Positions 1 to 64,000 of a stretch of DNA of 64,000 nt are shown one piece after another. Source of the stretch: an uncultured Lachnospiraceae bacterium (GTDB lineage Bacteria > Bacillota > Clostridia > Lachnospirales > Lachnospiraceae). The notes under the pieces were generated by a model. It searched no databases. It had not been told where the DNA came from and saw nothing but the letters and a program-made list of their open reading frames with translations. Location: positions 1,057 to 65,056 of the forward strand of contig CADAOY010000007.1 in assembly GCA_902789665.1 (NCBI GenBank). The letters are read 5' to 3'. The number at the start of each line of letters is the position of its first letter. Positions within the stretch are counted from its first letter, which is position 1. A program made the translations under genes and the position numbers.

Positions 1-213
1 GACATGCCTGATGAGGAAAGAATTGCTAGAGAAAGAGCTATTGCAAATGGTGAAGAAGTTCCTCCTGCTGAACATCTTGAGTTTACTATTACTGTTTTGA
101 TTCAAAACGCAACTGCTAACGAAGTTAGTCCTGAGGTTGAAGAGGCACTTAGAATGATAAACGCATCTGGTGCTCAAGCAGTTGATGGAAATGTTGAAGG
201 AGGTGCTCAATAA
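1..213 (+). CDS. C-terminal part of a probable type IV pilus assembly protein (PilN-like), truncated at window start
   Basis: Frame is open from base 1 to TAA 211-213; stop overlaps the ATG of the PilO-like gene (TAATG). Identity inferred mainly from position. Confidence 0.45.
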   Translation, partial: DMPDEERIARERAIANGEEVPPAEHLEFTITVLIQNATANEVSPEVEEALRMINASGAQAVDGNVEGGAQ

Positions 214-935
214 TGAAAATTAAAGATAGAGACGTTAAAATCCTTCTGTTATTACTAATTGTTGCTATTGTTGTTTTGCCATACTTGTTTTTCATTAAAC
301 CGACAAATGAAAAGATTGATGCTCTTACAGCGGAAATACAAACCTTATCTGAAAGACAGGCTTATTTACAAGCTCTTGATCAGAACAGAGATTATTACCT
401 TAAGAGTATTGAAGTGCTAAATTCTTCAAGAGATAAGCTGATTGCTAATTATCCTGGTGGTATTAAACAAGAAAACACAATCGTATTCTTGAGAAATTTG
501 GAATTGACAAATCCATTGTCTATGCTTGTTATTTCGTTTGGTGATGTTAATTCTATTCCTGTTTCTGATGCGTATGTAGATCAAAATGGTGAAGAGCATG
601 AAGCTTTAACTGCTAAAGCTCAGACTAATACAATTAACTTTACATGTACTTATGAAGAAATGAAGGCTATGCTTGCTTACTTCAATAATTATGAAGAGAG
701 AATGGTTGTATCTGCCATTACTATGGATAAGAATGAAGCAGGTCTTTTAGAGGGTACTTTTGTTGTTAATCAGTATGCTGTACTTGGTACAGGTAAAGAA
801 CTTGCTCCTGCTAAGATTCCTACTGTTGAACATGGTGTTGTAGATGTCTTCGGAAACTATATTGAAGGTGAAGAAGAACCTCAGGCACAAGTAGAAGAAT
901 CTGGCGAAAATGAAGAAGAGGAAGAAGAAGATTAA
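213..935 (+). CDS. Type IV pilus assembly protein, PilO-like
   Basis: N-terminal TM after 'RDVKILLLL', coiled coil, ferredoxin-like C-terminal pattern (FTCTYEEMKAMLAYFNNYEERMVV), acidic tail; pilin genes follow. Confidence 0.7.
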   Translation: MKIKDRDVKILLLLLIVAIVVLPYLFFIKPTNEKIDALTAEIQTLSERQAYLQALDQNRDYYLKSIEVLNSSRDKLIANYPGGIKQENTIVFLRNLELTNPLSMLVISFGDVNSIPVSDAYVDQNGEEHEALTAKAQTNTINFTCTYEEMKAMLAYFNNYEERMVVSAITMDKNEAGLLEGTFVVNQYAVLGTGKELAPAKIPTVEHGVVDVFGNYIEGEEEPQAQVEESGENEEEEEED

Positions 936-949
936 TAATTAATAACAAT

Positions 950-975
950 TCCTGCGGCGCTTATGCGTCGCAGGA
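950..975 (+). terminator. GC-rich hairpin after pilO-like gene (weak terminator or mRNA stabiliser)
   Basis: TCCTGCGGCGC-TTAT-GCGTCGCAGGA; no clear U-tract. Confidence 0.5.
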
Positions 976-1124
976 TATAGTTATATTGAGCATTTATCAA
1001 AGAAAAGAATTGATTTGGAAGTATTAAAGATGCCACTTTATGGCAATTATTATCAATGGATACTATAATGACTGATTGTTTTTTTTGATAAGATTTCAAA
1101 CATTATTGAATGGGGAGGAAAGGA

Positions 1125-1745
1125 ATGAATGTAAAAAAAGGAAAACCCAATATTAAGAATAATAAAGGTTTTACTCTGATTGAAGTATTGTTGGCCATTG
1201 TTATTCTTTCTTTGGTGAGTGCGCCTATATTACGTGGTTTTGTTGTTACTGCTAATACTTCTGCAAGAGCAAGAAAAATTATGGAAGCTACAGATGTTGC
1301 TCAGCTTGTAGTGGAAGAGATATCTGCAATGACCTTTGATAAAGAATTCACCGATACATTGTTGAAAACAACTTCTACCGAACGTATTTCATCTGTTAAT
1401 TACACCGCTGAAGGTGAAACACTTGCTCTTGATGATGGAAATTTTTTGGTTTATGTTAGGGATCACGCTGCTGACGATAAAAAGTGTTATATTAATGGCA
1501 CAGCTGGTGCAGGTGGGTTTAAACTTCTTGCAATTCCTAATGTTGAGTATGATGGAAAAAAGTATGATGTTATGATTGGTTATAGATCCAACTCAACAGG
1601 TGGTAGCGAAAAGTATTATACATATGATATTAGAGTTCAGGTATATGATCAAGAATCAGGAAGTGATGAATATGGTAATCCAACATATTCTCATTTTAGA
1701 AATCAATTAGTTGAACTTTCTACTCAGATTTCCAATAAGTATTGA
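1125..1745 (+). CDS. Prepilin-type N-terminal cleavage/methylation protein (PilV-like minor pilin)
   Basis: Class III signal KG|FTLIEVLLAIVIL with E5; start placed at ATG 1125 behind GGAGG. Confidence 0.85.
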   Translation: MNVKKGKPNIKNNKGFTLIEVLLAIVILSLVSAPILRGFVVTANTSARARKIMEATDVAQLVVEEISAMTFDKEFTDTLLKTTSTERISSVNYTAEGETLALDDGNFLVYVRDHAADDKKCYINGTAGAGGFKLLAIPNVEYDGKKYDVMIGYRSNSTGGSEKYYTYDIRVQVYDQESGSDEYGNPTYSHFRNQLVELSTQISNKY

Positions 1746-1782
1746 TTTTAGTTTATTGTTTATAACCCGATGGAGGTTTTTT

Positions 1783-3447
1783 ATGAAAAATAATAGAAAA
1801 TATAATAATAATAAGGGAGCTGCATTAATATCTGTTATGATAGCTGTTACTTTTATTACTATTGTAGCTAGCGCTCTTTTATATATGGCCTATATGAATT
1901 TCGCTATGAAGTCTATGAGTGTTCAGTCTAAGTCTAATTTTTATGAGACTGAAGGTTACTTGCAAAATGTTACGGTAAAAATGCAAGATATTATCGCGCA
2001 ATCTTCTAATCCGGAGACAACACTTGCTACTTACATTAGTGATACGGGTGATTATAATTGCAAAAAAATACTTGAGCAGAGTTATTCTTCGTATGGAGTG
2101 ACCGGTGACGCTGATTCGGCTTCTTTTGAAATAGATGGAGATACCGTTACTTTAAAGAAGGGAACACTTAAAAAAGCTGTTGAAACCGTTTCGTCTAAGA
2201 CTAAAAAATATACATTTAAAGATTTAACAATCATACAAGAGAATCAAGATGGTTTGGTTAATAATATTAAAACTGATGTTGTTTATTATGTTACCAAAGA
2301 AACTACAAATGCAAAAGCAGGTGGAATTGGCGAATTCTCAATGTTGATGGATGGATCTTTGTCTTCTTCTGGTGGCAAATTTGATTCTATGACTTTATAT
2401 GGAAATAATTTTATATCTGATGCGGAATATCGTTCTGATTTAGGTAGAACTATTCCTGGTGATAGTGCTATTGTGTTAGATAATTGTGCTAAAATAACAA
2501 TGGCTGGTGAGTATTGTGTTGTATATGGTGATATTCATTTATATAATAGTTCATCATTGATTGTAACCAAAGGAAATCTTTGTGTTTATGGTGACATTTA
2601 TTTACATGATCAAAGTACTTTGATATGCTCCGGAAATATTTATATGGTTCCAGAGGCTCTTGGTGATATATATGGAAGGACGGATCCAACAAGTATTAAA
2701 TGTGATGGTTCATTATCAGAACACTTATATCCAGCATCGTTAGGCGTTCAGTCAATTCCTAAAGCAAATTTCGATAGAGTTGTTCAAATTTTGCATTATG
2801 ATGTTAATGATGAAAAGGATGATGGCTTAGTTTATCAAATTATCAATCCACAGGGTGCTCCTATATATGAGAGAACTGGTGATGGAGCAGGGGCTTCATT
2901 TGTTCTTGTTGATGGAAATCCAGTTCCTACCGGTGATTATATCAAATATACAGATTTAAACAATGAATTTTATAAATCAGCCAATGTCGCAGGAAGAGTA
3001 ATGGGTTGGGGGTCAACCGGTTGTAAGACATCTTTTAATGCCGGCGATTTCGATAACCGTTTGGCTTTTCTAATTAAGGATGGCGCTGTTATAAAAGAAA
3101 CATGTTATAATAGTACGATTATATCTCCTTACCCAATTGTATATAGTGAAGCACATGGTATTCAGTTAAGTAAAATTGGTGAAGATATGTTTAATTATCT
3201 TTCAGTTAAGTACTGGGATACTACTAATCCAATGTGGAATTCATCTTTATTCTATAATATAGATTATTCTGTTAATGGAAATAATTATCACGGATATCCA
3301 TTGTCATGTGGTGATTTCTTTGTTCCTGGATGTAATGAAATTGTTAATGAAGTTTTAACAAAGTCTGCAAATGGTGGTGGTGGTGGTACACCAATAATTA
3401 TTTCGTCTTTGACTTTTGAGAACTGGGTTAAGGACTCTGAAGATTAA
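1783..3447 (+). CDS. Large PilX-like minor pilin
   Basis: NNKG|AALISVMIAVTFITIV (no E5, typical of PilX/GspK-type); ATG 1783 behind GGAGG; long C-terminal extension. Confidence 0.75.
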   Translation: MKNNRKYNNNKGAALISVMIAVTFITIVASALLYMAYMNFAMKSMSVQSKSNFYETEGYLQNVTVKMQDIIAQSSNPETTLATYISDTGDYNCKKILEQSYSSYGVTGDADSASFEIDGDTVTLKKGTLKKAVETVSSKTKKYTFKDLTIIQENQDGLVNNIKTDVVYYVTKETTNAKAGGIGEFSMLMDGSLSSSGGKFDSMTLYGNNFISDAEYRSDLGRTIPGDSAIVLDNCAKITMAGEYCVVYGDIHLYNSSSLIVTKGNLCVYGDIYLHDQSTLICSGNIYMVPEALGDIYGRTDPTSIKCDGSLSEHLYPASLGVQSIPKANFDRVVQILHYDVNDEKDDGLVYQIINPQGAPIYERTGDGAGASFVLVDGNPVPTGDYIKYTDLNNEFYKSANVAGRVMGWGSTGCKTSFNAGDFDNRLAFLIKDGAVIKETCYNSTIISPYPIVYSEAHGIQLSKIGEDMFNYLSVKYWDTTNPMWNSSLFYNIDYSVNGNNYHGYPLSCGDFFVPGCNEIVNEVLTKSANGGGGGTPIIISSLTFENWVKDSED

Positions 3448-3467
3448 AAACAAATAGGAGAAAATGT

Positions 3468-3956
3468 ATGAAAAATAATAATAAAGGTTTTTCCTATGTT
3501 GAACTTATATTAGTACTTGCGATTATGTCACTTATGATTGCAATGATAGGTTTATCATATGGTTTAGTCACAAGGAATAATGTTACTAAAGCTGCAGCTA
3601 AAATGGAATCCTTATTTAATACTGCAAGGATTACTTCTCTTAGCAAAGGCTCTGAAGCAGGAGCACTGAATTTTAGAGCAGAAAATGGAATAATTTATTA
3701 TGGCATAGGAAAATATGATGCAGATCCTGATCATAATGAGGTTGAGTGGGTTAAGTTTGCTCAGTCTCCAGTATATGTGACTTTATCTAATAGTGGAGGT
3801 AATGTAGATTTAGGCACATCTGTTGTAACATTTAAGTATAATCCTTCTTCTGGAGCGTTTAAGGCGTGCCCATATAGTTCGCTTATTTTAAGCAATGGAA
3901 GAACTTCGAGTACCCTCGTGTTGTATAGTAATACAGGAAAGTGTGAGGTTAAATAA
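3468..3956 (+). CDS. Prepilin-type protein (FimT/GspH-like minor pilin)
   Basis: KG|FSYVELILVLAIM motif; AGGAG RBS. Confidence 0.85.
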   Translation: MKNNNKGFSYVELILVLAIMSLMIAMIGLSYGLVTRNNVTKAAAKMESLFNTARITSLSKGSEAGALNFRAENGIIYYGIGKYDADPDHNEVEWVKFAQSPVYVTLSNSGGNVDLGTSVVTFKYNPSSGAFKACPYSSLILSNGRTSSTLVLYSNTGKCEVK

Positions 3957-3968
3957 TTAGGAGGCAAT

Positions 3969-5255
3969 ATGAATAATAATAAAGGATATTCATTAACAGA
4001 ACTTCTTCTTGCTATTTTTATCTTAAGTATTGTTATGCTTGGAATAGCAGGTATACTTAGGTCTACTTCTCAGTTCTACAGAAATGGTGTTCAGGAAGTT
4101 AGAGTTCAGGAAGAGGCTCAATTGGCGGTCAATTTAATTGAAGAAATGCTTGTTGATGCAAAGACTAAACCTACTTTTGATAATGATGTCGAAGGAGGTG
4201 GAAGTGGTGTATGCAAGTTATCTTTTAAAGATGAAACTGGCACTGATGTAAATGTGAAGTATTATCCACAATCAAATGCTAGTCATCCTAATCAGTTAAC
4301 CATAGATTATGATGATGGTACTCCGGATGATGATGAGATATTAGCAGATTATGTAACAAGTTTTGTTGTTGATGGTATTGATGCAACTCCTGCTGATGGT
4401 GATAATAAGATAAGTGTTTCTGTTTCAATGGATAACAGGGGATATAAATATACAGCTTCTAAAGAAGTATTTATGAGAAATTTAGTTGAGAATAATACAA
4501 TTTCCATAAATACTACTTTAACAGATGATGACGATGATGATACAGATTGGGATTATGAAATTGTTTTAAATAGATTTGATTCATATAATGTTACTACAAT
4601 GTGCGGAGCAGATCCGACAAAAACCATTACTAAATTAAATAATTTTGATACTGATTATCAAGTTGATACAAGTACAGGATGTATTGTTGTTAAAATTAAA
4701 GATGCTGTTTCCCAGGCCTTTGCAACAAAAACTACTCCGACATATGCCGATGCCGGATTGCAGTGTACTATGCCTGATGGAACAACAACTATTAAAATTA
4801 AATTTACCTTTTTACCGGTTGTAATTGCAGCTGATCCGAATTCGGATATTTATGTACATTATAATAATGATGCTGGTGTTAATGACCAACAGGGTTATCA
4901 AACATATTTAAATGTTCAGGGAATTGATATAAATAAAGCATTAGCTTCTGGTGCTTTTACCGGCACAGCTAAAGTGTCAGTTGGTTCTGGTGCAGAGTAT
5001 GAATACACGATGCTCTCTGATCAAAAGACAATGGCAAATATGGGTAATATTGATGTTGCTCAGTTGAAGTTTGCTGTAGAACCAGCTATTCTTGATAATG
5101 GTATTATTATTTCATGCGGAAATGGTGCACAGATTGGCTCGTATTCTGGTACTAATGATTTGAATGTAAAAATTATTTTGAAAAGAGCAAGTGATGGTGC
5201 TGTGTATACTTTCCCAGTAACGTATAAGTTTAGAATTGCTGGTAACGTATTATAA
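3969..5255 (+). CDS. Prepilin-type protein (PilW-like) with long C-terminal domain
   Basis: KG|YSLTELLLAIFIL motif; 'VQEEAQLAVNLIEEML' helix typical of PilW-like pilins. Confidence 0.8.
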   Translation: MNNNKGYSLTELLLAIFILSIVMLGIAGILRSTSQFYRNGVQEVRVQEEAQLAVNLIEEMLVDAKTKPTFDNDVEGGGSGVCKLSFKDETGTDVNVKYYPQSNASHPNQLTIDYDDGTPDDDEILADYVTSFVVDGIDATPADGDNKISVSVSMDNRGYKYTASKEVFMRNLVENNTISINTTLTDDDDDDTDWDYEIVLNRFDSYNVTTMCGADPTKTITKLNNFDTDYQVDTSTGCIVVKIKDAVSQAFATKTTPTYADAGLQCTMPDGTTTIKIKFTFLPVVIAADPNSDIYVHYNNDAGVNDQQGYQTYLNVQGIDINKALASGAFTGTAKVSVGSGAEYEYTMLSDQKTMANMGNIDVAQLKFAVEPAILDNGIIISCGNGAQIGSYSGTNDLNVKIILKRASDGAVYTFPVTYKFRIAGNVL

Positions 5256-5270
5256 TTAAACATATTCATA

Positions 5271-5312
5271 AAACAAACAAATCCGTCGGCTTTGGCCGAC
5301 GGATTGTTGTTT
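5271..5312. terminator. Bidirectional intrinsic terminator between convergent genes
   Basis: AATCCGTCGGC-TTTG-GCCGACGGATT with A-rich 5' and T-rich 3' flanks. Confidence 0.85.
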
Positions 5313-5357
5313 ATAGAGATATGTAATTAAATGTGTGGTTATGATATGTGGCTGTTA

Positions 5358-5807
5358 TTAATCCTCAATCATAACCATTTCCATTATATTGTAAGGCAAG
5401 AGGCTGTAGCTGCAGGATTTATATGTGGCTATGGCCCTTTCGTTTTCTGGTTCGACTTCGAGTTTGAATCTGACGATGTCAGGGTAGAGGGATGGGAGAG
5501 TTTTAAAGAATTCTCTGGAGATGCCCTGGCGGCGGTATTCCGGTTTTATGTATAAATCTTCAATCCAGCCGCAGAGTCCGCCGTATTCGGTGGTGAAGCT
5601 CTTGGAAACCATGGCATAGCCGGCAATCTGGTTATCTACCATGAAGACATAGCCATCAAGGTAAGGATTATCGCCTATGCAGGCATCTATATCGTTCTTA
5701 AGTACCTGGTCTGAAGAGGTATGTAAAACAGCAGGGGAGTCGTAAAAGACTCTCATCATGCCCAGGACCTCATCGTAGTGTTCTTTATTCATTCTTACTA
5801 TTTCCAT
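5358..5807 (-). CDS. GNAT family N-acetyltransferase
   Basis: IEDLYIKPEYRRQGIS acetyl-CoA motif A; LEVEPENERAIATY motif B. Confidence 0.9.
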   Translation of the reverse strand: MEIVRMNKEHYDEVLGMMRVFYDSPAVLHTSSDQVLKNDIDACIGDNPYLDGYVFMVDNQIAGYAMVSKSFTTEYGGLCGWIEDLYIKPEYRRQGISREFFKTLPSLYPDIVRFKLEVEPENERAIATYKSCSYSLLPYNIMEMVMIED

Positions 5808-5905
5808 TTTGAACTCCTTGAAATTTTTGTTAAATATTATCTTTTATAATTATAACATAATTGGAATCTATGTTATAATAGTAACGTTGATGTTAAGGAG
5901 AGATA

Positions 5906-7120
5906 ATGACAGATTTAAAATATATACAACTTAAGAAAGGCGAAGGCAGGACCATTAAGGCGGGCGGAGCCTGGATATTTGATAATGAGATTGCCAGGAT
6001 GGCGGATGATATAGAAGATGGCGATATTGTTAAAGTCTATGACTTTGATGAATATCCAATGGGACAGGGTTATATTAATAGAAAATCCAAAATCACCGTC
6101 CGTATGCTTTCAAGAAATATTGATGCTGTGATTGACGAGGCTTTCTTTAAGGAAAGAGTTAAAAGAGCGTGGCAGTATCGTAAGGATAACGTGGATATAT
6201 CATCCTGCAGAGTTATATTTGGTGAGGCTGACTTTCTGCCTGGTATTGTGGTAGATAAGTACGAAGATGTGCTGGTAGTTGAGTCCTTAACTTTAGGAAT
6301 TGATAAATGGAAGATTGTTATTATAGATGCTCTTAAAAATATTATGTCAACTGATGGCATCATGATAAGAGGAGTCTATGAGCGTTCAGATGCAAAAGTA
6401 CGACTTAAAGAGGGACTTGAGAGATATAAGGGATTTATAGGTCCTGAGTTTGATACTGAAGTAATAATTACAGAGAATAATGTTAAATATTATGTGGATG
6501 TAGAGAATGGTCAGAAAACAGGTTTCTTCCTGGATCAGAAATATAACCGCCTTGCAATGCAAAATCTGGTATCTAAAATGGACAAACCGTCCGTACTTGA
6601 CTGTTTTACCCATACAGGTTCTTTTGCCCTTAATACAGGGCTGGCAGGAGCGAGAGAGGTATTAGGTCTTGATGCATCCGAACTTGCCATAGAAGAGGCA
6701 AGAAAGAACGCAGAATTAAATGGTCTTTCTGACAGAGTTCATTTTGAGGTGGCTGACGTACTTGAGTGGCTTCCAAAGAAGGTGGAAGAAGGGGTTAAGT
6801 ATGATGTGGTAATACTTGACCCGCCGGCTTTTACCAAATCAAGGGATACCATTAAGAAGGCAGCCAAGGGATATAGGGAAATTAATGTGTGCGGTATGAA
6901 ACTTGTAAGAAACGGTGGCTATCTGGCTACATGTTCATGCTCACATTTTATGGATAATGATACTTTTATGAGCGTTATAGCGCAGTCTGCAAGGTCTGCT
7001 CATAAGAGACTTAGACAGGTAGAATTCAGGACTCAGTCTGCCGATCATCCGATTCTCTGGTCTGCAGATGAGAGCTATTATCTTAAATTTTATATATTCC
7101 AGGTATGTGAGGAAGAATGA
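5906..7120 (+). CDS. rlmI: RlmI-like class I SAM-dependent rRNA m5C methyltransferase with PUA domain
   Basis: PUA N-terminus, GQKTGFFLDQ, VLDCFTHTGSF, DVVILDPPAF and TCSCSH motifs. Confidence 0.8.
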   Translation: MTDLKYIQLKKGEGRTIKAGGAWIFDNEIARMADDIEDGDIVKVYDFDEYPMGQGYINRKSKITVRMLSRNIDAVIDEAFFKERVKRAWQYRKDNVDISSCRVIFGEADFLPGIVVDKYEDVLVVESLTLGIDKWKIVIIDALKNIMSTDGIMIRGVYERSDAKVRLKEGLERYKGFIGPEFDTEVIITENNVKYYVDVENGQKTGFFLDQKYNRLAMQNLVSKMDKPSVLDCFTHTGSFALNTGLAGAREVLGLDASELAIEEARKNAELNGLSDRVHFEVADVLEWLPKKVEEGVKYDVVILDPPAFTKSRDTIKKAAKGYREINVCGMKLVRNGGYLATCSCSHFMDNDTFMSVIAQSARSAHKRLRQVEFRTQSADHPILWSADESYYLKFYIFQVCEEE

Positions 7121-7124
7121 TATA

Positions 7125-7961
7125 ATGATAAAGTATATTGATAAGACATATGATGAAGAAAGGGCTTTATACGGCTCTGACGGACTGCAGGTAATTAACT
7201 GTAAGTTTGACGGCCCGGCAGACGGCGAGAGCGCTCTCAAGGAGAGTAAGAATATCGAAGTGGATGGATGTTATTGCAATTTAAGATATCCATTCTGGCA
7301 TGACACCAATCTTAAAATTACCAATACCGAAATGACAGACAAATGCAGGGCTGCATTATGGTATTCAGAAAATATTTATATTTCAGATACAAAACTTCAT
7401 GGTATCAAGGCGCTTAGAGAGTGTAAGGATATCGAGATTGTAAACAGCGACATTATATCTCCAGAGTTTGGCTGGTCGGTATCTAATTTCAAAATTTCCG
7501 ACTCCTCAGCTGAATCCGAGTATTTTATGATGCGTTCAGATCATCTTAACTTTGATAATGTTAAGCTTAAGGGTAAATATTCATTTCAGTATATTTCGGA
7601 CTGTATTTTTACCAATTGTAATTTTGATACCAAGGATGCTTTCTGGCATGGAAAGAATATTCTTATTAAGGACAGTATTGTTAAGGGAGAATATCTGGCC
7701 TGGTATTCAGAGAATCTGACTTTTGAGAACTGTACAATTATAGGTACGCAGCCCCTGTGTTACTGTAAAAATCTTAAAATGATTAACTGCCAGATGATTG
7801 AGGCAGACCTTTCTTTTGAAAAATCAGAGGTGGATGCTACGATTCTTAGTGAGGTTATCAGTATTAAGAATCCAAAGAGTGGAAAAATATATGTTCCCGG
7901 CGTTAAGGAAATCATTATGGATGATGAGAATGCAAAGGGTGAGATAATAATTAAAAAATAA
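7125..7961 (+). CDS. DUF3737 family protein
   Basis: EERALY..GESALKE..LRYPFWH..GEYLAWYS..GTQPLCY pattern recognised as DUF3737; start moved to ATG 7125. Confidence 0.8.
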   Translation: MIKYIDKTYDEERALYGSDGLQVINCKFDGPADGESALKESKNIEVDGCYCNLRYPFWHDTNLKITNTEMTDKCRAALWYSENIYISDTKLHGIKALRECKDIEIVNSDIISPEFGWSVSNFKISDSSAESEYFMMRSDHLNFDNVKLKGKYSFQYISDCIFTNCNFDTKDAFWHGKNILIKDSIVKGEYLAWYSENLTFENCTIIGTQPLCYCKNLKMINCQMIEADLSFEKSEVDATILSEVISIKNPKSGKIYVPGVKEIIMDDENAKGEIIIKK

Positions 7962-7980
7962 AGGAAAGAGGTAATGAATT

Positions 7981-8322
7981 ATGCCATGTATTGATTGTAA
8001 AGTTACAGTTGAATTAACAGAAGAAAAGAAGGAGCAGCTTAAGTCACAGTTTGGTAAGGCCATTGGTATCTTAGGTAAGCCAGAGACATATCTGATGGTT
8101 ACTTTATCTGACAAGGCTGACATTTATTTAGGCGGTAATAAACTGACTGAAGGCGCAAGCCTTACAGTAAGTGCGCTTGGTGAGATTTCATCTTTTGACA
8201 GCAATAAGATGACTAATACACTTTGTGACATCATTAAGGAAGTAACAGGTATTCCTCCAAGAGGAGTATATATTTCTTACTGGAGCACCAAGAACTGGGG
8301 CTGGAACGGCCAGAATTTCTAA
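7981..8322 (+). CDS. Phenylpyruvate tautomerase, MIF-like
   Basis: Met-Pro N-terminus (catalytic Pro1), LGKPETYLMV, C-terminal WGWNGQNF. Confidence 0.9.
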   Translation: MPCIDCKVTVELTEEKKEQLKSQFGKAIGILGKPETYLMVTLSDKADIYLGGNKLTEGASLTVSALGEISSFDSNKMTNTLCDIIKEVTGIPPRGVYISYWSTKNWGWNGQNF

Positions 8323-8338
8323 TTAAATAACCATAATG

Positions 8339-8378
8339 AGAGCCTTTGTCTAAATGTATATTTAAACAGGGCTCTTTT
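8339..8378 (+). terminator. Intrinsic terminator
   Basis: Imperfect long hairpin AGAGCC...GGCTCT followed by TTT. Confidence 0.6.
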
Positions 8379-8393
8379 GGATAGGAGAGGGAA

Positions 8394-10619
8394 TTGAAGA
8401 AGAATCTTAAAAGAAATATAAGCTTAATACTTATAATGGCAATGGCAGCGAATCTGGCATTTTTGGGTGGATGTAATAAGCCATCTGAAGAGGCAGTGGA
8501 TGAGAACGTTGTCGGGGAAATCCCGGTTATTGACGTGGAAGATGTAGTGCAAGAAGAAGCAGTAGAAGAAGATATAAAGGAAATCACTGTTTCTGAATGC
8601 GTTCTTCCTGAATATGAATGGCAGAAAGAACTTGTTTTTCCTAATGATGATGGATATGTGGATGATACTCTTGCCATGAATTCAATAGCGGATATTAAAA
8701 CTTATAAAGGTCAGGGCGAGTTGTATGTAACCCTTTCAGAAGATATAGAGTCTTTTAAGATATATATTAATCACGAGAAAGTGAACGTTAATGGTTTAAT
8801 GCCGGGTTGTACTTATAAGATTGATTACTCAGATTATGCCATTACAGGCGCTAACGAGGTACAGGTTTCAGGCATATCACCTAAAGAGGCTACAGTCTCT
8901 GTTTATGCTCCTTTCCCCGTAATTGTGGAAGGTATCCCTGAAGATGTTGGCATGGATTCTGAGTATTTTGAATTAATTAGTGAAATCGTCTCAGAAGATG
9001 TGGAACATGGTTTTCCGTCAGCACAGATGGCGGTAATAAAGGACGGAGTACTTATATATAATAATGCCTGGGGCTATGCCAACAGATATGATGGAATGGA
9101 CGCAGTAACAACAGATACCCTTTATGACCTTGCATCAAATACCAAGATGTATTCGGTAGCCTATGCAATTCAAAGGCTGGTATCTGAAGGGAAACTTACA
9201 ATGGATACCAAAATCTCCGACATCCTTGGAGAAGAATTCTATAACGGAACTGTAGATATCTGCTTTAAAGGTTATGAAGATTATTACAAGAAGGGACAGA
9301 ATGCCAATAGAGAGTGGAAGGCTAATATAACAATCAGGGATGTTATGTCTCATAAGGCAGGATTCCCGGGGGCTCCGGCATATCAGAGACCTATATATGA
9401 TCAGGCTATGATAACTTCAAAGACTGATGTTGAGAATATTCTTTATGCGGGTAGTGACGGTTCATTTGAGACCAGGGAAAATACGTACCGCATTATATGC
9501 AAGACTCCGCTTATGTATAAGCCTGGCGACAAGGTTTTATATACAGATGTTGATTATATGGTTCTGGCTTTCTGTATTGAGAAAATCACCGGCCAGAGAC
9601 TTGATGAATATATGGAAAATGAGTTTTATGGTCCTATGGGACTTGAGCATATCTGCTACAGGCCGCTTGATCATGGCTTTGAAAAAGGCGACTGCGCAGC
9701 AACAGAGCCTTATGGTAACACGAGATCTGGAAGCGAGTATTTTGAAGGAGTCAGGACTGAGACCATTCAGGGCGAAGTACATGATGAGATGGCTTATTAT
9801 ACCATGGCTGGAGTGTCAGGCCATGCTGGATTATTCTCGAATGCTGAAGACCTGGGCAAACTAGCCTCAGTAATGCTTATGGGCGGATATGGTGATCAGA
9901 ACTTCTTTAAGGAAGATGTAATGGACGCCTTTATGGCGCCGGCATCGGATACACTGTCTAACTGGGGCGTTGGCTGGTACAGGGAAGGCGATAACAGGAG
10001 AGAGTATTATTTCGGAGAAATGTCATCGAATGATACTATTGGACATCAGGGCTGGACAGGCACAATTACACTGATTGACCCTGATAATAATCTGGTTATT
10101 GTATATCTTACTAACAAAATAAATACCGAGATCACAAACACCGATTATAACAATAATAAGTTTGACGGTAACTGGTATACATCAGCAACTCTTGGTTTTG
10201 CAACAGAGCTTGTTTATGAAGGAATGAATCCGTCAGATGAAGAGAATGAGGCGATGGATGACCTTTTGTGCGATATGGTAGTTGGTAAGTTTAAACTTGT
10301 GGATAAAGAATGGAACCAGGTTGTGACTTCAAATGTCAACAGAACACCGGTTGATGAGAATCATGCAATAGTTAAGTCGGCTTATGCCATTTTAGAAGTT
10401 ATGGTAAACAGAGTTGATGAGGTTAATAGTAAAGAATCCTATGAGGATGGAAGTTTCAATAAGGATTATTATGATTATGCGGTGACTGTACTTTCGCTTC
10501 TAAAAGAAGGAATGGACTTAAATGAGATGAAAAAGTTATATAATGAGTCGCCGACTGCAGCATATTATTTTAAAGAGCAGGGTTATGACTGGGCATCGGA
10601 GATAACTACGGAAGAATAA
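8394..10619 (+). CDS. Lipoprotein serine hydrolase of the beta-lactamase fold, PBP4B (YfeW)/AmiE-like
   Basis: TTG start; lipobox LGGC; DLASNTKMY (SxxK), YTD, GHAGLFS and GHQGWTGT motifs. Confidence 0.8.
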   Translation: MKKNLKRNISLILIMAMAANLAFLGGCNKPSEEAVDENVVGEIPVIDVEDVVQEEAVEEDIKEITVSECVLPEYEWQKELVFPNDDGYVDDTLAMNSIADIKTYKGQGELYVTLSEDIESFKIYINHEKVNVNGLMPGCTYKIDYSDYAITGANEVQVSGISPKEATVSVYAPFPVIVEGIPEDVGMDSEYFELISEIVSEDVEHGFPSAQMAVIKDGVLIYNNAWGYANRYDGMDAVTTDTLYDLASNTKMYSVAYAIQRLVSEGKLTMDTKISDILGEEFYNGTVDICFKGYEDYYKKGQNANREWKANITIRDVMSHKAGFPGAPAYQRPIYDQAMITSKTDVENILYAGSDGSFETRENTYRIICKTPLMYKPGDKVLYTDVDYMVLAFCIEKITGQRLDEYMENEFYGPMGLEHICYRPLDHGFEKGDCAATEPYGNTRSGSEYFEGVRTETIQGEVHDEMAYYTMAGVSGHAGLFSNAEDLGKLASVMLMGGYGDQNFFKEDVMDAFMAPASDTLSNWGVGWYREGDNRREYYFGEMSSNDTIGHQGWTGTITLIDPDNNLVIVYLTNKINTEITNTDYNNNKFDGNWYTSATLGFATELVYEGMNPSDEENEAMDDLLCDMVVGKFKLVDKEWNQVVTSNVNRTPVDENHAIVKSAYAILEVMVNRVDEVNSKESYEDGSFNKDYYDYAVTVLSLLKEGMDLNEMKKLYNESPTAAYYFKEQGYDWASEITTEE

Positions 10620-10627
10620 GGTTTTTG

Positions 10628-10656
10628 TTTACCATTAAATGAATATTTGATATAAT
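10628..10656 (+). promoter_or_regulatory. Sigma-A promoter of the diguanylate cyclase gene
   Basis: TTTACC-17 bp-TATAAT with TG extension. Confidence 0.6.
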
Positions 10657-10692
10657 AAAAGTGTGTTGTTTTTTGTGTAAGGGTAAATTTAT

Positions 10693-12120
10693 ATGTCAGA
10701 TAAAAGGGAACAGGTGAACAGAGTTAAGAATCCTCTTCAACGGACCATATTACTTGGCTCCATTGTCTTTATTTCTCTGCTTTGTTTAGTTTTGTTTATT
10801 CTATTTAATATCGTTTTCTCCAAGGCTTTATATCAAAGATATAATACCCAGATGTCGGATGTGCTTCAGTATGTATATGATCAGATTGATGCTGATGATA
10901 TGCAGTATTGTATTGATAATACAATTGCTGATGCCAATTATGAAGAGTTTCAGTTATTCCTTCATAATGTTGTTGATAATCTGGGAGTTTATTATGTCTA
11001 TATTGTTGTACCAAATGAGGATAATACCCAGATTCTGCATGTGGTTTCAGCAACGAGTAACGAAGCTGTGGAAGATGCCAAGTATGATATGCCGATTAAG
11101 GCTGAGATGGACTATCCTGAGGATATTACAAGAAGGTATCTGGAGGCCTTTAAGAAGCCGGATGTATCTTTCTTTGAAAGTAATTCTGAAAGAGGTGTAT
11201 TTTATACAGCCTGCAAGCCTGTAGTTAATTCAAACGGTCAGACCATTGCTTTGGTCTGTGGTGATATAGATATCAGTATTATTGAGGATATTACAAGGGA
11301 ATATACAATTCAGAGTGTGCTGGCATCCCTGATTATTGGCTTTATCTTTGTTGTTTTTCTGCAGATATGGTTTAGAAGTACCATTATTAAGCCGGTTAAG
11401 GCACTGGAGGAAAGCGCCAGGAATTTTGCCACATCGAGTCAGGATGAGATGGATTTAAGAGAGCTTGATTTTGCAATGCCGGAGATTAAGAGTCATAATG
11501 AGATTTATTCTCTGGGTGAGTCCATTGTAATCATGTCCGAGAATATGAAGCATTATGTTTTGGATATCAATGATGCTGAGGCCAGAGCGGTAGGTGCAAA
11601 GAAGCAGGCAGAGAGTATGTCTTATCTTGCTTATAAGGATTCGCTTACTCAGGTTAAGAATAAGACGGCTTTTGAGAATACCTGCGAAGAGATTAATATG
11701 GAGATTAAAGAAGGCATGGCTGAGTTCTCCGTGCTGATGGTGGATCTTAATAATCTTAAGAAAATTAATGATACATATGGTCACCAGAAGGGTGATATCT
11801 ATATAACAGGTTCATGTAAGATTATTTGTAATGTATTTGCGCACTGCCCGGTATTTCGTGTGGGCGGCGATGAATTCGTGGCGATACTTAAGAATGAGTC
11901 TTATGATGACAGGGATGCGCTATTTGTTAAACTGCTGGATGAATTTAAGAAGTCATTTAAGGATGAGTCGAAGGAGCCTTGGGAGAGGTTTTTTGCGGCT
12001 GCCGGTATGGCGGATTATATAATGGGTAAAGATAAGAGTATTGATGCTGTATTCCAAAGGGCAGACAATATGATGTATAAGAATAAGGAACAGCTTAAGA
12101 AGGCTTATAATGTTGATTAA
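10693..12120 (+). CDS. Membrane-bound diguanylate cyclase (sensor-HAMP-GGDEF)
   Basis: Two TMs, HAMP (IIKPVKAL..NEIYSL), DSLTQVKN, DLNNLKKINDTYGH, intact GGDEF. Confidence 0.9.
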   Translation: MSDKREQVNRVKNPLQRTILLGSIVFISLLCLVLFILFNIVFSKALYQRYNTQMSDVLQYVYDQIDADDMQYCIDNTIADANYEEFQLFLHNVVDNLGVYYVYIVVPNEDNTQILHVVSATSNEAVEDAKYDMPIKAEMDYPEDITRRYLEAFKKPDVSFFESNSERGVFYTACKPVVNSNGQTIALVCGDIDISIIEDITREYTIQSVLASLIIGFIFVVFLQIWFRSTIIKPVKALEESARNFATSSQDEMDLRELDFAMPEIKSHNEIYSLGESIVIMSENMKHYVLDINDAEARAVGAKKQAESMSYLAYKDSLTQVKNKTAFENTCEEINMEIKEGMAEFSVLMVDLNNLKKINDTYGHQKGDIYITGSCKIICNVFAHCPVFRVGGDEFVAILKNESYDDRDALFVKLLDEFKKSFKDESKEPWERFFAAAGMADYIMGKDKSIDAVFQRADNMMYKNKEQLKKAYNVD

Positions 12121-12129
12121 GCGTATGTA

Positions 12130-12200
12130 TGGGCTGCGGGCGCGAGGCGTGCGTGGTGAGAGCGCCGGGGTGTGCGTGGGCTGCGGGCGCGAGGCGTGCG
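12130..12200 (+). repeat. Two exact 24-nt GC-rich direct repeats
   Basis: TGGGCTGCGGGCGCGAGGCGTGCG at 12130-12153 and 12177-12200, 23-nt gap. Confidence 0.9.
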
Positions 12201-12245
12201 CGGTGCATGATGGGTGTTAAACTGAGGCTTTTTTGAGGAGGAGAG

Positions 12246-12842
12246 ATGAGCACAAATGATAAAGATCCTTTAGCCTGGGAGGAGGTTAAGGTAGAACATA
12301 TAATAAAGGATGAGTGGATTGATTTCAGGCGCTCAGCTTATAAGTTTCCGGATGGAAGCATATTTGAGCCATTCTACAGTTATTCAAGAAGAGATTATGT
12401 GGTTATAGTGCCTTCAGATGAAGATGGTAATTATATTTGTGTTCGTCAGTACAGACAGGGTATAGAGCAGGTTACCAATGAGTTCCCGGCTGGCGGAATA
12501 GAAAGAAAAGATAATAAACAGTATGCGCATGGCGTAAGAAATGCAGCAGATGCTGAAGATGCTTTGGAAGCGGCAAAGAGAGAACTTGCTGAAGAGACGG
12601 GTTATGAATCATCTGAGTGGAAACATCTTCTTACAGTTCCATCTAATGCGACAATAGCAGATAATTATGCACATATCTTTGTTGCGAGAAACTGCCGTAA
12701 GGTAACATCGCAGCACCTGGATGAGACAGAGTTTCTTAATGTGAATTTATATAAGGCTGAAGAGATAGAAGAGATGATAAAAAATGGTGATTTTCAGCAG
12801 TCTGTGCATGTGATGGCGTGGTTATTAGCGCTTAGAAGATAA
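12246..12842 (+). CDS. NUDIX hydrolase (ADP-ribose pyrophosphatase-like)
   Basis: RQYR, FPAGG and AAKRELAEETG Nudix box. Confidence 0.9.
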   Translation: MSTNDKDPLAWEEVKVEHIIKDEWIDFRRSAYKFPDGSIFEPFYSYSRRDYVVIVPSDEDGNYICVRQYRQGIEQVTNEFPAGGIERKDNKQYAHGVRNAADAEDALEAAKRELAEETGYESSEWKHLLTVPSNATIADNYAHIFVARNCRKVTSQHLDETEFLNVNLYKAEEIEEMIKNGDFQQSVHVMAWLLALRR

Positions 12843-12868
12843 AATTTGAAAATTTTTTTAGATTTTTT

Positions 12869-12909
12869 AATCCCCGGAAAGTGGCTTAAACAGTGGCTTT
12901 GCGGGGATT
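12869..12909 (+). terminator. Probable terminator hairpin after NUDIX gene
   Basis: AATCCCCG...CGGGGATT stem with inner AAAG/CTTT pairing, T-rich tail. Confidence 0.55.
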
Positions 12910-12943
12910 TTGTTATTATTTTTTGAAAAATTTTTAAAAATTA

Positions 12944-12970
12944 TTAGCACTCACTATTGACGAGTGCTAA
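12944..12970. promoter_or_regulatory. CIRCE element (HrcA operator)
   Basis: Perfect TTAGCACTC-N9-GAGTGCTAA upstream of hsp20. Confidence 0.97.
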
Positions 12971-12985
12971 TAAAAGTGGTATAAC
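12957..12985 (+). promoter_or_regulatory. Sigma-A promoter of hsp20, -35 inside CIRCE
   Basis: TTGACG-17 bp-TATAAC with TG extension. Confidence 0.8.
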
Positions 12986-13115
12986 ATAATCGTAAGGAAG
13001 AAAAGATAAGAGCCGAACAAATAAAACACAGGTTCAGAGCTCTTGGAAGTTCTTTCAAGAATAAGTTAACAGCCCGGAACAACATCCCGGACGAATTTTA
13101 AAGGAGGGATGAGTT

Positions 13116-13598
13116 ATGTTATACGTACCTAGTATTTTTGGAGAAAATTTAATGGATGATTGGATGGATTCATGGGACAGAGACTGGATGGATTTTGACA
13201 AGGCTTACAACAAATCCATGAAGAAGAATCCTCTGTATGGCAAGAATGCAAAGAATCTGATGAAGACTGATGTTCGTGAACTTGATGACAGTTACGAAGT
13301 TGATATCGATCTTCCTGGATTTAAGAAAGAGGATATCGAGTTATCACTTGATCAGGGCTTCCTGAATATAGTGGCTGCGAAAGGTCTGGATAAGGAAGAG
13401 ACTGATAAGAAGAGTGGTAAGATAATCCGTCAGGAAAGATATACAGGAACAATGTCCAGAAGCTTCTATGTTGGTGAGGATCTGAAGGTTGAGGATATCA
13501 AGGCTAAGTTGGAGCATGGTGTTCTTAAACTTACAGTACCGAAAGTAGAGCATAAGGAAGAAATTCCTGCTAAGAAGACAATAATGATTGAAGGATAA
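13116..13598 (+). CDS. Small heat shock protein, Hsp20/alpha-crystallin family
   Basis: MKTDVRE..IDLPGFKKEDI..IRQERY.G..SRSF..LEHGVLKLTVPK; AAAGGAGG RBS; CIRCE upstream. Confidence 0.95.
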   Translation: MLYVPSIFGENLMDDWMDSWDRDWMDFDKAYNKSMKKNPLYGKNAKNLMKTDVRELDDSYEVDIDLPGFKKEDIELSLDQGFLNIVAAKGLDKEETDKKSGKIIRQERYTGTMSRSFYVGEDLKVEDIKAKLEHGVLKLTVPKVEHKEEIPAKKTIMIEG

Positions 13599-13638
13599 AT
13601 CCTTTCACATATGCAGAGGTTGGAAAAAAGAAGTAAGT

Positions 13639-13671
13639 AAACACCCCCGCGGCTTCGCCGCGGGGGTGTTT
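13639..13671 (+). terminator. Intrinsic terminator of hsp20
   Basis: 15-bp perfect stem AAACACCCCCGCGGC-TTC-GCCGCGGGGGTGTTT. Confidence 0.8.
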
Positions 13672-13835
13672 GCGGTTGGGGGAGGGGAGCGCGCTGCCGT
13701 TGAGTGTTTGCGGTTGGGGGAGGGGAGAGCGGCTGCCGTTGGGTGTTTGTGTGGCGCGAGGTGGCGTTGCCAGGTGCACATTACCCCGTCCCAGGTGGCG
13801 CTGCCAGGTGCACTTTACCCCGTCCCAGGTGGCAC
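13666..13835 (+). repeat. Two adjacent GC-rich tandem repeat families (38/39-nt unit x2+, 34-nt unit x2+)
   Basis: Unit A 13666-13703 and 13704-13742; unit B 13760-13793 and 13794-13827; partial third copies of each. Confidence 0.9.
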
Positions 13836-13846
13836 TGGGTTGGTAT

Positions 13847-13875
13847 TTGCGTGTTTACAAGGCTTGTGATATACT
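13847..13875 (+). promoter_or_regulatory. Sigma-A promoter of the hydrolase gene
   Basis: TTGCGT-17 bp-TATACT with TG extension. Confidence 0.55.
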
Positions 13876-13896
13876 TTGTGTTGGAAAGGGATGGCT

Positions 13897-14706
13897 ATGA
13901 ATTCGAAAGTTGATTTTGTTGATATAGGGGATACAAAGTTAAGATATCTCTCTTTTGGGGAAGGAAAGACTCCCCTTGTTATTATTCCGGGACTGTCACT
14001 TGTTAGCGTTATTGAAAGTGGCGCGGTTCTGATGAGTATGTTTAAGGAATATACTGATAAATATACATTCTACGTAATAGACAGAAGAGTGGAGATTCCG
14101 GATGATTTTACCATTCATGATATGGCGCTTGATGAACTTAAGGCTATTAAGGCTTTGGGACTTAAAGGTGAGAAGGGCAATAATGAACTTTATGTTTATG
14201 GTGCATCTTTAGGTGGAATGATAATATTTAACATGGCTTTGATGCAACCTAATGTAGTTAATAAGGCTGTTATTGCATCAAGTACCTGCAGGCTAAATGA
14301 AAAGCAGTGTGAGTTTCTTAAAACCATGATTCCTTTAGCCCTTGATGGTAAGAAAAGAGAACTGGTTAAATACATGGGAGACTTTGTATATACCAAAGAG
14401 TATATGACAGAGAATGAAAATGCTCTCATGATGTTTGCAGACAACATGAAAGAATCTGATCTTAAACATTTTGCTGAAGTTTGTAATGCCATTAAGCCAT
14501 TTGATTTAAGCAGTAAAATCAAACTTCTTCCAATGGATATTTTCGTGGTTGGAGCAACGGATGATGCATTATTTGGTGATGAGGAAACTAAACTAATCAG
14601 CAAAATAAAGGGATATAAATCATATATATTTAATGGAAGCTGTCATGGATTATATGACTTAGAGCCTGATTTCAGACCTATGATGTTTGAATTTTTTAAT
14701 AGTTAA
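13897..14706 (+). CDS. Alpha/beta fold hydrolase
   Basis: IIPGLS oxyanion region, GASLGG nucleophile elbow, ATDD acid, CHG base; start moved to ATG 13897 (approximate). Confidence 0.85.
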   Translation: MNSKVDFVDIGDTKLRYLSFGEGKTPLVIIPGLSLVSVIESGAVLMSMFKEYTDKYTFYVIDRRVEIPDDFTIHDMALDELKAIKALGLKGEKGNNELYVYGASLGGMIIFNMALMQPNVVNKAVIASSTCRLNEKQCEFLKTMIPLALDGKKRELVKYMGDFVYTKEYMTENENALMMFADNMKESDLKHFAEVCNAIKPFDLSSKIKLLPMDIFVVGATDDALFGDEETKLISKIKGYKSYIFNGSCHGLYDLEPDFRPMMFEFFNS

Positions 14707-14719
14707 AATGGGAGTTAAT

Positions 14720-15661
14720 ATGAACGATTTAGAGAAAAAAGAAGCCCTGGATGCACTGGCAGCCAGAATTAATCAGAACTATGAAGAGATAGATCTTCTC
14801 AATGCTTTCGGTAAGAGAAGACTTCCGGACAGAGACAGAATCGTTGAGATTGTTAAGGCAATCAGAAGACTGATGTTTCCGGGATATTTCGGGCTCGATG
14901 CTTTTGACAAAACGTCTTCGCATTATTTCGCAGGTGAGATGATAAGTTCTGTATGCGAAGAACTTAAAAAGCAGATTATTATCGCCTTAAAGTATGACAG
15001 AAAAGAAGATGAAACTGATGAAATGATTGCCGAGAAGGCTGAGAAAATATGCTTTGATTTTGCCAAAGAATTTCCTGAGATTCAGAGGGTTTTACTTACG
15101 GATATTCAGGCAGGTTTCGATGGTGACCCGGCATGTGGAAGCAAGGAGATAATCATCTTCTCATATCCGGGATTCAACGCGATCTTTATCTATCGTATTG
15201 CTCATGAATTATATAAAAGGAATGTGCCATTTATTCCAAGAATCATGACAGAATATGCGCATTCAAGAACAGGTATTGATATTAACCCTGGTGCCAAAAT
15301 CGGCGAGTACTTCTTTATCGACCATGGTACAGGTGTTGTTATTGGTGAGACAACTGAGATTGGAAATAATGTTAAGATTTATCAGGGCGTTACACTTGGT
15401 GCGTTGTCTACAAGGCAGGGACAGCTTCTTAGCGGAGTTAAGAGACATCCTACCATTTGTGATAATGTTACGATTTACTCCAATGCTTCAATACTTGGTG
15501 GTGAGACTGTTATTGGTGCTAATTCAACCATTGGCGGTAGTGCCTTCGTAACAGAGTCTGTGCCTGCAAATACAAGGGTTGGTGTTAAGGCGCCTGAACT
15601 TACATTTAAGGGTACGGTTAAGGCAAAACCTGGCGAATATGTGTATGACTGGGTTATTTAA
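14720..15661 (+). CDS. cysE: Serine O-acetyltransferase (CysE/EpsC type)
   Basis: GDPAC, SYPG, TGIDINPGAKIG, FIDHGTGVVIGET, YQGVTLG, KRHPT. Confidence 0.9.
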   Translation: MNDLEKKEALDALAARINQNYEEIDLLNAFGKRRLPDRDRIVEIVKAIRRLMFPGYFGLDAFDKTSSHYFAGEMISSVCEELKKQIIIALKYDRKEDETDEMIAEKAEKICFDFAKEFPEIQRVLLTDIQAGFDGDPACGSKEIIIFSYPGFNAIFIYRIAHELYKRNVPFIPRIMTEYAHSRTGIDINPGAKIGEYFFIDHGTGVVIGETTEIGNNVKIYQGVTLGALSTRQGQLLSGVKRHPTICDNVTIYSNASILGGETVIGANSTIGGSAFVTESVPANTRVGVKAPELTFKGTVKAKPGEYVYDWVI

Positions 15662-15694
15662 TATAAGAGAAAAATAAAAGGTGATTGATGATAT

Positions 15695-16606
15695 ATGGAA
15701 CTTGATAAAATTATTTATTCAAGAATTGATGAGGTGCCAACCGGCAGGGCATCAGAAAATTACATCCACGGCTGCCTTGTATTAGAGGGTGGTGCTTTCA
15801 GAGGTCTTTATACTCAAGGCTTTCTGGATGCAATGATGGAAAATGATTTAAATCTTGATACTGTAATCGGCGTATCTGCAGGTGCTCTTGGCGGCATGAA
15901 TTATACATCAGGTCAGATAGGAAGAGCAGCAAGAATTAATCTTATCTATCGTCATGACAGCAGATATGTTGGAACAAAGGCAGTTCTTAACAGTAAGAGC
16001 ATACTTGATCTTGGCTTTATTATGGATGATAAAGTCGGTGTTGTTGAGGCTTTTGACAGAGAAAGATTCTATTCAAAGAAAACAAGATTCGTTGCCGTGG
16101 CAACAAATTGCCTTACGGGAAGAGCTGAGTATTTTGAGAAAAATAGGTGCGCGGATATTTTTAAAGCGGTAAGAGCATCAGCTACCATGCCGTATATTTC
16201 ACCTGTTGTTAATATTGACGGCGTGCCTTATCTTGATGGCGGATGTTCATGCCCGATTCCTTATCACTGGGCGCTTAGAAGAAACTTTAAGAAGATTCTT
16301 GTGATTAAAACAAGGGATCTTAAATTCCGTTATCCGAATAAAATGCTTATCAGCAATAAAGCCATATATCGTAAGTATCCTGAGCTTGGCAGAAGGCTTA
16401 CCCAGAAGGATATTTCATATAACAGAAGATGTGATGAAATCGAGCTTCTTCATGCAAGGGGAGAACTCTTCAGGGTTGCGCCAAAAGAGCCGATTGAGGT
16501 TGCAAGAGTAGATGGTGATATGGAGAAACTCGGCAATCTTTACTGGGAGGGATATAATCAGATGTATGAGATGAAAGATGAACTTTGTGAATACCTTCTC
16601 GGCTAA
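15695..16606 (+). CDS. Patatin-like phospholipase
   Basis: EGGAFRG, GVSAG and DGG motifs. Confidence 0.9.
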   Translation: MELDKIIYSRIDEVPTGRASENYIHGCLVLEGGAFRGLYTQGFLDAMMENDLNLDTVIGVSAGALGGMNYTSGQIGRAARINLIYRHDSRYVGTKAVLNSKSILDLGFIMDDKVGVVEAFDRERFYSKKTRFVAVATNCLTGRAEYFEKNRCADIFKAVRASATMPYISPVVNIDGVPYLDGGCSCPIPYHWALRRNFKKILVIKTRDLKFRYPNKMLISNKAIYRKYPELGRRLTQKDISYNRRCDEIELLHARGELFRVAPKEPIEVARVDGDMEKLGNLYWEGYNQMYEMKDELCEYLLG

Positions 16607-16703
16607 TTATTAAATTATTATAAACTGGCGTATTTAGTGGCTTTTATGGAATATTTAGTTTATAATTATATTTAGTAAAAAAGGGGATAGAAGAGGGTTA
16701 CTC

Positions 16704-18635
16704 ATGGTTTATAATATAGACTTTGACATTGCGGCTATTTTGCTGTTAGTGTTTTCCTTATTTTATCTATTTTATAAAAAAGGCATAAGAAAAGGCACAA
16801 ACAGTGTCTTTTTACTGATGGTTTCCACATCGCTTATTTCTGCAGTGGCTGATATTGCCAGCGCCATTTCTGAGGCAGTGGCAGGTCCGGGAGAGACGCT
16901 GATGCTGGACTTCTGGAATCATCTGTTTTTTATAGTTCACAACTTACTTCCATTTTTATTTGTTTTATATGTTTTATATGTTGTTGATATTGCAAGAAAT
17001 GTTTCTAAATATCAGCTTTTAATTATATCTGTTCCGGTAATTATTGAGATTCTTTTCTTAATAACAAATCCATTTACCAGGCTGATGTTTTATTATGATG
17101 CATCCGGTGCATACTGTAGGGGACGTTTGTTCTTTATTCTGTACATAGGGGCAGTATTTTACTCATTTTTGGCAATTCATCTGTCAGTCCTTTACAGAAA
17201 ACTGATTTCCACAAACAAGTTCATATCCCTTTTATTCTTTACACTTATGGGCTTTGTACCGGTGCTGATTCAGATTAAGTTTTCACATATTCTTCTGGAT
17301 ATTTTCTGTCAGTCGCTGGCTATCTTAAATATTCTTTTCTCGATTGAGAATAAGTCCGATGTTATTAATCCTAACACGGGAGTTTATAACAGATATGCAT
17401 TCCTTAGCGCAGTTGATTCTACACTTAAAAGAGGAGAATGCACACTCATTGTTGTAAAATTAGCCAATGTTCAGTTCTATTACACAACCCTCGGTGTTGA
17501 ATATGTTAACGGAGTGCTTGAAGAAATTGCACAGTGGCTTAATGACAGACATAAAAAACTTATCTGCTATGACTGTGAGCAGGGTCATTTTGTCCTTTAC
17601 GGAAAGAAAATCTCCGACGAGGAAAAAGTGAAGCTTAAAACGGAAATTCTGGAAAGATTCCATTCAGCCTGGGAGTACAAATCCATGGGCTCTGTATTTC
17701 CGATAGAAATTTATGATGTAAGACCGCGTGTTGATGTGGAGACGATGGAAGACCTTCTGTTAATTCTGGATACTCCATTTGATGATCTGGTATCTGAAGA
17801 AGGAAATGTTACGGATGCGGTTGTTACATATCAAAGAAGAATGCTGGTTGAAAAGGTTATTCAGGAAGCTTTGGATAAACGTAAATTTCAGGTTTGGTAT
17901 CAGCCAATCCTTGATTCCAGCACGGGCAAAATAGTGTCCGCGGAGGCTCTTGTCAGACTTACTGATGAAAAGTTAGGATATATTTCTCCTGAAGAGTTCG
18001 TTCCGATTGCTGAGCAGACGGGAATGATTGTGGACATCGGGGCTTTTGTCTTTGATGAGGTTTGTAATTTCTATAAGACAAATAATCTTTCGGATCTTGG
18101 CATCGATTATATTGAGATTAACCTTTCCGTTGTGCAGTGTATGAATTCAAGGCTCGTGGATGCTTTTGACAAAGTGCTTAAGAAACACGGACTTGAAGCA
18201 AAGCACATTAATCTTGAGATTACAGAGTCGGCAGCTTCTGATTCTAGACATACACTTATGGAGACAGTTAATGCCTTAAAAGAAAGAGGATTTACTTTCT
18301 CACTTGATGATTATGGAACGGGATATTCCAATATTTCCTATATGTATGACATGCCATTTTCGATTATCAAACTTGATAAAACGATTCTCTGGAGCGCCCT
18401 TCATCCGCAAAATGGAATGGGAGATAAGAATGCGATGATTTTCCTTGAGAATACAATAAAAATGATGAAGGATATGAAGTATAAGCTCATCGCGGAAGGT
18501 ATTGAGACGCAGGAGCAGAGAAATCTGCTTAAGAGGCTTAACTGTGATTTCTTCCAGGGATTCTATTTCTCCAAACCTGTGCCTGGAGATATCTATCTTG
18601 ATATGTTAAGAAAACAGGTGGCAGTGACTGATTAA
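16704..18635 (+). CDS. Membrane EAL c-di-GMP phosphodiesterase (7TM N-terminus, degenerate GGDEF, EAL)
   Basis: About 7 hydrophobic segments; YQP, AEALVR, EINLS, EITE, DDYGTGYS, KLD and AEGIET intact; GGDEF site replaced by EQGHF. Confidence 0.9.
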   Translation: MVYNIDFDIAAILLLVFSLFYLFYKKGIRKGTNSVFLLMVSTSLISAVADIASAISEAVAGPGETLMLDFWNHLFFIVHNLLPFLFVLYVLYVVDIARNVSKYQLLIISVPVIIEILFLITNPFTRLMFYYDASGAYCRGRLFFILYIGAVFYSFLAIHLSVLYRKLISTNKFISLLFFTLMGFVPVLIQIKFSHILLDIFCQSLAILNILFSIENKSDVINPNTGVYNRYAFLSAVDSTLKRGECTLIVVKLANVQFYYTTLGVEYVNGVLEEIAQWLNDRHKKLICYDCEQGHFVLYGKKISDEEKVKLKTEILERFHSAWEYKSMGSVFPIEIYDVRPRVDVETMEDLLLILDTPFDDLVSEEGNVTDAVVTYQRRMLVEKVIQEALDKRKFQVWYQPILDSSTGKIVSAEALVRLTDEKLGYISPEEFVPIAEQTGMIVDIGAFVFDEVCNFYKTNNLSDLGIDYIEINLSVVQCMNSRLVDAFDKVLKKHGLEAKHINLEITESAASDSRHTLMETVNALKERGFTFSLDDYGTGYSNISYMYDMPFSIIKLDKTILWSALHPQNGMGDKNAMIFLENTIKMMKDMKYKLIAEGIETQEQRNLLKRLNCDFFQGFYFSKPVPGDIYLDMLRKQVAVTD

Positions 18636-18662
18636 GTCCCGTAAAATTAATGATTTAAGACT

Positions 18663-18697
18663 ATGCCCTTATAAATATAAAATATAAGGGCATTTTT
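18663..18697 (+). terminator. Intrinsic terminator
   Basis: ATGCCCTTATA...TATAAGGGCAT then TTTT. Confidence 0.8.
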
Positions 18698-18804
18698 CGT
18701 AAAATTATAAAATAATTGTATGTATTTACTATGAAATGTGGTATAATTGACTAGTGTGAGAGTGATTCACATTTGGGGTTAAAAAATGTATCTAGGAGGT
18801 TTTT

Positions 18805-19695
18805 ATGGCTAATAATATTCTTCTTGAGAATGGGACCAACGAGCTTGAGATACTGGAATTCGTTGTAGCGGGTAATTCTTACGGAATTAATGTAGCGAAG
18901 ATCAGAGAGATAATTACTTATCAGAATGTTACACCTATACCTAATTCACATCCAAGTGTTGAAGGTATATTTATGCCGAGAGATTTTATGATTACGGCAA
19001 TAGATCTTTCCAATTGTCTGCAAAGAGGTAAGAGTAAGCCTGAAGGTTTATTCATTATCACTAATTTCAATAAGCTTAATATAGCTTTCCATGTTGAGCA
19101 GGTACTTGGTATTCACAGAGTTTACTGGTCAGATATTATTCAGCCTGATACAGCGGTTGGATCAATGGAAGACGGTATTTCCACAGGTATTGTTAATATT
19201 AATGGCAAGCTTATAATCATTCTTGATTTCGAGAAGATTATTGCAGATATTAATCCTGAAACAAGTCTTAAGATTTCAGATGTGGATGCGCTTGAGAGTC
19301 ATGAAAGACACAATGTGCCTATAATGATTGTTGAGGATTCACCACTTCTTAATAAGCTTATTTATGACTGCTTAACCAAGGCAGGATATACACAGGTTAC
19401 ATGTTGTTCAAATGGTCAGGAAGCTTTGGATATTATTGATGGCTATATTAAAGATGGTAATCTTAATGATATGCTTAAGCTTGTTATTACTGATATAGAG
19501 ATGCCTGTGATGGATGGTCATCACTTACTTAAGCGTCTCAGAGAGCAGAGTATAACGGAACATCTACCGGTTATTATTTTCTCATCTTTAGTTAATGAGG
19601 AGATGAAGAGAAAAGGGGATGCACTGGGAGCCAATGCCCAGTTGTCCAAACCAGAGATAGGCAATCTTATCAAAACGATAGATGCCTTAGTTTAA
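18805..19695 (+). CDS. cheV: Chemotaxis coupling protein CheV (CheW + receiver)
   Basis: LLENGTNELEILEF..YGINVAKIREI CheW domain; IVEDS, ITDIEMPVMDG and SKP receiver motifs. Confidence 0.93.
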   Translation: MANNILLENGTNELEILEFVVAGNSYGINVAKIREIITYQNVTPIPNSHPSVEGIFMPRDFMITAIDLSNCLQRGKSKPEGLFIITNFNKLNIAFHVEQVLGIHRVYWSDIIQPDTAVGSMEDGISTGIVNINGKLIIILDFEKIIADINPETSLKISDVDALESHERHNVPIMIVEDSPLLNKLIYDCLTKAGYTQVTCCSNGQEALDIIDGYIKDGNLNDMLKLVITDIEMPVMDGHHLLKRLREQSITEHLPVIIFSSLVNEEMKRKGDALGANAQLSKPEIGNLIKTIDALV

Positions 19696-19702
19696 GTCGA
19701 CT

Positions 19703-19733
19703 AAAGCCGGGGTTATATCATACCCGGCTTTTA
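19703..19733 (+). terminator. Intrinsic terminator
   Basis: AAAGCCGGG...CCCGGCTTT-TT. Confidence 0.8.
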
Positions 19734-19773
19734 TTGTTTATCTAAAAAAGTTAAATTTTTTTAGGAGATTTAG

Positions 19774-21912
19774 ATGGCGGATAATAATAAAGATGATATT
19801 GAAATACTGGATTTCGTTGATAACGAACTGATGGAGATATCACAGGAAGAACTTGATAATATGCAAAGCGCCTTTGATGAATTAGAGGCATCAGCCAATG
19901 CAGATGATGAGTCAAATGATAGTGAAGCAGCAGAGGCTGATTCTGCAGTTGTGCAGCCTAAGTCTGTCGATACCAGATTCTCAGAACCTGTTGATGCAGG
20001 AGATTTGGGAGACCTGGATTTAGGTGATGCTGATTTGGGTGATGTGGATGACACGGAGGCTCAAGAGGCTCCTGCCGAGGAAATTAAGGAATTATCATTA
20101 GATTCATCGGATGTACTTGCAGATGTTAATGACGTGGATGCTATGCTTAAAGATGCACTTGGCGATTTGGGTGACCTTGATGATCTTGAAGATTTTGATG
20201 CTAATGAACTTAGCTCTGACCTTGATGAATCATTATTAAAAGAGCCTGAAGGTGCAGAAGAAAAGGCTGATGATGCGGTTGAGACTGTGGCAGAAGAAGC
20301 AGCTGAAGAAAAGGCAGAAGAGCAGGAAACAGCGGAAGAAAGTGCGAAGGGCGTTGATCTTGATGAAGAAGGTGAACCTATTCTTGATTTAAATGGTGTT
20401 CCTGTGGATGAAGAAGATATATCCGAAATTTCCACCATTCTTAGTAAGCCTGATAATAATGACCTTGTTAATGACAATCTTATGGACATGCTTGAAACTG
20501 CCCAGGAAGAAAAAGAGCAAAGAGAGTATGGAGAGAATCTTCCAGAAATTGGAGAGACAACATATAAGACTGTTGTTGATGAAGAAGAGGCAATTGAAGA
20601 AGGTAATGGCAGCATAGAGATAGTTACTGAAAGTGCTGTAACGGAAGGCGAAGGTTTTGATGAACTTCCTCCTATGGAAGAGGCACAGGCCCAGCCAATA
20701 GAAGAGGTTAAGGAAGAGCCTAAGGAAGAATCTGAAGAACCTAAGAAAGAGAAAAAGAAGAAAGAAAAGAAAGAAAAGAAGCCTAAGAAAGAGCCTGTAG
20801 AAGAAGATTTGGATGATGACTTAGAAGGCAGGAAGAAGATGAGCCTTTGGGAGCGCATCATGGCATTCCTCTTTGAATCTGATGAAGAAGAGGAAACTGA
20901 AGAAGGCGCTGAAGGCGAAACTGCAGAAGGTGCTGAAGGAGGAGAAGGAGCAGGTGCTCCTGCCAAGAAGGGCAAGAAAGAAAAGAAGAAAAAAGAAAAG
21001 AAAGATAAAAAAGGCAAGAAGGGCAAGGAAGACGCCGAAGGCGAAGAAGGCGAGGAATCCCCTAAGAAGAAGTCCAAGAAGGATAAAGGCGGCGACGACG
21101 ACGGCGACGGCGAAGAAGGGGAAGGCAAGAAAAAGAAGAAAAAAGAGAAGAAGCCTAAGAAAGAAAAGAATCTTGAAGAAGAACTTAAGCCAAGACAGAA
21201 GGGTATTAGTAATAAAGCCGTGGCGGCGATTTTGCTGGTTTGCTTATCTATTGCTGCTGTAATAGTTGTGCTTTGTTATTTCGGACCAAGAACACTTGCA
21301 ATTAATAAGGCTAATTATGACTTGTATGATGGTGAGTACCAGGAGGCGGCGCTTACATTATATGGCATGAAATTAAATGAGAATGATACGCTGGTTTATC
21401 GCAAGGCATCACTCCTTAATGCAGTTAATACAAAGCTTGATCAGTATGATAAGTTTATGGCAATTAAGAGAGAGGATAAGGCTCTTGATGCGCTCTTTAA
21501 GACCATTACTTACTGCGATACCAAGAAGGTTGAGGCAGATAATATAGGCGTTGCTGAAGAAGTTGCGATTGTAAGAAATGCAGCGCTTTCGATACTTAGT
21601 GATAAGTATGGCGTGACAGAGGAGCAGGTTGAGGAAATTTGTCAGATGCGTCCTGTATATTATACATCGGCGATTGAGAGTATTATGAGGGGTCTTCCTT
21701 ATGATGCATTTGATCCTCTTGATGAAGAATCTCAGCAAAGAGCATATGATGCTCAGCTTGAAAGTATAACCGGTGGTGAAGAAAGTGGGGAGAGCGAAGA
21801 GGCTGCACCTGAAGAGACCCTGGAAGATCCGCTTGAAGGCGAGCCGGGATTTGCGCCTGCGCCGGATAATGCAGGTGAAGGAAATGGGGAAGGCATGGAA
21901 ATGGTGGAATAA
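19774..21912 (+). CDS. Hypothetical highly acidic/lysine-block single-pass membrane protein
   Basis: 712 aa; about 480 aa D/E/K-rich low complexity, one TM near aa 483-503, helical C-terminal domain, acidic tail; AGGAG RBS. Confidence 0.8.
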   Translation: MADNNKDDIEILDFVDNELMEISQEELDNMQSAFDELEASANADDESNDSEAAEADSAVVQPKSVDTRFSEPVDAGDLGDLDLGDADLGDVDDTEAQEAPAEEIKELSLDSSDVLADVNDVDAMLKDALGDLGDLDDLEDFDANELSSDLDESLLKEPEGAEEKADDAVETVAEEAAEEKAEEQETAEESAKGVDLDEEGEPILDLNGVPVDEEDISEISTILSKPDNNDLVNDNLMDMLETAQEEKEQREYGENLPEIGETTYKTVVDEEEAIEEGNGSIEIVTESAVTEGEGFDELPPMEEAQAQPIEEVKEEPKEESEEPKKEKKKKEKKEKKPKKEPVEEDLDDDLEGRKKMSLWERIMAFLFESDEEEETEEGAEGETAEGAEGGEGAGAPAKKGKKEKKKKEKKDKKGKKGKEDAEGEEGEESPKKKSKKDKGGDDDGDGEEGEGKKKKKKEKKPKKEKNLEEELKPRQKGISNKAVAAILLVCLSIAAVIVVLCYFGPRTLAINKANYDLYDGEYQEAALTLYGMKLNENDTLVYRKASLLNAVNTKLDQYDKFMAIKREDKALDALFKTITYCDTKKVEADNIGVAEEVAIVRNAALSILSDKYGVTEEQVEEICQMRPVYYTSAIESIMRGLPYDAFDPLDEESQQRAYDAQLESITGGEESGESEEAAPEETLEDPLEGEPGFAPAPDNAGEGNGEGMEMVE

Positions 21913-22514
21913 TGATTGGTATTATTGATTATGATGCAGGAAATATAAGATCTGTGGAACATGCGCTTAAATCCATGGATGTGCCTTATGTATTAAGTTC
22001 TGATCCAGAGGTATTAAAGAAGGCAGATAAACTTATATTACCGGGCGTCGGGGCATATGGCGATGCGATGGAAAAGTTAAATGCCTCAAATCTTACAAAT
22101 ACAATTAAGGAGTTAACAGGTAATGGAAAACCATTACTTGGAATATGCTTAGGACTTCAGCTTTTGTTTGAATCCAGCGAGGAGAGCCCGGGAGTTGAAG
22201 GCATTGGAATTCTAAAAGGACATATACTTAAGATACCTTCTGATGGTAGTCTTAAAATACCTCATATGGGCTGGAACTCTCTTAGTATGCCTAAGCAAAG
22301 CAGGCTGCTTAAGGGTATTAAGGAAGGTTCATATGTGTATTTCGTTCATTCATATTATCTCAAGGCAGATGAAGATGTGGTTATAGCAACATCTGATTAT
22401 GGTGTTACTATTCATGCGGCAGTGGAGAAGGATAATATTTTTGCCTGCCAGTTTCATCCTGAGAAGAGCTCAGATACAGGCCTTCAGATTCTTAAGAATT
22501 TCATTTCAATGTAG
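21912..22514 (+). CDS. hisH: Imidazole glycerol phosphate synthase glutaminase subunit
   Basis: IIDYDAGN, LPGVG, GICLGLQ, YFVHSY, QFHPEKS. Confidence 0.97.
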   Translation: MIGIIDYDAGNIRSVEHALKSMDVPYVLSSDPEVLKKADKLILPGVGAYGDAMEKLNASNLTNTIKELTGNGKPLLGICLGLQLLFESSEESPGVEGIGILKGHILKIPSDGSLKIPHMGWNSLSMPKQSRLLKGIKEGSYVYFVHSYYLKADEDVVIATSDYGVTIHAAVEKDNIFACQFHPEKSSDTGLQILKNFISM

Positions 22515-22523
22515 GAGATAAAT

Positions 22524-23285
22524 ATGCATACAAAAAGGATAATACCTTGCCTTGATGTTAATGCGGGCAGAGTTGTTAAGGGTATTAATTTTGTGAATTT
22601 AGTGGATGCCGGCGATCCTGTTGCATGTGCCTATGCCTATGACAGGGCAGGTGCGGATGAACTGGTTTTCCTTGATATTACAGCTTCATCTGATAACAGA
22701 CATACTGTTACGGATATGGTGGAGAAGGTTGCCAGCTGCGTATTCATTCCTTTTACCGTTGGCGGTGGAATCAGAACTGTCGATGATTTTAAGGAGATAT
22801 TAAGAGCAGGTGCTGACAAGGTTGCAGTTAATTCGGCAGCCATTATGAATCCGCCTTTAATTAATGAGGCGGCTGATAAATTTGGAAGTCAGTGCGTTGT
22901 TGTGGCTATTGATGCCAAAAGAAGAGCAGACGGAACAGGCTGGAATATATTCAAAAATGGCGGCCGCGTGGATATGGGAATCGATGCGCTAAAGTGGGCT
23001 GAGGAAGCTTATAAAAGAGGAGCAGGAGAGATTCTTTTAACCAGTATGGACTGCGATGGAACAAAGGATGGATTTGATATTGAACTTACCAGAGCGGTAT
23101 CGGATCTTGTTCCAATTCCGGTTATCGCATCAGGCGGCGCAGGTAAGTTAGAGCACTTTTATGAGGCGCTTACAGAGGCGAAGGCTGAGGCTGCTTTGGC
23201 GGCGAGTCTTTTTCACTTTAATGAGTTATCGATTAGGGAAGTTAAGGAATATCTTAAGAATAAGGGTGTTCCTGTCAGGTTATAG
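22524..23285 (+). CDS. hisF: Imidazole glycerol phosphate synthase cyclase subunit
   Basis: [45 protein letters not shown]. Confidence 0.97.
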
Positions 23286-23287
23286 TT

Positions 23288-23974
23288 ATGAATGAACATG
23301 GAATGCCGCTTGAGTGGCAGGATGCCATAAGACCGTATATCAGTGAGAATGATAAGGCTGTTTTAAGACAGTTAAATGAATTTCTTAAAAAAGAAAGGTC
23401 CATGTATAATGTATTTCCACCGGCTGATAAGGTTTATAATGCATTAAATCTGTGCCCGCCTTCAAAAGTGAAGGTGCTGATTATGGGGCAGGATCCTTAT
23501 CATGAGAGGGGACAAGCCATGGGCTTATCTTTCTCTGTGCCAAAGGGCGTGAAGATTCCGCCATCACTTAGAAATATATATAAAGAAATTCAGGATGAAT
23601 ACGGGATTAATTATCCAAAGAGCGGTGATTTAACCAATCTGGCAAATCAGGGCGTGCTTCTTCTTAACGCGGTGCTTACTGTAAGAGAGGGAGAGGCTAA
23701 TTCTCATAAGAATAAAGGCTGGGAGATACTTACATCTGCAGTCGTAAAGTCACTTAGAGATTCAAAAAAGCCTATGGTTTACATGCTTTGGGGATCAGAT
23801 GCAGGAAGGCTTGTGGAGAACGATAGCAGTAATCCGCAGTTAGTCTTAAGAACCACGCATCCAAGTCCGTTGTCTGCGAATAGAGGTTTTTTAGGGTGCG
23901 GGCATTTTAGAAAATGTAATGAATATTTGGAGAAAAATAATTTAGAACCTATAGATTGGAGAATTCTTTTATGA
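23288..23974 (+). CDS. ung: Uracil-DNA glycosylase (family 1)
   Basis: GQDPYH, GLSFSV, LLLNAVLTV, HPSPLS. Confidence 0.97.
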   Translation: MNEHGMPLEWQDAIRPYISENDKAVLRQLNEFLKKERSMYNVFPPADKVYNALNLCPPSKVKVLIMGQDPYHERGQAMGLSFSVPKGVKIPPSLRNIYKEIQDEYGINYPKSGDLTNLANQGVLLLNAVLTVREGEANSHKNKGWEILTSAVVKSLRDSKKPMVYMLWGSDAGRLVENDSSNPQLVLRTTHPSPLSANRGFLGCGHFRKCNEYLEKNNLEPIDWRILL

Positions 23975-25254
23975 GTAAAAAAGCATTTTTAACACTGGAA
24001 AAAGCGAAAGAAATTGATAAAGAGTATTCTACTCCTTATCATATCTATGATGAGAAAAGCATTATAGAGAATGTGAGAGCCATTAATAAGGCTTTCAGCT
24101 GGAATAAGGGATTTAAGGAGTATTTTGCAGTTAAGGCTAATCCGAATCCGTTTATTCTGCAGATTCTTAAGGCAGAGGGATGCGGTATGGACTGCTCATC
24201 CATGAGCGAGCTGGTGCTTTCAAAGGCTGTTGGGCTTGAAGGAAACGGCATTATGTTTTCATCCAATGCAACTCCTGCAAGTGAGTATAAATATGCCAAT
24301 GAGTTAGGCGCTATTATAAATCTTGATGATTTTACACATGTTGAGTTCATTAAAAATGTTCTTGGTACACTGCCTAAGAAAATGTGCCTTAGATATAATC
24401 CGGGCGGAGTATTCGAAGTATGTAACGGAATTATGGATAATCCGGGCGATGCCAAGTATGGAATGAGCAAAGAGCAGATGTTTGAAGCCATGAAGATTCT
24501 TAAAGGCTATGGCGTAGAAGAGTTCGGTATTCACGCATTCCTTGCAAGTAATGTATTGTCAGATAAGTATTATCCGATGCTTGCAAAAATATTGTTTGAG
24601 CTTGCGGTTGAGGCTCATGAAGTGACAGGCGTTAATGTTACATTTGTTAACCTTTCAGGTGGCGTTGGTATTCCTTATAAGCCTGAAGATGAGCCTTGTA
24701 ATATAGCAAATATCGGTGAGGGCGTAAGAAAGGCTTATGAGGAAGTAATCGCTCCTTCATCATTGGGTGATGTGGCCGTGCTTACTGAGATGGGCAGATT
24801 TGTAATGGGACCTTATGGCGCTTTGGTTACAAAGGCTGTTCACTTTAAGCATATTTATAAAGAGTATGTAGGATGCGACGCATGTGCAGTTAACTTAATG
24901 AGACCTGCAATGTATGGAGCTTATCATCATATAACAATTCTGGGCAAAGAGGATAAGCCTTGTGATCACAAATATGATATTACAGGTTCTCTTTGCGAGA
25001 ATAATGACAAGTTTGCGATAGACAGAATGCTGCCGGAAATTGAAATCGGGGATTTTATCTATATTCATGATACGGGAGCTCACGGATTCTCCATGGGATA
25101 CAATTATAACGGCAAGTTAAGAAGCAAGGAACTGCTGCTTAAAGAGGATGGTTCGGTTCAGTTAATCAGAAGGGCTGAGACAATAGAAGATTATCTTAGA
25201 ACTTTTGACTGCTTTGATATTTTTGATAAGTTTGATTTCGAAGGAAGCAGGTAA
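23971..25254 (+). CDS. lysA: Diaminopimelate decarboxylase
   Basis: FAVKANP (PLP Lys), GSLCENND, HDTGAHG; start ATG 23971 overlaps the ung stop (ATGA). Confidence 0.9.
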   Translation: MSKKAFLTLEKAKEIDKEYSTPYHIYDEKSIIENVRAINKAFSWNKGFKEYFAVKANPNPFILQILKAEGCGMDCSSMSELVLSKAVGLEGNGIMFSSNATPASEYKYANELGAIINLDDFTHVEFIKNVLGTLPKKMCLRYNPGGVFEVCNGIMDNPGDAKYGMSKEQMFEAMKILKGYGVEEFGIHAFLASNVLSDKYYPMLAKILFELAVEAHEVTGVNVTFVNLSGGVGIPYKPEDEPCNIANIGEGVRKAYEEVIAPSSLGDVAVLTEMGRFVMGPYGALVTKAVHFKHIYKEYVGCDACAVNLMRPAMYGAYHHITILGKEDKPCDHKYDITGSLCENNDKFAIDRMLPEIEIGDFIYIHDTGAHGFSMGYNYNGKLRSKELLLKEDGSVQLIRRAETIEDYLRTFDCFDIFDKFDFEGSR

Positions 25255-25258
25255 CATA

Positions 25259-25290
25259 AAATGGCTAAAAATCTATGTTTTTAGCCATTT
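25259..25290 (+). terminator. Intrinsic terminator
   Basis: AAATGGCTAAAAA-TCTATG-TTTTTAGCCATTT. Confidence 0.75.
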
Positions 25291-25296
25291 CTTTAT

Positions 25297-25325
25297 TTGA
25301 CTTTTAAGGCTTGGCATTATATAAT
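25297..25325 (+). promoter_or_regulatory. Sigma-A promoter of the dynamin-like gene
   Basis: TTGACT-17 bp-TATAAT. Confidence 0.75.
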
Positions 25326-25410
25326 TATTATGTATTTTTTGTGCGCTTCAGGGGGCAATTTGTGTTAAAGAGAAGCGCTATGCATAAATTTACTTGGAGG
25401 GGTTTCGTCA

Positions 25411-28323
25411 ATGAAAGAATTAATGATTATGTATCATCCGGTTAAGAAAGAAGTTCGTTTCTTGGCTAAGGCTAAGGGTGAATTCCTGGAGATACCATAT
25501 GCTATGTGTCCATGGCTTAATCAGTACAGTCCTGAGAAGGGAGAATTTCTTCTTCAGAATCATGGCAACAAATTCTTTGAGGATATATGGGAGCAGTTCT
25601 TAAGAGATGACGTAAGTGTCACATTCAAGGGAACTAAAGTAGATTACGAAGATTTCGTAAAGAAGGTAGAAGAATATAACAAGAGCGTAAACGAGGAAAG
25701 ATTCAAGATCGATAATTTTATCGAGCTTCCTTGTGTAGCTGATATCTATACAGAGATAAGCGCATTCTGCGATGATACACTTTCTCTTTTCGAAAGAGAA
25801 TTACAGAATTCTGATATTAAGAAATCCTTTATTAAAAGAAAAAATGAGTTTGAGACAAAGAAACTTAAACTCAACAACAGCGATGTTAATATCTGTCTCG
25901 TTGGTACATATTCATCAGGTAAATCCACATTTATCAATGCTTTGATTGGTAAGAGAATTCTTCCTGAATGTATCAGTTCTGAAACAGCTAAGATGTTCAG
26001 AATTAAGAATGCCAAGGAGCCATCAGTTGCTTTCATCATTAAGAAGGGCAACTCAGAACAGGCTATCATCGCTAATATCGTTTGGGATAAGGATAATAAT
26101 AAATTCTCATTCCATGCTAACGGTCCATGTCCTGAGACTGAAGAGAAGGTTAACAGTGAGATTAACTCAGCTCTTATGTTCAGACTTCAGCAGCATGAAC
26201 AGTTATATGCAATCTTAAAGAAGTTAAATGACATCCCTAATGCAGGTGATGTTACAGATGATTCTGAATATATTGATGGTATTATTGAAGTTAACTTCCC
26301 AATTCCATTGGATGACAATATTAACTTCACATTCTATGATACACCTGGTACTGACAGTAATTCCAATGAACATCTTGTTGTTCTTAAGAAAGCACTTCAA
26401 CAGCAGACCAATTCTATCTTAATCGTGCTTTATGAGCCAACCAAGATGGAAGGTACCGGTAACAGTGTATTATATAACCTTATTAATACATCCAATGATT
26501 TGAAGGAAAGCGAAGGTCAGGTAACCATCGACCTTGCAAGATCACTTCATGTTATTAACCAGGCTGATACAAAGAGCCTTGCAGACCTTTCTTCTCTCAA
26601 GAATAAGAGAGTTGAGGTTACTCTTAAGGAAACAGATAAGATTTATAATGAAGAAGCTGAACATATTGATCTTTCAAAAGAGAGATTATTCTTCGTTTCT
26701 TCCAAGGCAGCATATATTTCAAAAGCTATCGGAAATAATATCGATAACGAAGATGAGAGAAGATGGCTTGCCAACCACAGAAATGAAATCAATAACGAGC
26801 CTGTTGAAGATCCATTTGGTAAGACAGAGCCAACCGGTGATGTTGATACAGGTATGTATTTCAAACTTGATAAGATGGCTAACTCTGACAATGAGACCAA
26901 GCAGCTTATTGCAGACAGCATGGAGGAGTTAAACAAACTTGCCAAGGAAGAGGGTTCAAGTATTTATCCTATTCTTCAGAGAATCTATGTTAACTCAGGT
27001 ATGTATGCCATTGAGTGTGAAATCGTTAAATATGCTCAGAAATATGCTTTGGCAGTTAAGGCTAAAGGTTTATATGACGGAATTAAGAACGTAGTAGATT
27101 TCATCCGTGAAGATTATGCAGCAATTGAGAATCAGGCAAGATTATCAAAAGAGCAGATCGAGCACAATATCACAATTATGAAGACCAACATGGTTAGGGA
27201 TATCGAGCAGTCATATGAAGAATATATCTCCAATATGACAACAGAGAATATGGTATTCCAGATTGATGATATTAACCAGCTTTATACTGTAATGGGTAAC
27301 AGACAGATTCAGGCTTCAAAGATTGCTGACAAGATGAAATGGATTGCACTTCGTCCTGAAGTATTCGAAGAGAAGAACTCAATTATTCGTGAAGAACTGA
27401 ACCGTTATTTACAGGAAATCGATGACAGCTACAAGAATAACCGTGGGCGTATTTTACAGCAGCAGATTGATGAACTTAAGGGAATCATCATCAAGAAGAT
27501 TACAGGATACAAGGGTATTGATGAAGAACTTATTCGTAGAATTGCCAATGTATCTGATACACAGATTCCACCATCAAGACTTAAAGCTCTTAAGATGGAT
27601 GATTACATGAAGCAGAAAGCTATCTTTGTATTCTCCATTAATGATAAGAAGTCATATAAGAACGACGTTGAAACAATGTTTGCTAATACAACAAAGATTC
27701 AGTTCGATTCTTATATTGCAGAAATCATTGAAGTAGCCAAGACCAAGTGTGCAGAGCTTGTTCAGGAGTTCAAGAATAATATTGATATTATTTCAAGTAA
27801 CTTAGAGCTTCTTATTAACGATGAGAAGAAGGCTAGCGAAGAGCAGGCTAAGGCTAAATCAGTTATTGAACTTGTAGATCAGAAAGACCTTGAACTTAAT
27901 AATAAGATTTGGGGTGAAGATAAGATTAAGAAGACTGAAGACATCCTTACAGGTGATGTAAGCGCTGTTCTTTCAGGTAGTGATAAGAAGGAAGAAGCAG
28001 AGGCTCCTGCAGTTCCTGAAACATCTGGTGAGGCTGAGAAGGCTGCTGAGAATGCAGAGGCTGAAAAGGCTGAGACAGTTAAGGCTGAGGCAACTGAGGC
28101 TGCTGATGCTGAAAAGGCCGTTGATGCTGAAAAGGCTGCAGAAGTTAAAGAGGAAGCTGCTGAAATTCAGAAACCTTCAGAAACTACTCCTGGATTTAAG
28201 CCAATAGAGGCTGAGGAGAAGAAAGAAGAGGTTAAGGAAGCGGTAGTTGAAGCGCCTGTAGAAGAGAAGAAACCTACTTTCAAGCCACTTGATCAGCAGG
28301 GATTAGGTAATCAGGATAACTAA
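25411..28323 (+). CDS. Dynamin-family GTPase with Ala/Glu-rich C-terminal tail
   Basis: G1 GTYSSGKST, G2 T in SSETAK, G3 DTPG, G4 NQAD; long helical stalk. Confidence 0.85.
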   Translation: MKELMIMYHPVKKEVRFLAKAKGEFLEIPYAMCPWLNQYSPEKGEFLLQNHGNKFFEDIWEQFLRDDVSVTFKGTKVDYEDFVKKVEEYNKSVNEERFKIDNFIELPCVADIYTEISAFCDDTLSLFERELQNSDIKKSFIKRKNEFETKKLKLNNSDVNICLVGTYSSGKSTFINALIGKRILPECISSETAKMFRIKNAKEPSVAFIIKKGNSEQAIIANIVWDKDNNKFSFHANGPCPETEEKVNSEINSALMFRLQQHEQLYAILKKLNDIPNAGDVTDDSEYIDGIIEVNFPIPLDDNINFTFYDTPGTDSNSNEHLVVLKKALQQQTNSILIVLYEPTKMEGTGNSVLYNLINTSNDLKESEGQVTIDLARSLHVINQADTKSLADLSSLKNKRVEVTLKETDKIYNEEAEHIDLSKERLFFVSSKAAYISKAIGNNIDNEDERRWLANHRNEINNEPVEDPFGKTEPTGDVDTGMYFKLDKMANSDNETKQLIADSMEELNKLAKEEGSSIYPILQRIYVNSGMYAIECEIVKYAQKYALAVKAKGLYDGIKNVVDFIREDYAAIENQARLSKEQIEHNITIMKTNMVRDIEQSYEEYISNMTTENMVFQIDDINQLYTVMGNRQIQASKIADKMKWIALRPEVFEEKNSIIREELNRYLQEIDDSYKNNRGRILQQQIDELKGIIIKKITGYKGIDEELIRRIANVSDTQIPPSRLKALKMDDYMKQKAIFVFSINDKKSYKNDVETMFANTTKIQFDSYIAEIIEVAKTKCAELVQEFKNNIDIISSNLELLINDEKKASEEQAKAKSVIELVDQKDLELNNKIWGEDKIKKTEDILTGDVSAVLSGSDKKEEAEAPAVPETSGEAEKAAENAEAEKAETVKAEATEAADAEKAVDAEKAAEVKEEAAEIQKPSETTPGFKPIEAEEKKEEVKEAVVEAPVEEKKPTFKPLDQQGLGNQDN

Positions 28324-28350
28324 TTAAATAGTAAATGAATTAAATATTAG

Positions 28351-28379
28351 AAAACCCTCCACGTTGGTGGAGGGTTTTT
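28351..28379 (+). terminator. Intrinsic terminator of the dynamin-like gene
   Basis: AAAACCCTCCAC-GTTG-GTGGAGGGTTTT-T. Confidence 0.85.
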
Positions 28380-28387
28380 GCGTTAGG

Positions 28388-28686
28388 AGATGCATTGGGG
28401 ACGGGGTAAAATGCATCCGGGCGATGCAGTGGTGGAGCGTGCTTTGCTTGAATGGGCGAATAGATGCATATGGGACGGGGTAAAGTGCATCCGGACGATG
28501 CAGTGGTGAGTGGGCTTTGCTTGAATGGGCGAAGGACGGGCACGGACAATACGAAGTATGGGAAATGGGGGAGTTGAACGCATGGAGCGGGCTGCGTCTG
28601 TGGGAGGCGAGGCTTGGTCGATGAGAAAGAAGAGGGAGCGGGAGATGCATTTTACCCCGTCCCCAATGGCACATCACCAATGCATC
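28388..28686. repeat. Composite REP/MITE-like element: two ~74-nt direct repeats plus an inverted 25-nt copy
   Basis: Units 28388-28461 and 28462-28533; 28393-28417 is the exact reverse complement of 28644-28668. Confidence 0.85.
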
Positions 28687-28690
28687 ATAA

Positions 28691-28724
28691 AGAAAAAGAC
28701 CTGCAGTAGCAGGTCTTTCTCTTT
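28691..28724 (-). terminator. Intrinsic terminator of PFOR
   Basis: AAAGACCTGC-AGTA-GCAGGTCTTT with A-run on the + strand 5' side. Confidence 0.8.
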
Positions 28725-28737
28725 AAAGTGGATGTTA

Positions 28738-31700
28738 TTATTTGTATAATTCAACCAATTTCTGTAAGTGGTCATATCTTGCCTTAGCAGCGTCCTCTGA
28801 TGCAGCGAATAACTTCTCTGCTCTTTCAGGGAATGGCTTGATAAGACGTGTATAACGAGCTTCGTTATTAAGGAACTCCTGATATGTACCATCACCTTCC
28901 TTAGATGTAAGAGTGAATGGATTCTGACCAGCTGCCTTCTTAGCAGGATCAAATGTGAAGAGGTTCCAGTAACCAGCCTTAACAGCTTTCTTCATTTCAT
29001 CCTGGCAGTGGTTCATACCACCCTTAGCGATACCGTGAAGTTCGCAAGGAGCGTAACCAATGATGAGTGAAGGACCGTTGTATGCTTCAGCCTCAGCGAT
29101 AGCCTTAACAGCCTGTGCCGGGTTAGCACCAAGTGCGATCTGAGCAACATATACATAACCGTAGCTCATAGCGATCTCTGCAAGAGACTTCTTGCTGATT
29201 TCCTTACCAGCTGCAGCGAACTGACAAACTTCACCGATATTAGAAGCCTTGGATGCCTGTCCACCAGTATTTGAATACATTTCTGTATCGAATACCATGA
29301 TGTTTACGTTCTCGCCAGAAGCGATTACGTGATCAAGACCACCAAATCCGATATCGTATGCCCATCCGTCACCACCGAAGATCCAAACAGATTTCTTTGA
29401 TAAGTAATCTTTCTTAGCAAGAACTTCTTTAGCAAGAGCATTATCTGATTTCTCAAGTTCTGCAATAAGCTTCTCAGCGTCAGCTGCGTTAGCCTTTGTG
29501 TCATCCTTTGTAGCAAGGAATGCATCAATAGCACCAGCAAGTTCAGCTGAAGCAGAACCCTTGAGTTCTTCTAACTTAGCGATTGCCTGGTCTCTGATAA
29601 CTTTCTGTCCTAAATACATACCGAAGCCGTGCTCAGCATTATCTTCGAACAATGAGTTAGACCATGCAGGACCCTTCTTGGAATCCTTGTTAACAGTATA
29701 TGGTGATGTAGCTGCAGGGCCACCCCAGATAGAAGAGCATCCTGTTGCATTTGAGATATACATATGCTCACCAAATAACTGTGTGATTAATCTAGCATAA
29801 GATGTTTCTGCACAACCTGCACATGATCCTGAGAACTCAAGAAGTGGCTGATTGTACTGTGAATTGATAGGTGTAATACCCTTATCAAGAGCAGGCTTTA
29901 ATTCCTTGCGGCCTACGTTAGCAACTAAGTAATCGAATACTGGCTGCTCAGCTGCCTGTGATTCCTGAGGAACCATCTTAAGAGCTTCATTAGGCTTAGG
30001 ACAAACAGTAACACATTCGCCACATCCCATACAATCAAGTGGTGATACAGTCATTGTATACTTCATTGTTGCATCATTAGCATGCTTTGAATCTGCAAGT
30101 TTGATATTTGAAGGAGCTGCCTTAACTTCTTCATCTGAAAGAATGAATGGACGGATAGTAGCATGTGAACATACGAATGCACAGCTGTTACACTGAGCAC
30201 ATGCTTCAGGGTTCCATTCAGGAACCATAACTGCAGTTCCTCTCTTCTCGTAAGCAGAAGCACCTGTTTCGAACTGACCATCTGCGATATCCTTGAATGC
30301 AGATACTGGTAAGCTGTAACCATCCATTAAGCCGATAGGATCAAGAAGCTTGTTAACCATATCAACTGTAGCAGGTCTTCCTTCTCTCTTGATTTCTTTC
30401 TTTTCTTCTGTAGCATTAGCCCAATCAGCAGGAACTTCTACTTTGTGAATAGCATCTACACCGGCATCAATTGCCTTGTAGTTCATTTCAACAACAGCGT
30501 CACCCTTCTTGGAGTATGACTTCTTAGCTGCCTGCTTCATGTAATCAACAGCTTCCTCGATTGGCATAACGTTAGCAAGTTTGAAGAATGCTGACTGTAA
30601 GATAGTATTTGTTCTCTTACCCATACCAATTTCGATAGCCTTGTCAATAGCGTTAATTGTATATAACTGAATGTTGTTCTTAGCGATATACTGCTTAGCT
30701 TCAGCTGGCATATGCTGATTAAGTTCTTCATCAGACCACTGGCAGTTAATCATGAAGATTCCGCCTGGCTTAACATCCTGAACCATCTTGTAGCCTTTAA
30801 CAACATAAGATGGGTTATGGCATGCTACGAAGTCAGCCTGATTGATGTAGTATGGGCTCTTGATTGGCTTGTCACCAAAACGAAGATGGGAGATAGTGAT
30901 ACCACCTGTCTTCTTAGAGTCATACTGGAAGTATGCCTGGATATATTTGTCTGTGTGGTCACCAATAATCTTTGTAGAGTTCTTGTTAGCACCAACAGTA
31001 CCGTCACCACCCAAGCCCCAGAACTTGCACTCTACTGTACCCTTAGCGGATGTAATAGGAGCTGGCTTAACTTCTGGTAAGCTTAAGTTTGTAACGTCAT
31101 CAACGATACCGATTGTAAATCTCTTCTTAGGAGCATCTTTCTCAAGTTCTGTATAAATAGCGAAGATAGATGAAGGACATGTATCCTTGCTACCTAAACC
31201 GTAACGACCTGCTGAAACGAGGATGTCATTAAGTCCTGCTTCACGAAGAGTAGTAGCGATATCAAGGTATAATGGCTCACCAAGTGAACCTGGCTCTTTA
31301 GTTCTGTCTAATACAGCAATCTTCTTAACTGTCTTAGGAAGAACTTTAAGGAATGCGTTAGAAACCCATGGACGATATAATCTTACTTTAATAAGACCAA
31401 CCTTCTGACCTGCAGCTGTTAAGTAATCAATTACTTCTTCAGCTACGTCACATACAGAACCCATGGCAACGATTACTCTGTCTGCATCAGCAGCGCCATA
31501 GTAATTGAAGAGGTCATAATCTGTACCGAGCTTCTCGTTAATCTTCTTCATGTATTTCTCTACAACAGCTGGAAGAGCATCGTAAACTGAGTTACAAGCT
31601 TCTCTGTGCTGGAAGAATACGTCATCATTTTCATGTGAGCCTCTCATTGCTGGATGCTCTGGATTAAGTGCATGCTGTCTGAATGCTTCAACTGCATCCA

Positions 31701-32289
31701 TGTTGCACATTTCTTTAAGGTCTTCATAGTCCCATAATTCGATCTTCTGGATCTCATGAGATGTACGGAAACCATCGAAGAAGTTAAGGAATGGAACCTT
31801 TCCTTCAATAGCTGCAAGGTGAGCAACAGGGCTTAAGTCCATAACTTCCTGTGGATTGGACTCAGCGAGCATAGCGAAACCTGTCTGACGGCAAGCGTAT
31901 ACGTCACTGTGATCACCAAAGATATTAAGTGACTGTGTAGCAACGCATCTTGCGGATACATCGAATACACAAGGTAATTGTTCAGCAGCAATCTTGTACA
32001 TGTTAGGGATCATAAGAAGAAGACCCTGAGATGCTGTGAATGTTGTTGTGATAGCACCAGCTGCAAGAGAACCATGAACGGTACCAGCTGCGCCAGCTTC
32101 TGATTGCATTTCGGTTACCTTAACTGTGTTACCGAAAATGTTTTTTCTACCTTCTGCAGACCACTGGTCAACATAGTCGGCCATAGGGCTTGAAGGTGTG
32201 ATAGGATAGATACCTGCAACTTCTGTGAAAGCATAAGCTACATGAGCTGCGGCGGTATTACCATCCATTGACTGTTTGATTCTAGCCAT
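28738..32289 (-). CDS. nifJ: Pyruvate:ferredoxin (flavodoxin) oxidoreductase, homodimeric type
   Basis: MDGNTAAA, YPITPSS, QSEAGAAG, GLGGDGTVGANK, two CxxCxxC-CP, FSGSCAGCAET, GGDGWAYDIG; start ATG 32289 behind AAAGGAGG. Confidence 0.97.
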   Translation of the reverse strand: MARIKQSMDGNTAAAHVAYAFTEVAGIYPITPSSPMADYVDQWSAEGRKNIFGNTVKVTEMQSEAGAAGTVHGSLAAGAITTTFTASQGLLLMIPNMYKIAAEQLPCVFDVSARCVATQSLNIFGDHSDVYACRQTGFAMLAESNPQEVMDLSPVAHLAAIEGKVPFLNFFDGFRTSHEIQKIELWDYEDLKEMCNMDAVEAFRQHALNPEHPAMRGSHENDDVFFQHREACNSVYDALPAVVEKYMKKINEKLGTDYDLFNYYGAADADRVIVAMGSVCDVAEEVIDYLTAAGQKVGLIKVRLYRPWVSNAFLKVLPKTVKKIAVLDRTKEPGSLGEPLYLDIATTLREAGLNDILVSAGRYGLGSKDTCPSSIFAIYTELEKDAPKKRFTIGIVDDVTNLSLPEVKPAPITSAKGTVECKFWGLGGDGTVGANKNSTKIIGDHTDKYIQAYFQYDSKKTGGITISHLRFGDKPIKSPYYINQADFVACHNPSYVVKGYKMVQDVKPGGIFMINCQWSDEELNQHMPAEAKQYIAKNNIQLYTINAIDKAIEIGMGKRTNTILQSAFFKLANVMPIEEAVDYMKQAAKKSYSKKGDAVVEMNYKAIDAGVDAIHKVEVPADWANATEEKKEIKREGRPATVDMVNKLLDPIGLMDGYSLPVSAFKDIADGQFETGASAYEKRGTAVMVPEWNPEACAQCNSCAFVCSHATIRPFILSDEEVKAAPSNIKLADSKHANDATMKYTMTVSPLDCMGCGECVTVCPKPNEALKMVPQESQAAEQPVFDYLVANVGRKELKPALDKGITPINSQYNQPLLEFSGSCAGCAETSYARLITQLFGEHMYISNATGCSSIWGGPAATSPYTVNKDSKKGPAWSNSLFEDNAEHGFGMYLGQKVIRDQAIAKLEELKGSASAELAGAIDAFLATKDDTKANAADAEKLIAELEKSDNALAKEVLAKKDYLSKKSVWIFGGDGWAYDIGFGGLDHVIASGENVNIMVFDTEMYSNTGGQASKASNIGEVCQFAAAGKEISKKSLAEIAMSYGYVYVAQIALGANPAQAVKAIAEAEAYNGPSLIIGYAPCELHGIAKGGMNHCQDEMKKAVKAGYWNLFTFDPAKKAAGQNPFTLTSKEGDGTYQEFLNNEARYTRLIKPFPERAEKLFAASEDAAKARYDHLQKLVELYK

Positions 32290-32344
32290 ATTAGTAACAT
32301 CCTCCTTTAATTTTGGGCGCAAAAAAAGCGCCTGACTATTTAAA

Positions 32345-32373
32345 ATTATAATATGAAAGGGGGTTTTTGTAAA
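32345..32373 (-). promoter_or_regulatory. Sigma-A promoter of PFOR
   Basis: Minus strand TTTACA-17 bp-TATAAT; the -35 lies in the loop of a 9-bp inverted repeat (GGGGGTTTT 32359-32367 / AAAACCCCC 32378-32386). Confidence 0.7.
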
Positions 32374-32407
32374 CACCAAAACCCCCATAGTTTCCTTAAT
32401 TATATGT

Positions 32408-32437
32408 AAAATATAACCCACTAATTTAGTGGGTTAT
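32408..32437 (-). terminator. Intrinsic terminator of the hydrogenase-regulatory operon
   Basis: ATAACCCACTA-ATT-TAGTGGGTTAT directly after the PHP stop; TTTT on the minus strand. Confidence 0.75.
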
Positions 32438-33177
32438 TAAGCATTAAAATATAGTTTATGTTCATTTCCTGTAAGCGCTTGCAAAATCGCCGCCACCGAA
32501 TTCTCCTCAGCCTCAATCACATTGACTGCCTCATGTATCAGCCACAGATAGTGCGCATCCGAATCATTGATGGCATTGCATTCTTTAAGATAAGGATTGA
32601 TTTTGTACATTTGTTCAAGATTGTCCTTATTAGCAATCTCAAAACATGTGAACCTGGAACCTTCCGGAACGAAGCCAAGCTGAGATGTGACAGAATCAGA
32701 AGGCTTATCTATATGAGCCGGAATCATAATTCCATTAAAAGAGTGCACCAGGTCATAACTTTCAGTAAAAGATATATCCGTAGCCGCCAATAGGAGGTGA
32801 TCCACAGTTCCAATCTGCTCATCTTTTTCATTCATGATAATCTGGTCGCCGAATCTTAAAGTATCATTCGGAATAGGTAACTGATGCTCCTCAACATAGG
32901 CATCAAATCTCATTGCATCTTCTAATGTATAAAAAAGACAAACCACATGAACTTCTTCAGAGGTGGTAAGTTCCATCCCAGGAATTACCGTAATTCCATA
33001 CTCGGCTGCAATTTTAGTGACAGCGGGGCAGTTTTTGCACGTGTTGTGATCAGTAAGTGCAATAACATTTAACTCTTTTAAAGCGCACATTCCCACAATG
33101 TTCCCGGGCGTGTTGTCATTATCGCCGCAGGGCGAGAGGCAGGAGTGCATATGTAAATCATAATAGAATTTACTCAT
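32437..33177 (-). CDS. PHP-domain metal-dependent phosphoesterase
   Basis: DLHMHS, ALTDHN, PGMELTTSEEVH, PAHID, SDAH. Confidence 0.9.
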   Translation of the reverse strand: MSKFYYDLHMHSCLSPCGDNDNTPGNIVGMCALKELNVIALTDHNTCKNCPAVTKIAAEYGITVIPGMELTTSEEVHVVCLFYTLEDAMRFDAYVEEHQLPIPNDTLRFGDQIIMNEKDEQIGTVDHLLLAATDISFTESYDLVHSFNGIMIPAHIDKPSDSVTSQLGFVPEGSRFTCFEIANKDNLEQMYKINPYLKECNAINDSDAHYLWLIHEAVNVIEAEENSVAAILQALTGNEHKLYFNA

Positions 33178-33183
33178 TATGTC

Positions 33184-33513
33184 TTACCTTAAAGAATCAA
33201 TTAATTTTGCTGCATCATAAATAGGAAGTTCTGTGGTGAATACAGCCACATCTTCGGAAGCCGCCTTGGCCTTAAGGGTATCGTCCATGGTTACGCCTTC
33301 AGCCAGCACGATGCAGGATACATCAGTTAAAGTTGCAACTGCAAGAGTGTTGACATTACTCATAACTGTAACCCAGCATGAGCCTGAAGGAGCCTTGCCC
33401 ATTGCGATTGACAAAAGGTCGCAGCAGAAGAGTTTGTCAACATCCTTATCAAGTGATACTGATGGTGTCAAAAGTGTAAAATTCCCGTCTTTACTAATAT
33501 CAGATACTTTCAT
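33184..33513 (-). CDS. DRTGG-domain protein
   Basis: CCDLLSIAM..WVTVMSNVNTLAVA..IVLAEG..TELPIYD pattern. Confidence 0.8.
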   Translation of the reverse strand: MKVSDISKDGNFTLLTPSVSLDKDVDKLFCCDLLSIAMGKAPSGSCWVTVMSNVNTLAVATLTDVSCIVLAEGVTMDDTLKAKAASEDVAVFTTELPIYDAAKLIDSLR

Positions 33514-33532
33514 TTATCCAAACCTCCAAAAT

Positions 33533-34831
33533 TTAATCGCCGCTGATGATGGAAATATCATCAGATAATTTATTGATGTATTCTCTTAAAATATGTATAC
33601 AGTCTCGTTTCTTTGCAACGCCTCTTACGATGTCTTCAGCAAGGGCCTTACAGGTAGGAGCGCCGCAACAACCACAGTCAAGACCCGGGAACTCTTCGCA
33701 AAGGGCATCAATCTGTGCCATCTTCGCCATGCTTTCCTTAAGATTGTCTGCAAGTTCAAATACAGGCTCATATTCAACGTCGCTGGTCCAGGTTGTCTTA
33801 TCGTCATCAACCTCATCGTGCGGAGCAGTAACAGGAAGATATTTCCTGATATGCTGTAATTTGGCCTTGGCAGCAAAAGGATTCTCGACTGTCATTACGC
33901 CGCCTACGCAGCCGCCGTTACAAGCATTAAGTTCTATAAATTCCAAATCCTTATTGAACTTGTCATCCTCTAAATCTTCCAAAACAGAAATGACATTGCC
34001 GATACCATCAGCTGCCACATAGGAATCGGAGAGAAGGCCTGCAGCCTCGCCGCCGGTGATACCCCAGGAGATGCCGATTTTGCCAGATCTTACAAGGTCT
34101 TCAGGATTAGCGGCAACCTCTGTCATTGCACTGATTAAGGCAGGATAGATATCCTTGATTGCAAGAACATGGTCGATGTCGCTCTTTTCATATCCTATAG
34201 GATTCTTCGCAGCCGTAACCTTGGATGGACAAGGAGATAAGAAGAAAATACCTATTTCCTCGCTCTTTAATCCGGTCTCATCCATTGCAATCTGTCTTGC
34301 AAGCTTTGCCGCGAGTTCAGCCGGCGTAATAAGTGGAAGAAGATTATCCACAAGATTAGGAAATCTCACCTGCACAAGCCTTACAACAGTAGGACATGCG
34401 GTACTTATGACAGGCCACTTGTCACGGTTTTCGGCAATATATTCTCTTGATTTCTCGGAAATGATTTCTGCCGCTGCAGATACTTCGAATACATCATCAA
34501 AACCAAGTTTCTTAATGCCGGTAAGAATGATATTTACATCATCAAGATGATTAACCTGGGCATAAAGAGACGGAGCCGGAAGAGCAACTGTATACTTATA
34601 CTGCTTGATCGCATCAATAAAATCTCTTTTGGCTTTCTTGGCATGATGAGGGCAGATTCTGATACACTCACCACAATCAATACATTTGTTTTTTGTTATA
34701 ACCGCTTTGTTGTTTCTTACTCTGATTGCCTGGGTAGGACAGTGCTTGATGCAGTTGGTACAGCCCTTGCACTGATTCTCCAGAAGGTAAACAGAGTTAT
34801 CATATGAATTATCCAAAATTGTAACCCCCAA
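33533..34831 (-). CDS. Atypical (putative sensory, group D/C-like) [FeFe]-hydrogenase
   Basis: N-terminal 2x[4Fe-4S]; H-cluster motifs STACP, SPCPSK, ELNACNGGCVGG; C-terminal PGLDCGCCGAPTC FeS motif. Confidence 0.85.
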   Translation of the reverse strand: MGVTILDNSYDNSVYLLENQCKGCTNCIKHCPTQAIRVRNNKAVITKNKCIDCGECIRICPHHAKKAKRDFIDAIKQYKYTVALPAPSLYAQVNHLDDVNIILTGIKKLGFDDVFEVSAAAEIISEKSREYIAENRDKWPVISTACPTVVRLVQVRFPNLVDNLLPLITPAELAAKLARQIAMDETGLKSEEIGIFFLSPCPSKVTAAKNPIGYEKSDIDHVLAIKDIYPALISAMTEVAANPEDLVRSGKIGISWGITGGEAAGLLSDSYVAADGIGNVISVLEDLEDDKFNKDLEFIELNACNGGCVGGVMTVENPFAAKAKLQHIRKYLPVTAPHDEVDDDKTTWTSDVEYEPVFELADNLKESMAKMAQIDALCEEFPGLDCGCCGAPTCKALAEDIVRGVAKKRDCIHILREYINKLSDDISIISGD

Positions 34832-34850
34832 TAAAGATAATTAGTATGTT

Positions 34851-35273
34851 TTATAAATTGATAGTCATTACAACTGTAGTTCCAACACCAATCTCAGTTG
34901 AAATATCGATGGTGTCAGAATTCTTCTTCATATTAGGAAGACCCATACCTGCGCCAAATCCCAGATTACGCACATTGTCAGGAGCAGTAGAGAAGCCGGC
35001 CTGCATAGCCTTGTCGATATCAGGAATGCCTGGACCTCTGTCTGCCAGGGTCATTGTGATTTGTTCCTCACTGATTGTAACGGTAATCTCGCCGCCATAT
35101 GCATGAATAACCATGTTGATCTCACCTTCATAAAGGGCGATGGCAACTCTTCTTATTACATCAGGTGATACCCCGAGCTGCTTGAGTTTCTTCTTAACAT
35201 CAGAAGAAGCTTCCCCCGCTCTGGTAAAATCCTCGTTGCTTACTTGATATTTTAATTCCATAAGATTAGGCAT
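34851..35273 (-). CDS. RsbT-like anti-sigma-factor-type Ser/Thr kinase (HATPase_c)
   Basis: EGEINMVIHA (N box), DRGPGIPDI (G1), GFST, GFGAGMGLP (G2); no H-box. Confidence 0.85.
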   Translation of the reverse strand: MPNLMELKYQVSNEDFTRAGEASSDVKKKLKQLGVSPDVIRRVAIALYEGEINMVIHAYGGEITVTISEEQITMTLADRGPGIPDIDKAMQAGFSTAPDNVRNLGFGAGMGLPNMKKNSDTIDISTEIGVGTTVVMTINL

Positions 35274-35619
35274 CCATTTTACCTCCTCTTAATCCGCTTT
35301 CATATAAAAGACCGCAGGCAGAAAACATTCTGTGACCTGTGGAAAGAATAGGAAGATTATTCTCCTTAGCCATTTCAATCATGGCTTCATCAGGCTTCTT
35401 GCCCCTTACGAAAATAATGCAAACGATATCCATCATATCAGCTGTTCTGATAACCTGTGGGTTGCAAAGTCCGGTAAGAAGAGCGCAGCTTGTCTTGGCA
35501 AAGGCAAGAACATCGCTCATCATGTCTGAACCGCAGGCTGTGCGAACTTCTACATCCAGCAAATCCTCGCCGGTTATAACTTCGCAGTCTAAAAGATTCT
35601 TTATTTCACCAACTGTCAT
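35266..35619 (-). CDS. DRTGG-domain protein
   Basis: ACGSDMMSDVLA..LLTGL.NPQVIRTA..IIFVRGK; start moved to ATG 35619 behind GGAGG. Confidence 0.85.
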   Translation of the reverse strand: MTVGEIKNLLDCEVITGEDLLDVEVRTACGSDMMSDVLAFAKTSCALLTGLCNPQVIRTADMMDIVCIIFVRGKKPDEAMIEMAKENNLPILSTGHRMFSACGLLYESGLRGGKMDA

Positions 35620-35689
35620 TTGTTCCTCCATAAAAAATAACTGTAAAATCCCCGCCAAACTCTTTTTTGGCATACAAAAATACATATTA

Positions 35690-35717
35690 ATTATATCACA
35701 AGAGCGGTGCTTTTCAA
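35690..35717 (-). promoter_or_regulatory. Sigma-A promoter of the leftward regulatory operon
   Basis: Minus strand TTGAAA-16 bp-TATAAT with TG extension. Confidence 0.6.
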
Positions 35718-35830
35718 CAAATTAGACAAAAAATAATAAATATTTAATTAGTTTTATGTAGAAAATTGATAAAAAATGGGATAGAATATATTTGCACGAT
35801 TTTAGCAACTTAACATACCAGTTTAGTGTG

Positions 35831-35859
35831 TAGATATATATTTTATATTATGATAAAAT
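35831..35859 (+). promoter_or_regulatory. Sigma-A promoter of the hydrogenase operon
   Basis: TAGATA-17 bp-TAAAAT with TG extension. Confidence 0.5.
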
Positions 35860-35949
35860 GGTCGAAGGTTTGACTAGATTGTTGCAAGGTGCTTGCAACT
35901 TTTAGTATATATTTATTTGTTAAAAAAATATCAAGGAGGTTTTTTAAGG

Positions 35950-36447
35950 ATGAGTTCAAAGAAGACAGCAATTCCTTTTACAGGAACAAAAGAGCAAGAA
36001 GAAAAACTCATGCAAGTCATCGCTGAACACAAGGATCTGAAGGGCGCTTTAATGCCTGTAATGCAGAAGGCTCAGGATATCTACGGATATCTTCCTATCG
36101 AAGTACAGACAATGATTGCGGATGGTCTTGGCGTACCTTTGGAAAAAGTGTATGGTGTTGCAACATTCTATTCACAGTTCTCCCTTAATCCAAAGGGCAA
36201 GTATCAGATTTCTGTATGTTTAGGTACAGCCTGCTACGTTAAGGGTTCTGGTGATGTTTATTCCAAGCTTGAGGACGTTCTTGGAATCAAGGGTGGAGAG
36301 TGCACCCCTGACAGAAAATTCTCATTGGATGCATGCCGTTGCGTCGGAGCATGTGGTCTGGCTCCAGTTATGATGATCAACGATGAAGTTTATGGTCGTC
36401 TTACACCTGACCAGATTCAGGGAATCATTGATAAATACAATGATTAA
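35950..36447 (+). CDS. NuoE-like [2Fe-2S] subunit of multimeric [FeFe]-hydrogenase (HndA/HydC)
   Basis: CLGTACYVKG and CVGACGLAP; start ATG 35950 behind AGGAGG. Confidence 0.93.
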   Translation: MSSKKTAIPFTGTKEQEEKLMQVIAEHKDLKGALMPVMQKAQDIYGYLPIEVQTMIADGLGVPLEKVYGVATFYSQFSLNPKGKYQISVCLGTACYVKGSGDVYSKLEDVLGIKGGECTPDRKFSLDACRCVGACGLAPVMMINDEVYGRLTPDQIQGIIDKYND

Positions 36448-36481
36448 TTAATGTACTGTTATATAATCGGGGTACTTGGTT

Positions 36482-37039
36482 ATGATGTCAGAAATTGCCA
36501 TGAGCGTTTTGGATGTTGCTGAGAATTCAGTAAGAGCAAAGGCTACATGGGTACGTATCGAAGTTTTGGTAGATGAAGCAGCGGATTCGCTTATTGTTTC
36601 CATAGAAGATAATGGCTGCGGTATGAGTGAAGAACAGGTCAGAAAAGTTTCTGATCCATTCTTTACCACAAGAACCACAAGAAAAGTTGGTCTTGGGGTG
36701 CCATTCTTTAAGGAAGCATGTGAGTGTACCGGCGGGGATTTTACAATCGAGTCTAAAGAGGGGGTTGGAACCAAGTTCACTGCCAGATTTGTTTTATCAC
36801 ATATCGACAGAATTCCTCTTGGAGACATAAACGGAAGTATACATCAGCTGGTGACTTTCAGGGAAGAAATCAACTGGATATACAGATACAAATTTAATGA
36901 TAAGGAATTCACCATGGATACTGCAGAATTCAGGGAAGTATTAGGTGATATTTCATTTAAGACCAAAGATGTTTCAGATTATATAATGGAATATTTAAAC
37001 GAAAACAAATTCTCCGTAGATGGCGGAAGAGACATTTAA
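36482..37039 (+). CDS. HATPase_c ATP-binding protein (histidine-kinase-like, no H-box) inside the hydrogenase operon
   Basis: ENS (N), DNGCG (G1), DPFFTT (F), GLG (G2). Confidence 0.85.
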   Translation: MMSEIAMSVLDVAENSVRAKATWVRIEVLVDEAADSLIVSIEDNGCGMSEEQVRKVSDPFFTTRTTRKVGLGVPFFKEACECTGGDFTIESKEGVGTKFTARFVLSHIDRIPLGDINGSIHQLVTFREEINWIYRYKFNDKEFTMDTAEFREVLGDISFKTKDVSDYIMEYLNENKFSVDGGRDI

Positions 37040-37064
37040 TGAAAATAATTAGGAGGAAAGCATA

Positions 37065-37436
37065 ATGAAATCTCTTGAAGAATTAAAAGCTATTAGAGAG
37101 AAAATGCAGAGCCAGGTAGTCTTAAGAACTGAGAGCGAAGCTGAAACAAGAGTTGTAGTTGGTATGGCTACATGTGGTATCGCAGCTGGTGCTCGTCCAG
37201 TATTGGTTGCATTATCAAATGCAGTTAATGAAAAAGGACTTGAAGGCGTATCTGTAACTCAGACAGGTTGTATCGGTTTATGTCAGTATGAGCCAATCGT
37301 TGAAGTAATTCAGCCTAACAAAGAAAAAGTTACATATATTCATATGACACCTGAGAAGGCTCTTGAAGTTGTTGATCAGCATCTTGTAAGAGGCCAGGTT
37401 GTTGAGAAATATACAATTGGTACAGAATTAAAATAA
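37065..37436 (+). CDS. Thioredoxin-like [2Fe-2S] ferredoxin subunit (HndB/HydD)
   Basis: VGMATCGIAAGA, TGCIGLCQYEP. Confidence 0.9.
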   Translation: MKSLEELKAIREKMQSQVVLRTESEAETRVVVGMATCGIAAGARPVLVALSNAVNEKGLEGVSVTQTGCIGLCQYEPIVEVIQPNKEKVTYIHMTPEKALEVVDQHLVRGQVVEKYTIGTELK

Positions 37437-37454
37437 ATTGAGGAGGACAAATTA

Positions 37455-39269
37455 ATGTATCGTTCACATGTATTAGTATGCGGTGGTACAGGTTGTACTT
37501 CCTCAGGAAGTCAACAGATCATCGATGCATTCGAAAGCGAGATCAAGAAGAATGACCTTGCTGAAGAAGTTGCAGTAGTACGTACAGGTTGCCACGGTTT
37601 ATGTGCACTTGGTCCAATCGTACTTATTTATCCGGAAGGATCTTTCTACTCAATGGTTAAGCCGGAAGACGTTGCTGAAATCGTTTCAGAGCATCTTTTA
37701 AAGGGTAGAGTAGTTACAAGGCTTTTATATCAGGAAACAGTTAAGGAAGAAGAAGTTGTTCCTCTTGCTGAAACAGGTTTCTATAAGAAGCAGATGAGAG
37801 TTGCTCTTCGTAACTGTGGTGTTATTAACCCAGAAAACATTGAAGAGTATATCGCAGTTGATGGTTATCAGGCACTTGGTAAAGTTTTAACTGAGATGAC
37901 ACCTGAAGATGTAATCCAGACACTTCTTGATGCAGGTCTTCGTGGCCGTGGTGGTGCTGGTTTCCCTACAGGTCAGAAGTGGAAACTTGCCAGAACTTTG
38001 GTTCCTGATGCAGATCAGAAATATGTATGTTGTAATGCCGACGAAGGTGACCCGGGTGCATTCATGGATCGTTCAGTACTTGAAGGTGATCCACATGTTG
38101 TACTTGAAGCTATGGCAATTGCAGGTTATGCAATTGGTGCTAACCAGGGTTATATCTACGTAAGAGCTGAGTATCCTATCGCTATTGAAAGATTACAGAT
38201 CGCAATCGGACAGGCCAGAGAATACGGCTTACTTGGTAAGGATATCTTCGGAACAGGCTTTGATTTTGATATCGACTTAAGATTCGGTGCTGGTGCATTC
38301 GTTTGTGGTGAGGAAACAGCCCTTATGACTTCTATCGAAGGTAACAGAGGTGAGCCTCGTCCACGTCCACCATTCCCAGCTGTTAAAGGTTTATTTGCTA
38401 AGCCAACAGTACTTAACAACGTTGAGACATATGCTAACATTCCACGTATCATTTTAAATGGTGCTGAGTGGTTCGCATCAATGGGTACAGAGAAGAGCAA
38501 GGGTACAAAGGTATTCGCTCTTGGTGGAAAGATTAACAACACAGGTCTTGTAGAAGTTCCTATGGGTACAACACTTCGTGAAGTTATTGAGGATATCGGT
38601 GGTGGTATTCCTAATGGCAAGAAGTTCAAGGCTGCTCAGACAGGTGGTCCTTCAGGTGGATGTATCCCAGCAGAGCACTTCGATATTCCTATTGATTATG
38701 ATAACCTTATTGGTATCGGTTCCATGATGGGTTCTGGTGGACTTATCGTTATGGATGAAGACAACTGTATGGTTGATATCGCTAAGTTCTTCTTAGAGTT
38801 CACTGTAGATGAGTCTTGTGGTAAGTGTACACCTTGCCGTATCGGTACTAAGAGATTATATGAAATGCTTGATAAGATTACTAAGGGTCAGGGTACCTTA
38901 GAAGACTTGGACAAGATGGAAGAGTTATGCTACTACATCAAGGCTAACTCACTTTGTGGTCTTGGTCAGACAGCTCCTAACCCTGTTCTTTCAACACTTC
39001 GTTACTTCAAAGATGAGTATGTTGCTCACGTAGTTGACAAGAAGTGTCCAGCAGGCGTATGTAAAGATCTTCTTTCATTCTCTATTGATAAAGAGAAGTG
39101 TGTTGGCTGTGGTATGTGTGCTAAACAGTGTCCTGCTTCAGCTATCTCAAAGACAGATTATATCGCTCCTGGTAAGAAACTTCCTGCAATGGCAATTGAC
39201 ACATCCAAGTGTGTTAAGTGTGGTGCATGTATGTCAACATGTAAGTTCAAAGCTATTTCTAAAGGGTAA
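37455..39269 (+). CDS. NuoF-like NADH/FMN subunit (HndC/HydB)
   Basis: GRGGAGFPTG, ADEGDPGAFMDR, GAGAFVCGEET, GGPSGG, CGKCTPCRIG, C-terminal 2x[4Fe-4S]. Confidence 0.95.
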   Translation: MYRSHVLVCGGTGCTSSGSQQIIDAFESEIKKNDLAEEVAVVRTGCHGLCALGPIVLIYPEGSFYSMVKPEDVAEIVSEHLLKGRVVTRLLYQETVKEEEVVPLAETGFYKKQMRVALRNCGVINPENIEEYIAVDGYQALGKVLTEMTPEDVIQTLLDAGLRGRGGAGFPTGQKWKLARTLVPDADQKYVCCNADEGDPGAFMDRSVLEGDPHVVLEAMAIAGYAIGANQGYIYVRAEYPIAIERLQIAIGQAREYGLLGKDIFGTGFDFDIDLRFGAGAFVCGEETALMTSIEGNRGEPRPRPPFPAVKGLFAKPTVLNNVETYANIPRIILNGAEWFASMGTEKSKGTKVFALGGKINNTGLVEVPMGTTLREVIEDIGGGIPNGKKFKAAQTGGPSGGCIPAEHFDIPIDYDNLIGIGSMMGSGGLIVMDEDNCMVDIAKFFLEFTVDESCGKCTPCRIGTKRLYEMLDKITKGQGTLEDLDKMEELCYYIKANSLCGLGQTAPNPVLSTLRYFKDEYVAHVVDKKCPAGVCKDLLSFSIDKEKCVGCGMCAKQCPASAISKTDYIAPGKKLPAMAIDTSKCVKCGACMSTCKFKAISKG

Positions 39270-39337
39270 CAAAAGTAAAAGATTTTACAGGGAAGCCTGT
39301 TAAAAGGCTTAAGGATATTATTTAGGAGGTAAATTTA

Positions 39338-41095
39338 ATGGAAACCGTTAAAGTTAAAATAAATGGTGTTGAAGTAGATGCACCTAAAGGCTCTTCCATA
39401 TTAGCAGCAGCAAAGCTTGCCGGAATCGATATTCCTACTTTATGTTACTTAAAGGAAATCAATGAAATCGGCGCTTGTCGTATCTGTATGGTAGAAGCTA
39501 ATGAAGGCAGAGGCCCTAGACTGGTAGCTGCTTGTGTATATCCTGTTTCAGAGGGTATGGAAGTAAGCACAAATTCACCAAAGGTATTGGAAAGCAGAAA
39601 GAAAACACTTCAGCTTATCTTATCTGACCATGATAAGAAATGTTTATCATGTGTACGTAGTGGTAAGTGTGAACTTCAGAAGCTTTGCAAAGACTATGGC
39701 GTAGATGATGAGAATAAGTACGAAGGCGTTGTAAACGAATTCGAACTTGATGAATCTGCAGCACATATGGTAAGAGATAACAACAAGTGTATCAATTGCC
39801 GTCGTTGTATCGCAGTTTGTGAGAAGAATCAGGGTATTGGCGTTATCGGCGCTAATAACAGAGGTTTCATCACAGAGATTTCTTCTCCATTTGGTATGGG
39901 ACTTGCTGAGACAGCCTGCGTATGCTGTGGTCAGTGTATCGCTGCTTGTCCTACAGGTGCTATTTATGAGAAGTCTGATATTGATAAGATCTTAGCAGCT
40001 ATTGCAGATCCTGAGAAGCATGTTGTTGTTCAGACAGCTCCTGCTGTTAGAGCAGCACTTGGTGAAGCATTTGGTCTTCCAATCGGAACAGGTGTTGAAG
40101 GCAAGATGGTTGCAGCTCTTAGAAGAATCGGATTCGAGAAAGTATTCGATACAGATTTTGCAGCTGACGTAACAATTATGGAAGAAGCTCATGAGCTCTT
40201 AGACAGAGTTAAAAATGGTGGTGTACTTCCAATGATTACATCTTGTTCACCAGGATGGATTAAATATTGTGAGCATTACTATCCAGATCAGCTTGAGCAC
40301 TTATCATCATGTAAGTCACCTCAGCAGATGTTTGGTGCAATTCTTAAAACATATTACGCACAGAAGATGGGCTGGGATCCTAAGTCAATCGTATCTGTCA
40401 GCGTAATGCCATGTACAGCTAAGAAGTTTGAAATTGGTCGTGAAGATCAGAGCGCTGCTGGTGTTCCAGATCTTGATTACACAATGACAACAAGAGAACT
40501 TGCAAGATTAATTGAGAGATGTTCAATTAACTTCCTTGCTCTTCCAGATGAGACATTTGATGATCCTATGGGTGAGAGTACAGGTGCTGCAGTTATCTTC
40601 GGTGCAACCGGTGGTGTTATGGAAGCAGCTCTCAGAACAGCTGTATGGAAACTTACAGGCGAGACAAATGACAGCCCAATCGAATTCAAGGAAGTTCGTG
40701 GTATGGAAGGCATCAAGGAAGCTACATACAAAGTTAACGATCTTGAAGTTAAGGTTGCTATCGCTTCAGGTCTTGCTAATGCCAAGGTTATCATGGATAA
40801 GATCAGAGCCGGCGAAGCTGATTACGTATTCGTTGAAGTTATGGCTTGCCCAGGCGGCTGTATCAACGGTGGTGGACAGCCACAGGTACCTGCACACATC
40901 CGCAATTTTGTTGACTATCGTTCACTTCGTGCAGGTGCATTATACAAATATGATGAGACTATGCCTGTTCGTAAGTCACATGAGAACAAATCTGTACTTA
41001 AGTTATATGAAGAGTTCTTCGGTGAACCAAACAGCCATAAAGCACATGAAGTTTTACATACAACCTATGTAAAGAGAAAAATTCATGAGATTTAA
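39338..41095 (+). CDS. [FeFe]-hydrogenase catalytic subunit (HndD/HydA, group A3 type)
   Basis: N-terminal [2Fe-2S], His-ligated and 2x[4Fe-4S] motifs; P1 TSCSPGW, P2 MPCTAKKFE, P3 EVMACPGGCINGGG. Confidence 0.95.
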   Translation: METVKVKINGVEVDAPKGSSILAAAKLAGIDIPTLCYLKEINEIGACRICMVEANEGRGPRLVAACVYPVSEGMEVSTNSPKVLESRKKTLQLILSDHDKKCLSCVRSGKCELQKLCKDYGVDDENKYEGVVNEFELDESAAHMVRDNNKCINCRRCIAVCEKNQGIGVIGANNRGFITEISSPFGMGLAETACVCCGQCIAACPTGAIYEKSDIDKILAAIADPEKHVVVQTAPAVRAALGEAFGLPIGTGVEGKMVAALRRIGFEKVFDTDFAADVTIMEEAHELLDRVKNGGVLPMITSCSPGWIKYCEHYYPDQLEHLSSCKSPQQMFGAILKTYYAQKMGWDPKSIVSVSVMPCTAKKFEIGREDQSAAGVPDLDYTMTTRELARLIERCSINFLALPDETFDDPMGESTGAAVIFGATGGVMEAALRTAVWKLTGETNDSPIEFKEVRGMEGIKEATYKVNDLEVKVAIASGLANAKVIMDKIRAGEADYVFVEVMACPGGCINGGGQPQVPAHIRNFVDYRSLRAGALYKYDETMPVRKSHENKSVLKLYEEFFGEPNSHKAHEVLHTTYVKRKIHEI

Positions 41096-41139
41096 TTAAC
41101 CTTAAAAACCTTGTATTTTATATAATTTTTAATGCATAT

Positions 41140-41169
41140 CTCAGCGGAGATTATTCTCCGCTGAGTTTT
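41140..41169 (+). terminator. Intrinsic terminator of the hydrogenase operon
   Basis: CTCAGCGGAGA-TTAT-TCTCCGCTGAG-TTTT. Confidence 0.9.
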
Positions 41170-41240
41170 ATGCGTTATTAAGAACGTTATTATTAATTGA
41201 CTATTAGTTGGTATTTAGTTTTAATCTGGGGAGCGTTATT

Positions 41241-42392
41241 ATGATAAAGAAAAGGTTGGTTACAATATTACTTGCTTTATCATTAGCATCAGCCATGTTT
41301 ATTAGCGGATGTGAAGATGAAGTTTCTGATGTTACTGAAACTGAAGTAGTTGAGACTGTTGAGGAAACAGTGGATGAAACTACAGAAGAAACAGATACAG
41401 TTGATGAAGATGAAAATGATTCAGCAGATAATGCTGATGAAACAATAAATGATACTGCCAAGGAAGATGTTGATAATTCCGAGGCTGATAAAGAAGAGAC
41501 AAAAGAAGACAATGCTGAGAAAAAGGAAGAAGAAGCATTCCATGTTGAATCAGCAGATATTCTTATGTTTGTAAAAAAGGCCGTTAATGTTCGTACTGGC
41601 CCTAATACCAATTATGAGAGAATTGGTTCACTTGAAAAAGGAACAGATGTTGAAGTTACAGGCGTAGCTGATACAGGATGGTACAGAATTAAATATAATG
41701 GACAGGTTGGATATGTTTCCAACAAATTCCTTATAACAGAGGAAGAATATAAAGTTTTGGAGACTGCAGAGAATGCAGCCAAAGAAGCTGCCAAGGAAGC
41801 AACAAAACTTGTTGAGCAGGGTAATCTCGAAATAAGTTCTACTGATGCCCAGAAGATGGCTCAGGATATTATCTCACAGGAGACTAATCTTACACCTGAA
41901 CAACAGCAGCAAATTATAGATGACATTGCAGCCAAGATAGAGCAGTCAGTTAAGGAAGCTGCAGCGCAGGCTCAGCAACAGCAGGAACAGCAGACACAGG
42001 CTGCAAGTGCAGGTACCGATACAGGAAGAGTTGTTGCTCTTTGTAATGAATACAGAGCCAATGCAGGACTTGGCGGATTAACTGAAGATGCCACGCTTGA
42101 TGCCATGGCAGCTCAGAGAGCACAGGAAATCGCCCAGTCATTTAGTCATACAAGACCTGACGGAAGAGACTGTTCATCAATATATGATGATTATGGATAT
42201 TCCTGGATGGCTTGTGGAGAGAATATTGCAGCAGGACAGACATCTGCTGATGAAGTTATGACAAGCTGGATGAATTCAGAAGGTCATAAAGCAAATATAC
42301 TTAGCGGGAATTTTGGCCGAATAGGAGTTGCATGCTATTCAGATCCTAATAGCGCATACGGATACTATTGGGTTCAGGTATTCTCGAACTAA
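41241..42392 (+). CDS. Lipoprotein with acidic linker, SH3b domain and CAP/SCP domain
   Basis: Lipobox ISGC; VNVRTGP..GWYRI.YNGQVGYVS (SH3b); NEYR..FSHTRPDG..GENIA..WMNSEGHKANIL (CAP). Confidence 0.9.
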   Translation: MIKKRLVTILLALSLASAMFISGCEDEVSDVTETEVVETVEETVDETTEETDTVDEDENDSADNADETINDTAKEDVDNSEADKEETKEDNAEKKEEEAFHVESADILMFVKKAVNVRTGPNTNYERIGSLEKGTDVEVTGVADTGWYRIKYNGQVGYVSNKFLITEEEYKVLETAENAAKEAAKEATKLVEQGNLEISSTDAQKMAQDIISQETNLTPEQQQQIIDDIAAKIEQSVKEAAAQAQQQQEQQTQAASAGTDTGRVVALCNEYRANAGLGGLTEDATLDAMAAQRAQEIAQSFSHTRPDGRDCSSIYDDYGYSWMACGENIAAGQTSADEVMTSWMNSEGHKANILSGNFGRIGVACYSDPNSAYGYYWVQVFSN

Positions 42393-42421
42393 AAAGAAAG
42401 TTGTTAAGGAGACTAAGCAGA

Positions 42422-45073
42422 ATGAAACAATTTACATCAGATGAACTCAGAAAGACATGGAAAAAGTTCTATATCGAGAGAGGTCATGTTGACGTTGGAG
42501 CTGTATCTTTGGTATCAGATGGTTCCACAGGAGTACTTTTTAATGTTGCAGGTATGCAGCCTTTGATGCCTTACCTTCTTGGTGAGAAGCATCCAATGGG
42601 AACCAGACTTTGCAATGTGCAGGGTTGTGTTCGTACCAATGATATTGATTCAGTTGGTGACAAGAGCCACGTAACATTCTTTGAAATGATGGGCTCATGG
42701 AGTCTTGGAGATTATTTTAAGGAAGACAGATGTAAATGGAGTTATGAACTTTTAACTGAAGTATTCGGATTTGATGCTGATCATCTTGCAGCTACTGTTT
42801 TCGCAGGTGATGAGAATGCGCCGAGAGATGAAGAGGGTGCAGGATATCGTATCGCTTCAGGTTTTAAGAAGGAGAATATTTATTATCTTCCTGCAGAAGA
42901 TAACTGGTGGGGACTTGAATATGGTCCATGTGGTCCTGACTCTGAAATGTTCTATATTGCAGATGTTCCGGATTGTGGTCCTAATTGTGGCCCTGGCTGC
43001 AGCTGTGGTAAATACACCGAGCTTGGTAATGACGTATTCATGCAGTATGAGAAACTTAAAGATGGCTCTTTAATTCCTCTTAAGCAGAAGAATGTTGATA
43101 CTGGATGGGGTCTTGAGAGAAACCTTGCATTTTTAAACGGAACAAAGGATGTTTATAAGACAGACCTTTTTGCTCCTGTAATTGCAGCAATTGAGAAGGC
43201 TTCAAACAAGTCCTATGATGCAGATGATAATTATTCCAGGTCAATGAGAATCCTTGCTGACCACACAAGAACAAGCGTTATGCTTATTGGTGATGAAGCA
43301 AAGCTTCTTCCATCCAATGCAGGCGCAGGATATGTTCTTAGAAGACTTATCCGTCGTGCTGTTCGTCATGCAAGAATGCTTGAGCTTAAGAAAGAAGATA
43401 TTCTTTCACTTGCTACAATTTATATTGATGAAATCTACAAAGAGAGTTATCCAAATCTTTCCAAAAACAGAGCTTTTGTGCTTGATGAACTTAAGAAAGA
43501 AATCGAGAGATTTGAATCTACACTTGAAAATGGTATGAAGGAATATAAGAAGATCCTTGATACAGCCAAGGCTGCAGGTTCAAAGGAAATCTCCGGTAAA
43601 GATGCTTTCTATCTTTATGATACATTTGGATTCCCATTTGAGTTAACTGAAGAACTTGCAGGGGAAGAAGGAATCGGAGTTGACCAGGATGGCTTTAAGG
43701 CTTCAATGGAAGAGCAGAAGCAGAAAGCACGTGAAGGACAGAAGTTCGCTGCAAAACTTGATTCTGACCTTAATATTTTTGATGAACTTGGTGATGATGT
43801 TAAGACTGAATTCATAGGTTATGATTCATTAACAGGTGAAGATATTATTGCAGGTATTGGTTCTGGCGATAAACTTGTTGATAAATTGAACAAGGGCGAA
43901 GAAGGAACAATCGTGGTTAAAACCACACCTTTCTATGCTACCATGGGTGGTCAGAAGGGTGACCTTGGTATTATTAAAACAGCTGATGGTGTATTCGAAG
44001 TTACAGATACAATAAAACTCCCTCATGACAGAGTAGGTCATGTAGGTAAATGTATCGAAGGCTCAATCGCTAAGGGTGCTAAGGCAGAACTTGCTGTCGA
44101 TACTTTAATCAGATCATATACATGTAAGAACCATTCAGCTACACACCTTATGCAGAAAGCACTTCAGACTGTACTTGGCGATAATGTTCATCAGCAGGGT
44201 TCATACCAGGATAATGAGAGAACAAGATTTGACTTCTCTTATGGTCAGGCTATGACAAAAGAGGAAATTGCCAGGGTTGAAGATCTTGTAAATGAATGGA
44301 TTCAGGCAGACTACCCTGTAATTACAAAGGTTTGCAACATTGAAGAAGCTAAACAGCTTGGTGCGATGGCATTATTCGGAGAAAAATACGGCGAAAGCGT
44401 AAGAGTTGTTATGATGGGTGATTCCAAGGAGTTCTGTGGTGGTACTCATGTAGCACATACAGGCGAAATCAGACTCTTCAAGATTCTCTCTGAAAGCGGT
44501 GTTGCAGCTGGCGTTAGAAGAATAGAAGCAGTTACCGGCGACAATGCTGTTAACTACTATAAGGATATGGAAGCTAAGCTATTTGAAGCCGCAGCTGTAG
44601 TTAAGAGTAATCCGGACGCACTTGCAGCTAAACTTAATTCAATGATGGCTGAGATTAAAGCTCTTAATTCAGAAATCGAATCTCTTAAGTCAAAGGCAGC
44701 CAAAGAGTCCTTAGGCGATGTTATGGACAATGTAACAGAGGTTAAGGGTGTTAAACTCCTTGCAGCCAGGTTATCAGGCGTTGATATGAATGCCCTTAGA
44801 GACCTGGGTGATCAGCTTAAGACAAAGCTTGGTGAAGGTGTTATTGTACTTGTATCTGAAACAGATGGCAAGGTTAATATCATGACAATGGCTACTGATG
44901 ATGCAATTTCCAAAGGTGCTCATGCAGGCAACCTTATTAAGGCAATCGCTCCTAAGGTTGGAGGCGGCGGTGGTGGAAGACCTAATATGGCCCAGGCCGG
45001 CGGCAAGAATCCTGCAGGTATTGATGATGCAATTAATGAAGCCAGGGTTCAGCTTGAGGGTATGATTAAATAA
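42422..45073 (+). CDS. alaS: Alanine--tRNA ligase
   Basis: NVAGMQP, HVTFFEMMG, YGPCGPDSE, DTGWGLER, editing HSATH and CGGTH, C-terminal GGGGGGRP; start ATG 42422. Confidence 0.97.
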   Translation: MKQFTSDELRKTWKKFYIERGHVDVGAVSLVSDGSTGVLFNVAGMQPLMPYLLGEKHPMGTRLCNVQGCVRTNDIDSVGDKSHVTFFEMMGSWSLGDYFKEDRCKWSYELLTEVFGFDADHLAATVFAGDENAPRDEEGAGYRIASGFKKENIYYLPAEDNWWGLEYGPCGPDSEMFYIADVPDCGPNCGPGCSCGKYTELGNDVFMQYEKLKDGSLIPLKQKNVDTGWGLERNLAFLNGTKDVYKTDLFAPVIAAIEKASNKSYDADDNYSRSMRILADHTRTSVMLIGDEAKLLPSNAGAGYVLRRLIRRAVRHARMLELKKEDILSLATIYIDEIYKESYPNLSKNRAFVLDELKKEIERFESTLENGMKEYKKILDTAKAAGSKEISGKDAFYLYDTFGFPFELTEELAGEEGIGVDQDGFKASMEEQKQKAREGQKFAAKLDSDLNIFDELGDDVKTEFIGYDSLTGEDIIAGIGSGDKLVDKLNKGEEGTIVVKTTPFYATMGGQKGDLGIIKTADGVFEVTDTIKLPHDRVGHVGKCIEGSIAKGAKAELAVDTLIRSYTCKNHSATHLMQKALQTVLGDNVHQQGSYQDNERTRFDFSYGQAMTKEEIARVEDLVNEWIQADYPVITKVCNIEEAKQLGAMALFGEKYGESVRVVMMGDSKEFCGGTHVAHTGEIRLFKILSESGVAAGVRRIEAVTGDNAVNYYKDMEAKLFEAAAVVKSNPDALAAKLNSMMAEIKALNSEIESLKSKAAKESLGDVMDNVTEVKGVKLLAARLSGVDMNALRDLGDQLKTKLGEGVIVLVSETDGKVNIMTMATDDAISKGAHAGNLIKAIAPKVGGGGGGRPNMAQAGGKNPAGIDDAINEARVQLEGMIK

Positions 45074-45133
45074 TAAGAAAGCATTGTTATTAAATAAAGC
45101 TTATAAATACAATATTCTTAGGTTAAAAAGTTA

Positions 45134-45162
45134 TTGACGAGTTTGATTTATTCAGTTATAAT
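45134..45162 (+). promoter_or_regulatory. Sigma-A promoter of rpsU
   Basis: TTGACG-17 bp-TATAAT. Confidence 0.8.
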
Positions 45163-45230
45163 AGGGATTGTGCGAAAGAAAACCTTACAGTCGGGCACGA
45201 TTTTATGACTGAGAAGGAGGGTAGAAGAAG

Positions 45231-45407
45231 ATGTCAAAAGTTGAAGTAAAAGATAATGAAACTTTAGATAGCGCATTACGTCGTTTTAAGAGAAGTTGCG
45301 CAAAACAGGGTATCTTACAGGAAATCCGTAAGAGAGAACATTACGAGAAGCCTAGCGTTAAGCGTAAGAAAAAGAGCGAAGCTGCTAGAAAGCGTAAATA
45401 TAATTAA
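45231..45407 (+). CDS. rpsU: 30S ribosomal protein S21 (58 aa; absent from the ORF track)
   Basis: Translated by hand: [58 protein letters not shown]; AAGGAGG RBS. Confidence 0.97.
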
Positions 45408-45417
45408 TAAGTAAGAT

Positions 45418-45448
45418 AAAGCCACATTTTGATAATGTGGCTTTTTTG
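45418..45448 (+). terminator. Intrinsic terminator of rpsU
   Basis: AAAGCCACATT...AATGTGGCTTT-TTT. Confidence 0.85.
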
Positions 45449-45465
45449 TTCAAAAACAGTAAAGA

Positions 45466-46344
45466 GTGAGGGATAAATTGTATTTTAGGGAACATCCGGT
45501 GCTATATATAGTGATTGCTTTTGCTTTGCTATGTGTGGTTTTACTCGTTATAAACATAATAGATTTAAACAGATTTATAGTCAGAAAATATGTTATTAAG
45601 ACAGCGAAGGTTGGGAAGGAAAAAAGAATAGTATTTCTTACGGATCTTCATCTTAAGAGTTATGGAGTAAATAACTCAAAACTTATTAAGGCTATAGATA
45701 AACTTAAGCCTGATTATCTGCTGTGCGGCGGCGACATGATAGTGGCGACTCCCGGAGTTGATAATAAGGCGGCTTTTGATTTGTTTAGGGAGCTGTCAAA
45801 GAAGTATAAGATTTATTATGCTTTGGGAAATCACGAATTCAGGGCTAAAATCTATCCTCAGAAATATGGGGAGATGTATCAGGAATTTGACAGCATTTGT
45901 AAGGAATGTGATATCAGGATTCTAAGTAATGAGAAACTTGAACTTGAGGATAATATAACTCTCTACGGCCTTGAGATAGCGCCTGATTATTATAAAAGAT
46001 TCAGGGTTTATCCAATGGAAGACAGTTATATTGAATCAGTCCTTGGAGCAGTTGATAAGGAGAAGTTTAATATTTTACTTGCCCATAATCCTGATTACAG
46101 CGATAAATACGGCATATGGGGCTGCGATGTATCGCTTTCAGGCCATGTGCATGGCGGACTTATAAGACTGCCGTTTGTAGGCGGAATAGCATCTCCAAAT
46201 GTAAGATTCTTCCCTAAATATAACGGTGGAATCTATACTGTTGGAAATACCAAAGCGGTGGTTAGCTGTGGGCTTGGAACACATACGCTGCCACTCAGGC
46301 TTTTTGACCCGGCTGAACTTACTTTACTTGTGTTAAAAGCCTAA
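45466..46344 (+). CDS. Membrane-anchored calcineurin-like metallophosphoesterase
   Basis: TDLH, GGDM, GNHE, AHNP, GHVHGG; GTG start. Confidence 0.9.
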   Translation: MRDKLYFREHPVLYIVIAFALLCVVLLVINIIDLNRFIVRKYVIKTAKVGKEKRIVFLTDLHLKSYGVNNSKLIKAIDKLKPDYLLCGGDMIVATPGVDNKAAFDLFRELSKKYKIYYALGNHEFRAKIYPQKYGEMYQEFDSICKECDIRILSNEKLELEDNITLYGLEIAPDYYKRFRVYPMEDSYIESVLGAVDKEKFNILLAHNPDYSDKYGIWGCDVSLSGHVHGGLIRLPFVGGIASPNVRFFPKYNGGIYTVGNTKAVVSCGLGTHTLPLRLFDPAELTLLVLKA

Positions 46345-46356
46345 AAATGGTATAAT
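46328..46356 (+). promoter_or_regulatory. Sigma-A promoter upstream of scpA
   Basis: TTGTGT-17 bp-TATAAT with TG extension. Confidence 0.6.
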
Positions 46357-46406
46357 TAAATTTACCCTGCGTTAGAGTAGGAGTTGTTTATATAGGTGAT
46401 TTTTAA

Positions 46407-47183
46407 ATGGCATTAGAGGTTAAGTTAGAAGCATTTGAAGGACCACTTGATCTGCTTTTACATCTTATAGAAAAGAATAAAGTTGATATATATGATATTC
46501 CAATTGCTGAGATAACAAGACAGTATATGGAATATATTAAGGCCATAGAAACCGAGGATATGAACGTGATGAGTGAATTCCTGGTTATGGCTGCCACACT
46601 TCTTGATATTAAATGTAAGATGCTGCTTCCGGCTGAGGTTAATGAAGAGGGGGAAGAGGAAGACCCGAGAGCCGAGCTGGTTGAAAAACTTATTGAATAT
46701 AAGATGTGTAAATATATGTCCATGGAACTTAAGGATATGAGATTCGATGCTGACAAGCATATGTATAAGAATCCGACAATTCCTAAGGAAGTCCTGGAAT
46801 ACAAGGCTCCTGTTGATTATGATGAACTGCTGGCTGATGCCAATCTTGAGGCTCTGAGCAGGATTTTTGAAGAGGTATTAAAAAGAGCCGAGGACAAAAT
46901 CGACCCAATCAGAAGCAAGTTTGGCGAGATTAAGAAAGAGAATGTTGATCTTGAGAAGAAACAGGAAGTTGTTTTTGGATATTTAAGAAGTCATAAGCAT
47001 TGTTCATTCAGAAATCTGTTGTCAGAACAACGAAGCAAAATGGACACGATTGTCACGTTCCTGATTTTGCTGGAACTTATCAAAATCAGCGCCGTTGTTG
47101 TTAAACAGGAATCTGAAAAAGATGATATCGATATTGAATGTGTAAATATTGATGATAATCTGGGAATGCTTTTGGAAAGTTGA
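46407..47183 (+). CDS. scpA: Segregation and condensation protein A
   Basis: FEGPLDLLLHLI, EFLVMAATLL.IK..MLLP, VTFLILLELIK. Confidence 0.95.
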   Translation: MALEVKLEAFEGPLDLLLHLIEKNKVDIYDIPIAEITRQYMEYIKAIETEDMNVMSEFLVMAATLLDIKCKMLLPAEVNEEGEEEDPRAELVEKLIEYKMCKYMSMELKDMRFDADKHMYKNPTIPKEVLEYKAPVDYDELLADANLEALSRIFEEVLKRAEDKIDPIRSKFGEIKKENVDLEKKQEVVFGYLRSHKHCSFRNLLSEQRSKMDTIVTFLILLELIKISAVVVKQESEKDDIDIECVNIDDNLGMLLES

Positions 47184-47194
47184 GGTAATATAGT

Positions 47195-47770
47195 TTGGAT
47201 AAAAAGGAAGCTTACGGTACAATTGAAGCCATACTTTTTGCAGTTGGAAACTCTGTGGAAATTGAAACAATTGCCACAGCTTTAGATGCATCTAAAGAAG
47301 AAGTTTTGGAATATATAGATGATATGCAGACTGAATATGCGAAGAAGAACAGAGGTATTCAGATAGTCAGACTTGAGAACAGTGTACAGCTCAGAACCAA
47401 GGATGATTATTATGATGCCCTTATTAAGGTGACCAACGTTCCGAAGAAGCAGACTCTGTCTGATTCAGCATATGAAGTATTGTCTATTGTGGCTTATAAA
47501 CAACCTGTTACAAGAATGGATGTTGAGAAAGTCAGGGGGGTTAACTCAGATCACATCATTAACAGACTGGTAGAATTGTCACTTATTGAAGAAAAGGGAA
47601 GACTTAATGCTCCGGGTAAACCAATAGTATTCGGAACAACAGAGCAGTTCCTTCGTTCATTTGGGGTGGCATCCTTGGAAGAATTACCGGAAATGAGTAA
47701 TGATATGATTGAAGAATTCAAGGTAGAAGCAGAAAAGGAAGTTGAAGTTAACCTGAAGATGGACGTGTAA
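47195..47770 (+). CDS. scpB: Segregation and condensation protein B
   Basis: IEAILFA, LSIVAYKQPVTR.DVE.VRGV, GKP..FGTT.QFL..FG; TTG start. Confidence 0.95.
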   Translation: MDKKEAYGTIEAILFAVGNSVEIETIATALDASKEEVLEYIDDMQTEYAKKNRGIQIVRLENSVQLRTKDDYYDALIKVTNVPKKQTLSDSAYEVLSIVAYKQPVTRMDVEKVRGVNSDHIINRLVELSLIEEKGRLNAPGKPIVFGTTEQFLRSFGVASLEELPEMSNDMIEEFKVEAEKEVEVNLKMDV

Positions 47771-47773
47771 GTT

Positions 47774-48733
47774 ATGGAAGAAAGTAAAGAAAAAGAAGTT
47801 ATTAAAGAAGTAAAATCAGACGACGCATCAAAAAGAAGAAAGAGAGTAAATGCAATAAAGAGAATCATAATTATTATGATTATCCTGGGGATTATTTTTC
47901 CAAATCTGATGTGCATGTATCTCTTTATCAAGATTGAGAGAATTAATTCAAGACTTGATGCAATTGATGTGGCTATTTCGGAAATCAATGATAAGTTTGT
48001 GGTTGAAGAAGTACAGACAGAAGAACCTGTTTATTATTCTCCTGAAAAACTCGAAGAACTGGTTATTCCTGTTGACAATGAAAATATTGTATCAGACAGT
48101 GAAATTTATGAAGGCAGAAAAAGAGTTTATTTAACTTTTGATGACGGCCCAAGCAAGTATACGGATGAGATACTTGATATTCTTAATGAATATAATATTA
48201 AGGCTACATTCTTTGTACTTGCCAAAGATGGATATGATGACCAGTATAACAGAATCGTAAGAGAGGGTAATACTCTTGCAATTCACTCATATTCACATGT
48301 TTATAATACAATTTATGCATCTGAAGATTCGTTCCGTGAGGACGTTACCGCAGTTGCTGATTATGTATATAATGTAACCGGACTTAAAGTGAAATTCTAC
48401 AGATTCCCGGGTGGTTCATCCAACAGGGTATCAAGCGTTCCAACCAGCAGTTTTATCGATATACTTAATGAGAATAATCTGGTATATTATGATTGGAATG
48501 TGGCATCAGGTGATGCAGTATCAAATCCTTTAAGTGCCAGCCAGATTTATAATAATGTTATTAACGGATGTGCAGGCAGAGATGACTGTGTTGTACTTAT
48601 GCATGATGCAGTAGGTAAACATTCAACAGTTGAAGCACTTCCTTCAATTATAGAGAAACTTCAGAGTGATGGAGCAGTATTCCTGCCTATTACTGAAGGA
48701 ACTAATCAGGTTACTCATAAGATTAATGATTGA
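47774..48733 (+). CDS. Membrane-anchored polysaccharide/peptidoglycan deacetylase (CE4)
   Basis: N-terminal TM and coiled coil; LTFDDGP, HSYSH, RFPGG, LMHD. Confidence 0.9.
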   Translation: MEESKEKEVIKEVKSDDASKRRKRVNAIKRIIIIMIILGIIFPNLMCMYLFIKIERINSRLDAIDVAISEINDKFVVEEVQTEEPVYYSPEKLEELVIPVDNENIVSDSEIYEGRKRVYLTFDDGPSKYTDEILDILNEYNIKATFFVLAKDGYDDQYNRIVREGNTLAIHSYSHVYNTIYASEDSFREDVTAVADYVYNVTGLKVKFYRFPGGSSNRVSSVPTSSFIDILNENNLVYYDWNVASGDAVSNPLSASQIYNNVINGCAGRDDCVVLMHDAVGKHSTVEALPSIIEKLQSDGAVFLPITEGTNQVTHKIND

Positions 48734-48749
48734 CCTAAAGGAGTAAAAG

Positions 48750-49931
48750 ATGGGATTTTTTAGCAATTTAAGAGAGGATATCGCTCAGGCAGTTAACGAA
48801 CTTACTGAGGAGAATGCTGATAAGGAGATTAATGAGGCAAAAGAGCAGATAAGAATGGATCTTGAAGCCATGGAGGAGAAGGATTACTTCCAGATGCATG
48901 CTGAAAGTGTATCGGGTTATCAGGCTGAAGAGACAAACATTAATGGTATCAATGTTGCCATAACTCCGGAGACTGCAGTATCTACTGATAATACGGAAGA
49001 AGAAACAGAGATTCCTGAAGAAGAGCGCAAAATCGAAATTATTCCAAGAGATGTGGAAAATATCGAAGAGATAATGGATGAGCCTTTAGATAATGCCGGA
49101 GAACCTGCTCAGGCTGAAATGCAGAATACGGATGATATCCAAAACACAGATATGCAGGATGCAGCATATGCCGAAGATTCTTCACCTTCAGAAAACACAA
49201 ATGAAGAATTCGTGGTTGAAACCACAAATGATACAGAAAATGCTAAAGAAGAAACTGATGATTCATTAGATGAACTTCTTGAATTTATCGATAATAACAG
49301 TATTGATGACTTACTTGTTCTTGATGGCGCAGATGAAAATGAGATGGAAGAAGTCAAGAATGAGTATGGTGAAATTAATACTGCAGATGAAGAAAGAATA
49401 AATGCAAGGATAGAAGAAACAATAGCCGAAGAGCAAAGAAGAGAAGAAGAAAAGAAGCAGGCTATTATGGAGTCGATGGCTTTAGAGAGAAAGAAATCCA
49501 AAGCCAGGCCATATACAGAGATTAAGAGTTCCAAAGAAAAGACAAAGGTTAAAGAGACTATGGATATAAGTCCTGAACATACAGTAATTACAACAGGTAC
49601 AACCATTACAGGTGATATTAATTCAAACGGTGATGTGGAAGTTTACGGTGGTAAGGTTGTAGGTAAGATTGAATCCGAATGCAGGGTTATCGTAGGCGAT
49701 AAGTCTGTTGTAATGGGTGATATCATTTCAAAGGGCGCCATTATTTCAGGCGCAGTTAAAGGCGATATTGATGTACACGGCACAGTTGTTCTTGAATCAA
49801 CTGCCGTAGTATATGGTAATATTAAATCAGAATGTCTTGAGATTAACAGTGGCGCAGTAACTGAAGGCCTTTGCTCACAGTGCTATGCCAAGAATAATCC
49901 TAAAGATTTCTTTGATAAAATTTCCGAGTAG
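48750..49931 (+). CDS. Bactofilin (polymer-forming cytoskeletal protein) with long acidic N-terminal region
   Basis: C-terminal beta-helix repeats VITTGTTITGDI..GDI..GAVKGDI..TAVVYGNI..LEINSGAVTEG. Confidence 0.85.
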   Translation: MGFFSNLREDIAQAVNELTEENADKEINEAKEQIRMDLEAMEEKDYFQMHAESVSGYQAEETNINGINVAITPETAVSTDNTEEETEIPEEERKIEIIPRDVENIEEIMDEPLDNAGEPAQAEMQNTDDIQNTDMQDAAYAEDSSPSENTNEEFVVETTNDTENAKEETDDSLDELLEFIDNNSIDDLLVLDGADENEMEEVKNEYGEINTADEERINARIEETIAEEQRREEEKKQAIMESMALERKKSKARPYTEIKSSKEKTKVKETMDISPEHTVITTGTTITGDINSNGDVEVYGGKVVGKIESECRVIVGDKSVVMGDIISKGAIISGAVKGDIDVHGTVVLESTAVVYGNIKSECLEINSGAVTEGLCSQCYAKNNPKDFFDKISE

Positions 49932-49943
49932 GGGGTATTTACA

Positions 49944-50642
49944 TTGAAAAGAATTATGCTTAAATTAAGCGGCGAAGCCTTAGCCGGAGAGAAGAAGACA
50001 GGTTTCGACGAAGCAACATGTCTCATGGTTGCAAAGCAGGTTAAACAGCTTGTTGATGACGGTTATGAAATCGGCGTGGTAATCGGAGGCGGTAACTTCT
50101 GGAGAGGCAGAAGTTCAGAAAATATAGACAGAACCAAGGCAGATCAGATTGGTATGCTTGCAACTATTATGAACTGTATTTATGTTTCCGAGATATTCCG
50201 TTCAGTTGGCATGGATACAAATATTCTGACACCTTTCGAGTGCGGGACTTTTACCAAATTGTTCTCTAAGGACAGAGCAAATAAGTACTTTAAGAGAGGC
50301 AACGTGGTATTCTTTGCAGGCGGAACAGGTCATCCGTACTTCAGTACAGATACAGGTGTAATGCTTAGAGCAATTGAGGTTGAAGCAGACGTAATCTTAC
50401 TTGCCAAGGCAATCGACGGCGTATATGATGACGACCCGAAGAAGAATCCGAATGCAAAGAAGTATGATGAGGTGACAATTGATGAGGTTATCGCAAAGAA
50501 CCTTCAGGTTGTGGACATGACAGCATCAATCCTGGCAAGAGACAACCATATGCCAATGTGGGTATTTAGTCTTAATGAAGAAAATTCAATTGTTAATACA
50601 GTAAAAGGCAATTTTAACGGAACAAAAGTTATTACAAAATAG
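49944..50642 (+). CDS. pyrH: UMP kinase
   Basis: KLSGEAL, GGGNFWRG, GTGHPYFSTDT; TTG start. Confidence 0.97.
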   Translation: MKRIMLKLSGEALAGEKKTGFDEATCLMVAKQVKQLVDDGYEIGVVIGGGNFWRGRSSENIDRTKADQIGMLATIMNCIYVSEIFRSVGMDTNILTPFECGTFTKLFSKDRANKYFKRGNVVFFAGGTGHPYFSTDTGVMLRAIEVEADVILLAKAIDGVYDDDPKKNPNAKKYDEVTIDEVIAKNLQVVDMTASILARDNHMPMWVFSLNEENSIVNTVKGNFNGTKVITK

Positions 50643-50652
50643 GGGGTTATTT

Positions 50653-51204
50653 ATGAAAGAACAAGTTAAAGTTTATGATGAGAAAATGAAGAAGGCAGTG
50701 GATTTCCTTGCATCAGATTATCAGGCAATCAGAGCAGGAAGAGCCAATCCGCATATTTTGGACAAAATCACCGTCGATTACTACGGACAGCCAACACCAC
50801 TTCAGCAGGTTGGTAATATCACAGTTCCAGAAGCAAGAATTCTTCAGATTGCACCATGGGAGAAGAGCCTTATTAAGAATATCGAGAAGGCACTCCTTGC
50901 ATCAGATGTAGGAATTACTCCTTCAAATGATGGACAGGTTGTAAGACTTGTTTTCCCTGAACTTACAGAGGAAAGAAGAAAAGACCTTGTTAAGGAAGTT
51001 AAGAAAAAAGGCGAGGATGCCAAGGTTGCAGTTCGTAATATCAGAAGAGACGGCAACGATGCATTCAAGAAACTTGCTAAAACTGAGATTTCTGAAGACG
51101 AAATCAAAGGTCTTGAAGATGAACTTCAGAAGATTACAGATAAATATATCAAAGATATTTCTGATATGATTGACGCTAAGTCCAAAGAAATTATGACAGT
51201 ATAA
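50653..51204 (+). CDS. frr: Ribosome recycling factor
   Basis: IRAGRANP, DYYGQPTPL, PELTEERRK, RNIRRD. Confidence 0.97.
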   Translation: MKEQVKVYDEKMKKAVDFLASDYQAIRAGRANPHILDKITVDYYGQPTPLQQVGNITVPEARILQIAPWEKSLIKNIEKALLASDVGITPSNDGQVVRLVFPELTEERRKDLVKEVKKKGEDAKVAVRNIRRDGNDAFKKLAKTEISEDEIKGLEDELQKITDKYIKDISDMIDAKSKEIMTV

Positions 51205-51214
51205 GAGGTTAAGT

Positions 51215-51916
51215 ATGAGTGTACCTAATCATGTTGCGGTAATTATGGATGGAAATGGCAGATGGGCCAAGTCCAAGGGACTTCCTCGTAAAATGGGCCA
51301 CGTTCAGGGCGGTAAGAATGTAGAAGATATGTTATATATTGCCGATGAACTTGGAATTAAGTATTTTACGGTATATGCTTTTTCCACTGAAAACTGGAAA
51401 AGATCTGAAGATGAAGTTTCGGCATTAATGACACTTCTTCGTTCATATCTTTCTTCAGGTTTTAAGAAGGCAGCAAAGAATAATGTTCGTATCCGTATTA
51501 TCGGAGACAGAACAGGGCTTGCCAAGGATATTCAGGAATTAATTAATGATCTGGAAGAAAGCAGTAAGGACAATACAGGCCTTCAGTTCCAGATTGCCAT
51601 TAATTACGGTTCAAGAGACGAGATAGTTCGTATGATGCGTTCCATGGCTCTTGAAATAGAAGCAGGTAATCTTTCATCAGATGATATAACTGAGGAATAT
51701 GTTTCAAAGCATCTTGATACAGGAGATATTCCTGATCCTGACCTTTTAATCAGAACTTCAGGAGAGCAGAGATTATCCAATTTTCTTTTATGGCAGCTTG
51801 CATATACTGAATTCTATTTTACAGACAAACACTGGCCTGAATTTGATAAAGAAGAACTTATCAAAGCTATTGAAAGTTATTCTAAAAGAGACAGAAGATT
51901 CGGGGATGCAAAATAG
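51215..51916 (+). CDS. uppS: Undecaprenyl diphosphate synthase
   Basis: HVAVIMDGNGRWA, AFSTENWKR, RTSGEQRLSNFLLWQ. Confidence 0.97.
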   Translation: MSVPNHVAVIMDGNGRWAKSKGLPRKMGHVQGGKNVEDMLYIADELGIKYFTVYAFSTENWKRSEDEVSALMTLLRSYLSSGFKKAAKNNVRIRIIGDRTGLAKDIQELINDLEESSKDNTGLQFQIAINYGSRDEIVRMMRSMALEIEAGNLSSDDITEEYVSKHLDTGDIPDPDLLIRTSGEQRLSNFLLWQLAYTEFYFTDKHWPEFDKEELIKAIESYSKRDRRFGDAK

Positions 51917-51924
51917 GTTAAGAT

Positions 51925-52851
51925 ATGGCAGATGAAAGAAGTAAAAATACAATAAAGAAAAGAGTCATAAGCGGTCTTATTATATTTGCTTTAATCATAG
52001 TTTTCGGACTTGTTGGAAGCATTTATCTTGGGGTCGTTTTATGCGTTTTATCCTGTGTTGGATATGTGGAATTTACCAAGGCCACAAGCGTAAGGGAGAA
52101 AAAGGACAAAACCTGTTTTCTGGAAATTACCGGTGTGGTAACCATAGTCCTTTATTATGTGGCAATAATGATCAAGGACAGTATTTTGCCATGGAGCGAA
52201 ACTGTTACAAAGTGGGCGGGAGAGACAGTCGGAGCTTTCAATAATTATACGACCGTGATTCTTTTTATAATTATCGTTGGCTTTCTGTTTATGCTTTTTG
52301 CCTATATCGGCAAGTTCCCAAGATATACCTATAATCAGGTAAGTGACGCATTCTTTGGAATTATATATGTAGGCGTAATGCTTTCATTTATCTATTTCCT
52401 TCGTCAGCTTCCGGGCGGACATGGAATGTTTATGTATGCCCTTATATTCATATGCTCAAATGGCTGTGATGTTATGGCATATCTTTTTGGAATGCTTTTT
52501 GGAAAACACAAATTATCACCAATTTTAAGCCCTAAGAAATCTATTGAAGGTGCAGTCGGAGGAACACTTAGTGCTTCAGCCGCAGGCGTTGTAACAGGCG
52601 TTATCTACTGTATGGTTTATGATAAATCCTGGTATTATGCCCTTATGTTTGGTGTGATCTGCTTTGCAGGAGCGATTGTTTCCCAGTGCGGAGACCTTAC
52701 AGCTTCTGCCATCAAGAGAAACAGCGAGATTAAGGATTACGGCAATTCAATTCCGGGACACGGCGGGGTTCTGGACAGATTCGACTCGGTGATTTTTGTA
52801 GCTCCTGTTATTTATTCTCTTGCAATAATATTACTTCGTATAAAAGGATAG
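51925..52851 (+). CDS. cdsA: Phosphatidate cytidylyltransferase
   Basis: SPKKSIEG, GDLTASAIKR, KDYGNSIPGHGGVLDRFDS. Confidence 0.95.
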   Translation: MADERSKNTIKKRVISGLIIFALIIVFGLVGSIYLGVVLCVLSCVGYVEFTKATSVREKKDKTCFLEITGVVTIVLYYVAIMIKDSILPWSETVTKWAGETVGAFNNYTTVILFIIIVGFLFMLFAYIGKFPRYTYNQVSDAFFGIIYVGVMLSFIYFLRQLPGGHGMFMYALIFICSNGCDVMAYLFGMLFGKHKLSPILSPKKSIEGAVGGTLSASAAGVVTGVIYCMVYDKSWYYALMFGVICFAGAIVSQCGDLTASAIKRNSEIKDYGNSIPGHGGVLDRFDSVIFVAPVIYSLAIILLRIKG

Positions 52852-52855
52852 AAAA

Positions 52856-54001
52856 ATGTCTCAAAATATTGTAATTCTTGGTTCAACAGGTTCTATTGGA
52901 ACTCAAACTTTAACAATTGTTGATAATAATCCTGAGCTTAAAGTCATAGCACTTTCTGCTAACAGCAAAGTGGATATGATGGAGATGCAGGTGCGTAAAT
53001 ATAAGCCGTTCAAGGTTTGTATGTATAATGAGGAGGCGGCTAATGATCTGGCTGCGCGAATTAAGGACACCGACACCAAGGTTGTAAGCGGTATGGACGG
53101 CCTTATTGAAATAAGCACAATGGATGAGTGCGACACCGTGGTTACAGCCATTGTCGGAATGATTGGCATCAGACCTACGATTGCAGCAATTAAGGCGGGC
53201 AAAATCATCGCCCTTGCAAACAAGGAAACCTTAGTTACAGCAGGTCATATTATCATGCCTCTTTGCAGGGAGATGAATGTGCCGATTCTTCCAGTAGACA
53301 GCGAGCATAGCGCGATTTTCCAGTCAATGCAGGGTATGCCTAAAAACAGAATAGAGAAGATTTTGCTTACATGTTCAGGCGGTCCTTTTAGAGGAAAGAC
53401 TTATGATGAACTTAAGACAATGACTCCTGAGAAGGCGCTTAAGCATCCTAACTGGTCAATGGGCAGCAAAATCACCATCGACTCAGCATCCCTTGTAAAT
53501 AAAGGTCTTGAAATAATAGAAGCCAAGTGGCTTTTTGATACTGAAATAGATAACATTCAGGTTGTTGTTCATCCGCAGAGCATTATTCATTCCATGGTTC
53601 AGTATGTGGATGGTGGAATTATGGCGCAGCTTGGAACGCCTGATATGTGTCTGCCAATTCAGTATGCACTGTTTTATCCGGACAGAAAACCTATGAATGG
53701 TAAGAGAGTTGATTTCTTTGATCTTAAGGAACTTACATTCTTTGAGCCGGACAAGGAAACTTTCCTTGGACTTAAATATGCAATTGAAGCCGGCAGGAAG
53801 GGCGGAAGCCTTCCTACTGTATTTAATGCAGCTAATGAAAGAGCAGTTGCGCTTTTCCTTAAAGGTCAGATTGGATTTACAGAGATTTATGATATTATCA
53901 GAATGAGCATGGATGCACATAAGTTTATTGAGAATCCTACAGTAGAAGAGATTCTTCAGAGCGAAGCTGAAACTTATGAATTAATTGCTACTAAATATTA
54001 A
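52856..54001 (+). CDS. dxr: 1-deoxy-D-xylulose 5-phosphate reductoisomerase
   Basis: LGSTGSIG, LANKETLV, PVDSEH, HPNWSMGSKITIDSA. Confidence 0.97.
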   Translation: MSQNIVILGSTGSIGTQTLTIVDNNPELKVIALSANSKVDMMEMQVRKYKPFKVCMYNEEAANDLAARIKDTDTKVVSGMDGLIEISTMDECDTVVTAIVGMIGIRPTIAAIKAGKIIALANKETLVTAGHIIMPLCREMNVPILPVDSEHSAIFQSMQGMPKNRIEKILLTCSGGPFRGKTYDELKTMTPEKALKHPNWSMGSKITIDSASLVNKGLEIIEAKWLFDTEIDNIQVVVHPQSIIHSMVQYVDGGIMAQLGTPDMCLPIQYALFYPDRKPMNGKRVDFFDLKELTFFEPDKETFLGLKYAIEAGRKGGSLPTVFNAANERAVALFLKGQIGFTEIYDIIRMSMDAHKFIENPTVEEILQSEAETYELIATKY

Positions 54002-54010
54002 GGAGCATAG

Positions 54011-55108
54011 ATGGATATTTCAATTATCTGGACAATAATATCTTTTATCATAATCTTCATGGTTATCGTAATAGCGCATGAAGGGGGACACATGATAATT
54101 GCCAAGGCTAATGGTATTGATGTGGCAGAGTTTACAGTTGGTGTGGGCCCTAAGCTTTTTGGATTTCATATAAAAGATACATATTATTCCTTAAGAGCAC
54201 TTCCTTTTGGCGGCGCCTGTATATTCGCAGGTGAAGATGAACTGGAAGATGATGAAGAGAAGGAAAAGGAAGAAAAAGAGAATATTGCCTTAATAGATGA
54301 TAAGGAAAAAGGTTATTTCAAGAATGCGCCTGTTATGGCAAGAATTGCCACAGTCTTGGCAGGACCTGTAGCCAATGTGCTTTTAGCATATATCCTTGGA
54401 CTCATCGTTGTTTTTGTATGCGGCGAGATTCTTCCGGTTATCGGAGATGTTGCAGAAGATTATCCGGCATATGAGGCAGGCCTCAGGGCAGGAGATAAAA
54501 TCATCTCCATTAATGGCGAGAGAATTCTTAATTTCGATGAGATTCGTCTTATGACAATTACAGATGCCAACAAGGAATGGAATATAGTATATGAAAGAGA
54601 CGGGGAGAGATATGAGACAACATTAACTCCTCTTAAAACAAGCCAGGGTACATTCATTGGTGTAACAAGTACTGATGCTGAAACCGGCAAGTCGCTGGCG
54701 GTTTTTAAATATAGTTTTTATGAAGTAAGATTCTGGCTTAAGGCTACTTTTAAGTCACTTAAAATGCTCTTTACGGGTAAACTTACACTTGATGATGTTT
54801 CAGGCCCTGTAGGTATTGCGCAGGTTATTGATACAACGATTGACAGTACAATCGAATATGGCGCTCCTACAGTTGTTATAAATATGGTTAATTTAGCGCT
54901 TTTACTTAGCGTTAACTTAGGAGTAATGAACCTGCTTCCTTTGCCTGCACTTGATGGCGGAAGACTGATTATGTACATAATTGAACTTATTACCCGTAAG
55001 AAGGTTCCTGAGAAAGTTGAGAACGTTATTACAATCGTTGGTTTTGCACTTTTAATGCTTCTTGCTGTGGTAGTATTTATTAATGATATATTTAAATTCT
55101 TTAAATAG
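54011..55108 (+). CDS. rseP: RIP metalloprotease RseP
   Basis: HEGGH, LAGP, PDZ domain, NLLPLPALDGG. Confidence 0.95.
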   Translation: MDISIIWTIISFIIIFMVIVIAHEGGHMIIAKANGIDVAEFTVGVGPKLFGFHIKDTYYSLRALPFGGACIFAGEDELEDDEEKEKEEKENIALIDDKEKGYFKNAPVMARIATVLAGPVANVLLAYILGLIVVFVCGEILPVIGDVAEDYPAYEAGLRAGDKIISINGERILNFDEIRLMTITDANKEWNIVYERDGERYETTLTPLKTSQGTFIGVTSTDAETGKSLAVFKYSFYEVRFWLKATFKSLKMLFTGKLTLDDVSGPVGIAQVIDTTIDSTIEYGAPTVVINMVNLALLLSVNLGVMNLLPLPALDGGRLIMYIIELITRKKVPEKVENVITIVGFALLMLLAVVVFINDIFKFFK

Positions 55109-55137
55109 AATTGGGGTATGATAAGGGGGATGCAAAT

Positions 55138-55917
55138 ATGAAATGTGTTATTTTAGCCGGTGGTTACGGCACCCGTATTTCAGAAGAATCATCTTTTAAA
55201 CCAAAGCCAATGGTGGAGATTGGTGAGCAGCCGATTCTGTGGCATATCATGAAGGGTTATTCCACCTATGGCATCAAGGAATTCATAATCTGCGCAGGAT
55301 ATAAGCAGCATGTAATCAAGGAATGGTTTGCTGATTATTTCCTTCACACATCTGATATTACCTTTGATTTTGAACAGGATAACAAAATCATCGTCCACGA
55401 CAAACATACCGAAAAATGGAAGGTTACAGTTATCGATACAGGACTTAATACCATGACGGGCGGACGTGTTAAGAGAATTCAGAAATTTGTTGATGGAGAG
55501 CCATTTTTATTAACCTATGGCGACGCTGTATCGGATGTAAATATAAATGATTTAATTGCCTTTCATAAATCACATGGCAAGTGCATGACATTAACATCCG
55601 TCAGCCTTGCTCAGCAAAAGGGCGTTCTTAATATTGATTCTGATAATACCATTACATCATTCAGGGAAAAAGATGATGAGGACGGCGCTGTAGTAAACGG
55701 CGGCTTTATGGTATGCAGTCCATCAATATTTAATTATCTTCATGATGATACAACAATCCTGGAGCAGGAACCTATGAGAGCACTTGCTGCAAGCGGTGAA
55801 CTTAAAAGTTTCTATCATGACGGTTTCTGGCAGTGTATGGATACAAAAAGAGAAAAAGACAGACTTGAATTATTATGGGCATCAGGTGAAGCTCCTTGGA
55901 AAACCTGGAATGATTAA
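55138..55917 (+). CDS. rfbF: Glucose-1-phosphate cytidylyltransferase
   Basis: ILAGGYGTRISEE..KPMVEIG..PILWHIM, TGGR, TYGD, GFWQCMDT; start ATG 55138. Confidence 0.9.
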   Translation: MKCVILAGGYGTRISEESSFKPKPMVEIGEQPILWHIMKGYSTYGIKEFIICAGYKQHVIKEWFADYFLHTSDITFDFEQDNKIIVHDKHTEKWKVTVIDTGLNTMTGGRVKRIQKFVDGEPFLLTYGDAVSDVNINDLIAFHKSHGKCMTLTSVSLAQQKGVLNIDSDNTITSFREKDDEDGAVVNGGFMVCSPSIFNYLHDDTTILEQEPMRALAASGELKSFYHDGFWQCMDTKREKDRLELLWASGEAPWKTWND

Positions 55918-55944
55918 AAACCATTGTGCATAATGACGATGCGT

Positions 55945-55972
55945 AAAACCCTGTATTTTACAGGGTTTTTTT
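55945..55972 (+). terminator. Intrinsic terminator after rfbF
   Basis: AAAACCCTGTA-TTT-TACAGGGTTTT-TTT. Confidence 0.85.
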
Positions 55973-56113
55973 ATTTTTCTTCTCAAAAATCCCCGATTTA
56001 TTATACATTATTACCAAAGCCCAAAAGACAGAAAATACCAAATCTTTGTGAAAGTTGCTAATAGCATATTGAAGGTGAAGAAGATATAATGTTTTCACAA
56101 AGGAAGCAGGTGC

Positions 56114-56710
56114 ATGAATTATTTTGATAATATCTATTTAATGGATTCTGCCTCATCATCAGCTTTTCGAATTTCCCTTAATCTTATTAATGCCATAACT
56201 CCTGCCGGACCGGTAGCAGTTGGCGTCATAGGTTCATATAACAAAATTTCAATTAACAAAAAATCATTTGATAAAATAAGTAATTTTACTGACCTTTATA
56301 TTAAGCAGAATATTATCACCACGGGTAATTATGATAAGGAGTCTGCGGGGCGGATTTGGCACAAGTTTCTTAAAATATTAAAGAATGATTATGATCTAAA
56401 AAAAGGTGATTACAGCATAGGATTTGTGCTTTATACCAAGAGATTTAAGTGTTCATATAAATGTGGCAGGGATGTGCTTAAGATTAATTTACATGGAATG
56501 ATGTTATATTCTTCTTCGCTTAAAAATAAGATTGATAAGAAAAGCATAAGAAAACTTTGCTTTATAAAGGATAAAAAAGTATTGGAAAAATACTCAAGGG
56601 AACTGATTGAAAGATGCAGAATAAGAGGAGAAAAAGATGATATTGGAATCATCTTCATACGGCCAAAGATACGCAGATGTGGAATTAATTGGCCAGGGTG
56701 GCTTAGGTAA
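56114..56710 (+). CDS. Hypothetical protein, probably a degenerate PP2C/PPM-fold pseudophosphatase
   Basis: C-terminus MMLYSSSLKNKIDKKSIRKL...ELIERCRIRGEKDDIGIIFI mirrors PPM LLLCSDGL...LVE.A...GG.DNITVILV; DG motifs missing. Confidence 0.5.
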   Translation: MNYFDNIYLMDSASSSAFRISLNLINAITPAGPVAVGVIGSYNKISINKKSFDKISNFTDLYIKQNIITTGNYDKESAGRIWHKFLKILKNDYDLKKGDYSIGFVLYTKRFKCSYKCGRDVLKINLHGMMLYSSSLKNKIDKKSIRKLCFIKDKKVLEKYSRELIERCRIRGEKDDIGIIFIRPKIRRCGINWPGWLR

Positions 56711-57620
56711 AGTATATAAAGCCTATGATACGAATCTTGGAAGGGATGTGGTAATAAAGGAAATTAATGGTCATGAGACAGAAGAGGCAGACATGCTTCT
56801 TAAAATCAATAATGACCGTATTCCAAAAATATATGATTTATTTTTCACTGATGACAAAACTTATATAGTAATGGAATATATTGAAGGCGACAGTTTAAGG
56901 GAATATCTCTTAAAGAAAAATGTGGATTATAAGGAAAAAAGAGATATAATCTGTCAGATTGCAGAGATACTTTCTTATCTGCATACACTGGAGAATCCTT
57001 TTATTTACGGGGACTTAAAGCCTGAAAATGTAATAATTGGAAATGGAAAGGTAAAACTCGTTGATTTTGGCAGTAGTAAAAAAATGTACATCAGGTATGA
57101 TAATCTGTATACAACAGAAATATTTTCCGCGCCGGAACAGTATGAGGGAGAGGCTTATTTTCAAAGCGATATTTATGCTTTTGGTAAGTTAATGATTTAC
57201 ATTTTAACCAGGGTGTCTCTTGATAAAAAGGGTGATGTAAGTTTTAAGGATTTACGAAATCTGGATATCGACTTTAGGGATAAACTAATAATTATCAATT
57301 GTCTAAAATGGGATTATTCCAAAAGATATGTAAGTGCGGTCAGTCTGAAAAAGGCACTTAAGCATGAATTTATAAGTGTGGAGAATGTATTGAGGCTGGT
57401 TTACATAATTCTTATTGCATATGGAATTATTCTTTGTGGTCTGTCGCTTATTTTAAGTGTGGTCATGGGTGATGAAAATTTTATAACAAAATATAATTTT
57501 TTCAGGTTTGGAAGTATATGTTTTTTGTCGGCAGTCCTTATGGATATTAATTATAATACGGACTTTGACGACAGGCATATTTATTATGAACTTGATGTCA
57601 AACTGTCTTCGGATTTTTAG
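56637..57620 (+). CDS. Hanks-type Ser/Thr protein kinase with two C-terminal TM segments, no PASTA
   Basis: GQGGLGKVY, VVIKE, YGDLKPEN, DFG, SAPEQ, SDIYAFG; GAGGAG RBS before ATG 56637. Confidence 0.9.
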   Translation: MILESSSYGQRYADVELIGQGGLGKVYKAYDTNLGRDVVIKEINGHETEEADMLLKINNDRIPKIYDLFFTDDKTYIVMEYIEGDSLREYLLKKNVDYKEKRDIICQIAEILSYLHTLENPFIYGDLKPENVIIGNGKVKLVDFGSSKKMYIRYDNLYTTEIFSAPEQYEGEAYFQSDIYAFGKLMIYILTRVSLDKKGDVSFKDLRNLDIDFRDKLIIINCLKWDYSKRYVSAVSLKKALKHEFISVENVLRLVYIILIAYGIILCGLSLILSVVMGDENFITKYNFFRFGSICFLSAVLMDINYNTDFDDRHIYYELDVKLSSDF

Positions 57621-57723
57621 ATATATTAATTTTATATATCTAGAATATTTTCTCTTAATATACTACAATATATAAGGTGGGCTTATACCAAAAACTTAAT
57701 TTATTTCCTTGAAAGGAGACATT

Positions 57724-58785
57724 ATGGGAAGAGAAAATACCAAGGTAATTCATATAGGCAATAAGGTGATTGGTGGCGGAAATCCGATTATGATTCAGTC
57801 TATGACCAATACAAGAACTGAGGACGTGGAAGCAACTGTTAAGCAGATACAGGATCTGACTTTTGCAGGCTGTGATATTGTCAGATGTACAGTTCCAACT
57901 CTGGAAGCTGCCAAGGCGCTTTCGGAGATAAAGAAGAAGGTTAGTATTCCTATAGTTGCAGATATTCATTTTGATTATAAAATGGCCATCGCTGCCATGG
58001 AAAATGGCGCAGATAAAATCAGAATCAATCCTGGTAACATTGGTTCAAGAGAGAATCTTGCCAAGGTTGTGGCTGTTGCCAAGGAAAGAAATATTCCAAT
58101 CAGAGTAGGCGTTAACAGTGGTTCTTTGGAGAAAGACATTATTGCAAAATATGGCAGGGTAACTGCAGAAGGCCTTGTGGAAAGTGCTCTTGATAAAGTG
58201 CATATGATTGAAGAAGAAGGCTATGATAATATGGTTATTTCCATTAAGTCTTCAGATGTTTTAATGTGTATCAAGGCTCATGAAATACTCGATAAGAAGA
58301 CCAATTATCCTCTTCATGTTGGTATTACAGAATCAGGTACACTTTTCTCAGGTAATATTAAGTCATCCATCGGTCTTGGTGTGATTCTATATGAGGGAAT
58401 TGGTGATACCATAAGAGTATCATTAACAGGTGATCCGGTAGAAGAGATTAAGACAGCCAAATTATTACTTAAGACTCTTGATTTAAGAAAAGGCGGAATT
58501 GAAGTAGTAAGCTGCCCAACCTGTGGAAGAACAAAGATTGATTTGATTTCACTTGCCAATAAGGTTGAAAAGATGGCCCAGAATTATGACCTTGATATTA
58601 AGGTTGCAGTAATGGGCTGCGCTGTTAATGGTCCTGGAGAAGCTAAAGAAGCTGATATAGGAATTGCAGGCGGCATTAATGAAGGTCTCCTTATTAAGAA
58701 AGGACAGGTAGTTAAGAAGGTTCCTGAAAGTGAACTTTTAGCTACACTTAAATATGAGCTGGACAATTGGAACAGTGAAGAATAA
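57724..58785 (+). CDS. ispG: HMB-PP synthase (4-hydroxy-3-methylbut-2-enyl diphosphate synthase)
   Basis: IQSMTNT, VADIHF, RINPGN, RVGVNSGSL, PLHVGITE, CPTCGR, VMGCAVNGPGE; start ATG 57724. Confidence 0.97.
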   Translation: MGRENTKVIHIGNKVIGGGNPIMIQSMTNTRTEDVEATVKQIQDLTFAGCDIVRCTVPTLEAAKALSEIKKKVSIPIVADIHFDYKMAIAAMENGADKIRINPGNIGSRENLAKVVAVAKERNIPIRVGVNSGSLEKDIIAKYGRVTAEGLVESALDKVHMIEEEGYDNMVISIKSSDVLMCIKAHEILDKKTNYPLHVGITESGTLFSGNIKSSIGLGVILYEGIGDTIRVSLTGDPVEEIKTAKLLLKTLDLRKGGIEVVSCPTCGRTKIDLISLANKVEKMAQNYDLDIKVAVMGCAVNGPGEAKEADIGIAGGINEGLLIKKGQVVKKVPESELLATLKYELDNWNSEE

Positions 58786-58804
58786 ATTACAGGTTTAGTT
58801 ATTA

Positions 58805-61800
58805 ATGAAGCAGTTTTTGGAAGTATTTGACAAAATAGATATAGATGACAGTGCTCTTCGTAATGCGCTTGAAAGCAGCTATGTAGATAATATTGTTGCA
58901 TCAGATGATAAGACATTAATTAATATTGATTTCTACTGTGACAAGCTGATTCAGAAAAATGACATTAAGAAATTAGAAAGACAGATTAAGAATTATTATT
59001 TTAACAGAACTAATCTTACTGTAAAACTTGTTGTTAAATATGATCTTAATGGACAGTATACTCCTGAGAATTTTTATAAGGCTTATAAGGACAGCATTGA
59101 AGAAGAAGCAGAGAATTACAGCATGGTTTTGTATGTTATCTTAAATAATGCTGATATTTCTTTTGATGACAATATAGTAAAAGTTGTCATTGAAGATACT
59201 CCATTATACAGGGAAAAGCAGGAAGAAGTCCGTTCTTTCTTTGAGATGATATTTAATTCCAGATGTAATTTTAAATGTATTATCGATATTCAGTATAAGG
59301 ATAAGAATACAAATATATACAGAGAAATAAATGACCATGAAACAAAAATGATGGTTAAGGATATCTGTGAGCGTCTTTCTGATGATTATGTTGAAGATGA
59401 TAATACTGTAATTAAGGCTGGAAGAAAGAGTTCCCTTATTATTACTGATGATGAGCCGATTAAAGCCGAAGGTGATGGCTCAGGCAAAAAAGAAGATAAT
59501 GGGGATAAAAAAGAAAACAAGGAAGCTGAACCTGGCGCTAAAGCCCCTAAGAAAGAGGCTGCAACTGGCGGCTCTGGCAATAAAAAAGATAAGGGTAAAT
59601 TCCAGAAGAAAGATAAGTTCGATGGGGCTTATCGTAAGAAAAGACATTTCAAGGTTGATGATGACAGCGATCTTTTATTCGGCAGGGCTTTTCACGGAGA
59701 TGAGATTACACTTAAGGAAGCCTATACCGGATATTCCGAAGTAATTGTTAAGGGTAAGATTATCAAAATTGACAATGAGAAGGAAATCAGGGAAGGTACA
59801 TATCTTTATATATTTGTTATATATGATTTAACTGAATCCATTGGTGTTAAGGTATTCTGTGATTCTTCGCAGATTGAGGAATTAAGGGAGACTCTGGCAG
59901 TTGGTAAGTATGTTAAGTTAAAAGGCTCTGTTACTGAGGACAGTTTCAGTGGTGATGTAATTATTGATAAAGTAAGAGGTATCTATGAAATCCAGAATTT
60001 CATGAAGGTTGCCCAGAGAATGGACTATCATCCAAATAAAAGGGTTGAACTTCATCTTCATACCAACTTTAGTGAAATGGATGCGGTTACTCCTGTAGAT
60101 AAACTGATTCAAAGAGCAGTGGACTGGGGCATGAATGCAATGGCTATTACAGATCATGCTGTAGTTCAGTCTTTCCCTATTGCATATCATTATCTTCAGG
60201 ACAAGGTTAAAACTGATTTTAAGCTTATATATGGCGTTGAAGCCTATATGGTTGATGATTCTCTGGTACCGGTTAAGGGAGCTACTGAGGAACTAATAAA
60301 TGATGATTTTGTAGTTATTAATATTAAGACTACAGGTCTTTCCAATGTGGTAAATAAGATTGTTGAAATTAATGCCATTAAATTTGTTGATGGAGAAGTT
60401 AAGGAATCATTCCATAAATATGTTAATCCATTAGAGCCGGTTTCCTATAAGGTTGAAGACGAGATAGGAATAAGTAATGCCAAACTTGCCATGGAAGACA
60501 GTATCTATGAAGTACTGCCTGAATTCCTGGCATTTGTGGAAGGTTATATAATTGTCGGACATAACCTGGATTTTGCCTTAGGATTTATTAAGAAAGCATG
60601 CGAATATCATAATGTAGATTTTAATCCTGTTGGAGTTGATACTATGGAACTTGCCAGAAACTTTATGGATATCAGCAGGTTCAAACTTGAAACAGTATGT
60701 AAGCATGTAAAGATAAAGGTAGATAGTGAAACTTCAGCCAGTCTTTGTAAGGCAAATGGTGATTTATATTTATATTTTGCGAAGGAATTAACTCAGAAAA
60801 ATCTTATAAAGTTAACTGAAATCAATGATTTTGCAAGAAATAACAAGGACAGACTTGTTAAGTATAAGCCTTATCACGTAATTATTCTTGCCAAGAATGA
60901 TATAGGCAGACTTAATTTATATCGTATTGTTTCCACCTCACATGTTGAATATTTAAGACATGCAGGTAAGAAGAATATTCCGGTTATTCCAAGAAGTTAT
61001 ATTAATGAACACAGAGAAGGACTTATCGTAGGAAGCGCCTGCTCTGAAGGTGAATTATTTAAGGCGATACTTGAGAATAAGGAAGATGACATTATTGCAA
61101 GTATAGTTAATTTCTATGACTATCTTGAGATTCAGCCGCTTGGCAATAATGAATATTTATTAAGAGAAGGTCTTTATGGCGTAGAATCAAGAGATGATTT
61201 GATTGATCTTAATAAGAAAATTGTATCTTTGGGCGAACAGTTTGACAAACCGGTATGTGCTACCTGTGACGTTCATTTTATGGACCCTGAAGATGAAATA
61301 TACAGAAGAATTATTCAGTTTAAAGAAGGCTTTGCTGATGCGGATAAGCAGCCTCCTATATATTTCAGAACGACTGATGAAATGCTGAAGGAGTTTGGTT
61401 ATTTAGGACCAAAGAAGGCAGAAGAGGTTGTAATTACCAATACTAATTTAATTGCGGATATGGTTGAGGTAATATCACCTGTTCATCCCGACAAGTGTCC
61501 ACCTGAGATTCCTCACAGTGATGAGATGCTTCGTAAAATCTGTTACGATAAGGCACATGCAATGTATGGAGATCCGCTGCCTGAAGTTGTGCAGTCAAGA
61601 CTTGATACAGAGCTAAATTCAATTATTAATGCAGGATATGCAAACCTTTATATTATTGCTCAGAAACTGGTATGGAAGTCAAATGAAGACGGATACCTGG
61701 TTGGTTCGAGAGGTTCGGTTGGTTCTTCCCTTGTTGCTACAATGGCAGGTATATCGGAAGTTAATCCGCTGCCTCCTCATTATTACTGTACCAAATGCCA

Positions 61801-63412
61801 GTATTCTGATTTTACATCACCGGAAGTTGAGAAATATTCACAAAGTTCGGGTGTAGATATGCCGGACAGAATATGTCCTAAGTGCGGTGAGAAACTTACC
61901 AAGGATGGATTTAATATTCCATTTGCTACATTCCTTGGATTTAAAGCTAATAAGGAACCTGATATCGACCTTAACTTCTCCGGTGAATATCAGGCTAAGG
62001 CTCACAGATATACGGAGGTTATTTTTGGACCGGGTCAGACTTTCAGAGCCGGTACTTATGGTACTGTGGCAGAGAAGACAGCCTATGCCTATGTAGATGA
62101 TTATTACGTTAAACATGGTGAGAATAAAAGACGTTTTGAGAAAGAGAGAATATCTCAGGGCTGTACAAATATTAAGAGATCATCCGGTCAGCATCCGGGT
62201 GGTATCATAGTTCTTCCTCTTGGAAGGGAAATTAATGAATTTACACCGATTCAGAAAGCGGAAGATGATGAGGGTAAAGTAATTATTACAACCCATTTTG
62301 AATATCATGCCATTGATAATAACCTGCTTAAGCTTGACATACTTGGACACGATGATCCGAGTATGCTTAAGATGCTTCAGGATTTATCAGGCATAAATCC
62401 TAATGATATTCCGATTGATGACAGAAAGATATTATCTTTATTCCAGACACCTGATGTTCTTGGAATTACTTCAGAACAGATTAACGGATGTAAGACAGGA
62501 ACAAGAGGCATACCTGAATTTGGTACAGACCTTGCGATTGACATGCTTGTTGAAACCAATCCACAGTCAGTTGCGGACCTTGTTAGAATATCAGGTTTGT
62601 CCCATGGTACTGATGTATGGCGTGGTAATGCTCAGACTCTTATCCAGGAAGGAAAATGTATTCTTTCATCAGCTATCTGTTGTCGTGATGATATTATGGT
62701 TTATCTTATCCATAAAGGCATTGAACCGGAAACAGCATTCAACATTATGGAGAATGTTAGAAAAGGTAAGGTTGCAAAGGGTAAGTGCGATAAGTGGGAA
62801 GAGTGGAAGCAGATTATGATTGATCATGGTATACCTGACTGGTATATCTGGTCCTGCGAAAAGATTCAGTACATGTTCCCTAAGGCACATGCTGCAGCTT
62901 ATGTTACACTGGCCTGCAGAATCGCATATTTTAAAATTTATCATCCCCTTGTTTATTATGCAGCATTCTTCTCAATAAGAGCCAAGGGCTTTAACTATGA
63001 GAAGATTGTAAGAGGTAAAGACAGATTCTACTCAGAACTTAAGAGAGTAAGAGAACAGTCTGCCAATGGTAAGCTTAATAATACTGACAAGGATTTCCTT
63101 AATACAGCTAATCTGGTAGAGGAAATGTTTGCAAGAGGCTTTGATTTTATGCCTATTGATATGTCCAGAGTTAATGCTTCCAAGTTCCAGATTATAGATG
63201 GAAAACTTATGCCAAGTCTTGATACCATTGATGGTGTTGGCGGAATCGCGGATAAAATCGTTAACGCATCCAAAGGTGTTACTTTCTTCTCAAGAGAAGA
63301 TTTCAAGAATAAAACCGGATGCCCTGAAACCATATCCCTTAAACTTAAGGAACTGGGCATACTGGGTAATATACCGGATCAAAGTCAGCTGACTTTATTT
63401 GATTTTATGTAA
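58805..63412 (+). CDS. polC: DNA polymerase III PolC-type; integral 3'-5' exonuclease apparently inactive
   Basis: OB fold; PHP (HLHT, TDH, GVEA, YH, SAC, CDVH); Zn finger; GSRGSVGSS; EPDIDLNF; KLDILGHDDP; YMFPKAHAAAY. Exo motifs degenerate. Confidence 0.97.
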   Translation: MKQFLEVFDKIDIDDSALRNALESSYVDNIVASDDKTLINIDFYCDKLIQKNDIKKLERQIKNYYFNRTNLTVKLVVKYDLNGQYTPENFYKAYKDSIEEEAENYSMVLYVILNNADISFDDNIVKVVIEDTPLYREKQEEVRSFFEMIFNSRCNFKCIIDIQYKDKNTNIYREINDHETKMMVKDICERLSDDYVEDDNTVIKAGRKSSLIITDDEPIKAEGDGSGKKEDNGDKKENKEAEPGAKAPKKEAATGGSGNKKDKGKFQKKDKFDGAYRKKRHFKVDDDSDLLFGRAFHGDEITLKEAYTGYSEVIVKGKIIKIDNEKEIREGTYLYIFVIYDLTESIGVKVFCDSSQIEELRETLAVGKYVKLKGSVTEDSFSGDVIIDKVRGIYEIQNFMKVAQRMDYHPNKRVELHLHTNFSEMDAVTPVDKLIQRAVDWGMNAMAITDHAVVQSFPIAYHYLQDKVKTDFKLIYGVEAYMVDDSLVPVKGATEELINDDFVVINIKTTGLSNVVNKIVEINAIKFVDGEVKESFHKYVNPLEPVSYKVEDEIGISNAKLAMEDSIYEVLPEFLAFVEGYIIVGHNLDFALGFIKKACEYHNVDFNPVGVDTMELARNFMDISRFKLETVCKHVKIKVDSETSASLCKANGDLYLYFAKELTQKNLIKLTEINDFARNNKDRLVKYKPYHVIILAKNDIGRLNLYRIVSTSHVEYLRHAGKKNIPVIPRSYINEHREGLIVGSACSEGELFKAILENKEDDIIASIVNFYDYLEIQPLGNNEYLLREGLYGVESRDDLIDLNKKIVSLGEQFDKPVCATCDVHFMDPEDEIYRRIIQFKEGFADADKQPPIYFRTTDEMLKEFGYLGPKKAEEVVITNTNLIADMVEVISPVHPDKCPPEIPHSDEMLRKICYDKAHAMYGDPLPEVVQSRLDTELNSIINAGYANLYIIAQKLVWKSNEDGYLVGSRGSVGSSLVATMAGISEVNPLPPHYYCTKCQYSDFTSPEVEKYSQSSGVDMPDRICPKCGEKLTKDGFNIPFATFLGFKANKEPDIDLNFSGEYQAKAHRYTEVIFGPGQTFRAGTYGTVAEKTAYAYVDDYYVKHGENKRRFEKERISQGCTNIKRSSGQHPGGIIVLPLGREINEFTPIQKAEDDEGKVIITTHFEYHAIDNNLLKLDILGHDDPSMLKMLQDLSGINPNDIPIDDRKILSLFQTPDVLGITSEQINGCKTGTRGIPEFGTDLAIDMLVETNPQSVADLVRISGLSHGTDVWRGNAQTLIQEGKCILSSAICCRDDIMVYLIHKGIEPETAFNIMENVRKGKVAKGKCDKWEEWKQIMIDHGIPDWYIWSCEKIQYMFPKAHAAAYVTLACRIAYFKIYHPLVYYAAFFSIRAKGFNYEKIVRGKDRFYSELKRVREQSANGKLNNTDKDFLNTANLVEEMFARGFDFMPIDMSRVNASKFQIIDGKLMPSLDTIDGVGGIADKIVNASKGVTFFSREDFKNKTGCPETISLKLKELGILGNIPDQSQLTLFDFM

Positions 63413-63422
63413 TATTTTCTGT

Positions 63423-63448
63423 GGTTGCTGCCTAATATGGCAGCAACC
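63423..63448 (+). terminator. Hairpin after polC
   Basis: GGTTGCTGCC-TAATAT-GGCAGCAACC; T-run is 8 nt away. Confidence 0.55.
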
Positions 63449-63562
63449 CGGTAATGTTTTTAATCTAAATTCTTTTAATTCAAAATTCAATTTCTTTATT
63501 CATAATTATTTCCATATTTCGTTAAAAAGTGTGTATTTTGAACAATTTAACTAGGAGGTATT

Positions 63563-64000
63563 ATGACTAAAAAAATAAGAAAGTCATTATTTATAGGCCT
63601 TATGGCTTTATTAGTGTGCCTGTATATATTTATGTCTTTAAACATTCATGTCGCATCAGCAACTGTTGTGATGGGTGATCAGATTAGTTATGGAGACTAT
63701 ATACCGGGCTCAACATGGACAACTCATTATTACTATGTAAATAACAATATTGCTTACTGTGTTGAACCTAAGGAGCCTTCGGTTCCATCAGGTAATTATT
63801 ATAATATTCAGACTGCAAACTCTCATCAGCTTAATTTATTATGCAGGGTTTTGGCCTATGGATATGGAGGACCATATGATTTGACAGCGAGCATATGGCC
63901 TGGCGCATCTGATACGCAAAGATATTTGTATACTCATATAGCTGCAGCATATGCCTATCAGTCGGGATATACCCTGGAAATTACAGGTCTTACTGAAGAA
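63563..64000 (+). CDS. N-terminus of a secreted thioester-domain (TED)-like surface adhesin, truncated at window end
   Basis: AGGAGG RBS; signal peptide; IAYCVEP motif; LAYGYGGP; YLYTHIAAAYAY. Frame open to base 64000; absent from the ORF track. Confidence 0.65.
   Translation, partial: MTKKIRKSLFIGLMALLVCLYIFMSLNIHVASATVVMGDQISYGDYIPGSTWTTHYYYVNNNIAYCVEPKEPSVPSGNYYNIQTANSHQLNLLCRVLAYGYGGPYDLTASIWPGASDTQRYLYTHIAAAYAYQSGYTLEITGLTEE

Follow-up and report, generated by a model that had tools for sequence, protein, structure and literature searches.

How does a hydrogenase of the sensory type pass on what it senses, and which proteins help it to do so? This question is raised by a group of five genes in a stretch of 64,000 nucleotides of DNA from an uncultured Lachnospiraceae bacterium (the window), where they lie divergent from an operon encoding a catalytic hydrogenase. 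An earlier note, made from the sequence alone, had read these genes as a partner-switch module in which a kinase phosphorylates two DRTGG proteins, a PHP protein removes the phosphate, and the hydrogenase gates the cycle. The reading that we somewhat favour, on the basis of sequence comparison, is that the five genes and an ATPase gene of the neighbouring operon make up a signalling cassette, conserved across loci, that belongs to a putative H2-sensing hydrogenase of group D and is dedicated to the adjacent HydABC enzyme. The features to which the text refers are the following:

32413..32437, minus strand: terminator-like hairpin after the PHP gene (11-bp stem, weak T tail)
32437..33177, minus strand: PHP-family metal-dependent phosphoesterase, 246 aa (PF02811)
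33184..33513, minus strand: DRTGG-2, 109 aa, a paralogue of DRTGG-1 by hhalign, paired with the PHP gene
33533..34831, minus strand: HydS, putative sensory [FeFe] hydrogenase of group D (M2e), 432 aa (Fer4 x2, Fe_hyd_lg_C, PF04060)
34851..35273, minus strand: SpoIIAB-like GHKL serine-kinase-type ATPase, 140 aa (PF13581 and PF02518)
35266..35619, minus strand: DRTGG-1, 117 aa, paired with the kinase gene (PF07085, 31.5 bits against a cut-off of 25.2)
35690..35717, minus strand: promoter-like site of the five-gene operon, TTGAAA-16-TGnTATAAT (consensus match only, 11/12)
35950..41095, plus strand: HydABC-type operon (NuoE-like, orphan HATPase, Trx-like 2Fe-2S, NuoF-like, HydA)
36476..37039, plus strand: orphan GHKL ATPase of the Tte0891 family, inside the hyd operon (PF02518/PF13589)

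The cassette and its surroundings

Read from 35619 to 32437 on the minus strand, the tightly packed genes encode DRTGG-1, the SpoIIAB-like kinase, the [FeFe] hydrogenase, DRTGG-2 and the PHP phosphoesterase, with intergenic spacings of -8, 19, 19 and 6 nt. Both the genes and their domains, as well as the divergence from the catalytic hyd operon, are as first described, and Pfam and the other searches bear them out. The true start of DRTGG-1 is the ATG at 35619, preceded by GGAGG. With regard to transcription, the top promoter-like match of the region (TTGAAA-16-TGnTATAAT at 35717-35690) is found in the divergent intergenic space, and beyond the hairpin that follows the PHP gene, PFOR has a separate promoter, TTTACA-17-TATAAT at 32373-32345. 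One promoter and one terminator had been proposed for the five genes, and one site of each kind fits; however, because the region holds no more sites of these kinds in total than shuffles would give, the pair is consistent with this arrangement and is not proof of it.

Is there a regulator nearby? The domain search found no STAS protein, PP2C or sigma factor in the cluster, as had been said earlier, and none occurs among the recurrent neighbours of 80 loci. A conserved transcription factor beside the cassette was rejected as well: the recurrent neighbours in these loci are housekeeping genes and are lineage-specific (serA/serC, pyrK/pyrD/pyrE, phosphoglycerate mutase, LysM, SPOR and DUF1858). 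A Rex operator in the divergent promoter region was also considered and rejected, the only matches there carrying 2-3 mismatches; across the window, the count of Rex-like matches is near that of shuffles, with 32 against 22 +/- 4.5 expected, and 2 of 100 shuffles reach 32.

The operon on the other strand is of the HydABC type, with a HydA that matches NF040763 at 882 bits. The TSCSPGW motif of this HydA was considered as a defect and rejected, since it is common to 13/13 linked HydA proteins and is a trait of the subgroup. Such an operon adjoins the cassette in about 24 of the 80 loci, in a divergent, co-directional or interleaved arrangement, and the HydABC-type NADH/ferredoxin hydrogenase is the probable target of the cassette.

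Another point is the orphan HATPase embedded in this operon. Its N, G1 and G2 boxes are invariant in 19 orthologues, and its gene sits directly after the PHP gene in three loci (L034, L069 and L091). Among 300 genomes, 147 have both DRTGG-1 and the orphan HATPase, 5 and 11 have a single one of them, and 137 have neither (Fisher p 1e-64). From these patterns the ATPase appears to be a sixth member of the cassette; equally, its co-occurrence could track this HydABC subtype. In the literature, Tte0891 is listed separately from the four enzyme proteins HydA-D (PMC4694547). The limits first given to the module, 32437-35619, are too narrow for this sixth member, which falls outside them at 36476-37039.

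The hydrogenase

HydS has more than 8000 relatives. Two [4Fe-4S] clusters are predicted at its N-terminus (Pfam Fer4 families at 15-64), and the C-terminal four-cysteine domain is PF04060, at 382-412; as previously remarked, the Pfam search gives no match to a PAS or any other output domain. The motifs STACP, SPCPSK and ELNACNGGC, positioned by alignment to 8A6T and 7P5H, describe the active site. In STACP, Ala145 occupies the position of the proton-transfer Cys299 and is Ala in 79/79 relatives. In SPCPSK, Ser199 stands for Met353 (the relatives carry Ser or Thr), Lys358 is kept as Lys204 (present in 78/79) and the Glu361 position is Ala; in ELNACNGGC, Asn302 replaces Met497 (Leu in 40 relatives, Asn in 36). 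The H-cluster ligands Cys146, 201, 304 and 308 are all kept, in 79/79 relatives. The alignment of 79 relatives agrees on each point with the earlier note, which had listed retained H-cluster cysteines and P2 lysine and the loss of the proton-transfer cysteine and the P2/P3 methionines.

What kind of enzyme is this? By the published criteria for group D, namely a Cys299 that is not conserved and Ser/Leu in place of Met353/Met497 in TamHydS (PMC8163306), the motifs and domain plan assign HydS to the sensory-type group D (M2e), so that the earlier description as a sensory-type enzyme holds. The group is called sensory owing to neighbouring kinases and bifurcating hydrogenases (PMC3561251); TamHydS itself turns over H2 slowly and has a neighbouring histidine-kinase-like ATPase (PMC8163306), and its C-terminal cluster does not respond to H2 (PMC13104023). 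The signalling route of these enzymes is described as unresolved (PMC8163306) and interaction partners were still being sought in 2026 (PMC13104023), in agreement with the note.

The kinase, the phosphoesterase and the two DRTGG proteins

The kinase scores 48 bits against PF13581 and 65 bits against TIGR01925, the latter below cut-off; the NCBIfam equivalog cut-offs are not reached. The closest named relative is SpoIIAB (PDB 1TIL, E 5e-10, full length), and the N, G1 and G2 boxes are at least 90% conserved in 79 orthologues. The protein had been called RsbT-like; a GHKL kinase it is, and the matches to 1TIL and TIGR01925 place it with SpoIIAB/RsbW and give no specific indication of RsbT. Elsewhere, the host genome encodes STAS proteins and two other HATPase_c_2 genes.

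The PHP protein gives a confident AF2 model (pLDDT 95.5). Its ligand motifs (HxH, DHN, E, H, PAH and SDAH) are conserved in 62 orthologues, with D7, H9, D43, H44, E69, H77, H155, D207 and H209 invariant and H11 at 90% or more. The nearest folds are those of EndoQ, RNase AM, BAD_1165, TM0559 and pAp-phosphatase-type enzymes. A relationship to the YwqE/CpsB tyrosine phosphatases was rejected: no sequence match to them was found, and the structure 3QY6 ranks only 42nd (E 0.03, TM 0.39). In its predicted structure, the protein thus resembles nucleotide and nucleic-acid phosphoesterases and not the PHP protein phosphatases.

DRTGG-1 is modelled with a pLDDT of 91, and Foldseek aligns the model to the DRTGG protein AF1212 (2IOJ) with a TM of 0.84. 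The model matches DRTGG and HPrK N-domain folds, and no STAS fold is among the 50 Foldseek matches listed, so that the idea of a DRTGG protein mimicking STAS was rejected. DRTGG-2 falls under the Pfam threshold for PF07085 (20.9 bits) and is recognised through DRTGG-1 (hhalign probability 99.1%, E 9e-19). Both proteins do carry the D-x-x-S motif reported for them (DMMS and DLLS): no variation is seen at Asp32 or Ser35 among 63 DRTGG-1 and 63 DRTGG-2 orthologues, and the two residues align mutually between the paralogues and are missing from AF1212. In the predicted structure of DRTGG-1, Ser35 caps a helix at its N-terminus. Because of this position and the invariance of the motif, Ser35 is a legitimate candidate phospho-acceptor; the motif could instead be a structural cap at the helix start. 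We know of no DRTGG protein that serves as a kinase substrate.

DRTGG-1 and the kinase gene overlap by 8 nt here, and the gap between them is 10 nt or less in 90% of 61 loci; between DRTGG-2 and PHP it is 10 nt or less in 74% of 58 loci. DRTGG-1 is translationally coupled to the kinase gene and DRTGG-2 to the PHP gene, one enzyme gene for each.

Distribution and variants

The gene order is repeated in about 75 of the 80 loci, across several orders of Clostridia. In the sample of 300 genomes, DRTGG-1 and group D HydS are each present in 152, which are nearly identical sets, and 158 carry the orphan HATPase. In two loci (L034 and L069), the cassette is interleaved with hyd genes. That similar sets accompany clostridial hyd operons had been stated before, and the five genes do behave as one conserved unit linked to HydABC. 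The cassette of the window is a typical member of this widespread, already known gene set.

The exceptions are instructive. CheW holds the position of DRTGG-1 in two loci (L076 and L080); in variants with CheW or two-component genes, DRTGG-1, DRTGG-2 and PHP are missing together, and the pair of kinase and HydS is found in sensory surroundings, with CheW, an MCP-fused hydrogenase or a two-component system. The cassette of one genome (L092) is without PHP. A single verified locus (L091) has the cassette, including the orphan HATPase, at the head of rnfCDGEAB and without HydS, so that the hydrogenase provides the cassette with an input rather than forming its core, which amends the first reading. 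Together, these two loci indicate that neither an erasing step nor an H2 input is obligatory.

How might the signal travel?

The favoured scheme starts from the observed composition, conservation, HATPase co-occurrence, residue invariance and predicted folds. HydS would bind H2 at an H-cluster whose proton relay is disabled, turn it over slowly and change conformation; these steps have been shown for TamHydS in the literature, and for HydS here we infer them. It would be complexed with the SpoIIAB-type kinase and the PHP protein, each brought by its own DRTGG paralogue, and the two enzymes would write and erase a phosphate mark, for which Ser35 of the DRTGG proteins is the best candidate acceptor. 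Since no DNA-binding protein travels with the cassette, the orphan HATPase would most likely carry the output to the HydABC enzyme by contact between proteins, or the output would go to an unlinked regulator. Against this scheme stand a DRTGG fold other than STAS, a PHP protein whose nearest structures are nucleotide and nucleic-acid enzymes, a D-x-x-S motif that could simply cap the helix, the cassettes without PHP (L092) or HydS (L091), and a C-terminal cluster of TamHydS that does not respond to H2 (PMC13104023).

Does the phosphate really reach the DRTGG proteins? The model of the earlier note, in which the kinase phosphorylates Ser35 of both, PHP reverses this, HydS gates the cycle and DRTGG stands in the place of STAS, is one that we hold as tentative. 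It would account for Asp32 and Ser35, which both paralogues keep without exception and which are no common property of DRTGG domains; the phospho-serine of SpoIIAA lies at a helix N-terminus, like Ser35, and the DRTGG-1 gene lies before the kinase gene and overlaps it, an arrangement known from spoIIAA and spoIIAB. The joint absence of DRTGG-1, DRTGG-2 and PHP in the CheW/two-component variants and the retention of the D..S pair in the rnf-linked cassette also speak for it. However, the mechanism is weakened by a DRTGG fold that is not STAS and by a PHP protein unlike known PHP protein phosphatases; moreover, DRTGG-2 is coupled to PHP rather than to the kinase, and D..S persists where the cassette lacks PHP. 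An equally tentative alternative sees the DRTGG proteins not as substrates but as subunits for regulation or docking. DRTGG-1 would serve the kinase and DRTGG-2 would serve PHP, perhaps as a heterodimer, and they would tie both enzymes to HydS or, where a cassette has a different sensor, to that one; the phosphate would then go elsewhere, for example to the orphan HATPase or a NADH-binding HydB/RnfC-type subunit. The coupling of one enzyme gene to each DRTGG gene and the replacement by CheW, a classical adaptor, fit this role as well as that of substrate. In CBS-pyrophosphatase, DRTGG serves for regulation or dimerisation, and the domain is similar to the HPr kinase N-domain; in the one locus verified (L091), a cassette with its HATPase heads rnfCDGEAB in the absence of HydS. 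Docking alone, however, leaves the same invariant Asp/Ser in both paralogues unexplained. The phospho-switch is plausible, and the adaptor about equally likely. A bolder extension would make DRTGG an unrecognised class of phospho-acceptor or switch which, with the kinase, PHP as a phosphoserine phosphatase and the HATPase, forms a post-translational switch that would occur in about half of Clostridia and would work directly on NADH/ferredoxin enzymes, HydABC here and Rnf elsewhere, with HydS as an exchangeable H2 input; as a whole, this seems rather unlikely.

Could the signal be a nucleotide instead? The regulatory region of CBS-pyrophosphatase, made of CBS and DRTGG domains, binds nucleotides. 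With DRTGG placed beside CBS domains there (3L2B/3L31), and with RNase AM, pAp-phosphatase-type enzymes (2YB1, 3O0F) and EndoQ as the nearest structures of PHP, one may picture PHP cleaving a nucleotide or small phosphoester, the GHKL proteins acting as ATPases or clamps, and the cassette reading or setting a redox-linked nucleotide signal. The kinase is nevertheless clearly of the SpoIIAB protein-kinase type, the cassette holds no cyclase, synthetase or known nucleotide-binding effector, and the TM to the nucleotide enzymes is just 0.5-0.67, all of which makes this route improbable. Less credible still is a role outside signalling, with HydS as a hydrogenase that catalyses slowly and with small proteins that serve its assembly, repair or electron delivery, or with the kinase as an anti-sigma factor for an unlinked sigma. 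The low-rate turnover of TamHydS (PMC8163306) would suit the former and the STAS and additional HATPase_c_2 genes elsewhere in the genome the latter; yet a sigma factor or STAS gene is never a recurrent neighbour in 80 loci, the kinase-HydS pair keeps company with CheW, MCP and two-component genes, and the cassette is also found without HydS.

Why this cassette matters

Group D sensory hydrogenases have been studied intensively by spectroscopy, and their signalling complex and partners were still unknown according to a 2026 paper (PMC13104023). The cassette names likely partners: the comparative data single out four partner proteins and the operon-embedded ATPase, one invariant Asp/Ser pair and two gene pairs. 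About half of the sampled Clostridia carry it, including many metagenome-assembled genomes from gut, rumen and digesters, and it lies beside the enzyme that sets the H2 release of fermenters and thereby influences syntrophy, the formation of methane and the yield of biofuels. Should the switch act on HydABC or Rnf directly, this would add a new mode of control for electron-bifurcating enzymes.

Comparison with known systems

How close is the cassette to classical partner switching? Like the SpoIIAA/SpoIIAB/SpoIIE, RsbV/RsbW/RsbU and RsbR-S-T modules, it has a small SpoIIAB-type GHKL kinase gene overlapping the end of a small upstream gene, whose product carries an invariant Ser at a predicted helix N-terminus, and the same operon encodes a phosphoesterase. 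It differs in that its GHKL serine kinase comes without a STAS antagonist, with PHP in the place of a PP2C and with no sigma factor or other output, and in having two small paralogues, one coupled to the kinase gene and the other to the phosphoesterase gene. Given a predicted DRTGG fold that is not STAS, the cassette does not belong to the partner-switch family, to which the earlier note had assigned it. The DRTGG domains of CBS-pyrophosphatase (3L2B/3L31), AF1212 (2IOJ) and the HPr kinase/phosphorylase N-domain share the fold (TM of 0.84, 0.74 and 0.67 listed), whereas here each domain is a protein by itself, encoded in a signalling operon. A literature search on DRTGG together with hydrogenase, or on locus tags of the accessory genes, yielded no functional information.

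Group C (M2f) enzymes, such as TmHydS, R. albus HydS and HfsB, have an altered proton relay at the H-cluster and a C-terminal four-cysteine cluster in common with HydS, and Ser/Thr kinase genes and hydrogenase operons lie near them (PMC5707799); in contrast, they carry a fused C-terminal PAS domain, in place of which DRTGG and PHP proteins are found here. The hfsABCD operon of Thermoanaerobacterium was rejected as a model, being a group C (PAS) system in which hfsD is treated as a catalytic hydrogenase. A close counterpart is TamHydS of Thermoanaerobacter mathranii, which by its published description has the domain plan of HydS: a pair of [4Fe-4S] clusters at the N-terminus, then the H-domain and a four-cysteine cluster at the C-terminus, again without PAS. 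As in HydS, another residue takes the place of Cys299 and Ser stands at the Met353 position, whereas the Met497 position is Leu there and Asn here, in a family split about evenly between the two. Gene neighbourhoods of this type include the TTE0887, Cthe_0335 and Cphy_3798 loci, and that of C. phytofermentans has a divergent layout identical to that of the cassette described here.

Gene Layout and the Divergent Operon

The cassette consists of five closely spaced genes encoding a SpoIIAB-like kinase, a putative sensory [FeFe] hydrogenase (HydS), two DRTGG proteins and a PHP phosphoesterase.

35619-32437, minus strand: five-gene cluster with spacings of -8, 19, 19 and 6 nt
DRTGG-1: 117 aa, starting at the ATG at 35619 after GGAGG (the mechanical ORF extends to 35685)
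Kinase: 140 aa, HATPase_c_2 (Pfam, NCBIfam)
HydS: 432 aa, two ferredoxin-type 4Fe-4S motifs, an [FeFe]-hydrogenase H-domain and a C-terminal PF04060 four-Cys domain
DRTGG-2: 109 aa, sub-threshold DRTGG match (Pfam)
PHP phosphoesterase: 246 aa (Pfam, NCBIfam)
35717-35690: promoter-like site (TTGAAA, 16 nt, TG-TATAAT), the best sigma-70-like match of the region
32437-32413: 11-bp hairpin 3' of PHP

The earlier note had assigned these genes one promoter and one terminator. Both sites are present, and the totals of such sites in the region do not exceed the expectation from shuffles, so that the claim is reduced to consistency with a single transcription unit. Directly downstream, beyond the hairpin and on the same strand, lies pyruvate:ferredoxin oxidoreductase (PFOR, 28738-32289), with a separate promoter and ribosome-binding site. 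It is likewise placed in three of the other loci compared (L002, L008 and L009), and its position makes a ferredoxin source and sink adjoin in the Lachnospiraceae lineage of these loci and the window. As for a Rex operator, the divergent promoter region holds two weak matches, at 35684-35701 (3 mismatches) and 35917-35934 (2 mismatches); window-wide, 32 matches were found against 22 +/- 4.5 expected, which is near the expected number, and there is therefore no real evidence for such an operator.

On the plus strand (35950-41095), the divergent genes encode, in order, a NuoE-like protein, a 187-aa orphan HATPase (36476-37039), a Trx-like 2Fe-2S protein, a NuoF-like protein, and HydA, which matches NF040763 at 882 bits. 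The operon is of the HydABC type, and a near-identical locus (99%) occurs in the Lachnospiraceae metagenome-assembled genome UBA4338. The textbook HydA motif is TSCCPGW; the HydA beside the cassette (39338-41095) carries TSCSPGW, with Ser at what we take to be the Cys300 cluster-ligand position in the usual CpI numbering. The same motif is found in HydA of L002, L008, L013, L014, L032, L059, L060, L065, L070, L074, L075, and L078; as 13/13 linked HydA have it, it is characteristic of this HydABC subtype rather than an error.

Components of the Cassette

The motifs of HydS were read, in CpI numbering, from alignments to solved HydA structures and 79 orthologues.

STACP: Ala at the proton-relay Cys299 position, invariant (79/79)
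SPCPSK: Ser at the Met353 position, Lys358 retained, Ala at the Glu361 position
ELNACNGGC: Asn at the Met497 position (in the family, Leu in 40 and Asn in 36)
C-x2-C-x4-C-x16-C: C-terminal four-Cys site

All four cluster Cys are kept, and no PAS domain was found in the Pfam and NCBIfam searches; the earlier description of a hydrogenase with cluster Cys and Lys in place, altered proton-relay Cys and Met positions, and no PAS domain is thus borne out. The changes are those by which the literature recognises group D (M2e) enzymes, TamHydS included (PMC8163306), and, judged by these motifs, HydS belongs to that group. Relatives of HydS number more than 8000. Group D is classed as sensory because of its adjoining kinases and bifurcating hydrogenases (PMC3561251); a paper of April 2026 still calls for its interaction partners to be identified and states that H2 does not reduce the C-terminal cluster (PMC13104023). 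The same three sources agree with what the earlier note said of the group. The C-terminal four-Cys domain (33597-33689, residues 382-412) belongs to PF04060, as does the N-terminal Fe-S domain of RnfB (9644-10459 in L091, a locus of the sampled genome G295), and both PF04060-bearing proteins are found beside the cassette; purely as an idea, the domain could be a docking site for cassette proteins.

The kinase had been called RsbT-like, and nothing in it is specifically RsbT: it aligns over its full length with SpoIIAB (PDB 1TIL, E 5e-10), the match to RsbW being much weaker. Its N box (E-x-E-I-N-x-V-I-H), G1 (D-x-G-P-G-I) and G2 (G-F-G-A-G-M-G-L-P-N) motifs are at least 90% conserved.

DRTGG-1 and DRTGG-2 are paralogues (hhalign 99.1%). 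The D-x-x-S motif noticed in both holds up well, with Asp32 and Ser35 invariant in 63 orthologues of each and aligned between the paralogues; the archaeal DRTGG protein AF1212 is without equivalents. In the AlphaFold model of DRTGG-1 (pLDDT 91), Ser35 lies at the N-terminal end of helix 34-40. The predicted fold matches that of AF1212 (TM 0.84) and also those of CBS-pyrophosphatase (in its DRTGG domain) and HPr kinase (in its N-domain), with no STAS protein among the 50 matches listed.

PHP retains all PHP metal ligands, and its model (pLDDT 95.5) is nearest to EndoQ, RNase AM, BAD_1165, TM0559, and a pAp-phosphatase-type enzyme. An assignment to the YwqE/CpsB-type PHP tyrosine phosphatases was rejected, as these rank 42nd (TM 0.39). 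Residues 7-17 (33127-33159) form a conserved D-L-H-x-H-S-C-L-S-P-C stretch that sets two Cys beside the first metal-binding motif, and residue 80 is a conserved Cys as well; such residues may confer redox or metal sensitivity.

Gene spacing pairs DRTGG-1 with the kinase, the gap being no more than 10 nt in 90% of 61 loci, and DRTGG-2 with PHP, where 74% of 58 loci stay within the same limit, most with genes overlapping by 4 nt.

Conservation and Variant Cassettes

Scanning genomes with the hydrogenase as seed gave 80 loci from Lachnospiraceae, Acutalibacteraceae, Christensenellales, Acetivibrionales, Thermoclostridium, and others, and tblastn mapping placed the genes in the order DRTGG-1, kinase, HydS, DRTGG-2, PHP in about 75 of them. 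The NuoE-HATPase-Trx-NuoF-HydA set lies at most 8 kb away in about 24 loci, divergent or co-directional; the layout in C. phytofermentans ISDg is divergent and identical in kind to that of the window, and L034 and L069 carry all five genes between NuoE and the orphan HATPase, i.e., inside the hyd operon. Further recurrent neighbours across the 80 loci are lineage-specific housekeeping genes, with no recurrent DNA-binding protein among them.

When 300 genomes were sampled evenly from the class, the DRTGG-1 profile and the group D hydrogenase each matched 152, nearly the same genomes, and the orphan HATPase profile matched 158. DRTGG-1 and the orphan HATPase occur together in 147 genomes, the module alone in 5, the HATPase alone in 11, and neither in 137 (Fisher p 1e-64), an association inseparable from that of the HATPase with this HydABC subtype. 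The protein corresponds to Tte0891. In one paper (PMC4694547) this is a hypothetical protein whose gene lies in the native operon, and it is set apart from the four enzyme proteins HydA-D. On these comparative grounds the orphan HATPase belongs to the cassette, which then has six parts and reaches beyond the five genes delimited earlier.

Variant loci dissect the system further. L076 (2050-9311) and L080 encode CheW, the SpoIIAB-like kinase, and HydS, with neither DRTGG proteins nor PHP; a dCache-HAMP-GAF-PAS histidine kinase and an OmpR-type regulator are encoded upstream. In L079 (3922-11320), the same two-component pair precedes the kinase and HydS, after which comes a hydrogenase with a fused MCP signalling domain. 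In G295 (L091 = G295:C11:3500-15500, 2947-10459), the one rnf-linked locus verified, DRTGG-1, kinase, DRTGG-2, PHP, and orphan HATPase stand directly upstream of rnfCDGEAB without a hydrogenase; the group D enzyme of this genome is alone, 450 kb off (L094, 7446-8690), between dicarboxylate symporter and decarboxylase genes. The genome G040 (L092 = G040:C1:1299000-1313000, 3684-11379) has a cassette without PHP, in which DRTGG-2 is directly followed by NuoE, orphan HATPase, Trx, NuoF, and HydA. Both of these genomes keep the D-x-x-S residues. Together, these variants indicate that the kinase and HydS form a sensory core able to use other adaptors, that the DRTGG/kinase/PHP/HATPase set can function without a hydrogenase, and that the target is an NADH/ferredoxin enzyme, not necessarily a hydrogenase.

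Proposed Mechanism

On balance, we lean toward a signalling cassette that responds to H2, works through phosphate and controls the HydABC enzyme next to it; support for any mechanism here comes from sequence, conservation, and predicted fold. HydS would supply the H2 signal; a phosphate mark would be written by the SpoIIAB-type kinase and erased by the PHP enzyme, with the two DRTGG proteins as direct partners of these enzymes and the orphan HATPase as the link to HydABC. Direct protein-level control is favored by two observations: the cassette has no transcription factor as a regular companion, and it can sit inside the operon.

Another question is where the phosphate would be placed. The earlier note had the kinase phosphorylate the DRTGG Ser, PHP reverse this, and the hydrogenase gate the cycle by H2. 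That Ser35 is the acceptor agrees with the invariant Asp/Ser pair, the place of Ser35 at a helix start, and a gene order like that of spoIIAA-spoIIAB; yet the DRTGG fold is not STAS, the nature of PHP speaks against it, and the gene coupled to that of DRTGG-2 is the PHP gene and not the kinase gene, so that we hold this option to be doubtful. Alternatively, the DRTGG proteins might dock the enzymes while the mark is placed elsewhere, an option that we rate about equally and that draws on the DRTGG-1/kinase and DRTGG-2/PHP gene pairs and on the replacement by CheW in variant loci. A nucleotide signal appears improbable, and non-signalling readings of the cassette are more improbable still.

Comparison with Known Systems

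The neighbourhood of group D/M2e hydrogenases is represented by TTE0887, Cthe_0335 of Clostridium thermocellum, and Cphy_3798, and the window locus is a typical member. The genes are already known, and the point of interest is their mechanism. The label of a partner-switch module, on the other hand, does not hold as a family assignment: as the earlier note itself had observed for STAS and PP2C, the STAS, PP2C, and output components of that family are all absent, which places the cassette outside it. The cassette may, however, work much like a partner switch, and the comparative results narrow its mechanism to a few testable proteins and residues.

Follow-up and report, generated by a model that had tools for sequence, protein, structure and literature searches.

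A PolC replicase from an uncultured Lachnospiraceae lineage with a retained exonuclease domain that lacks the DEDDh residues and with a complete PHP metal site

PolC is the standard example of a replicase that carries its own DEDDh editor, and it is an antibiotic target, for instance of ibezapolstat. The structure of the E. faecium enzyme shows that the exonuclease domain (Exo) sits between strands 3 and 4 of the PHP domain. In C. thermocellum PolC, which also bears an Exo domain, the PHP-ligand mutant C669Y was found genetically to be a mutator (roughly 30-fold), while we know of no PolC for which PHP exonuclease activity has been biochemically demonstrated. For M. tuberculosis DnaE1, proofreading has been assigned to the PHP domain (PMC5636811). 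Clostridial PolCs are also known to have a conserved PHP site, and some of them to do without the Exo insert. The complete loss of this insert was reported in 2014 (Timinskas et al., PMC3919608), and a PolC devoid of DEDDh proofreading is therefore no novelty as such. A survey of DnaQ-fold proteins in complete genomes states that inactivation does not concern the DnaQ proofreader found in Pol III alpha subunits (PMC12926913).

The polC gene analysed here lies in a 64-kb stretch of DNA from an uncultured Lachnospiraceae bacterium (the window), whose relevant features are listed in Table 1. Its product shares 99% identity with the PolC of Lachnospiraceae bacterium UBA4338, and the gene occupies the usual polC locus (pyrH-frr-uppS-cdsA-dxr-rseP-...-ispG-polC), the ispG-polC neighbourhood being one that it has in common with its Lachnospiraceae relatives. 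Of 80 related loci, 77 had ispG 5' of the polymerase gene, and ispG was used both as a marker of this locus and as a control gene for the rate of the lineage. The gene represents the housekeeping polC of the uncultured lineage UBA4338 (assembly DGTK01...). Pfam matches above the cut-off were obtained for DNA_pol3_a_NI, PHP (415-771, split), RNase_T (509-639), DNA_pol3_alpha and DNA_pol3_finger, and the OB match was slightly under it (24.6 vs 27 bits). The protein thus has the architecture of a PolC-type (C-family) polymerase, with an N-terminal domain, OB, a PHP domain split by the exonuclease, the Pol3 core and fingers, followed by a clamp motif, in the same order as in the canonical PolCs of B. 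subtilis, S. aureus and E. faecium (9QPC, 9QRN, 3F2B). Another sequence, P0144, was considered as a close relative or second copy and was ruled out: it is a fragment, mostly the C-terminal part of PHP and Pol, with 59% identity and canonical ExoII and ExoIII motifs, and canonical PolCs reach up to 63% over the same two regions.

Table 1. Positions in the window of polC, its domains and motifs, and the neighbouring ispG gene
Feature	Position	Strand	Residues and description	Basis
ispG (gcpE)	57709..58785	+	directly 5' of polC	Pfam GcpE, E = 6.8e-150
polC	58805..63412	+	PolC-type DNA polymerase III alpha subunit, 1535 aa, unbroken frame	ORF list and translation
PHP domain, N-terminal part	60020..60289	+	aa 406-495; ligands H417, H419, D426, H451, E479	
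DnaQ-like (DEDDh-family) exonuclease domain in PHP	60290..60874	+	aa 496-690; fold retained, catalytic residues gone	
ExoI	60320..60328	+	N506-I507-K508 replacing D-x-E (N506 60320-60322; K508 60326-60328)	
ExoII	60575..60577	+	A591 replacing the catalytic Asp	alignment
ExoIII	60728..60748	+	E642-T-S-A-S-L-C648 replacing H-H-R-A-x-D-D; catalytic His and Asp both gone	
PHP domain, C-terminal part	60875..61504	+	aa 691-900; ligands H691, C746, D822, H824	
Polymerase core, fingers and C-terminal region	61505..63409	+	aa 901-1535	
Polymerase catalytic Asps	61961-61969; 62336-62338	+	D1053, D1055; D1178	alignment columns
Clamp-binding-type motif QLTLF, C-terminal	63386..63400	+	aa 1528-1532	aligned to QLSLF of canonical PolCs

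The initial annotation of this DNA had described the Exo domain as dead at ExoI, ExoII and ExoIII, within an intact frame and beside intact PHP and polymerase sites, and had argued against a sequencing error. Translation of 60299-60790 reproduced the strings on which this was based (VVINIKTTGLS, GHNLDFALGF and ETSASLC, the last within DSETSASLC), and the frame is open over the whole gene. When the protein was aligned with its 120 nearest homologues (MAFFT), the five DEDDh columns were found to be occupied by N506, K508, A591, T643 and L647, whereas the same columns read DEDHD in 117 of the 120. In a phmmer search against PDB chains, N506 and K508 fell on the alanine pair that was introduced into E. 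faecium PolC to abolish its exonuclease (9qpc, D431A/E433A), and the present enzyme is a natural counterpart of that laboratory variant. The register of ExoIII is slightly uncertain, T643 and L647 being placed at the catalytic columns by MAFFT and an HMM, whereas phmmer put a T or an S there, together with a gap or C648; no H or D was found at these columns in any register. With none of the five residues in place, the domain is classed, as judged from its sequence, as a homologue of the family rather than as a functional member.

We considered whether the domain could still be a nuclease with a rewired set of ligands. It does contain acidic or histidine residues that are fixed in the lineage and absent from canonical PolCs (E496, D501, H537, E544, E553, E564 and E661), and E642 takes the place of the first His of the ExoIII HH pair. 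However, none of those seven residues is at a motif position, and K508 puts a positive charge where a metal ligand should be. D589 (60569-60571), which lies in the HNLDF string two positions ahead of the site where ExoII has lost its Asp, was rejected as a shifted ligand because it is polymorphic (D/N/G) within the lineage. Moreover, the other lineages with a dead domain carry different non-acidic replacements (S/T, K/H, R/Q, N/V), with no shared new pattern. A rewired nuclease is accordingly extremely improbable.

The loss of the catalytic residues is neither a sequencing error nor the sign of a pseudogene. The 90% cluster of this PolC comprises 21 different sequences, drawn from assemblies in NCBI, ENA, JGI and Logan and located on contigs of up to 455 kb, and residues 506, 508, 591, 643 and 647 did not vary across the 12 full-length variants of the cluster that were compared. 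Both this and the unbroken frame exclude these two explanations, as does a dN/dS ratio (omega) far below 1. Exo differs from its UBA4338 counterpart by 23 synonymous and 6 non-synonymous substitutions, i.e. an omega of 0.058, indicative of purifying selection, though estimated from just 29 substitutions. The lowest values of the gene were those of PHP (0.013-0.035, with 0.013 for its C-terminal part), and the polymerase core region had a value of 0.036. The Exo/Pol ratio of dN was 2.6, to be compared with a span of 1.3-9.8 in nine canonical pairs. The identity of Exo to canonical domains was 25-36% (33%) vs an expected 45-55% (about 51%), and past divergence of the domain was unusually rapid.

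The fold has nonetheless been kept. E479 and H691 are separated by 211 residues (canonical median, 215), and Pfam RNase_T matched the domain with 53.4 bits (cut-off 24), which places it in the DnaQ/RNase T fold. An AF2 model had a pLDDT of 91.4 and a pTM of 0.88; in Foldseek it gave a TM of 0.87-0.88 to E. faecium PolC (9qpc/9qrn), PHP plus Exo sharing the fold of the canonical enzyme, and a TMt of 0.75-0.83 to epsilon/DnaQ domains, including 2p1j and 8h18. Since the domain remains folded and under purifying selection while the pentad is lost, it is a pseudo-exonuclease, i.e. a folded module devoid of the DEDDh residues.

The other catalytic sites of the protein are complete. All nine PHP metal ligands and the three polymerase aspartates, a triad shared with canonical PolC, are present, each in a column that is invariant among the 117 canonical homologues, which agrees with what had been noted from the sequence initially. 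Among the ligands, C746 is the equivalent of C669 in the C. thermocellum enzyme. At the C-terminus, QLTLFDF aligns to QLSLFDF of the relatives and is predicted to be a beta-clamp binding motif.

Mapping of the loss across Lachnospiraceae, proposed in the initial annotation, showed that other lineages share it: a minimum of five further ones in this family keep the Exo insert without DEDDh. Roughly 8,700 PolC representatives were recovered at E <= 1e-10. Among 150 representative PolCs, 101 were canonical, 19 had the insert but not DEDDh, and 24 had no insert, with 11-61 residues separating the Glu and His ligands of PHP. Dead Exo domains are found in several independent Lachnospiraceae and clostridial lineages, and the state has outlasted a speciation (lineages L023, assembly SVFH01, and L031, assembly JAZOAG01, whose canonical sisters include L004 and L010). 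A single dead-Exo clade formed by the present PolC, P0002 and P0071 was not supported (NJ bootstrap 30%). The present PolC and P0071 did pair (NJ bootstrap 81%), but both are long branches and long-branch attraction is therefore possible; with more taxa P0002 shifted beside L023/L031, and L070 (assembly CANQUC01) adjoined the canonical L047. As this comparison shows, the dead domain is a step in a trend that recurs in Clostridia and leads from canonical to dead, then unrecognisable, and finally deleted insert, a trend almost confined to a perfect-PHP background. No earlier report of the retained-but-inactivated form in PolC seems apparent. The generalisation drawn from complete genomes (PMC12926913) is corrected by this repeated inactivation in uncultured Lachnospiraceae and related Clostridia.

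The present enzyme resembles the Exo-less PolCs of Clostridia and Negativicutes (PMC3919608) in its loss of DEDDh proofreading, its intact set of nine PHP ligands, the recurrence of the loss on the tree and, presumably, the setting, an organism with PolC and DnaE1. It differs from them in that the insert is a folded domain of 211 residues under purifying selection. It is also similar to M. tuberculosis DnaE1 and T. thermophilus Pol III alpha, whose polypeptides combine a complete nine-residue PHP site with the lack of a working DEDDh editor, but these are DnaE-type enzymes with no inserted DnaQ fold. Biochemical work has established the exonuclease activity of PHP in both of them, while for the present PolC we infer it.

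A perfect set of nine PHP ligands (HHDHEHCDH) was observed in 40 of the 43 Exo-dead or Exo-less representatives vs 61 of the 101 canonical ones (Fisher p = 4.8e-5, uncorrected for phylogeny), an association to be read with caution as clostridial PolCs are mostly PHP-intact anyway. Conversely, Exo loss was almost absent from that half of the tree in which PHP sites are degenerate. This complementary pattern, with one of the PHP and DEDDh sites always preserved, supports a rule whereby at least one editor stays. Among the four options that had been listed initially (transfer of proofreading to PHP, a DnaQ-like protein in trans, a shift to DnaE, a mutator), transfer to PHP is the one that best fits the comparative data, and the mutator effect of the PHP-ligand substitution in a clostridial PolC also speaks for it. 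We therefore favour, with moderate confidence, the view that the PHP site does the proofreading and that the dead Exo domain is kept as a scaffold. The PHP metal site would then edit PolC's own errors in the 3'-5' direction, as it does in M. tuberculosis DnaE1, and a further precedent is the link between PHP and fidelity in C. thermocellum PolC. The dead DnaQ fold would persist owing to its placement inside the PHP domain, and perhaps also through a continued handling of the single-stranded 3' end.

A more elaborate form of the latter idea, which we judge to be distinctly unlikely, is that the dead fold now serves, by exaptation, as a non-catalytic 3'-end binder or mismatch sensor that captures the frayed primer terminus and passes it to the adjoining PHP site. 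If this were true, proofreading would be a two-domain process in dead-Exo PolCs, and the series of canonical, dead, degenerate and deleted Exo domains would represent the passage of a replicase, essential throughout, from one proofreading chemistry to another that is unrelated to it.

A counterpoint to proofreading by PHP with Exo as a scaffold is that the divergence of the whole PolC could signal a changed or reduced role of the enzyme. At matched IspG divergence, the identity of Pol was 0.60 vs an expected 0.72-0.76, and that of PHP 0.59 vs 0.67-0.69, so the entire protein has been accelerated. This would be in line with a shifted division of labour, in which a co-resident DnaE1 does the bulk or high-fidelity synthesis or edits PolC errors in trans. 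The literature gives a DnaE-type polymerase in every bacterium, and Clostridia pair PolC with a perfect-PHP DnaE1; the idea was raised by Timinskas et al. (PMC3919608) because Exo-less PolCs occur only in genomes that have both PolC and such a DnaE1. No dnaE was found in the window (large ORFs and six-frame ORFs) or in the 10 kb downstream in L081 (assembly ERZ27280466). Against this shift, the Pol core is under strong present-day selection (omega 0.036), with its catalytic aspartates and clamp motif intact, and Pol was not accelerated in the other dead-Exo lineages P0002, L023, L031 and L070. Furthermore, decay of PHP would be expected in a PolC freed from its fidelity duty, whereas the site is perfect in 40 of 43 cases. 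We regard such a shift as rather unlikely.

A separately encoded DnaQ-like (epsilon-type) exonuclease could also proofread for PolC in trans, since stand-alone DnaQ homologues are common in bacteria, with more than three per proteome on average (PMC12926913). Yet the sole DnaQ-like ORF of the window is the PolC domain itself, and no stand-alone dnaQ was found there or within 10 kb downstream in L081. This explanation would also leave unaccounted for the strict conservation of the nine PHP ligands in Exo-dead and Exo-less PolCs. To our knowledge, no epsilon-PolC complex has been described, and we consider a trans-acting exonuclease quite improbable.

DnaQ folds that serve as non-catalytic modules inside a polymerase are found in other enzymes, i.e. 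in many Pol I orthologues and in PolB2/G2 (PMC12926913). Those are repair or translesion enzymes in which the loss is tied to error-prone synthesis, while the present PolC is an essential replicase. That the lineage would lack replicative proofreading and live as a natural mutator, an option also raised initially, is compatible with the disappearance of all five DEDDh residues and with the long branch of its PolC, but it is disfavoured by the other data and is in our opinion very unlikely. The state is constant in the 12 full-length variants and survived the L023/L031 speciation. IspG, the one control gene on which the comparison of rates rests, showed no acceleration over canonical sisters, either here or in three further lineages with a dead Exo domain. 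Its identity to 65 outgroup species was 0.743 for the present lineage vs 0.773 +/- 0.026, 0.749 for the dead-Exo L070 vs 0.738 for its canonical sister, and 0.780 for the dead-Exo L023 and L031 vs 0.775-0.781 for their sisters. Natural PolCs with a dead DEDDh site and a strict PHP site, with no genomic sign of hypermutation, are test cases for PHP proofreading free of DEDDh activity. The GC content of the dead-Exo lineages was also that of their canonical sisters.

The product of the window's polC is a PolC-type Pol III alpha subunit, in which Pfam recognized the PolC N-terminal domain, a split PHP domain, an RNase_T (DnaQ-like exonuclease, Exo) domain scoring 53.4 bits, the Pol3 alpha core and the fingers. 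Translation confirmed the altered Exo motifs read in the initial annotation (VVINIKTTGLS, GHNLDFALGF and DSETSASLC). Alignment of the window PolC to its 120 nearest homologues placed N506, K508, A591, T643 and L647 in the five DEDDh columns, where 117 of the 120 had D-E-D-H-D. In a phmmer search against PDB sequences, N506 and K508 fell opposite the two alanines of 9qpc, an Enterococcus faecium PolC deliberately exonuclease-inactivated (D431A/E433A); the ExoI Asn and Lys thus occupy positions where alanine substitution is the standard means of killing activity. As judged from these residues, the alignment shows that the DEDDh site could not bind its two metals. D589, the sole acidic residue near ExoII, was rejected as a displaced ligand because it is polymorphic (D/N/G). 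The 90% cluster of the protein comprised 21 distinct sequences, drawn from several archives and lying on contigs of up to 455 kb, and the dead residues were kept in all 12 full-length variants compared. In contrast with the Exo site, all nine PHP metal ligands (H417, H419, D426, H451, E479, H691, C746, D822 and H824) and the polymerase aspartates (D1053, D1055 and D1178) were present, as previously claimed, in columns that are invariant across the canonical set. The C-terminal QLTLF motif was also found.

Among 80 related loci, ispG directly precedes polC in 77. The window polC is therefore the housekeeping copy at its usual place and not an obvious stray paralogue. The upstream order is pyrH, frr, uppS, cdsA, dxr, rseP, a three-gene insertion and ispG. 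By analogy with other Firmicutes, rimP-nusA-infB would be expected 3' of polC; the genes found there in a related locus extending past the window end (L081) are listed in the table, with other features. The nearest PolC in a scan of GTDB species genomes was that of Lachnospiraceae bacterium UBA4338 (99% identity), followed by one at 48%, which assigns the window to the UBA4338 lineage.

Features of the window and of related loci
Feature	Sequence	Position	Strand	Remarks
578-aa ORF	window	1711-3447		no Pfam family at E <= 1e-5
712-aa ORF	window	19774-21912		no Pfam family at E <= 1e-5
Dynamin-family GTPase	window	25411-28323		970 aa
Pyruvate:ferredoxin oxidoreductase	window	28738-32421	-	
NuoF-like subunit adjoining [FeFe]-hydrogenase large subunit	window	37455-41095		bifurcating-hydrogenase-type pair
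rseP-ispG interval	window	55111-57620		three inserted genes
Nucleotidyl-transferase	window	55111-55917		between rseP and ispG
198-aa ORF, unknown	window	56114-56710		between rseP and ispG; no Pfam match
Ser/Thr protein kinase	window	56637-57620		between rseP and ispG
polC	window	58805..63412	+	one long ORF, 1535 aa
PolC linker, aa 201-290	window	59405-59674		Lys/Glu/Gly-rich, low complexity, N-terminal domain to OB; most polymorphic region within the lineage (8/90 sites, clustered at aa 224-228)
PolC aa 626-637	window	60680-60715		E(T/S)VCKH, shared with P0002; DTVAKAL in canonical PolCs
polC, L023 (Lachnospiraceae SIG327)	L023	3001-7446		ExoI/ExoII S,T,E; Exo kept; ispG upstream
polC, L031 (SGB_2390)	L031	3001-7434		ExoI/ExoII D,K,H; Exo kept; ispG upstream
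polC, L070 (Lapin-023 bin68)	L070	3001-7443		ExoI/ExoII R,E,Q; Exo kept; ispG upstream
Region 3' of polC	L081	14759-24608		1100-aa SpaA/thioester-domain surface protein, sortase-like protein, small CdiA_C toxin-domain protein, zinc-ribbon/DUF6273 proteins

There is no ongoing decay of the dead Exo domain. Residues 400-905, modelled with AlphaFold2 (mean pLDDT 91.4, pTM 0.88), were predicted with the same confidence in Exo as in the remainder, and the predicted fold matched E. faecium PolC at TM 0.87-0.88 and epsilon and DnaQ domains at TMt 0.75-0.83. Relative to UBA4338, the window Exo carried 23 synonymous and 6 non-synonymous changes (omega 0.058, compared with 0.036 for the Pol core and 0.013 for PHP-C). 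The Exo/Pol dN ratio was 2.6, and nine canonical Lachnospiraceae PolC pairs spanned 1.3-9.8. The domain nevertheless passed through a period of fast change, being 25-36% identical to canonical Exo domains when canonical pairs at equal Pol-core identity share 45-55%. The same partial relaxation is shown by L023 and L031, two PolCs with a dead Exo (Pol identity 0.92, Exo 0.59, versus 0.80 (0.66-0.91) for Exo in canonical pairs).

Mapping of Exo across Lachnospiraceae, as initially proposed, revealed the loss in several lineages; it is not confined to that of the window. Among the 120 nearest proteins, P0002 had N, V, E, S and R in the DEDDh columns, and the P0071 cluster D, I/V, N, H and D. A scan of the 80 nearest GTDB species yielded three further deviants (L023, L031 and L070). 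L023 and L031 are sisters, and the dead state therefore survived a speciation. By neighbour-joining on PHP and Pol columns, dead lineages occupied at least three separate positions: the window PolC with the P0071 cluster (bootstrap 81%, both long branches), P0002 near L023 and L031, and L070 beside the canonical L047. The P0071 cluster (P0139-P0143), a Logan-only lineage, has lost the ExoI Glu (to Ile/Val) and the ExoII Asp (to Asn) and no other DEDDh residue, and may represent an early stage of inactivation. The window PolC and P0002 also share the ExoI Asp to Asn change, as well as the derived motif at aa 626-637. Their Pol cores are not sisters (identity 0.64, versus 0.82 between P0002 and the canonical L012), and this sharing may reflect convergence or an old shared state.

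When 1.84 billion representative proteins were searched exhaustively, the best 150 PolCs included 101 canonical ones and 24 that lacked the insert, the Glu and His ligands of PHP being separated by 11-61 residues; another 19 had a 142-291-residue insert lacking DEDDh, some of them unrecognisable to the Exo HMM. Among the 43 proteins with a dead or absent Exo, 40 had a perfect PHP nonet (HHDHEHCDH), versus 61 of 101 canonical ones (Fisher p = 4.8e-5, kinship ignored). In the tree, dead or absent Exo was interleaved with canonical Exo where PHP was intact, and almost none occurred where PHP was degenerate. This pattern fits a rule by which PolC would retain at least one editor. The PHP domain of Mycobacterium tuberculosis DnaE1 proofreads (PMC5636811), and the most likely reading is that the PHP site edits for the window PolC. 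The comparative data thus agree with one of the initial proposals, that proofreading had moved to PHP, the activity itself being inferred. Proofreading by a trans-acting DnaQ is a rival, but a search of the 64-kb window and of 10 kb downstream found no separate dnaQ; as to a rewired active site in Exo, the dead domains contained no consistent new ligands. The dead fold may have been retained to maintain PHP geometry or to handle the primer end, since in E. faecium PolC structures Exo is inserted between PHP strands 3 and 4 and binds a 3-nt single strand.

At matched IspG divergence, the identity of the window PolC to its relatives was 0.60 in the Pol core, versus 0.72-0.76 expected (lower 2.5% bound 0.65-0.69), and 0.59-0.60 in PHP, versus 0.65-0.69. 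The entire PolC of this lineage is thus accelerated, though the genome, as judged by IspG, is not. A takeover by DnaE1 would be favoured by this PolC-wide acceleration, its one favourable observation, made in this one lineage. IspG itself was ordinary: its mean identity to 65 outgroup species was 0.743 (0.773 +/- 0.026 for outgroup members) and its median identity to all relatives 0.749, against 0.777. Nor was IspG more diverged in the three other dead-Exo species than in canonical sisters (L070, 0.749 versus 0.738 for L047; L023 and L031, 0.780 versus 0.775-0.781), and GC content equalled that of sisters. With IspG as the one control gene, these data argue against a long-standing strong mutator phenotype, and the natural mutator offered in the initial annotation is disfavoured; its observation stood, its interpretation in part.

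The window protein belongs to the PolC family by homology, and its Exo shares the DnaQ fold by homology but lacks the catalytic site that defines DEDDh exonucleases. It differs from the PolCs without Exo insert (6% of PolCs; Timinskas et al. 2014, PMC3919608) in that Exo is retained, constrained and catalytically dead. A 2026 survey of ~3000 complete genomes (PMC12926913) found Clostridia mostly with three 'active' proofreaders. A retained, constrained, dead Exo in a replicative PolC is a variant beyond both papers, intermediate between canonical and Exo-less PolCs and recurrent in uncultured lineages. Such PolCs correct the recent generalisation, drawn from complete genomes, that the DnaQ proofreader of Pol III alpha subunits escapes inactivation, without being a new kind of system, and that of the window offers a natural means of testing whether a PolC proofreads with PHP.

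Eight PolCs (P0188, P0196, P0198, P0203, P0233, P0244, P0271 and P0279) had a 142-291-residue insert undetected by the canonical Exo HMM, all with a perfect PHP nonet; these inserts may be replacements, or Exo domains that have degenerated to an extreme degree. P0243, a PolC-like protein of 1009 aa with N-N-N for the polymerase aspartate triad and an altered PHP (SHEHEHCDH), may represent a paralogue of PolC that has lost catalysis.
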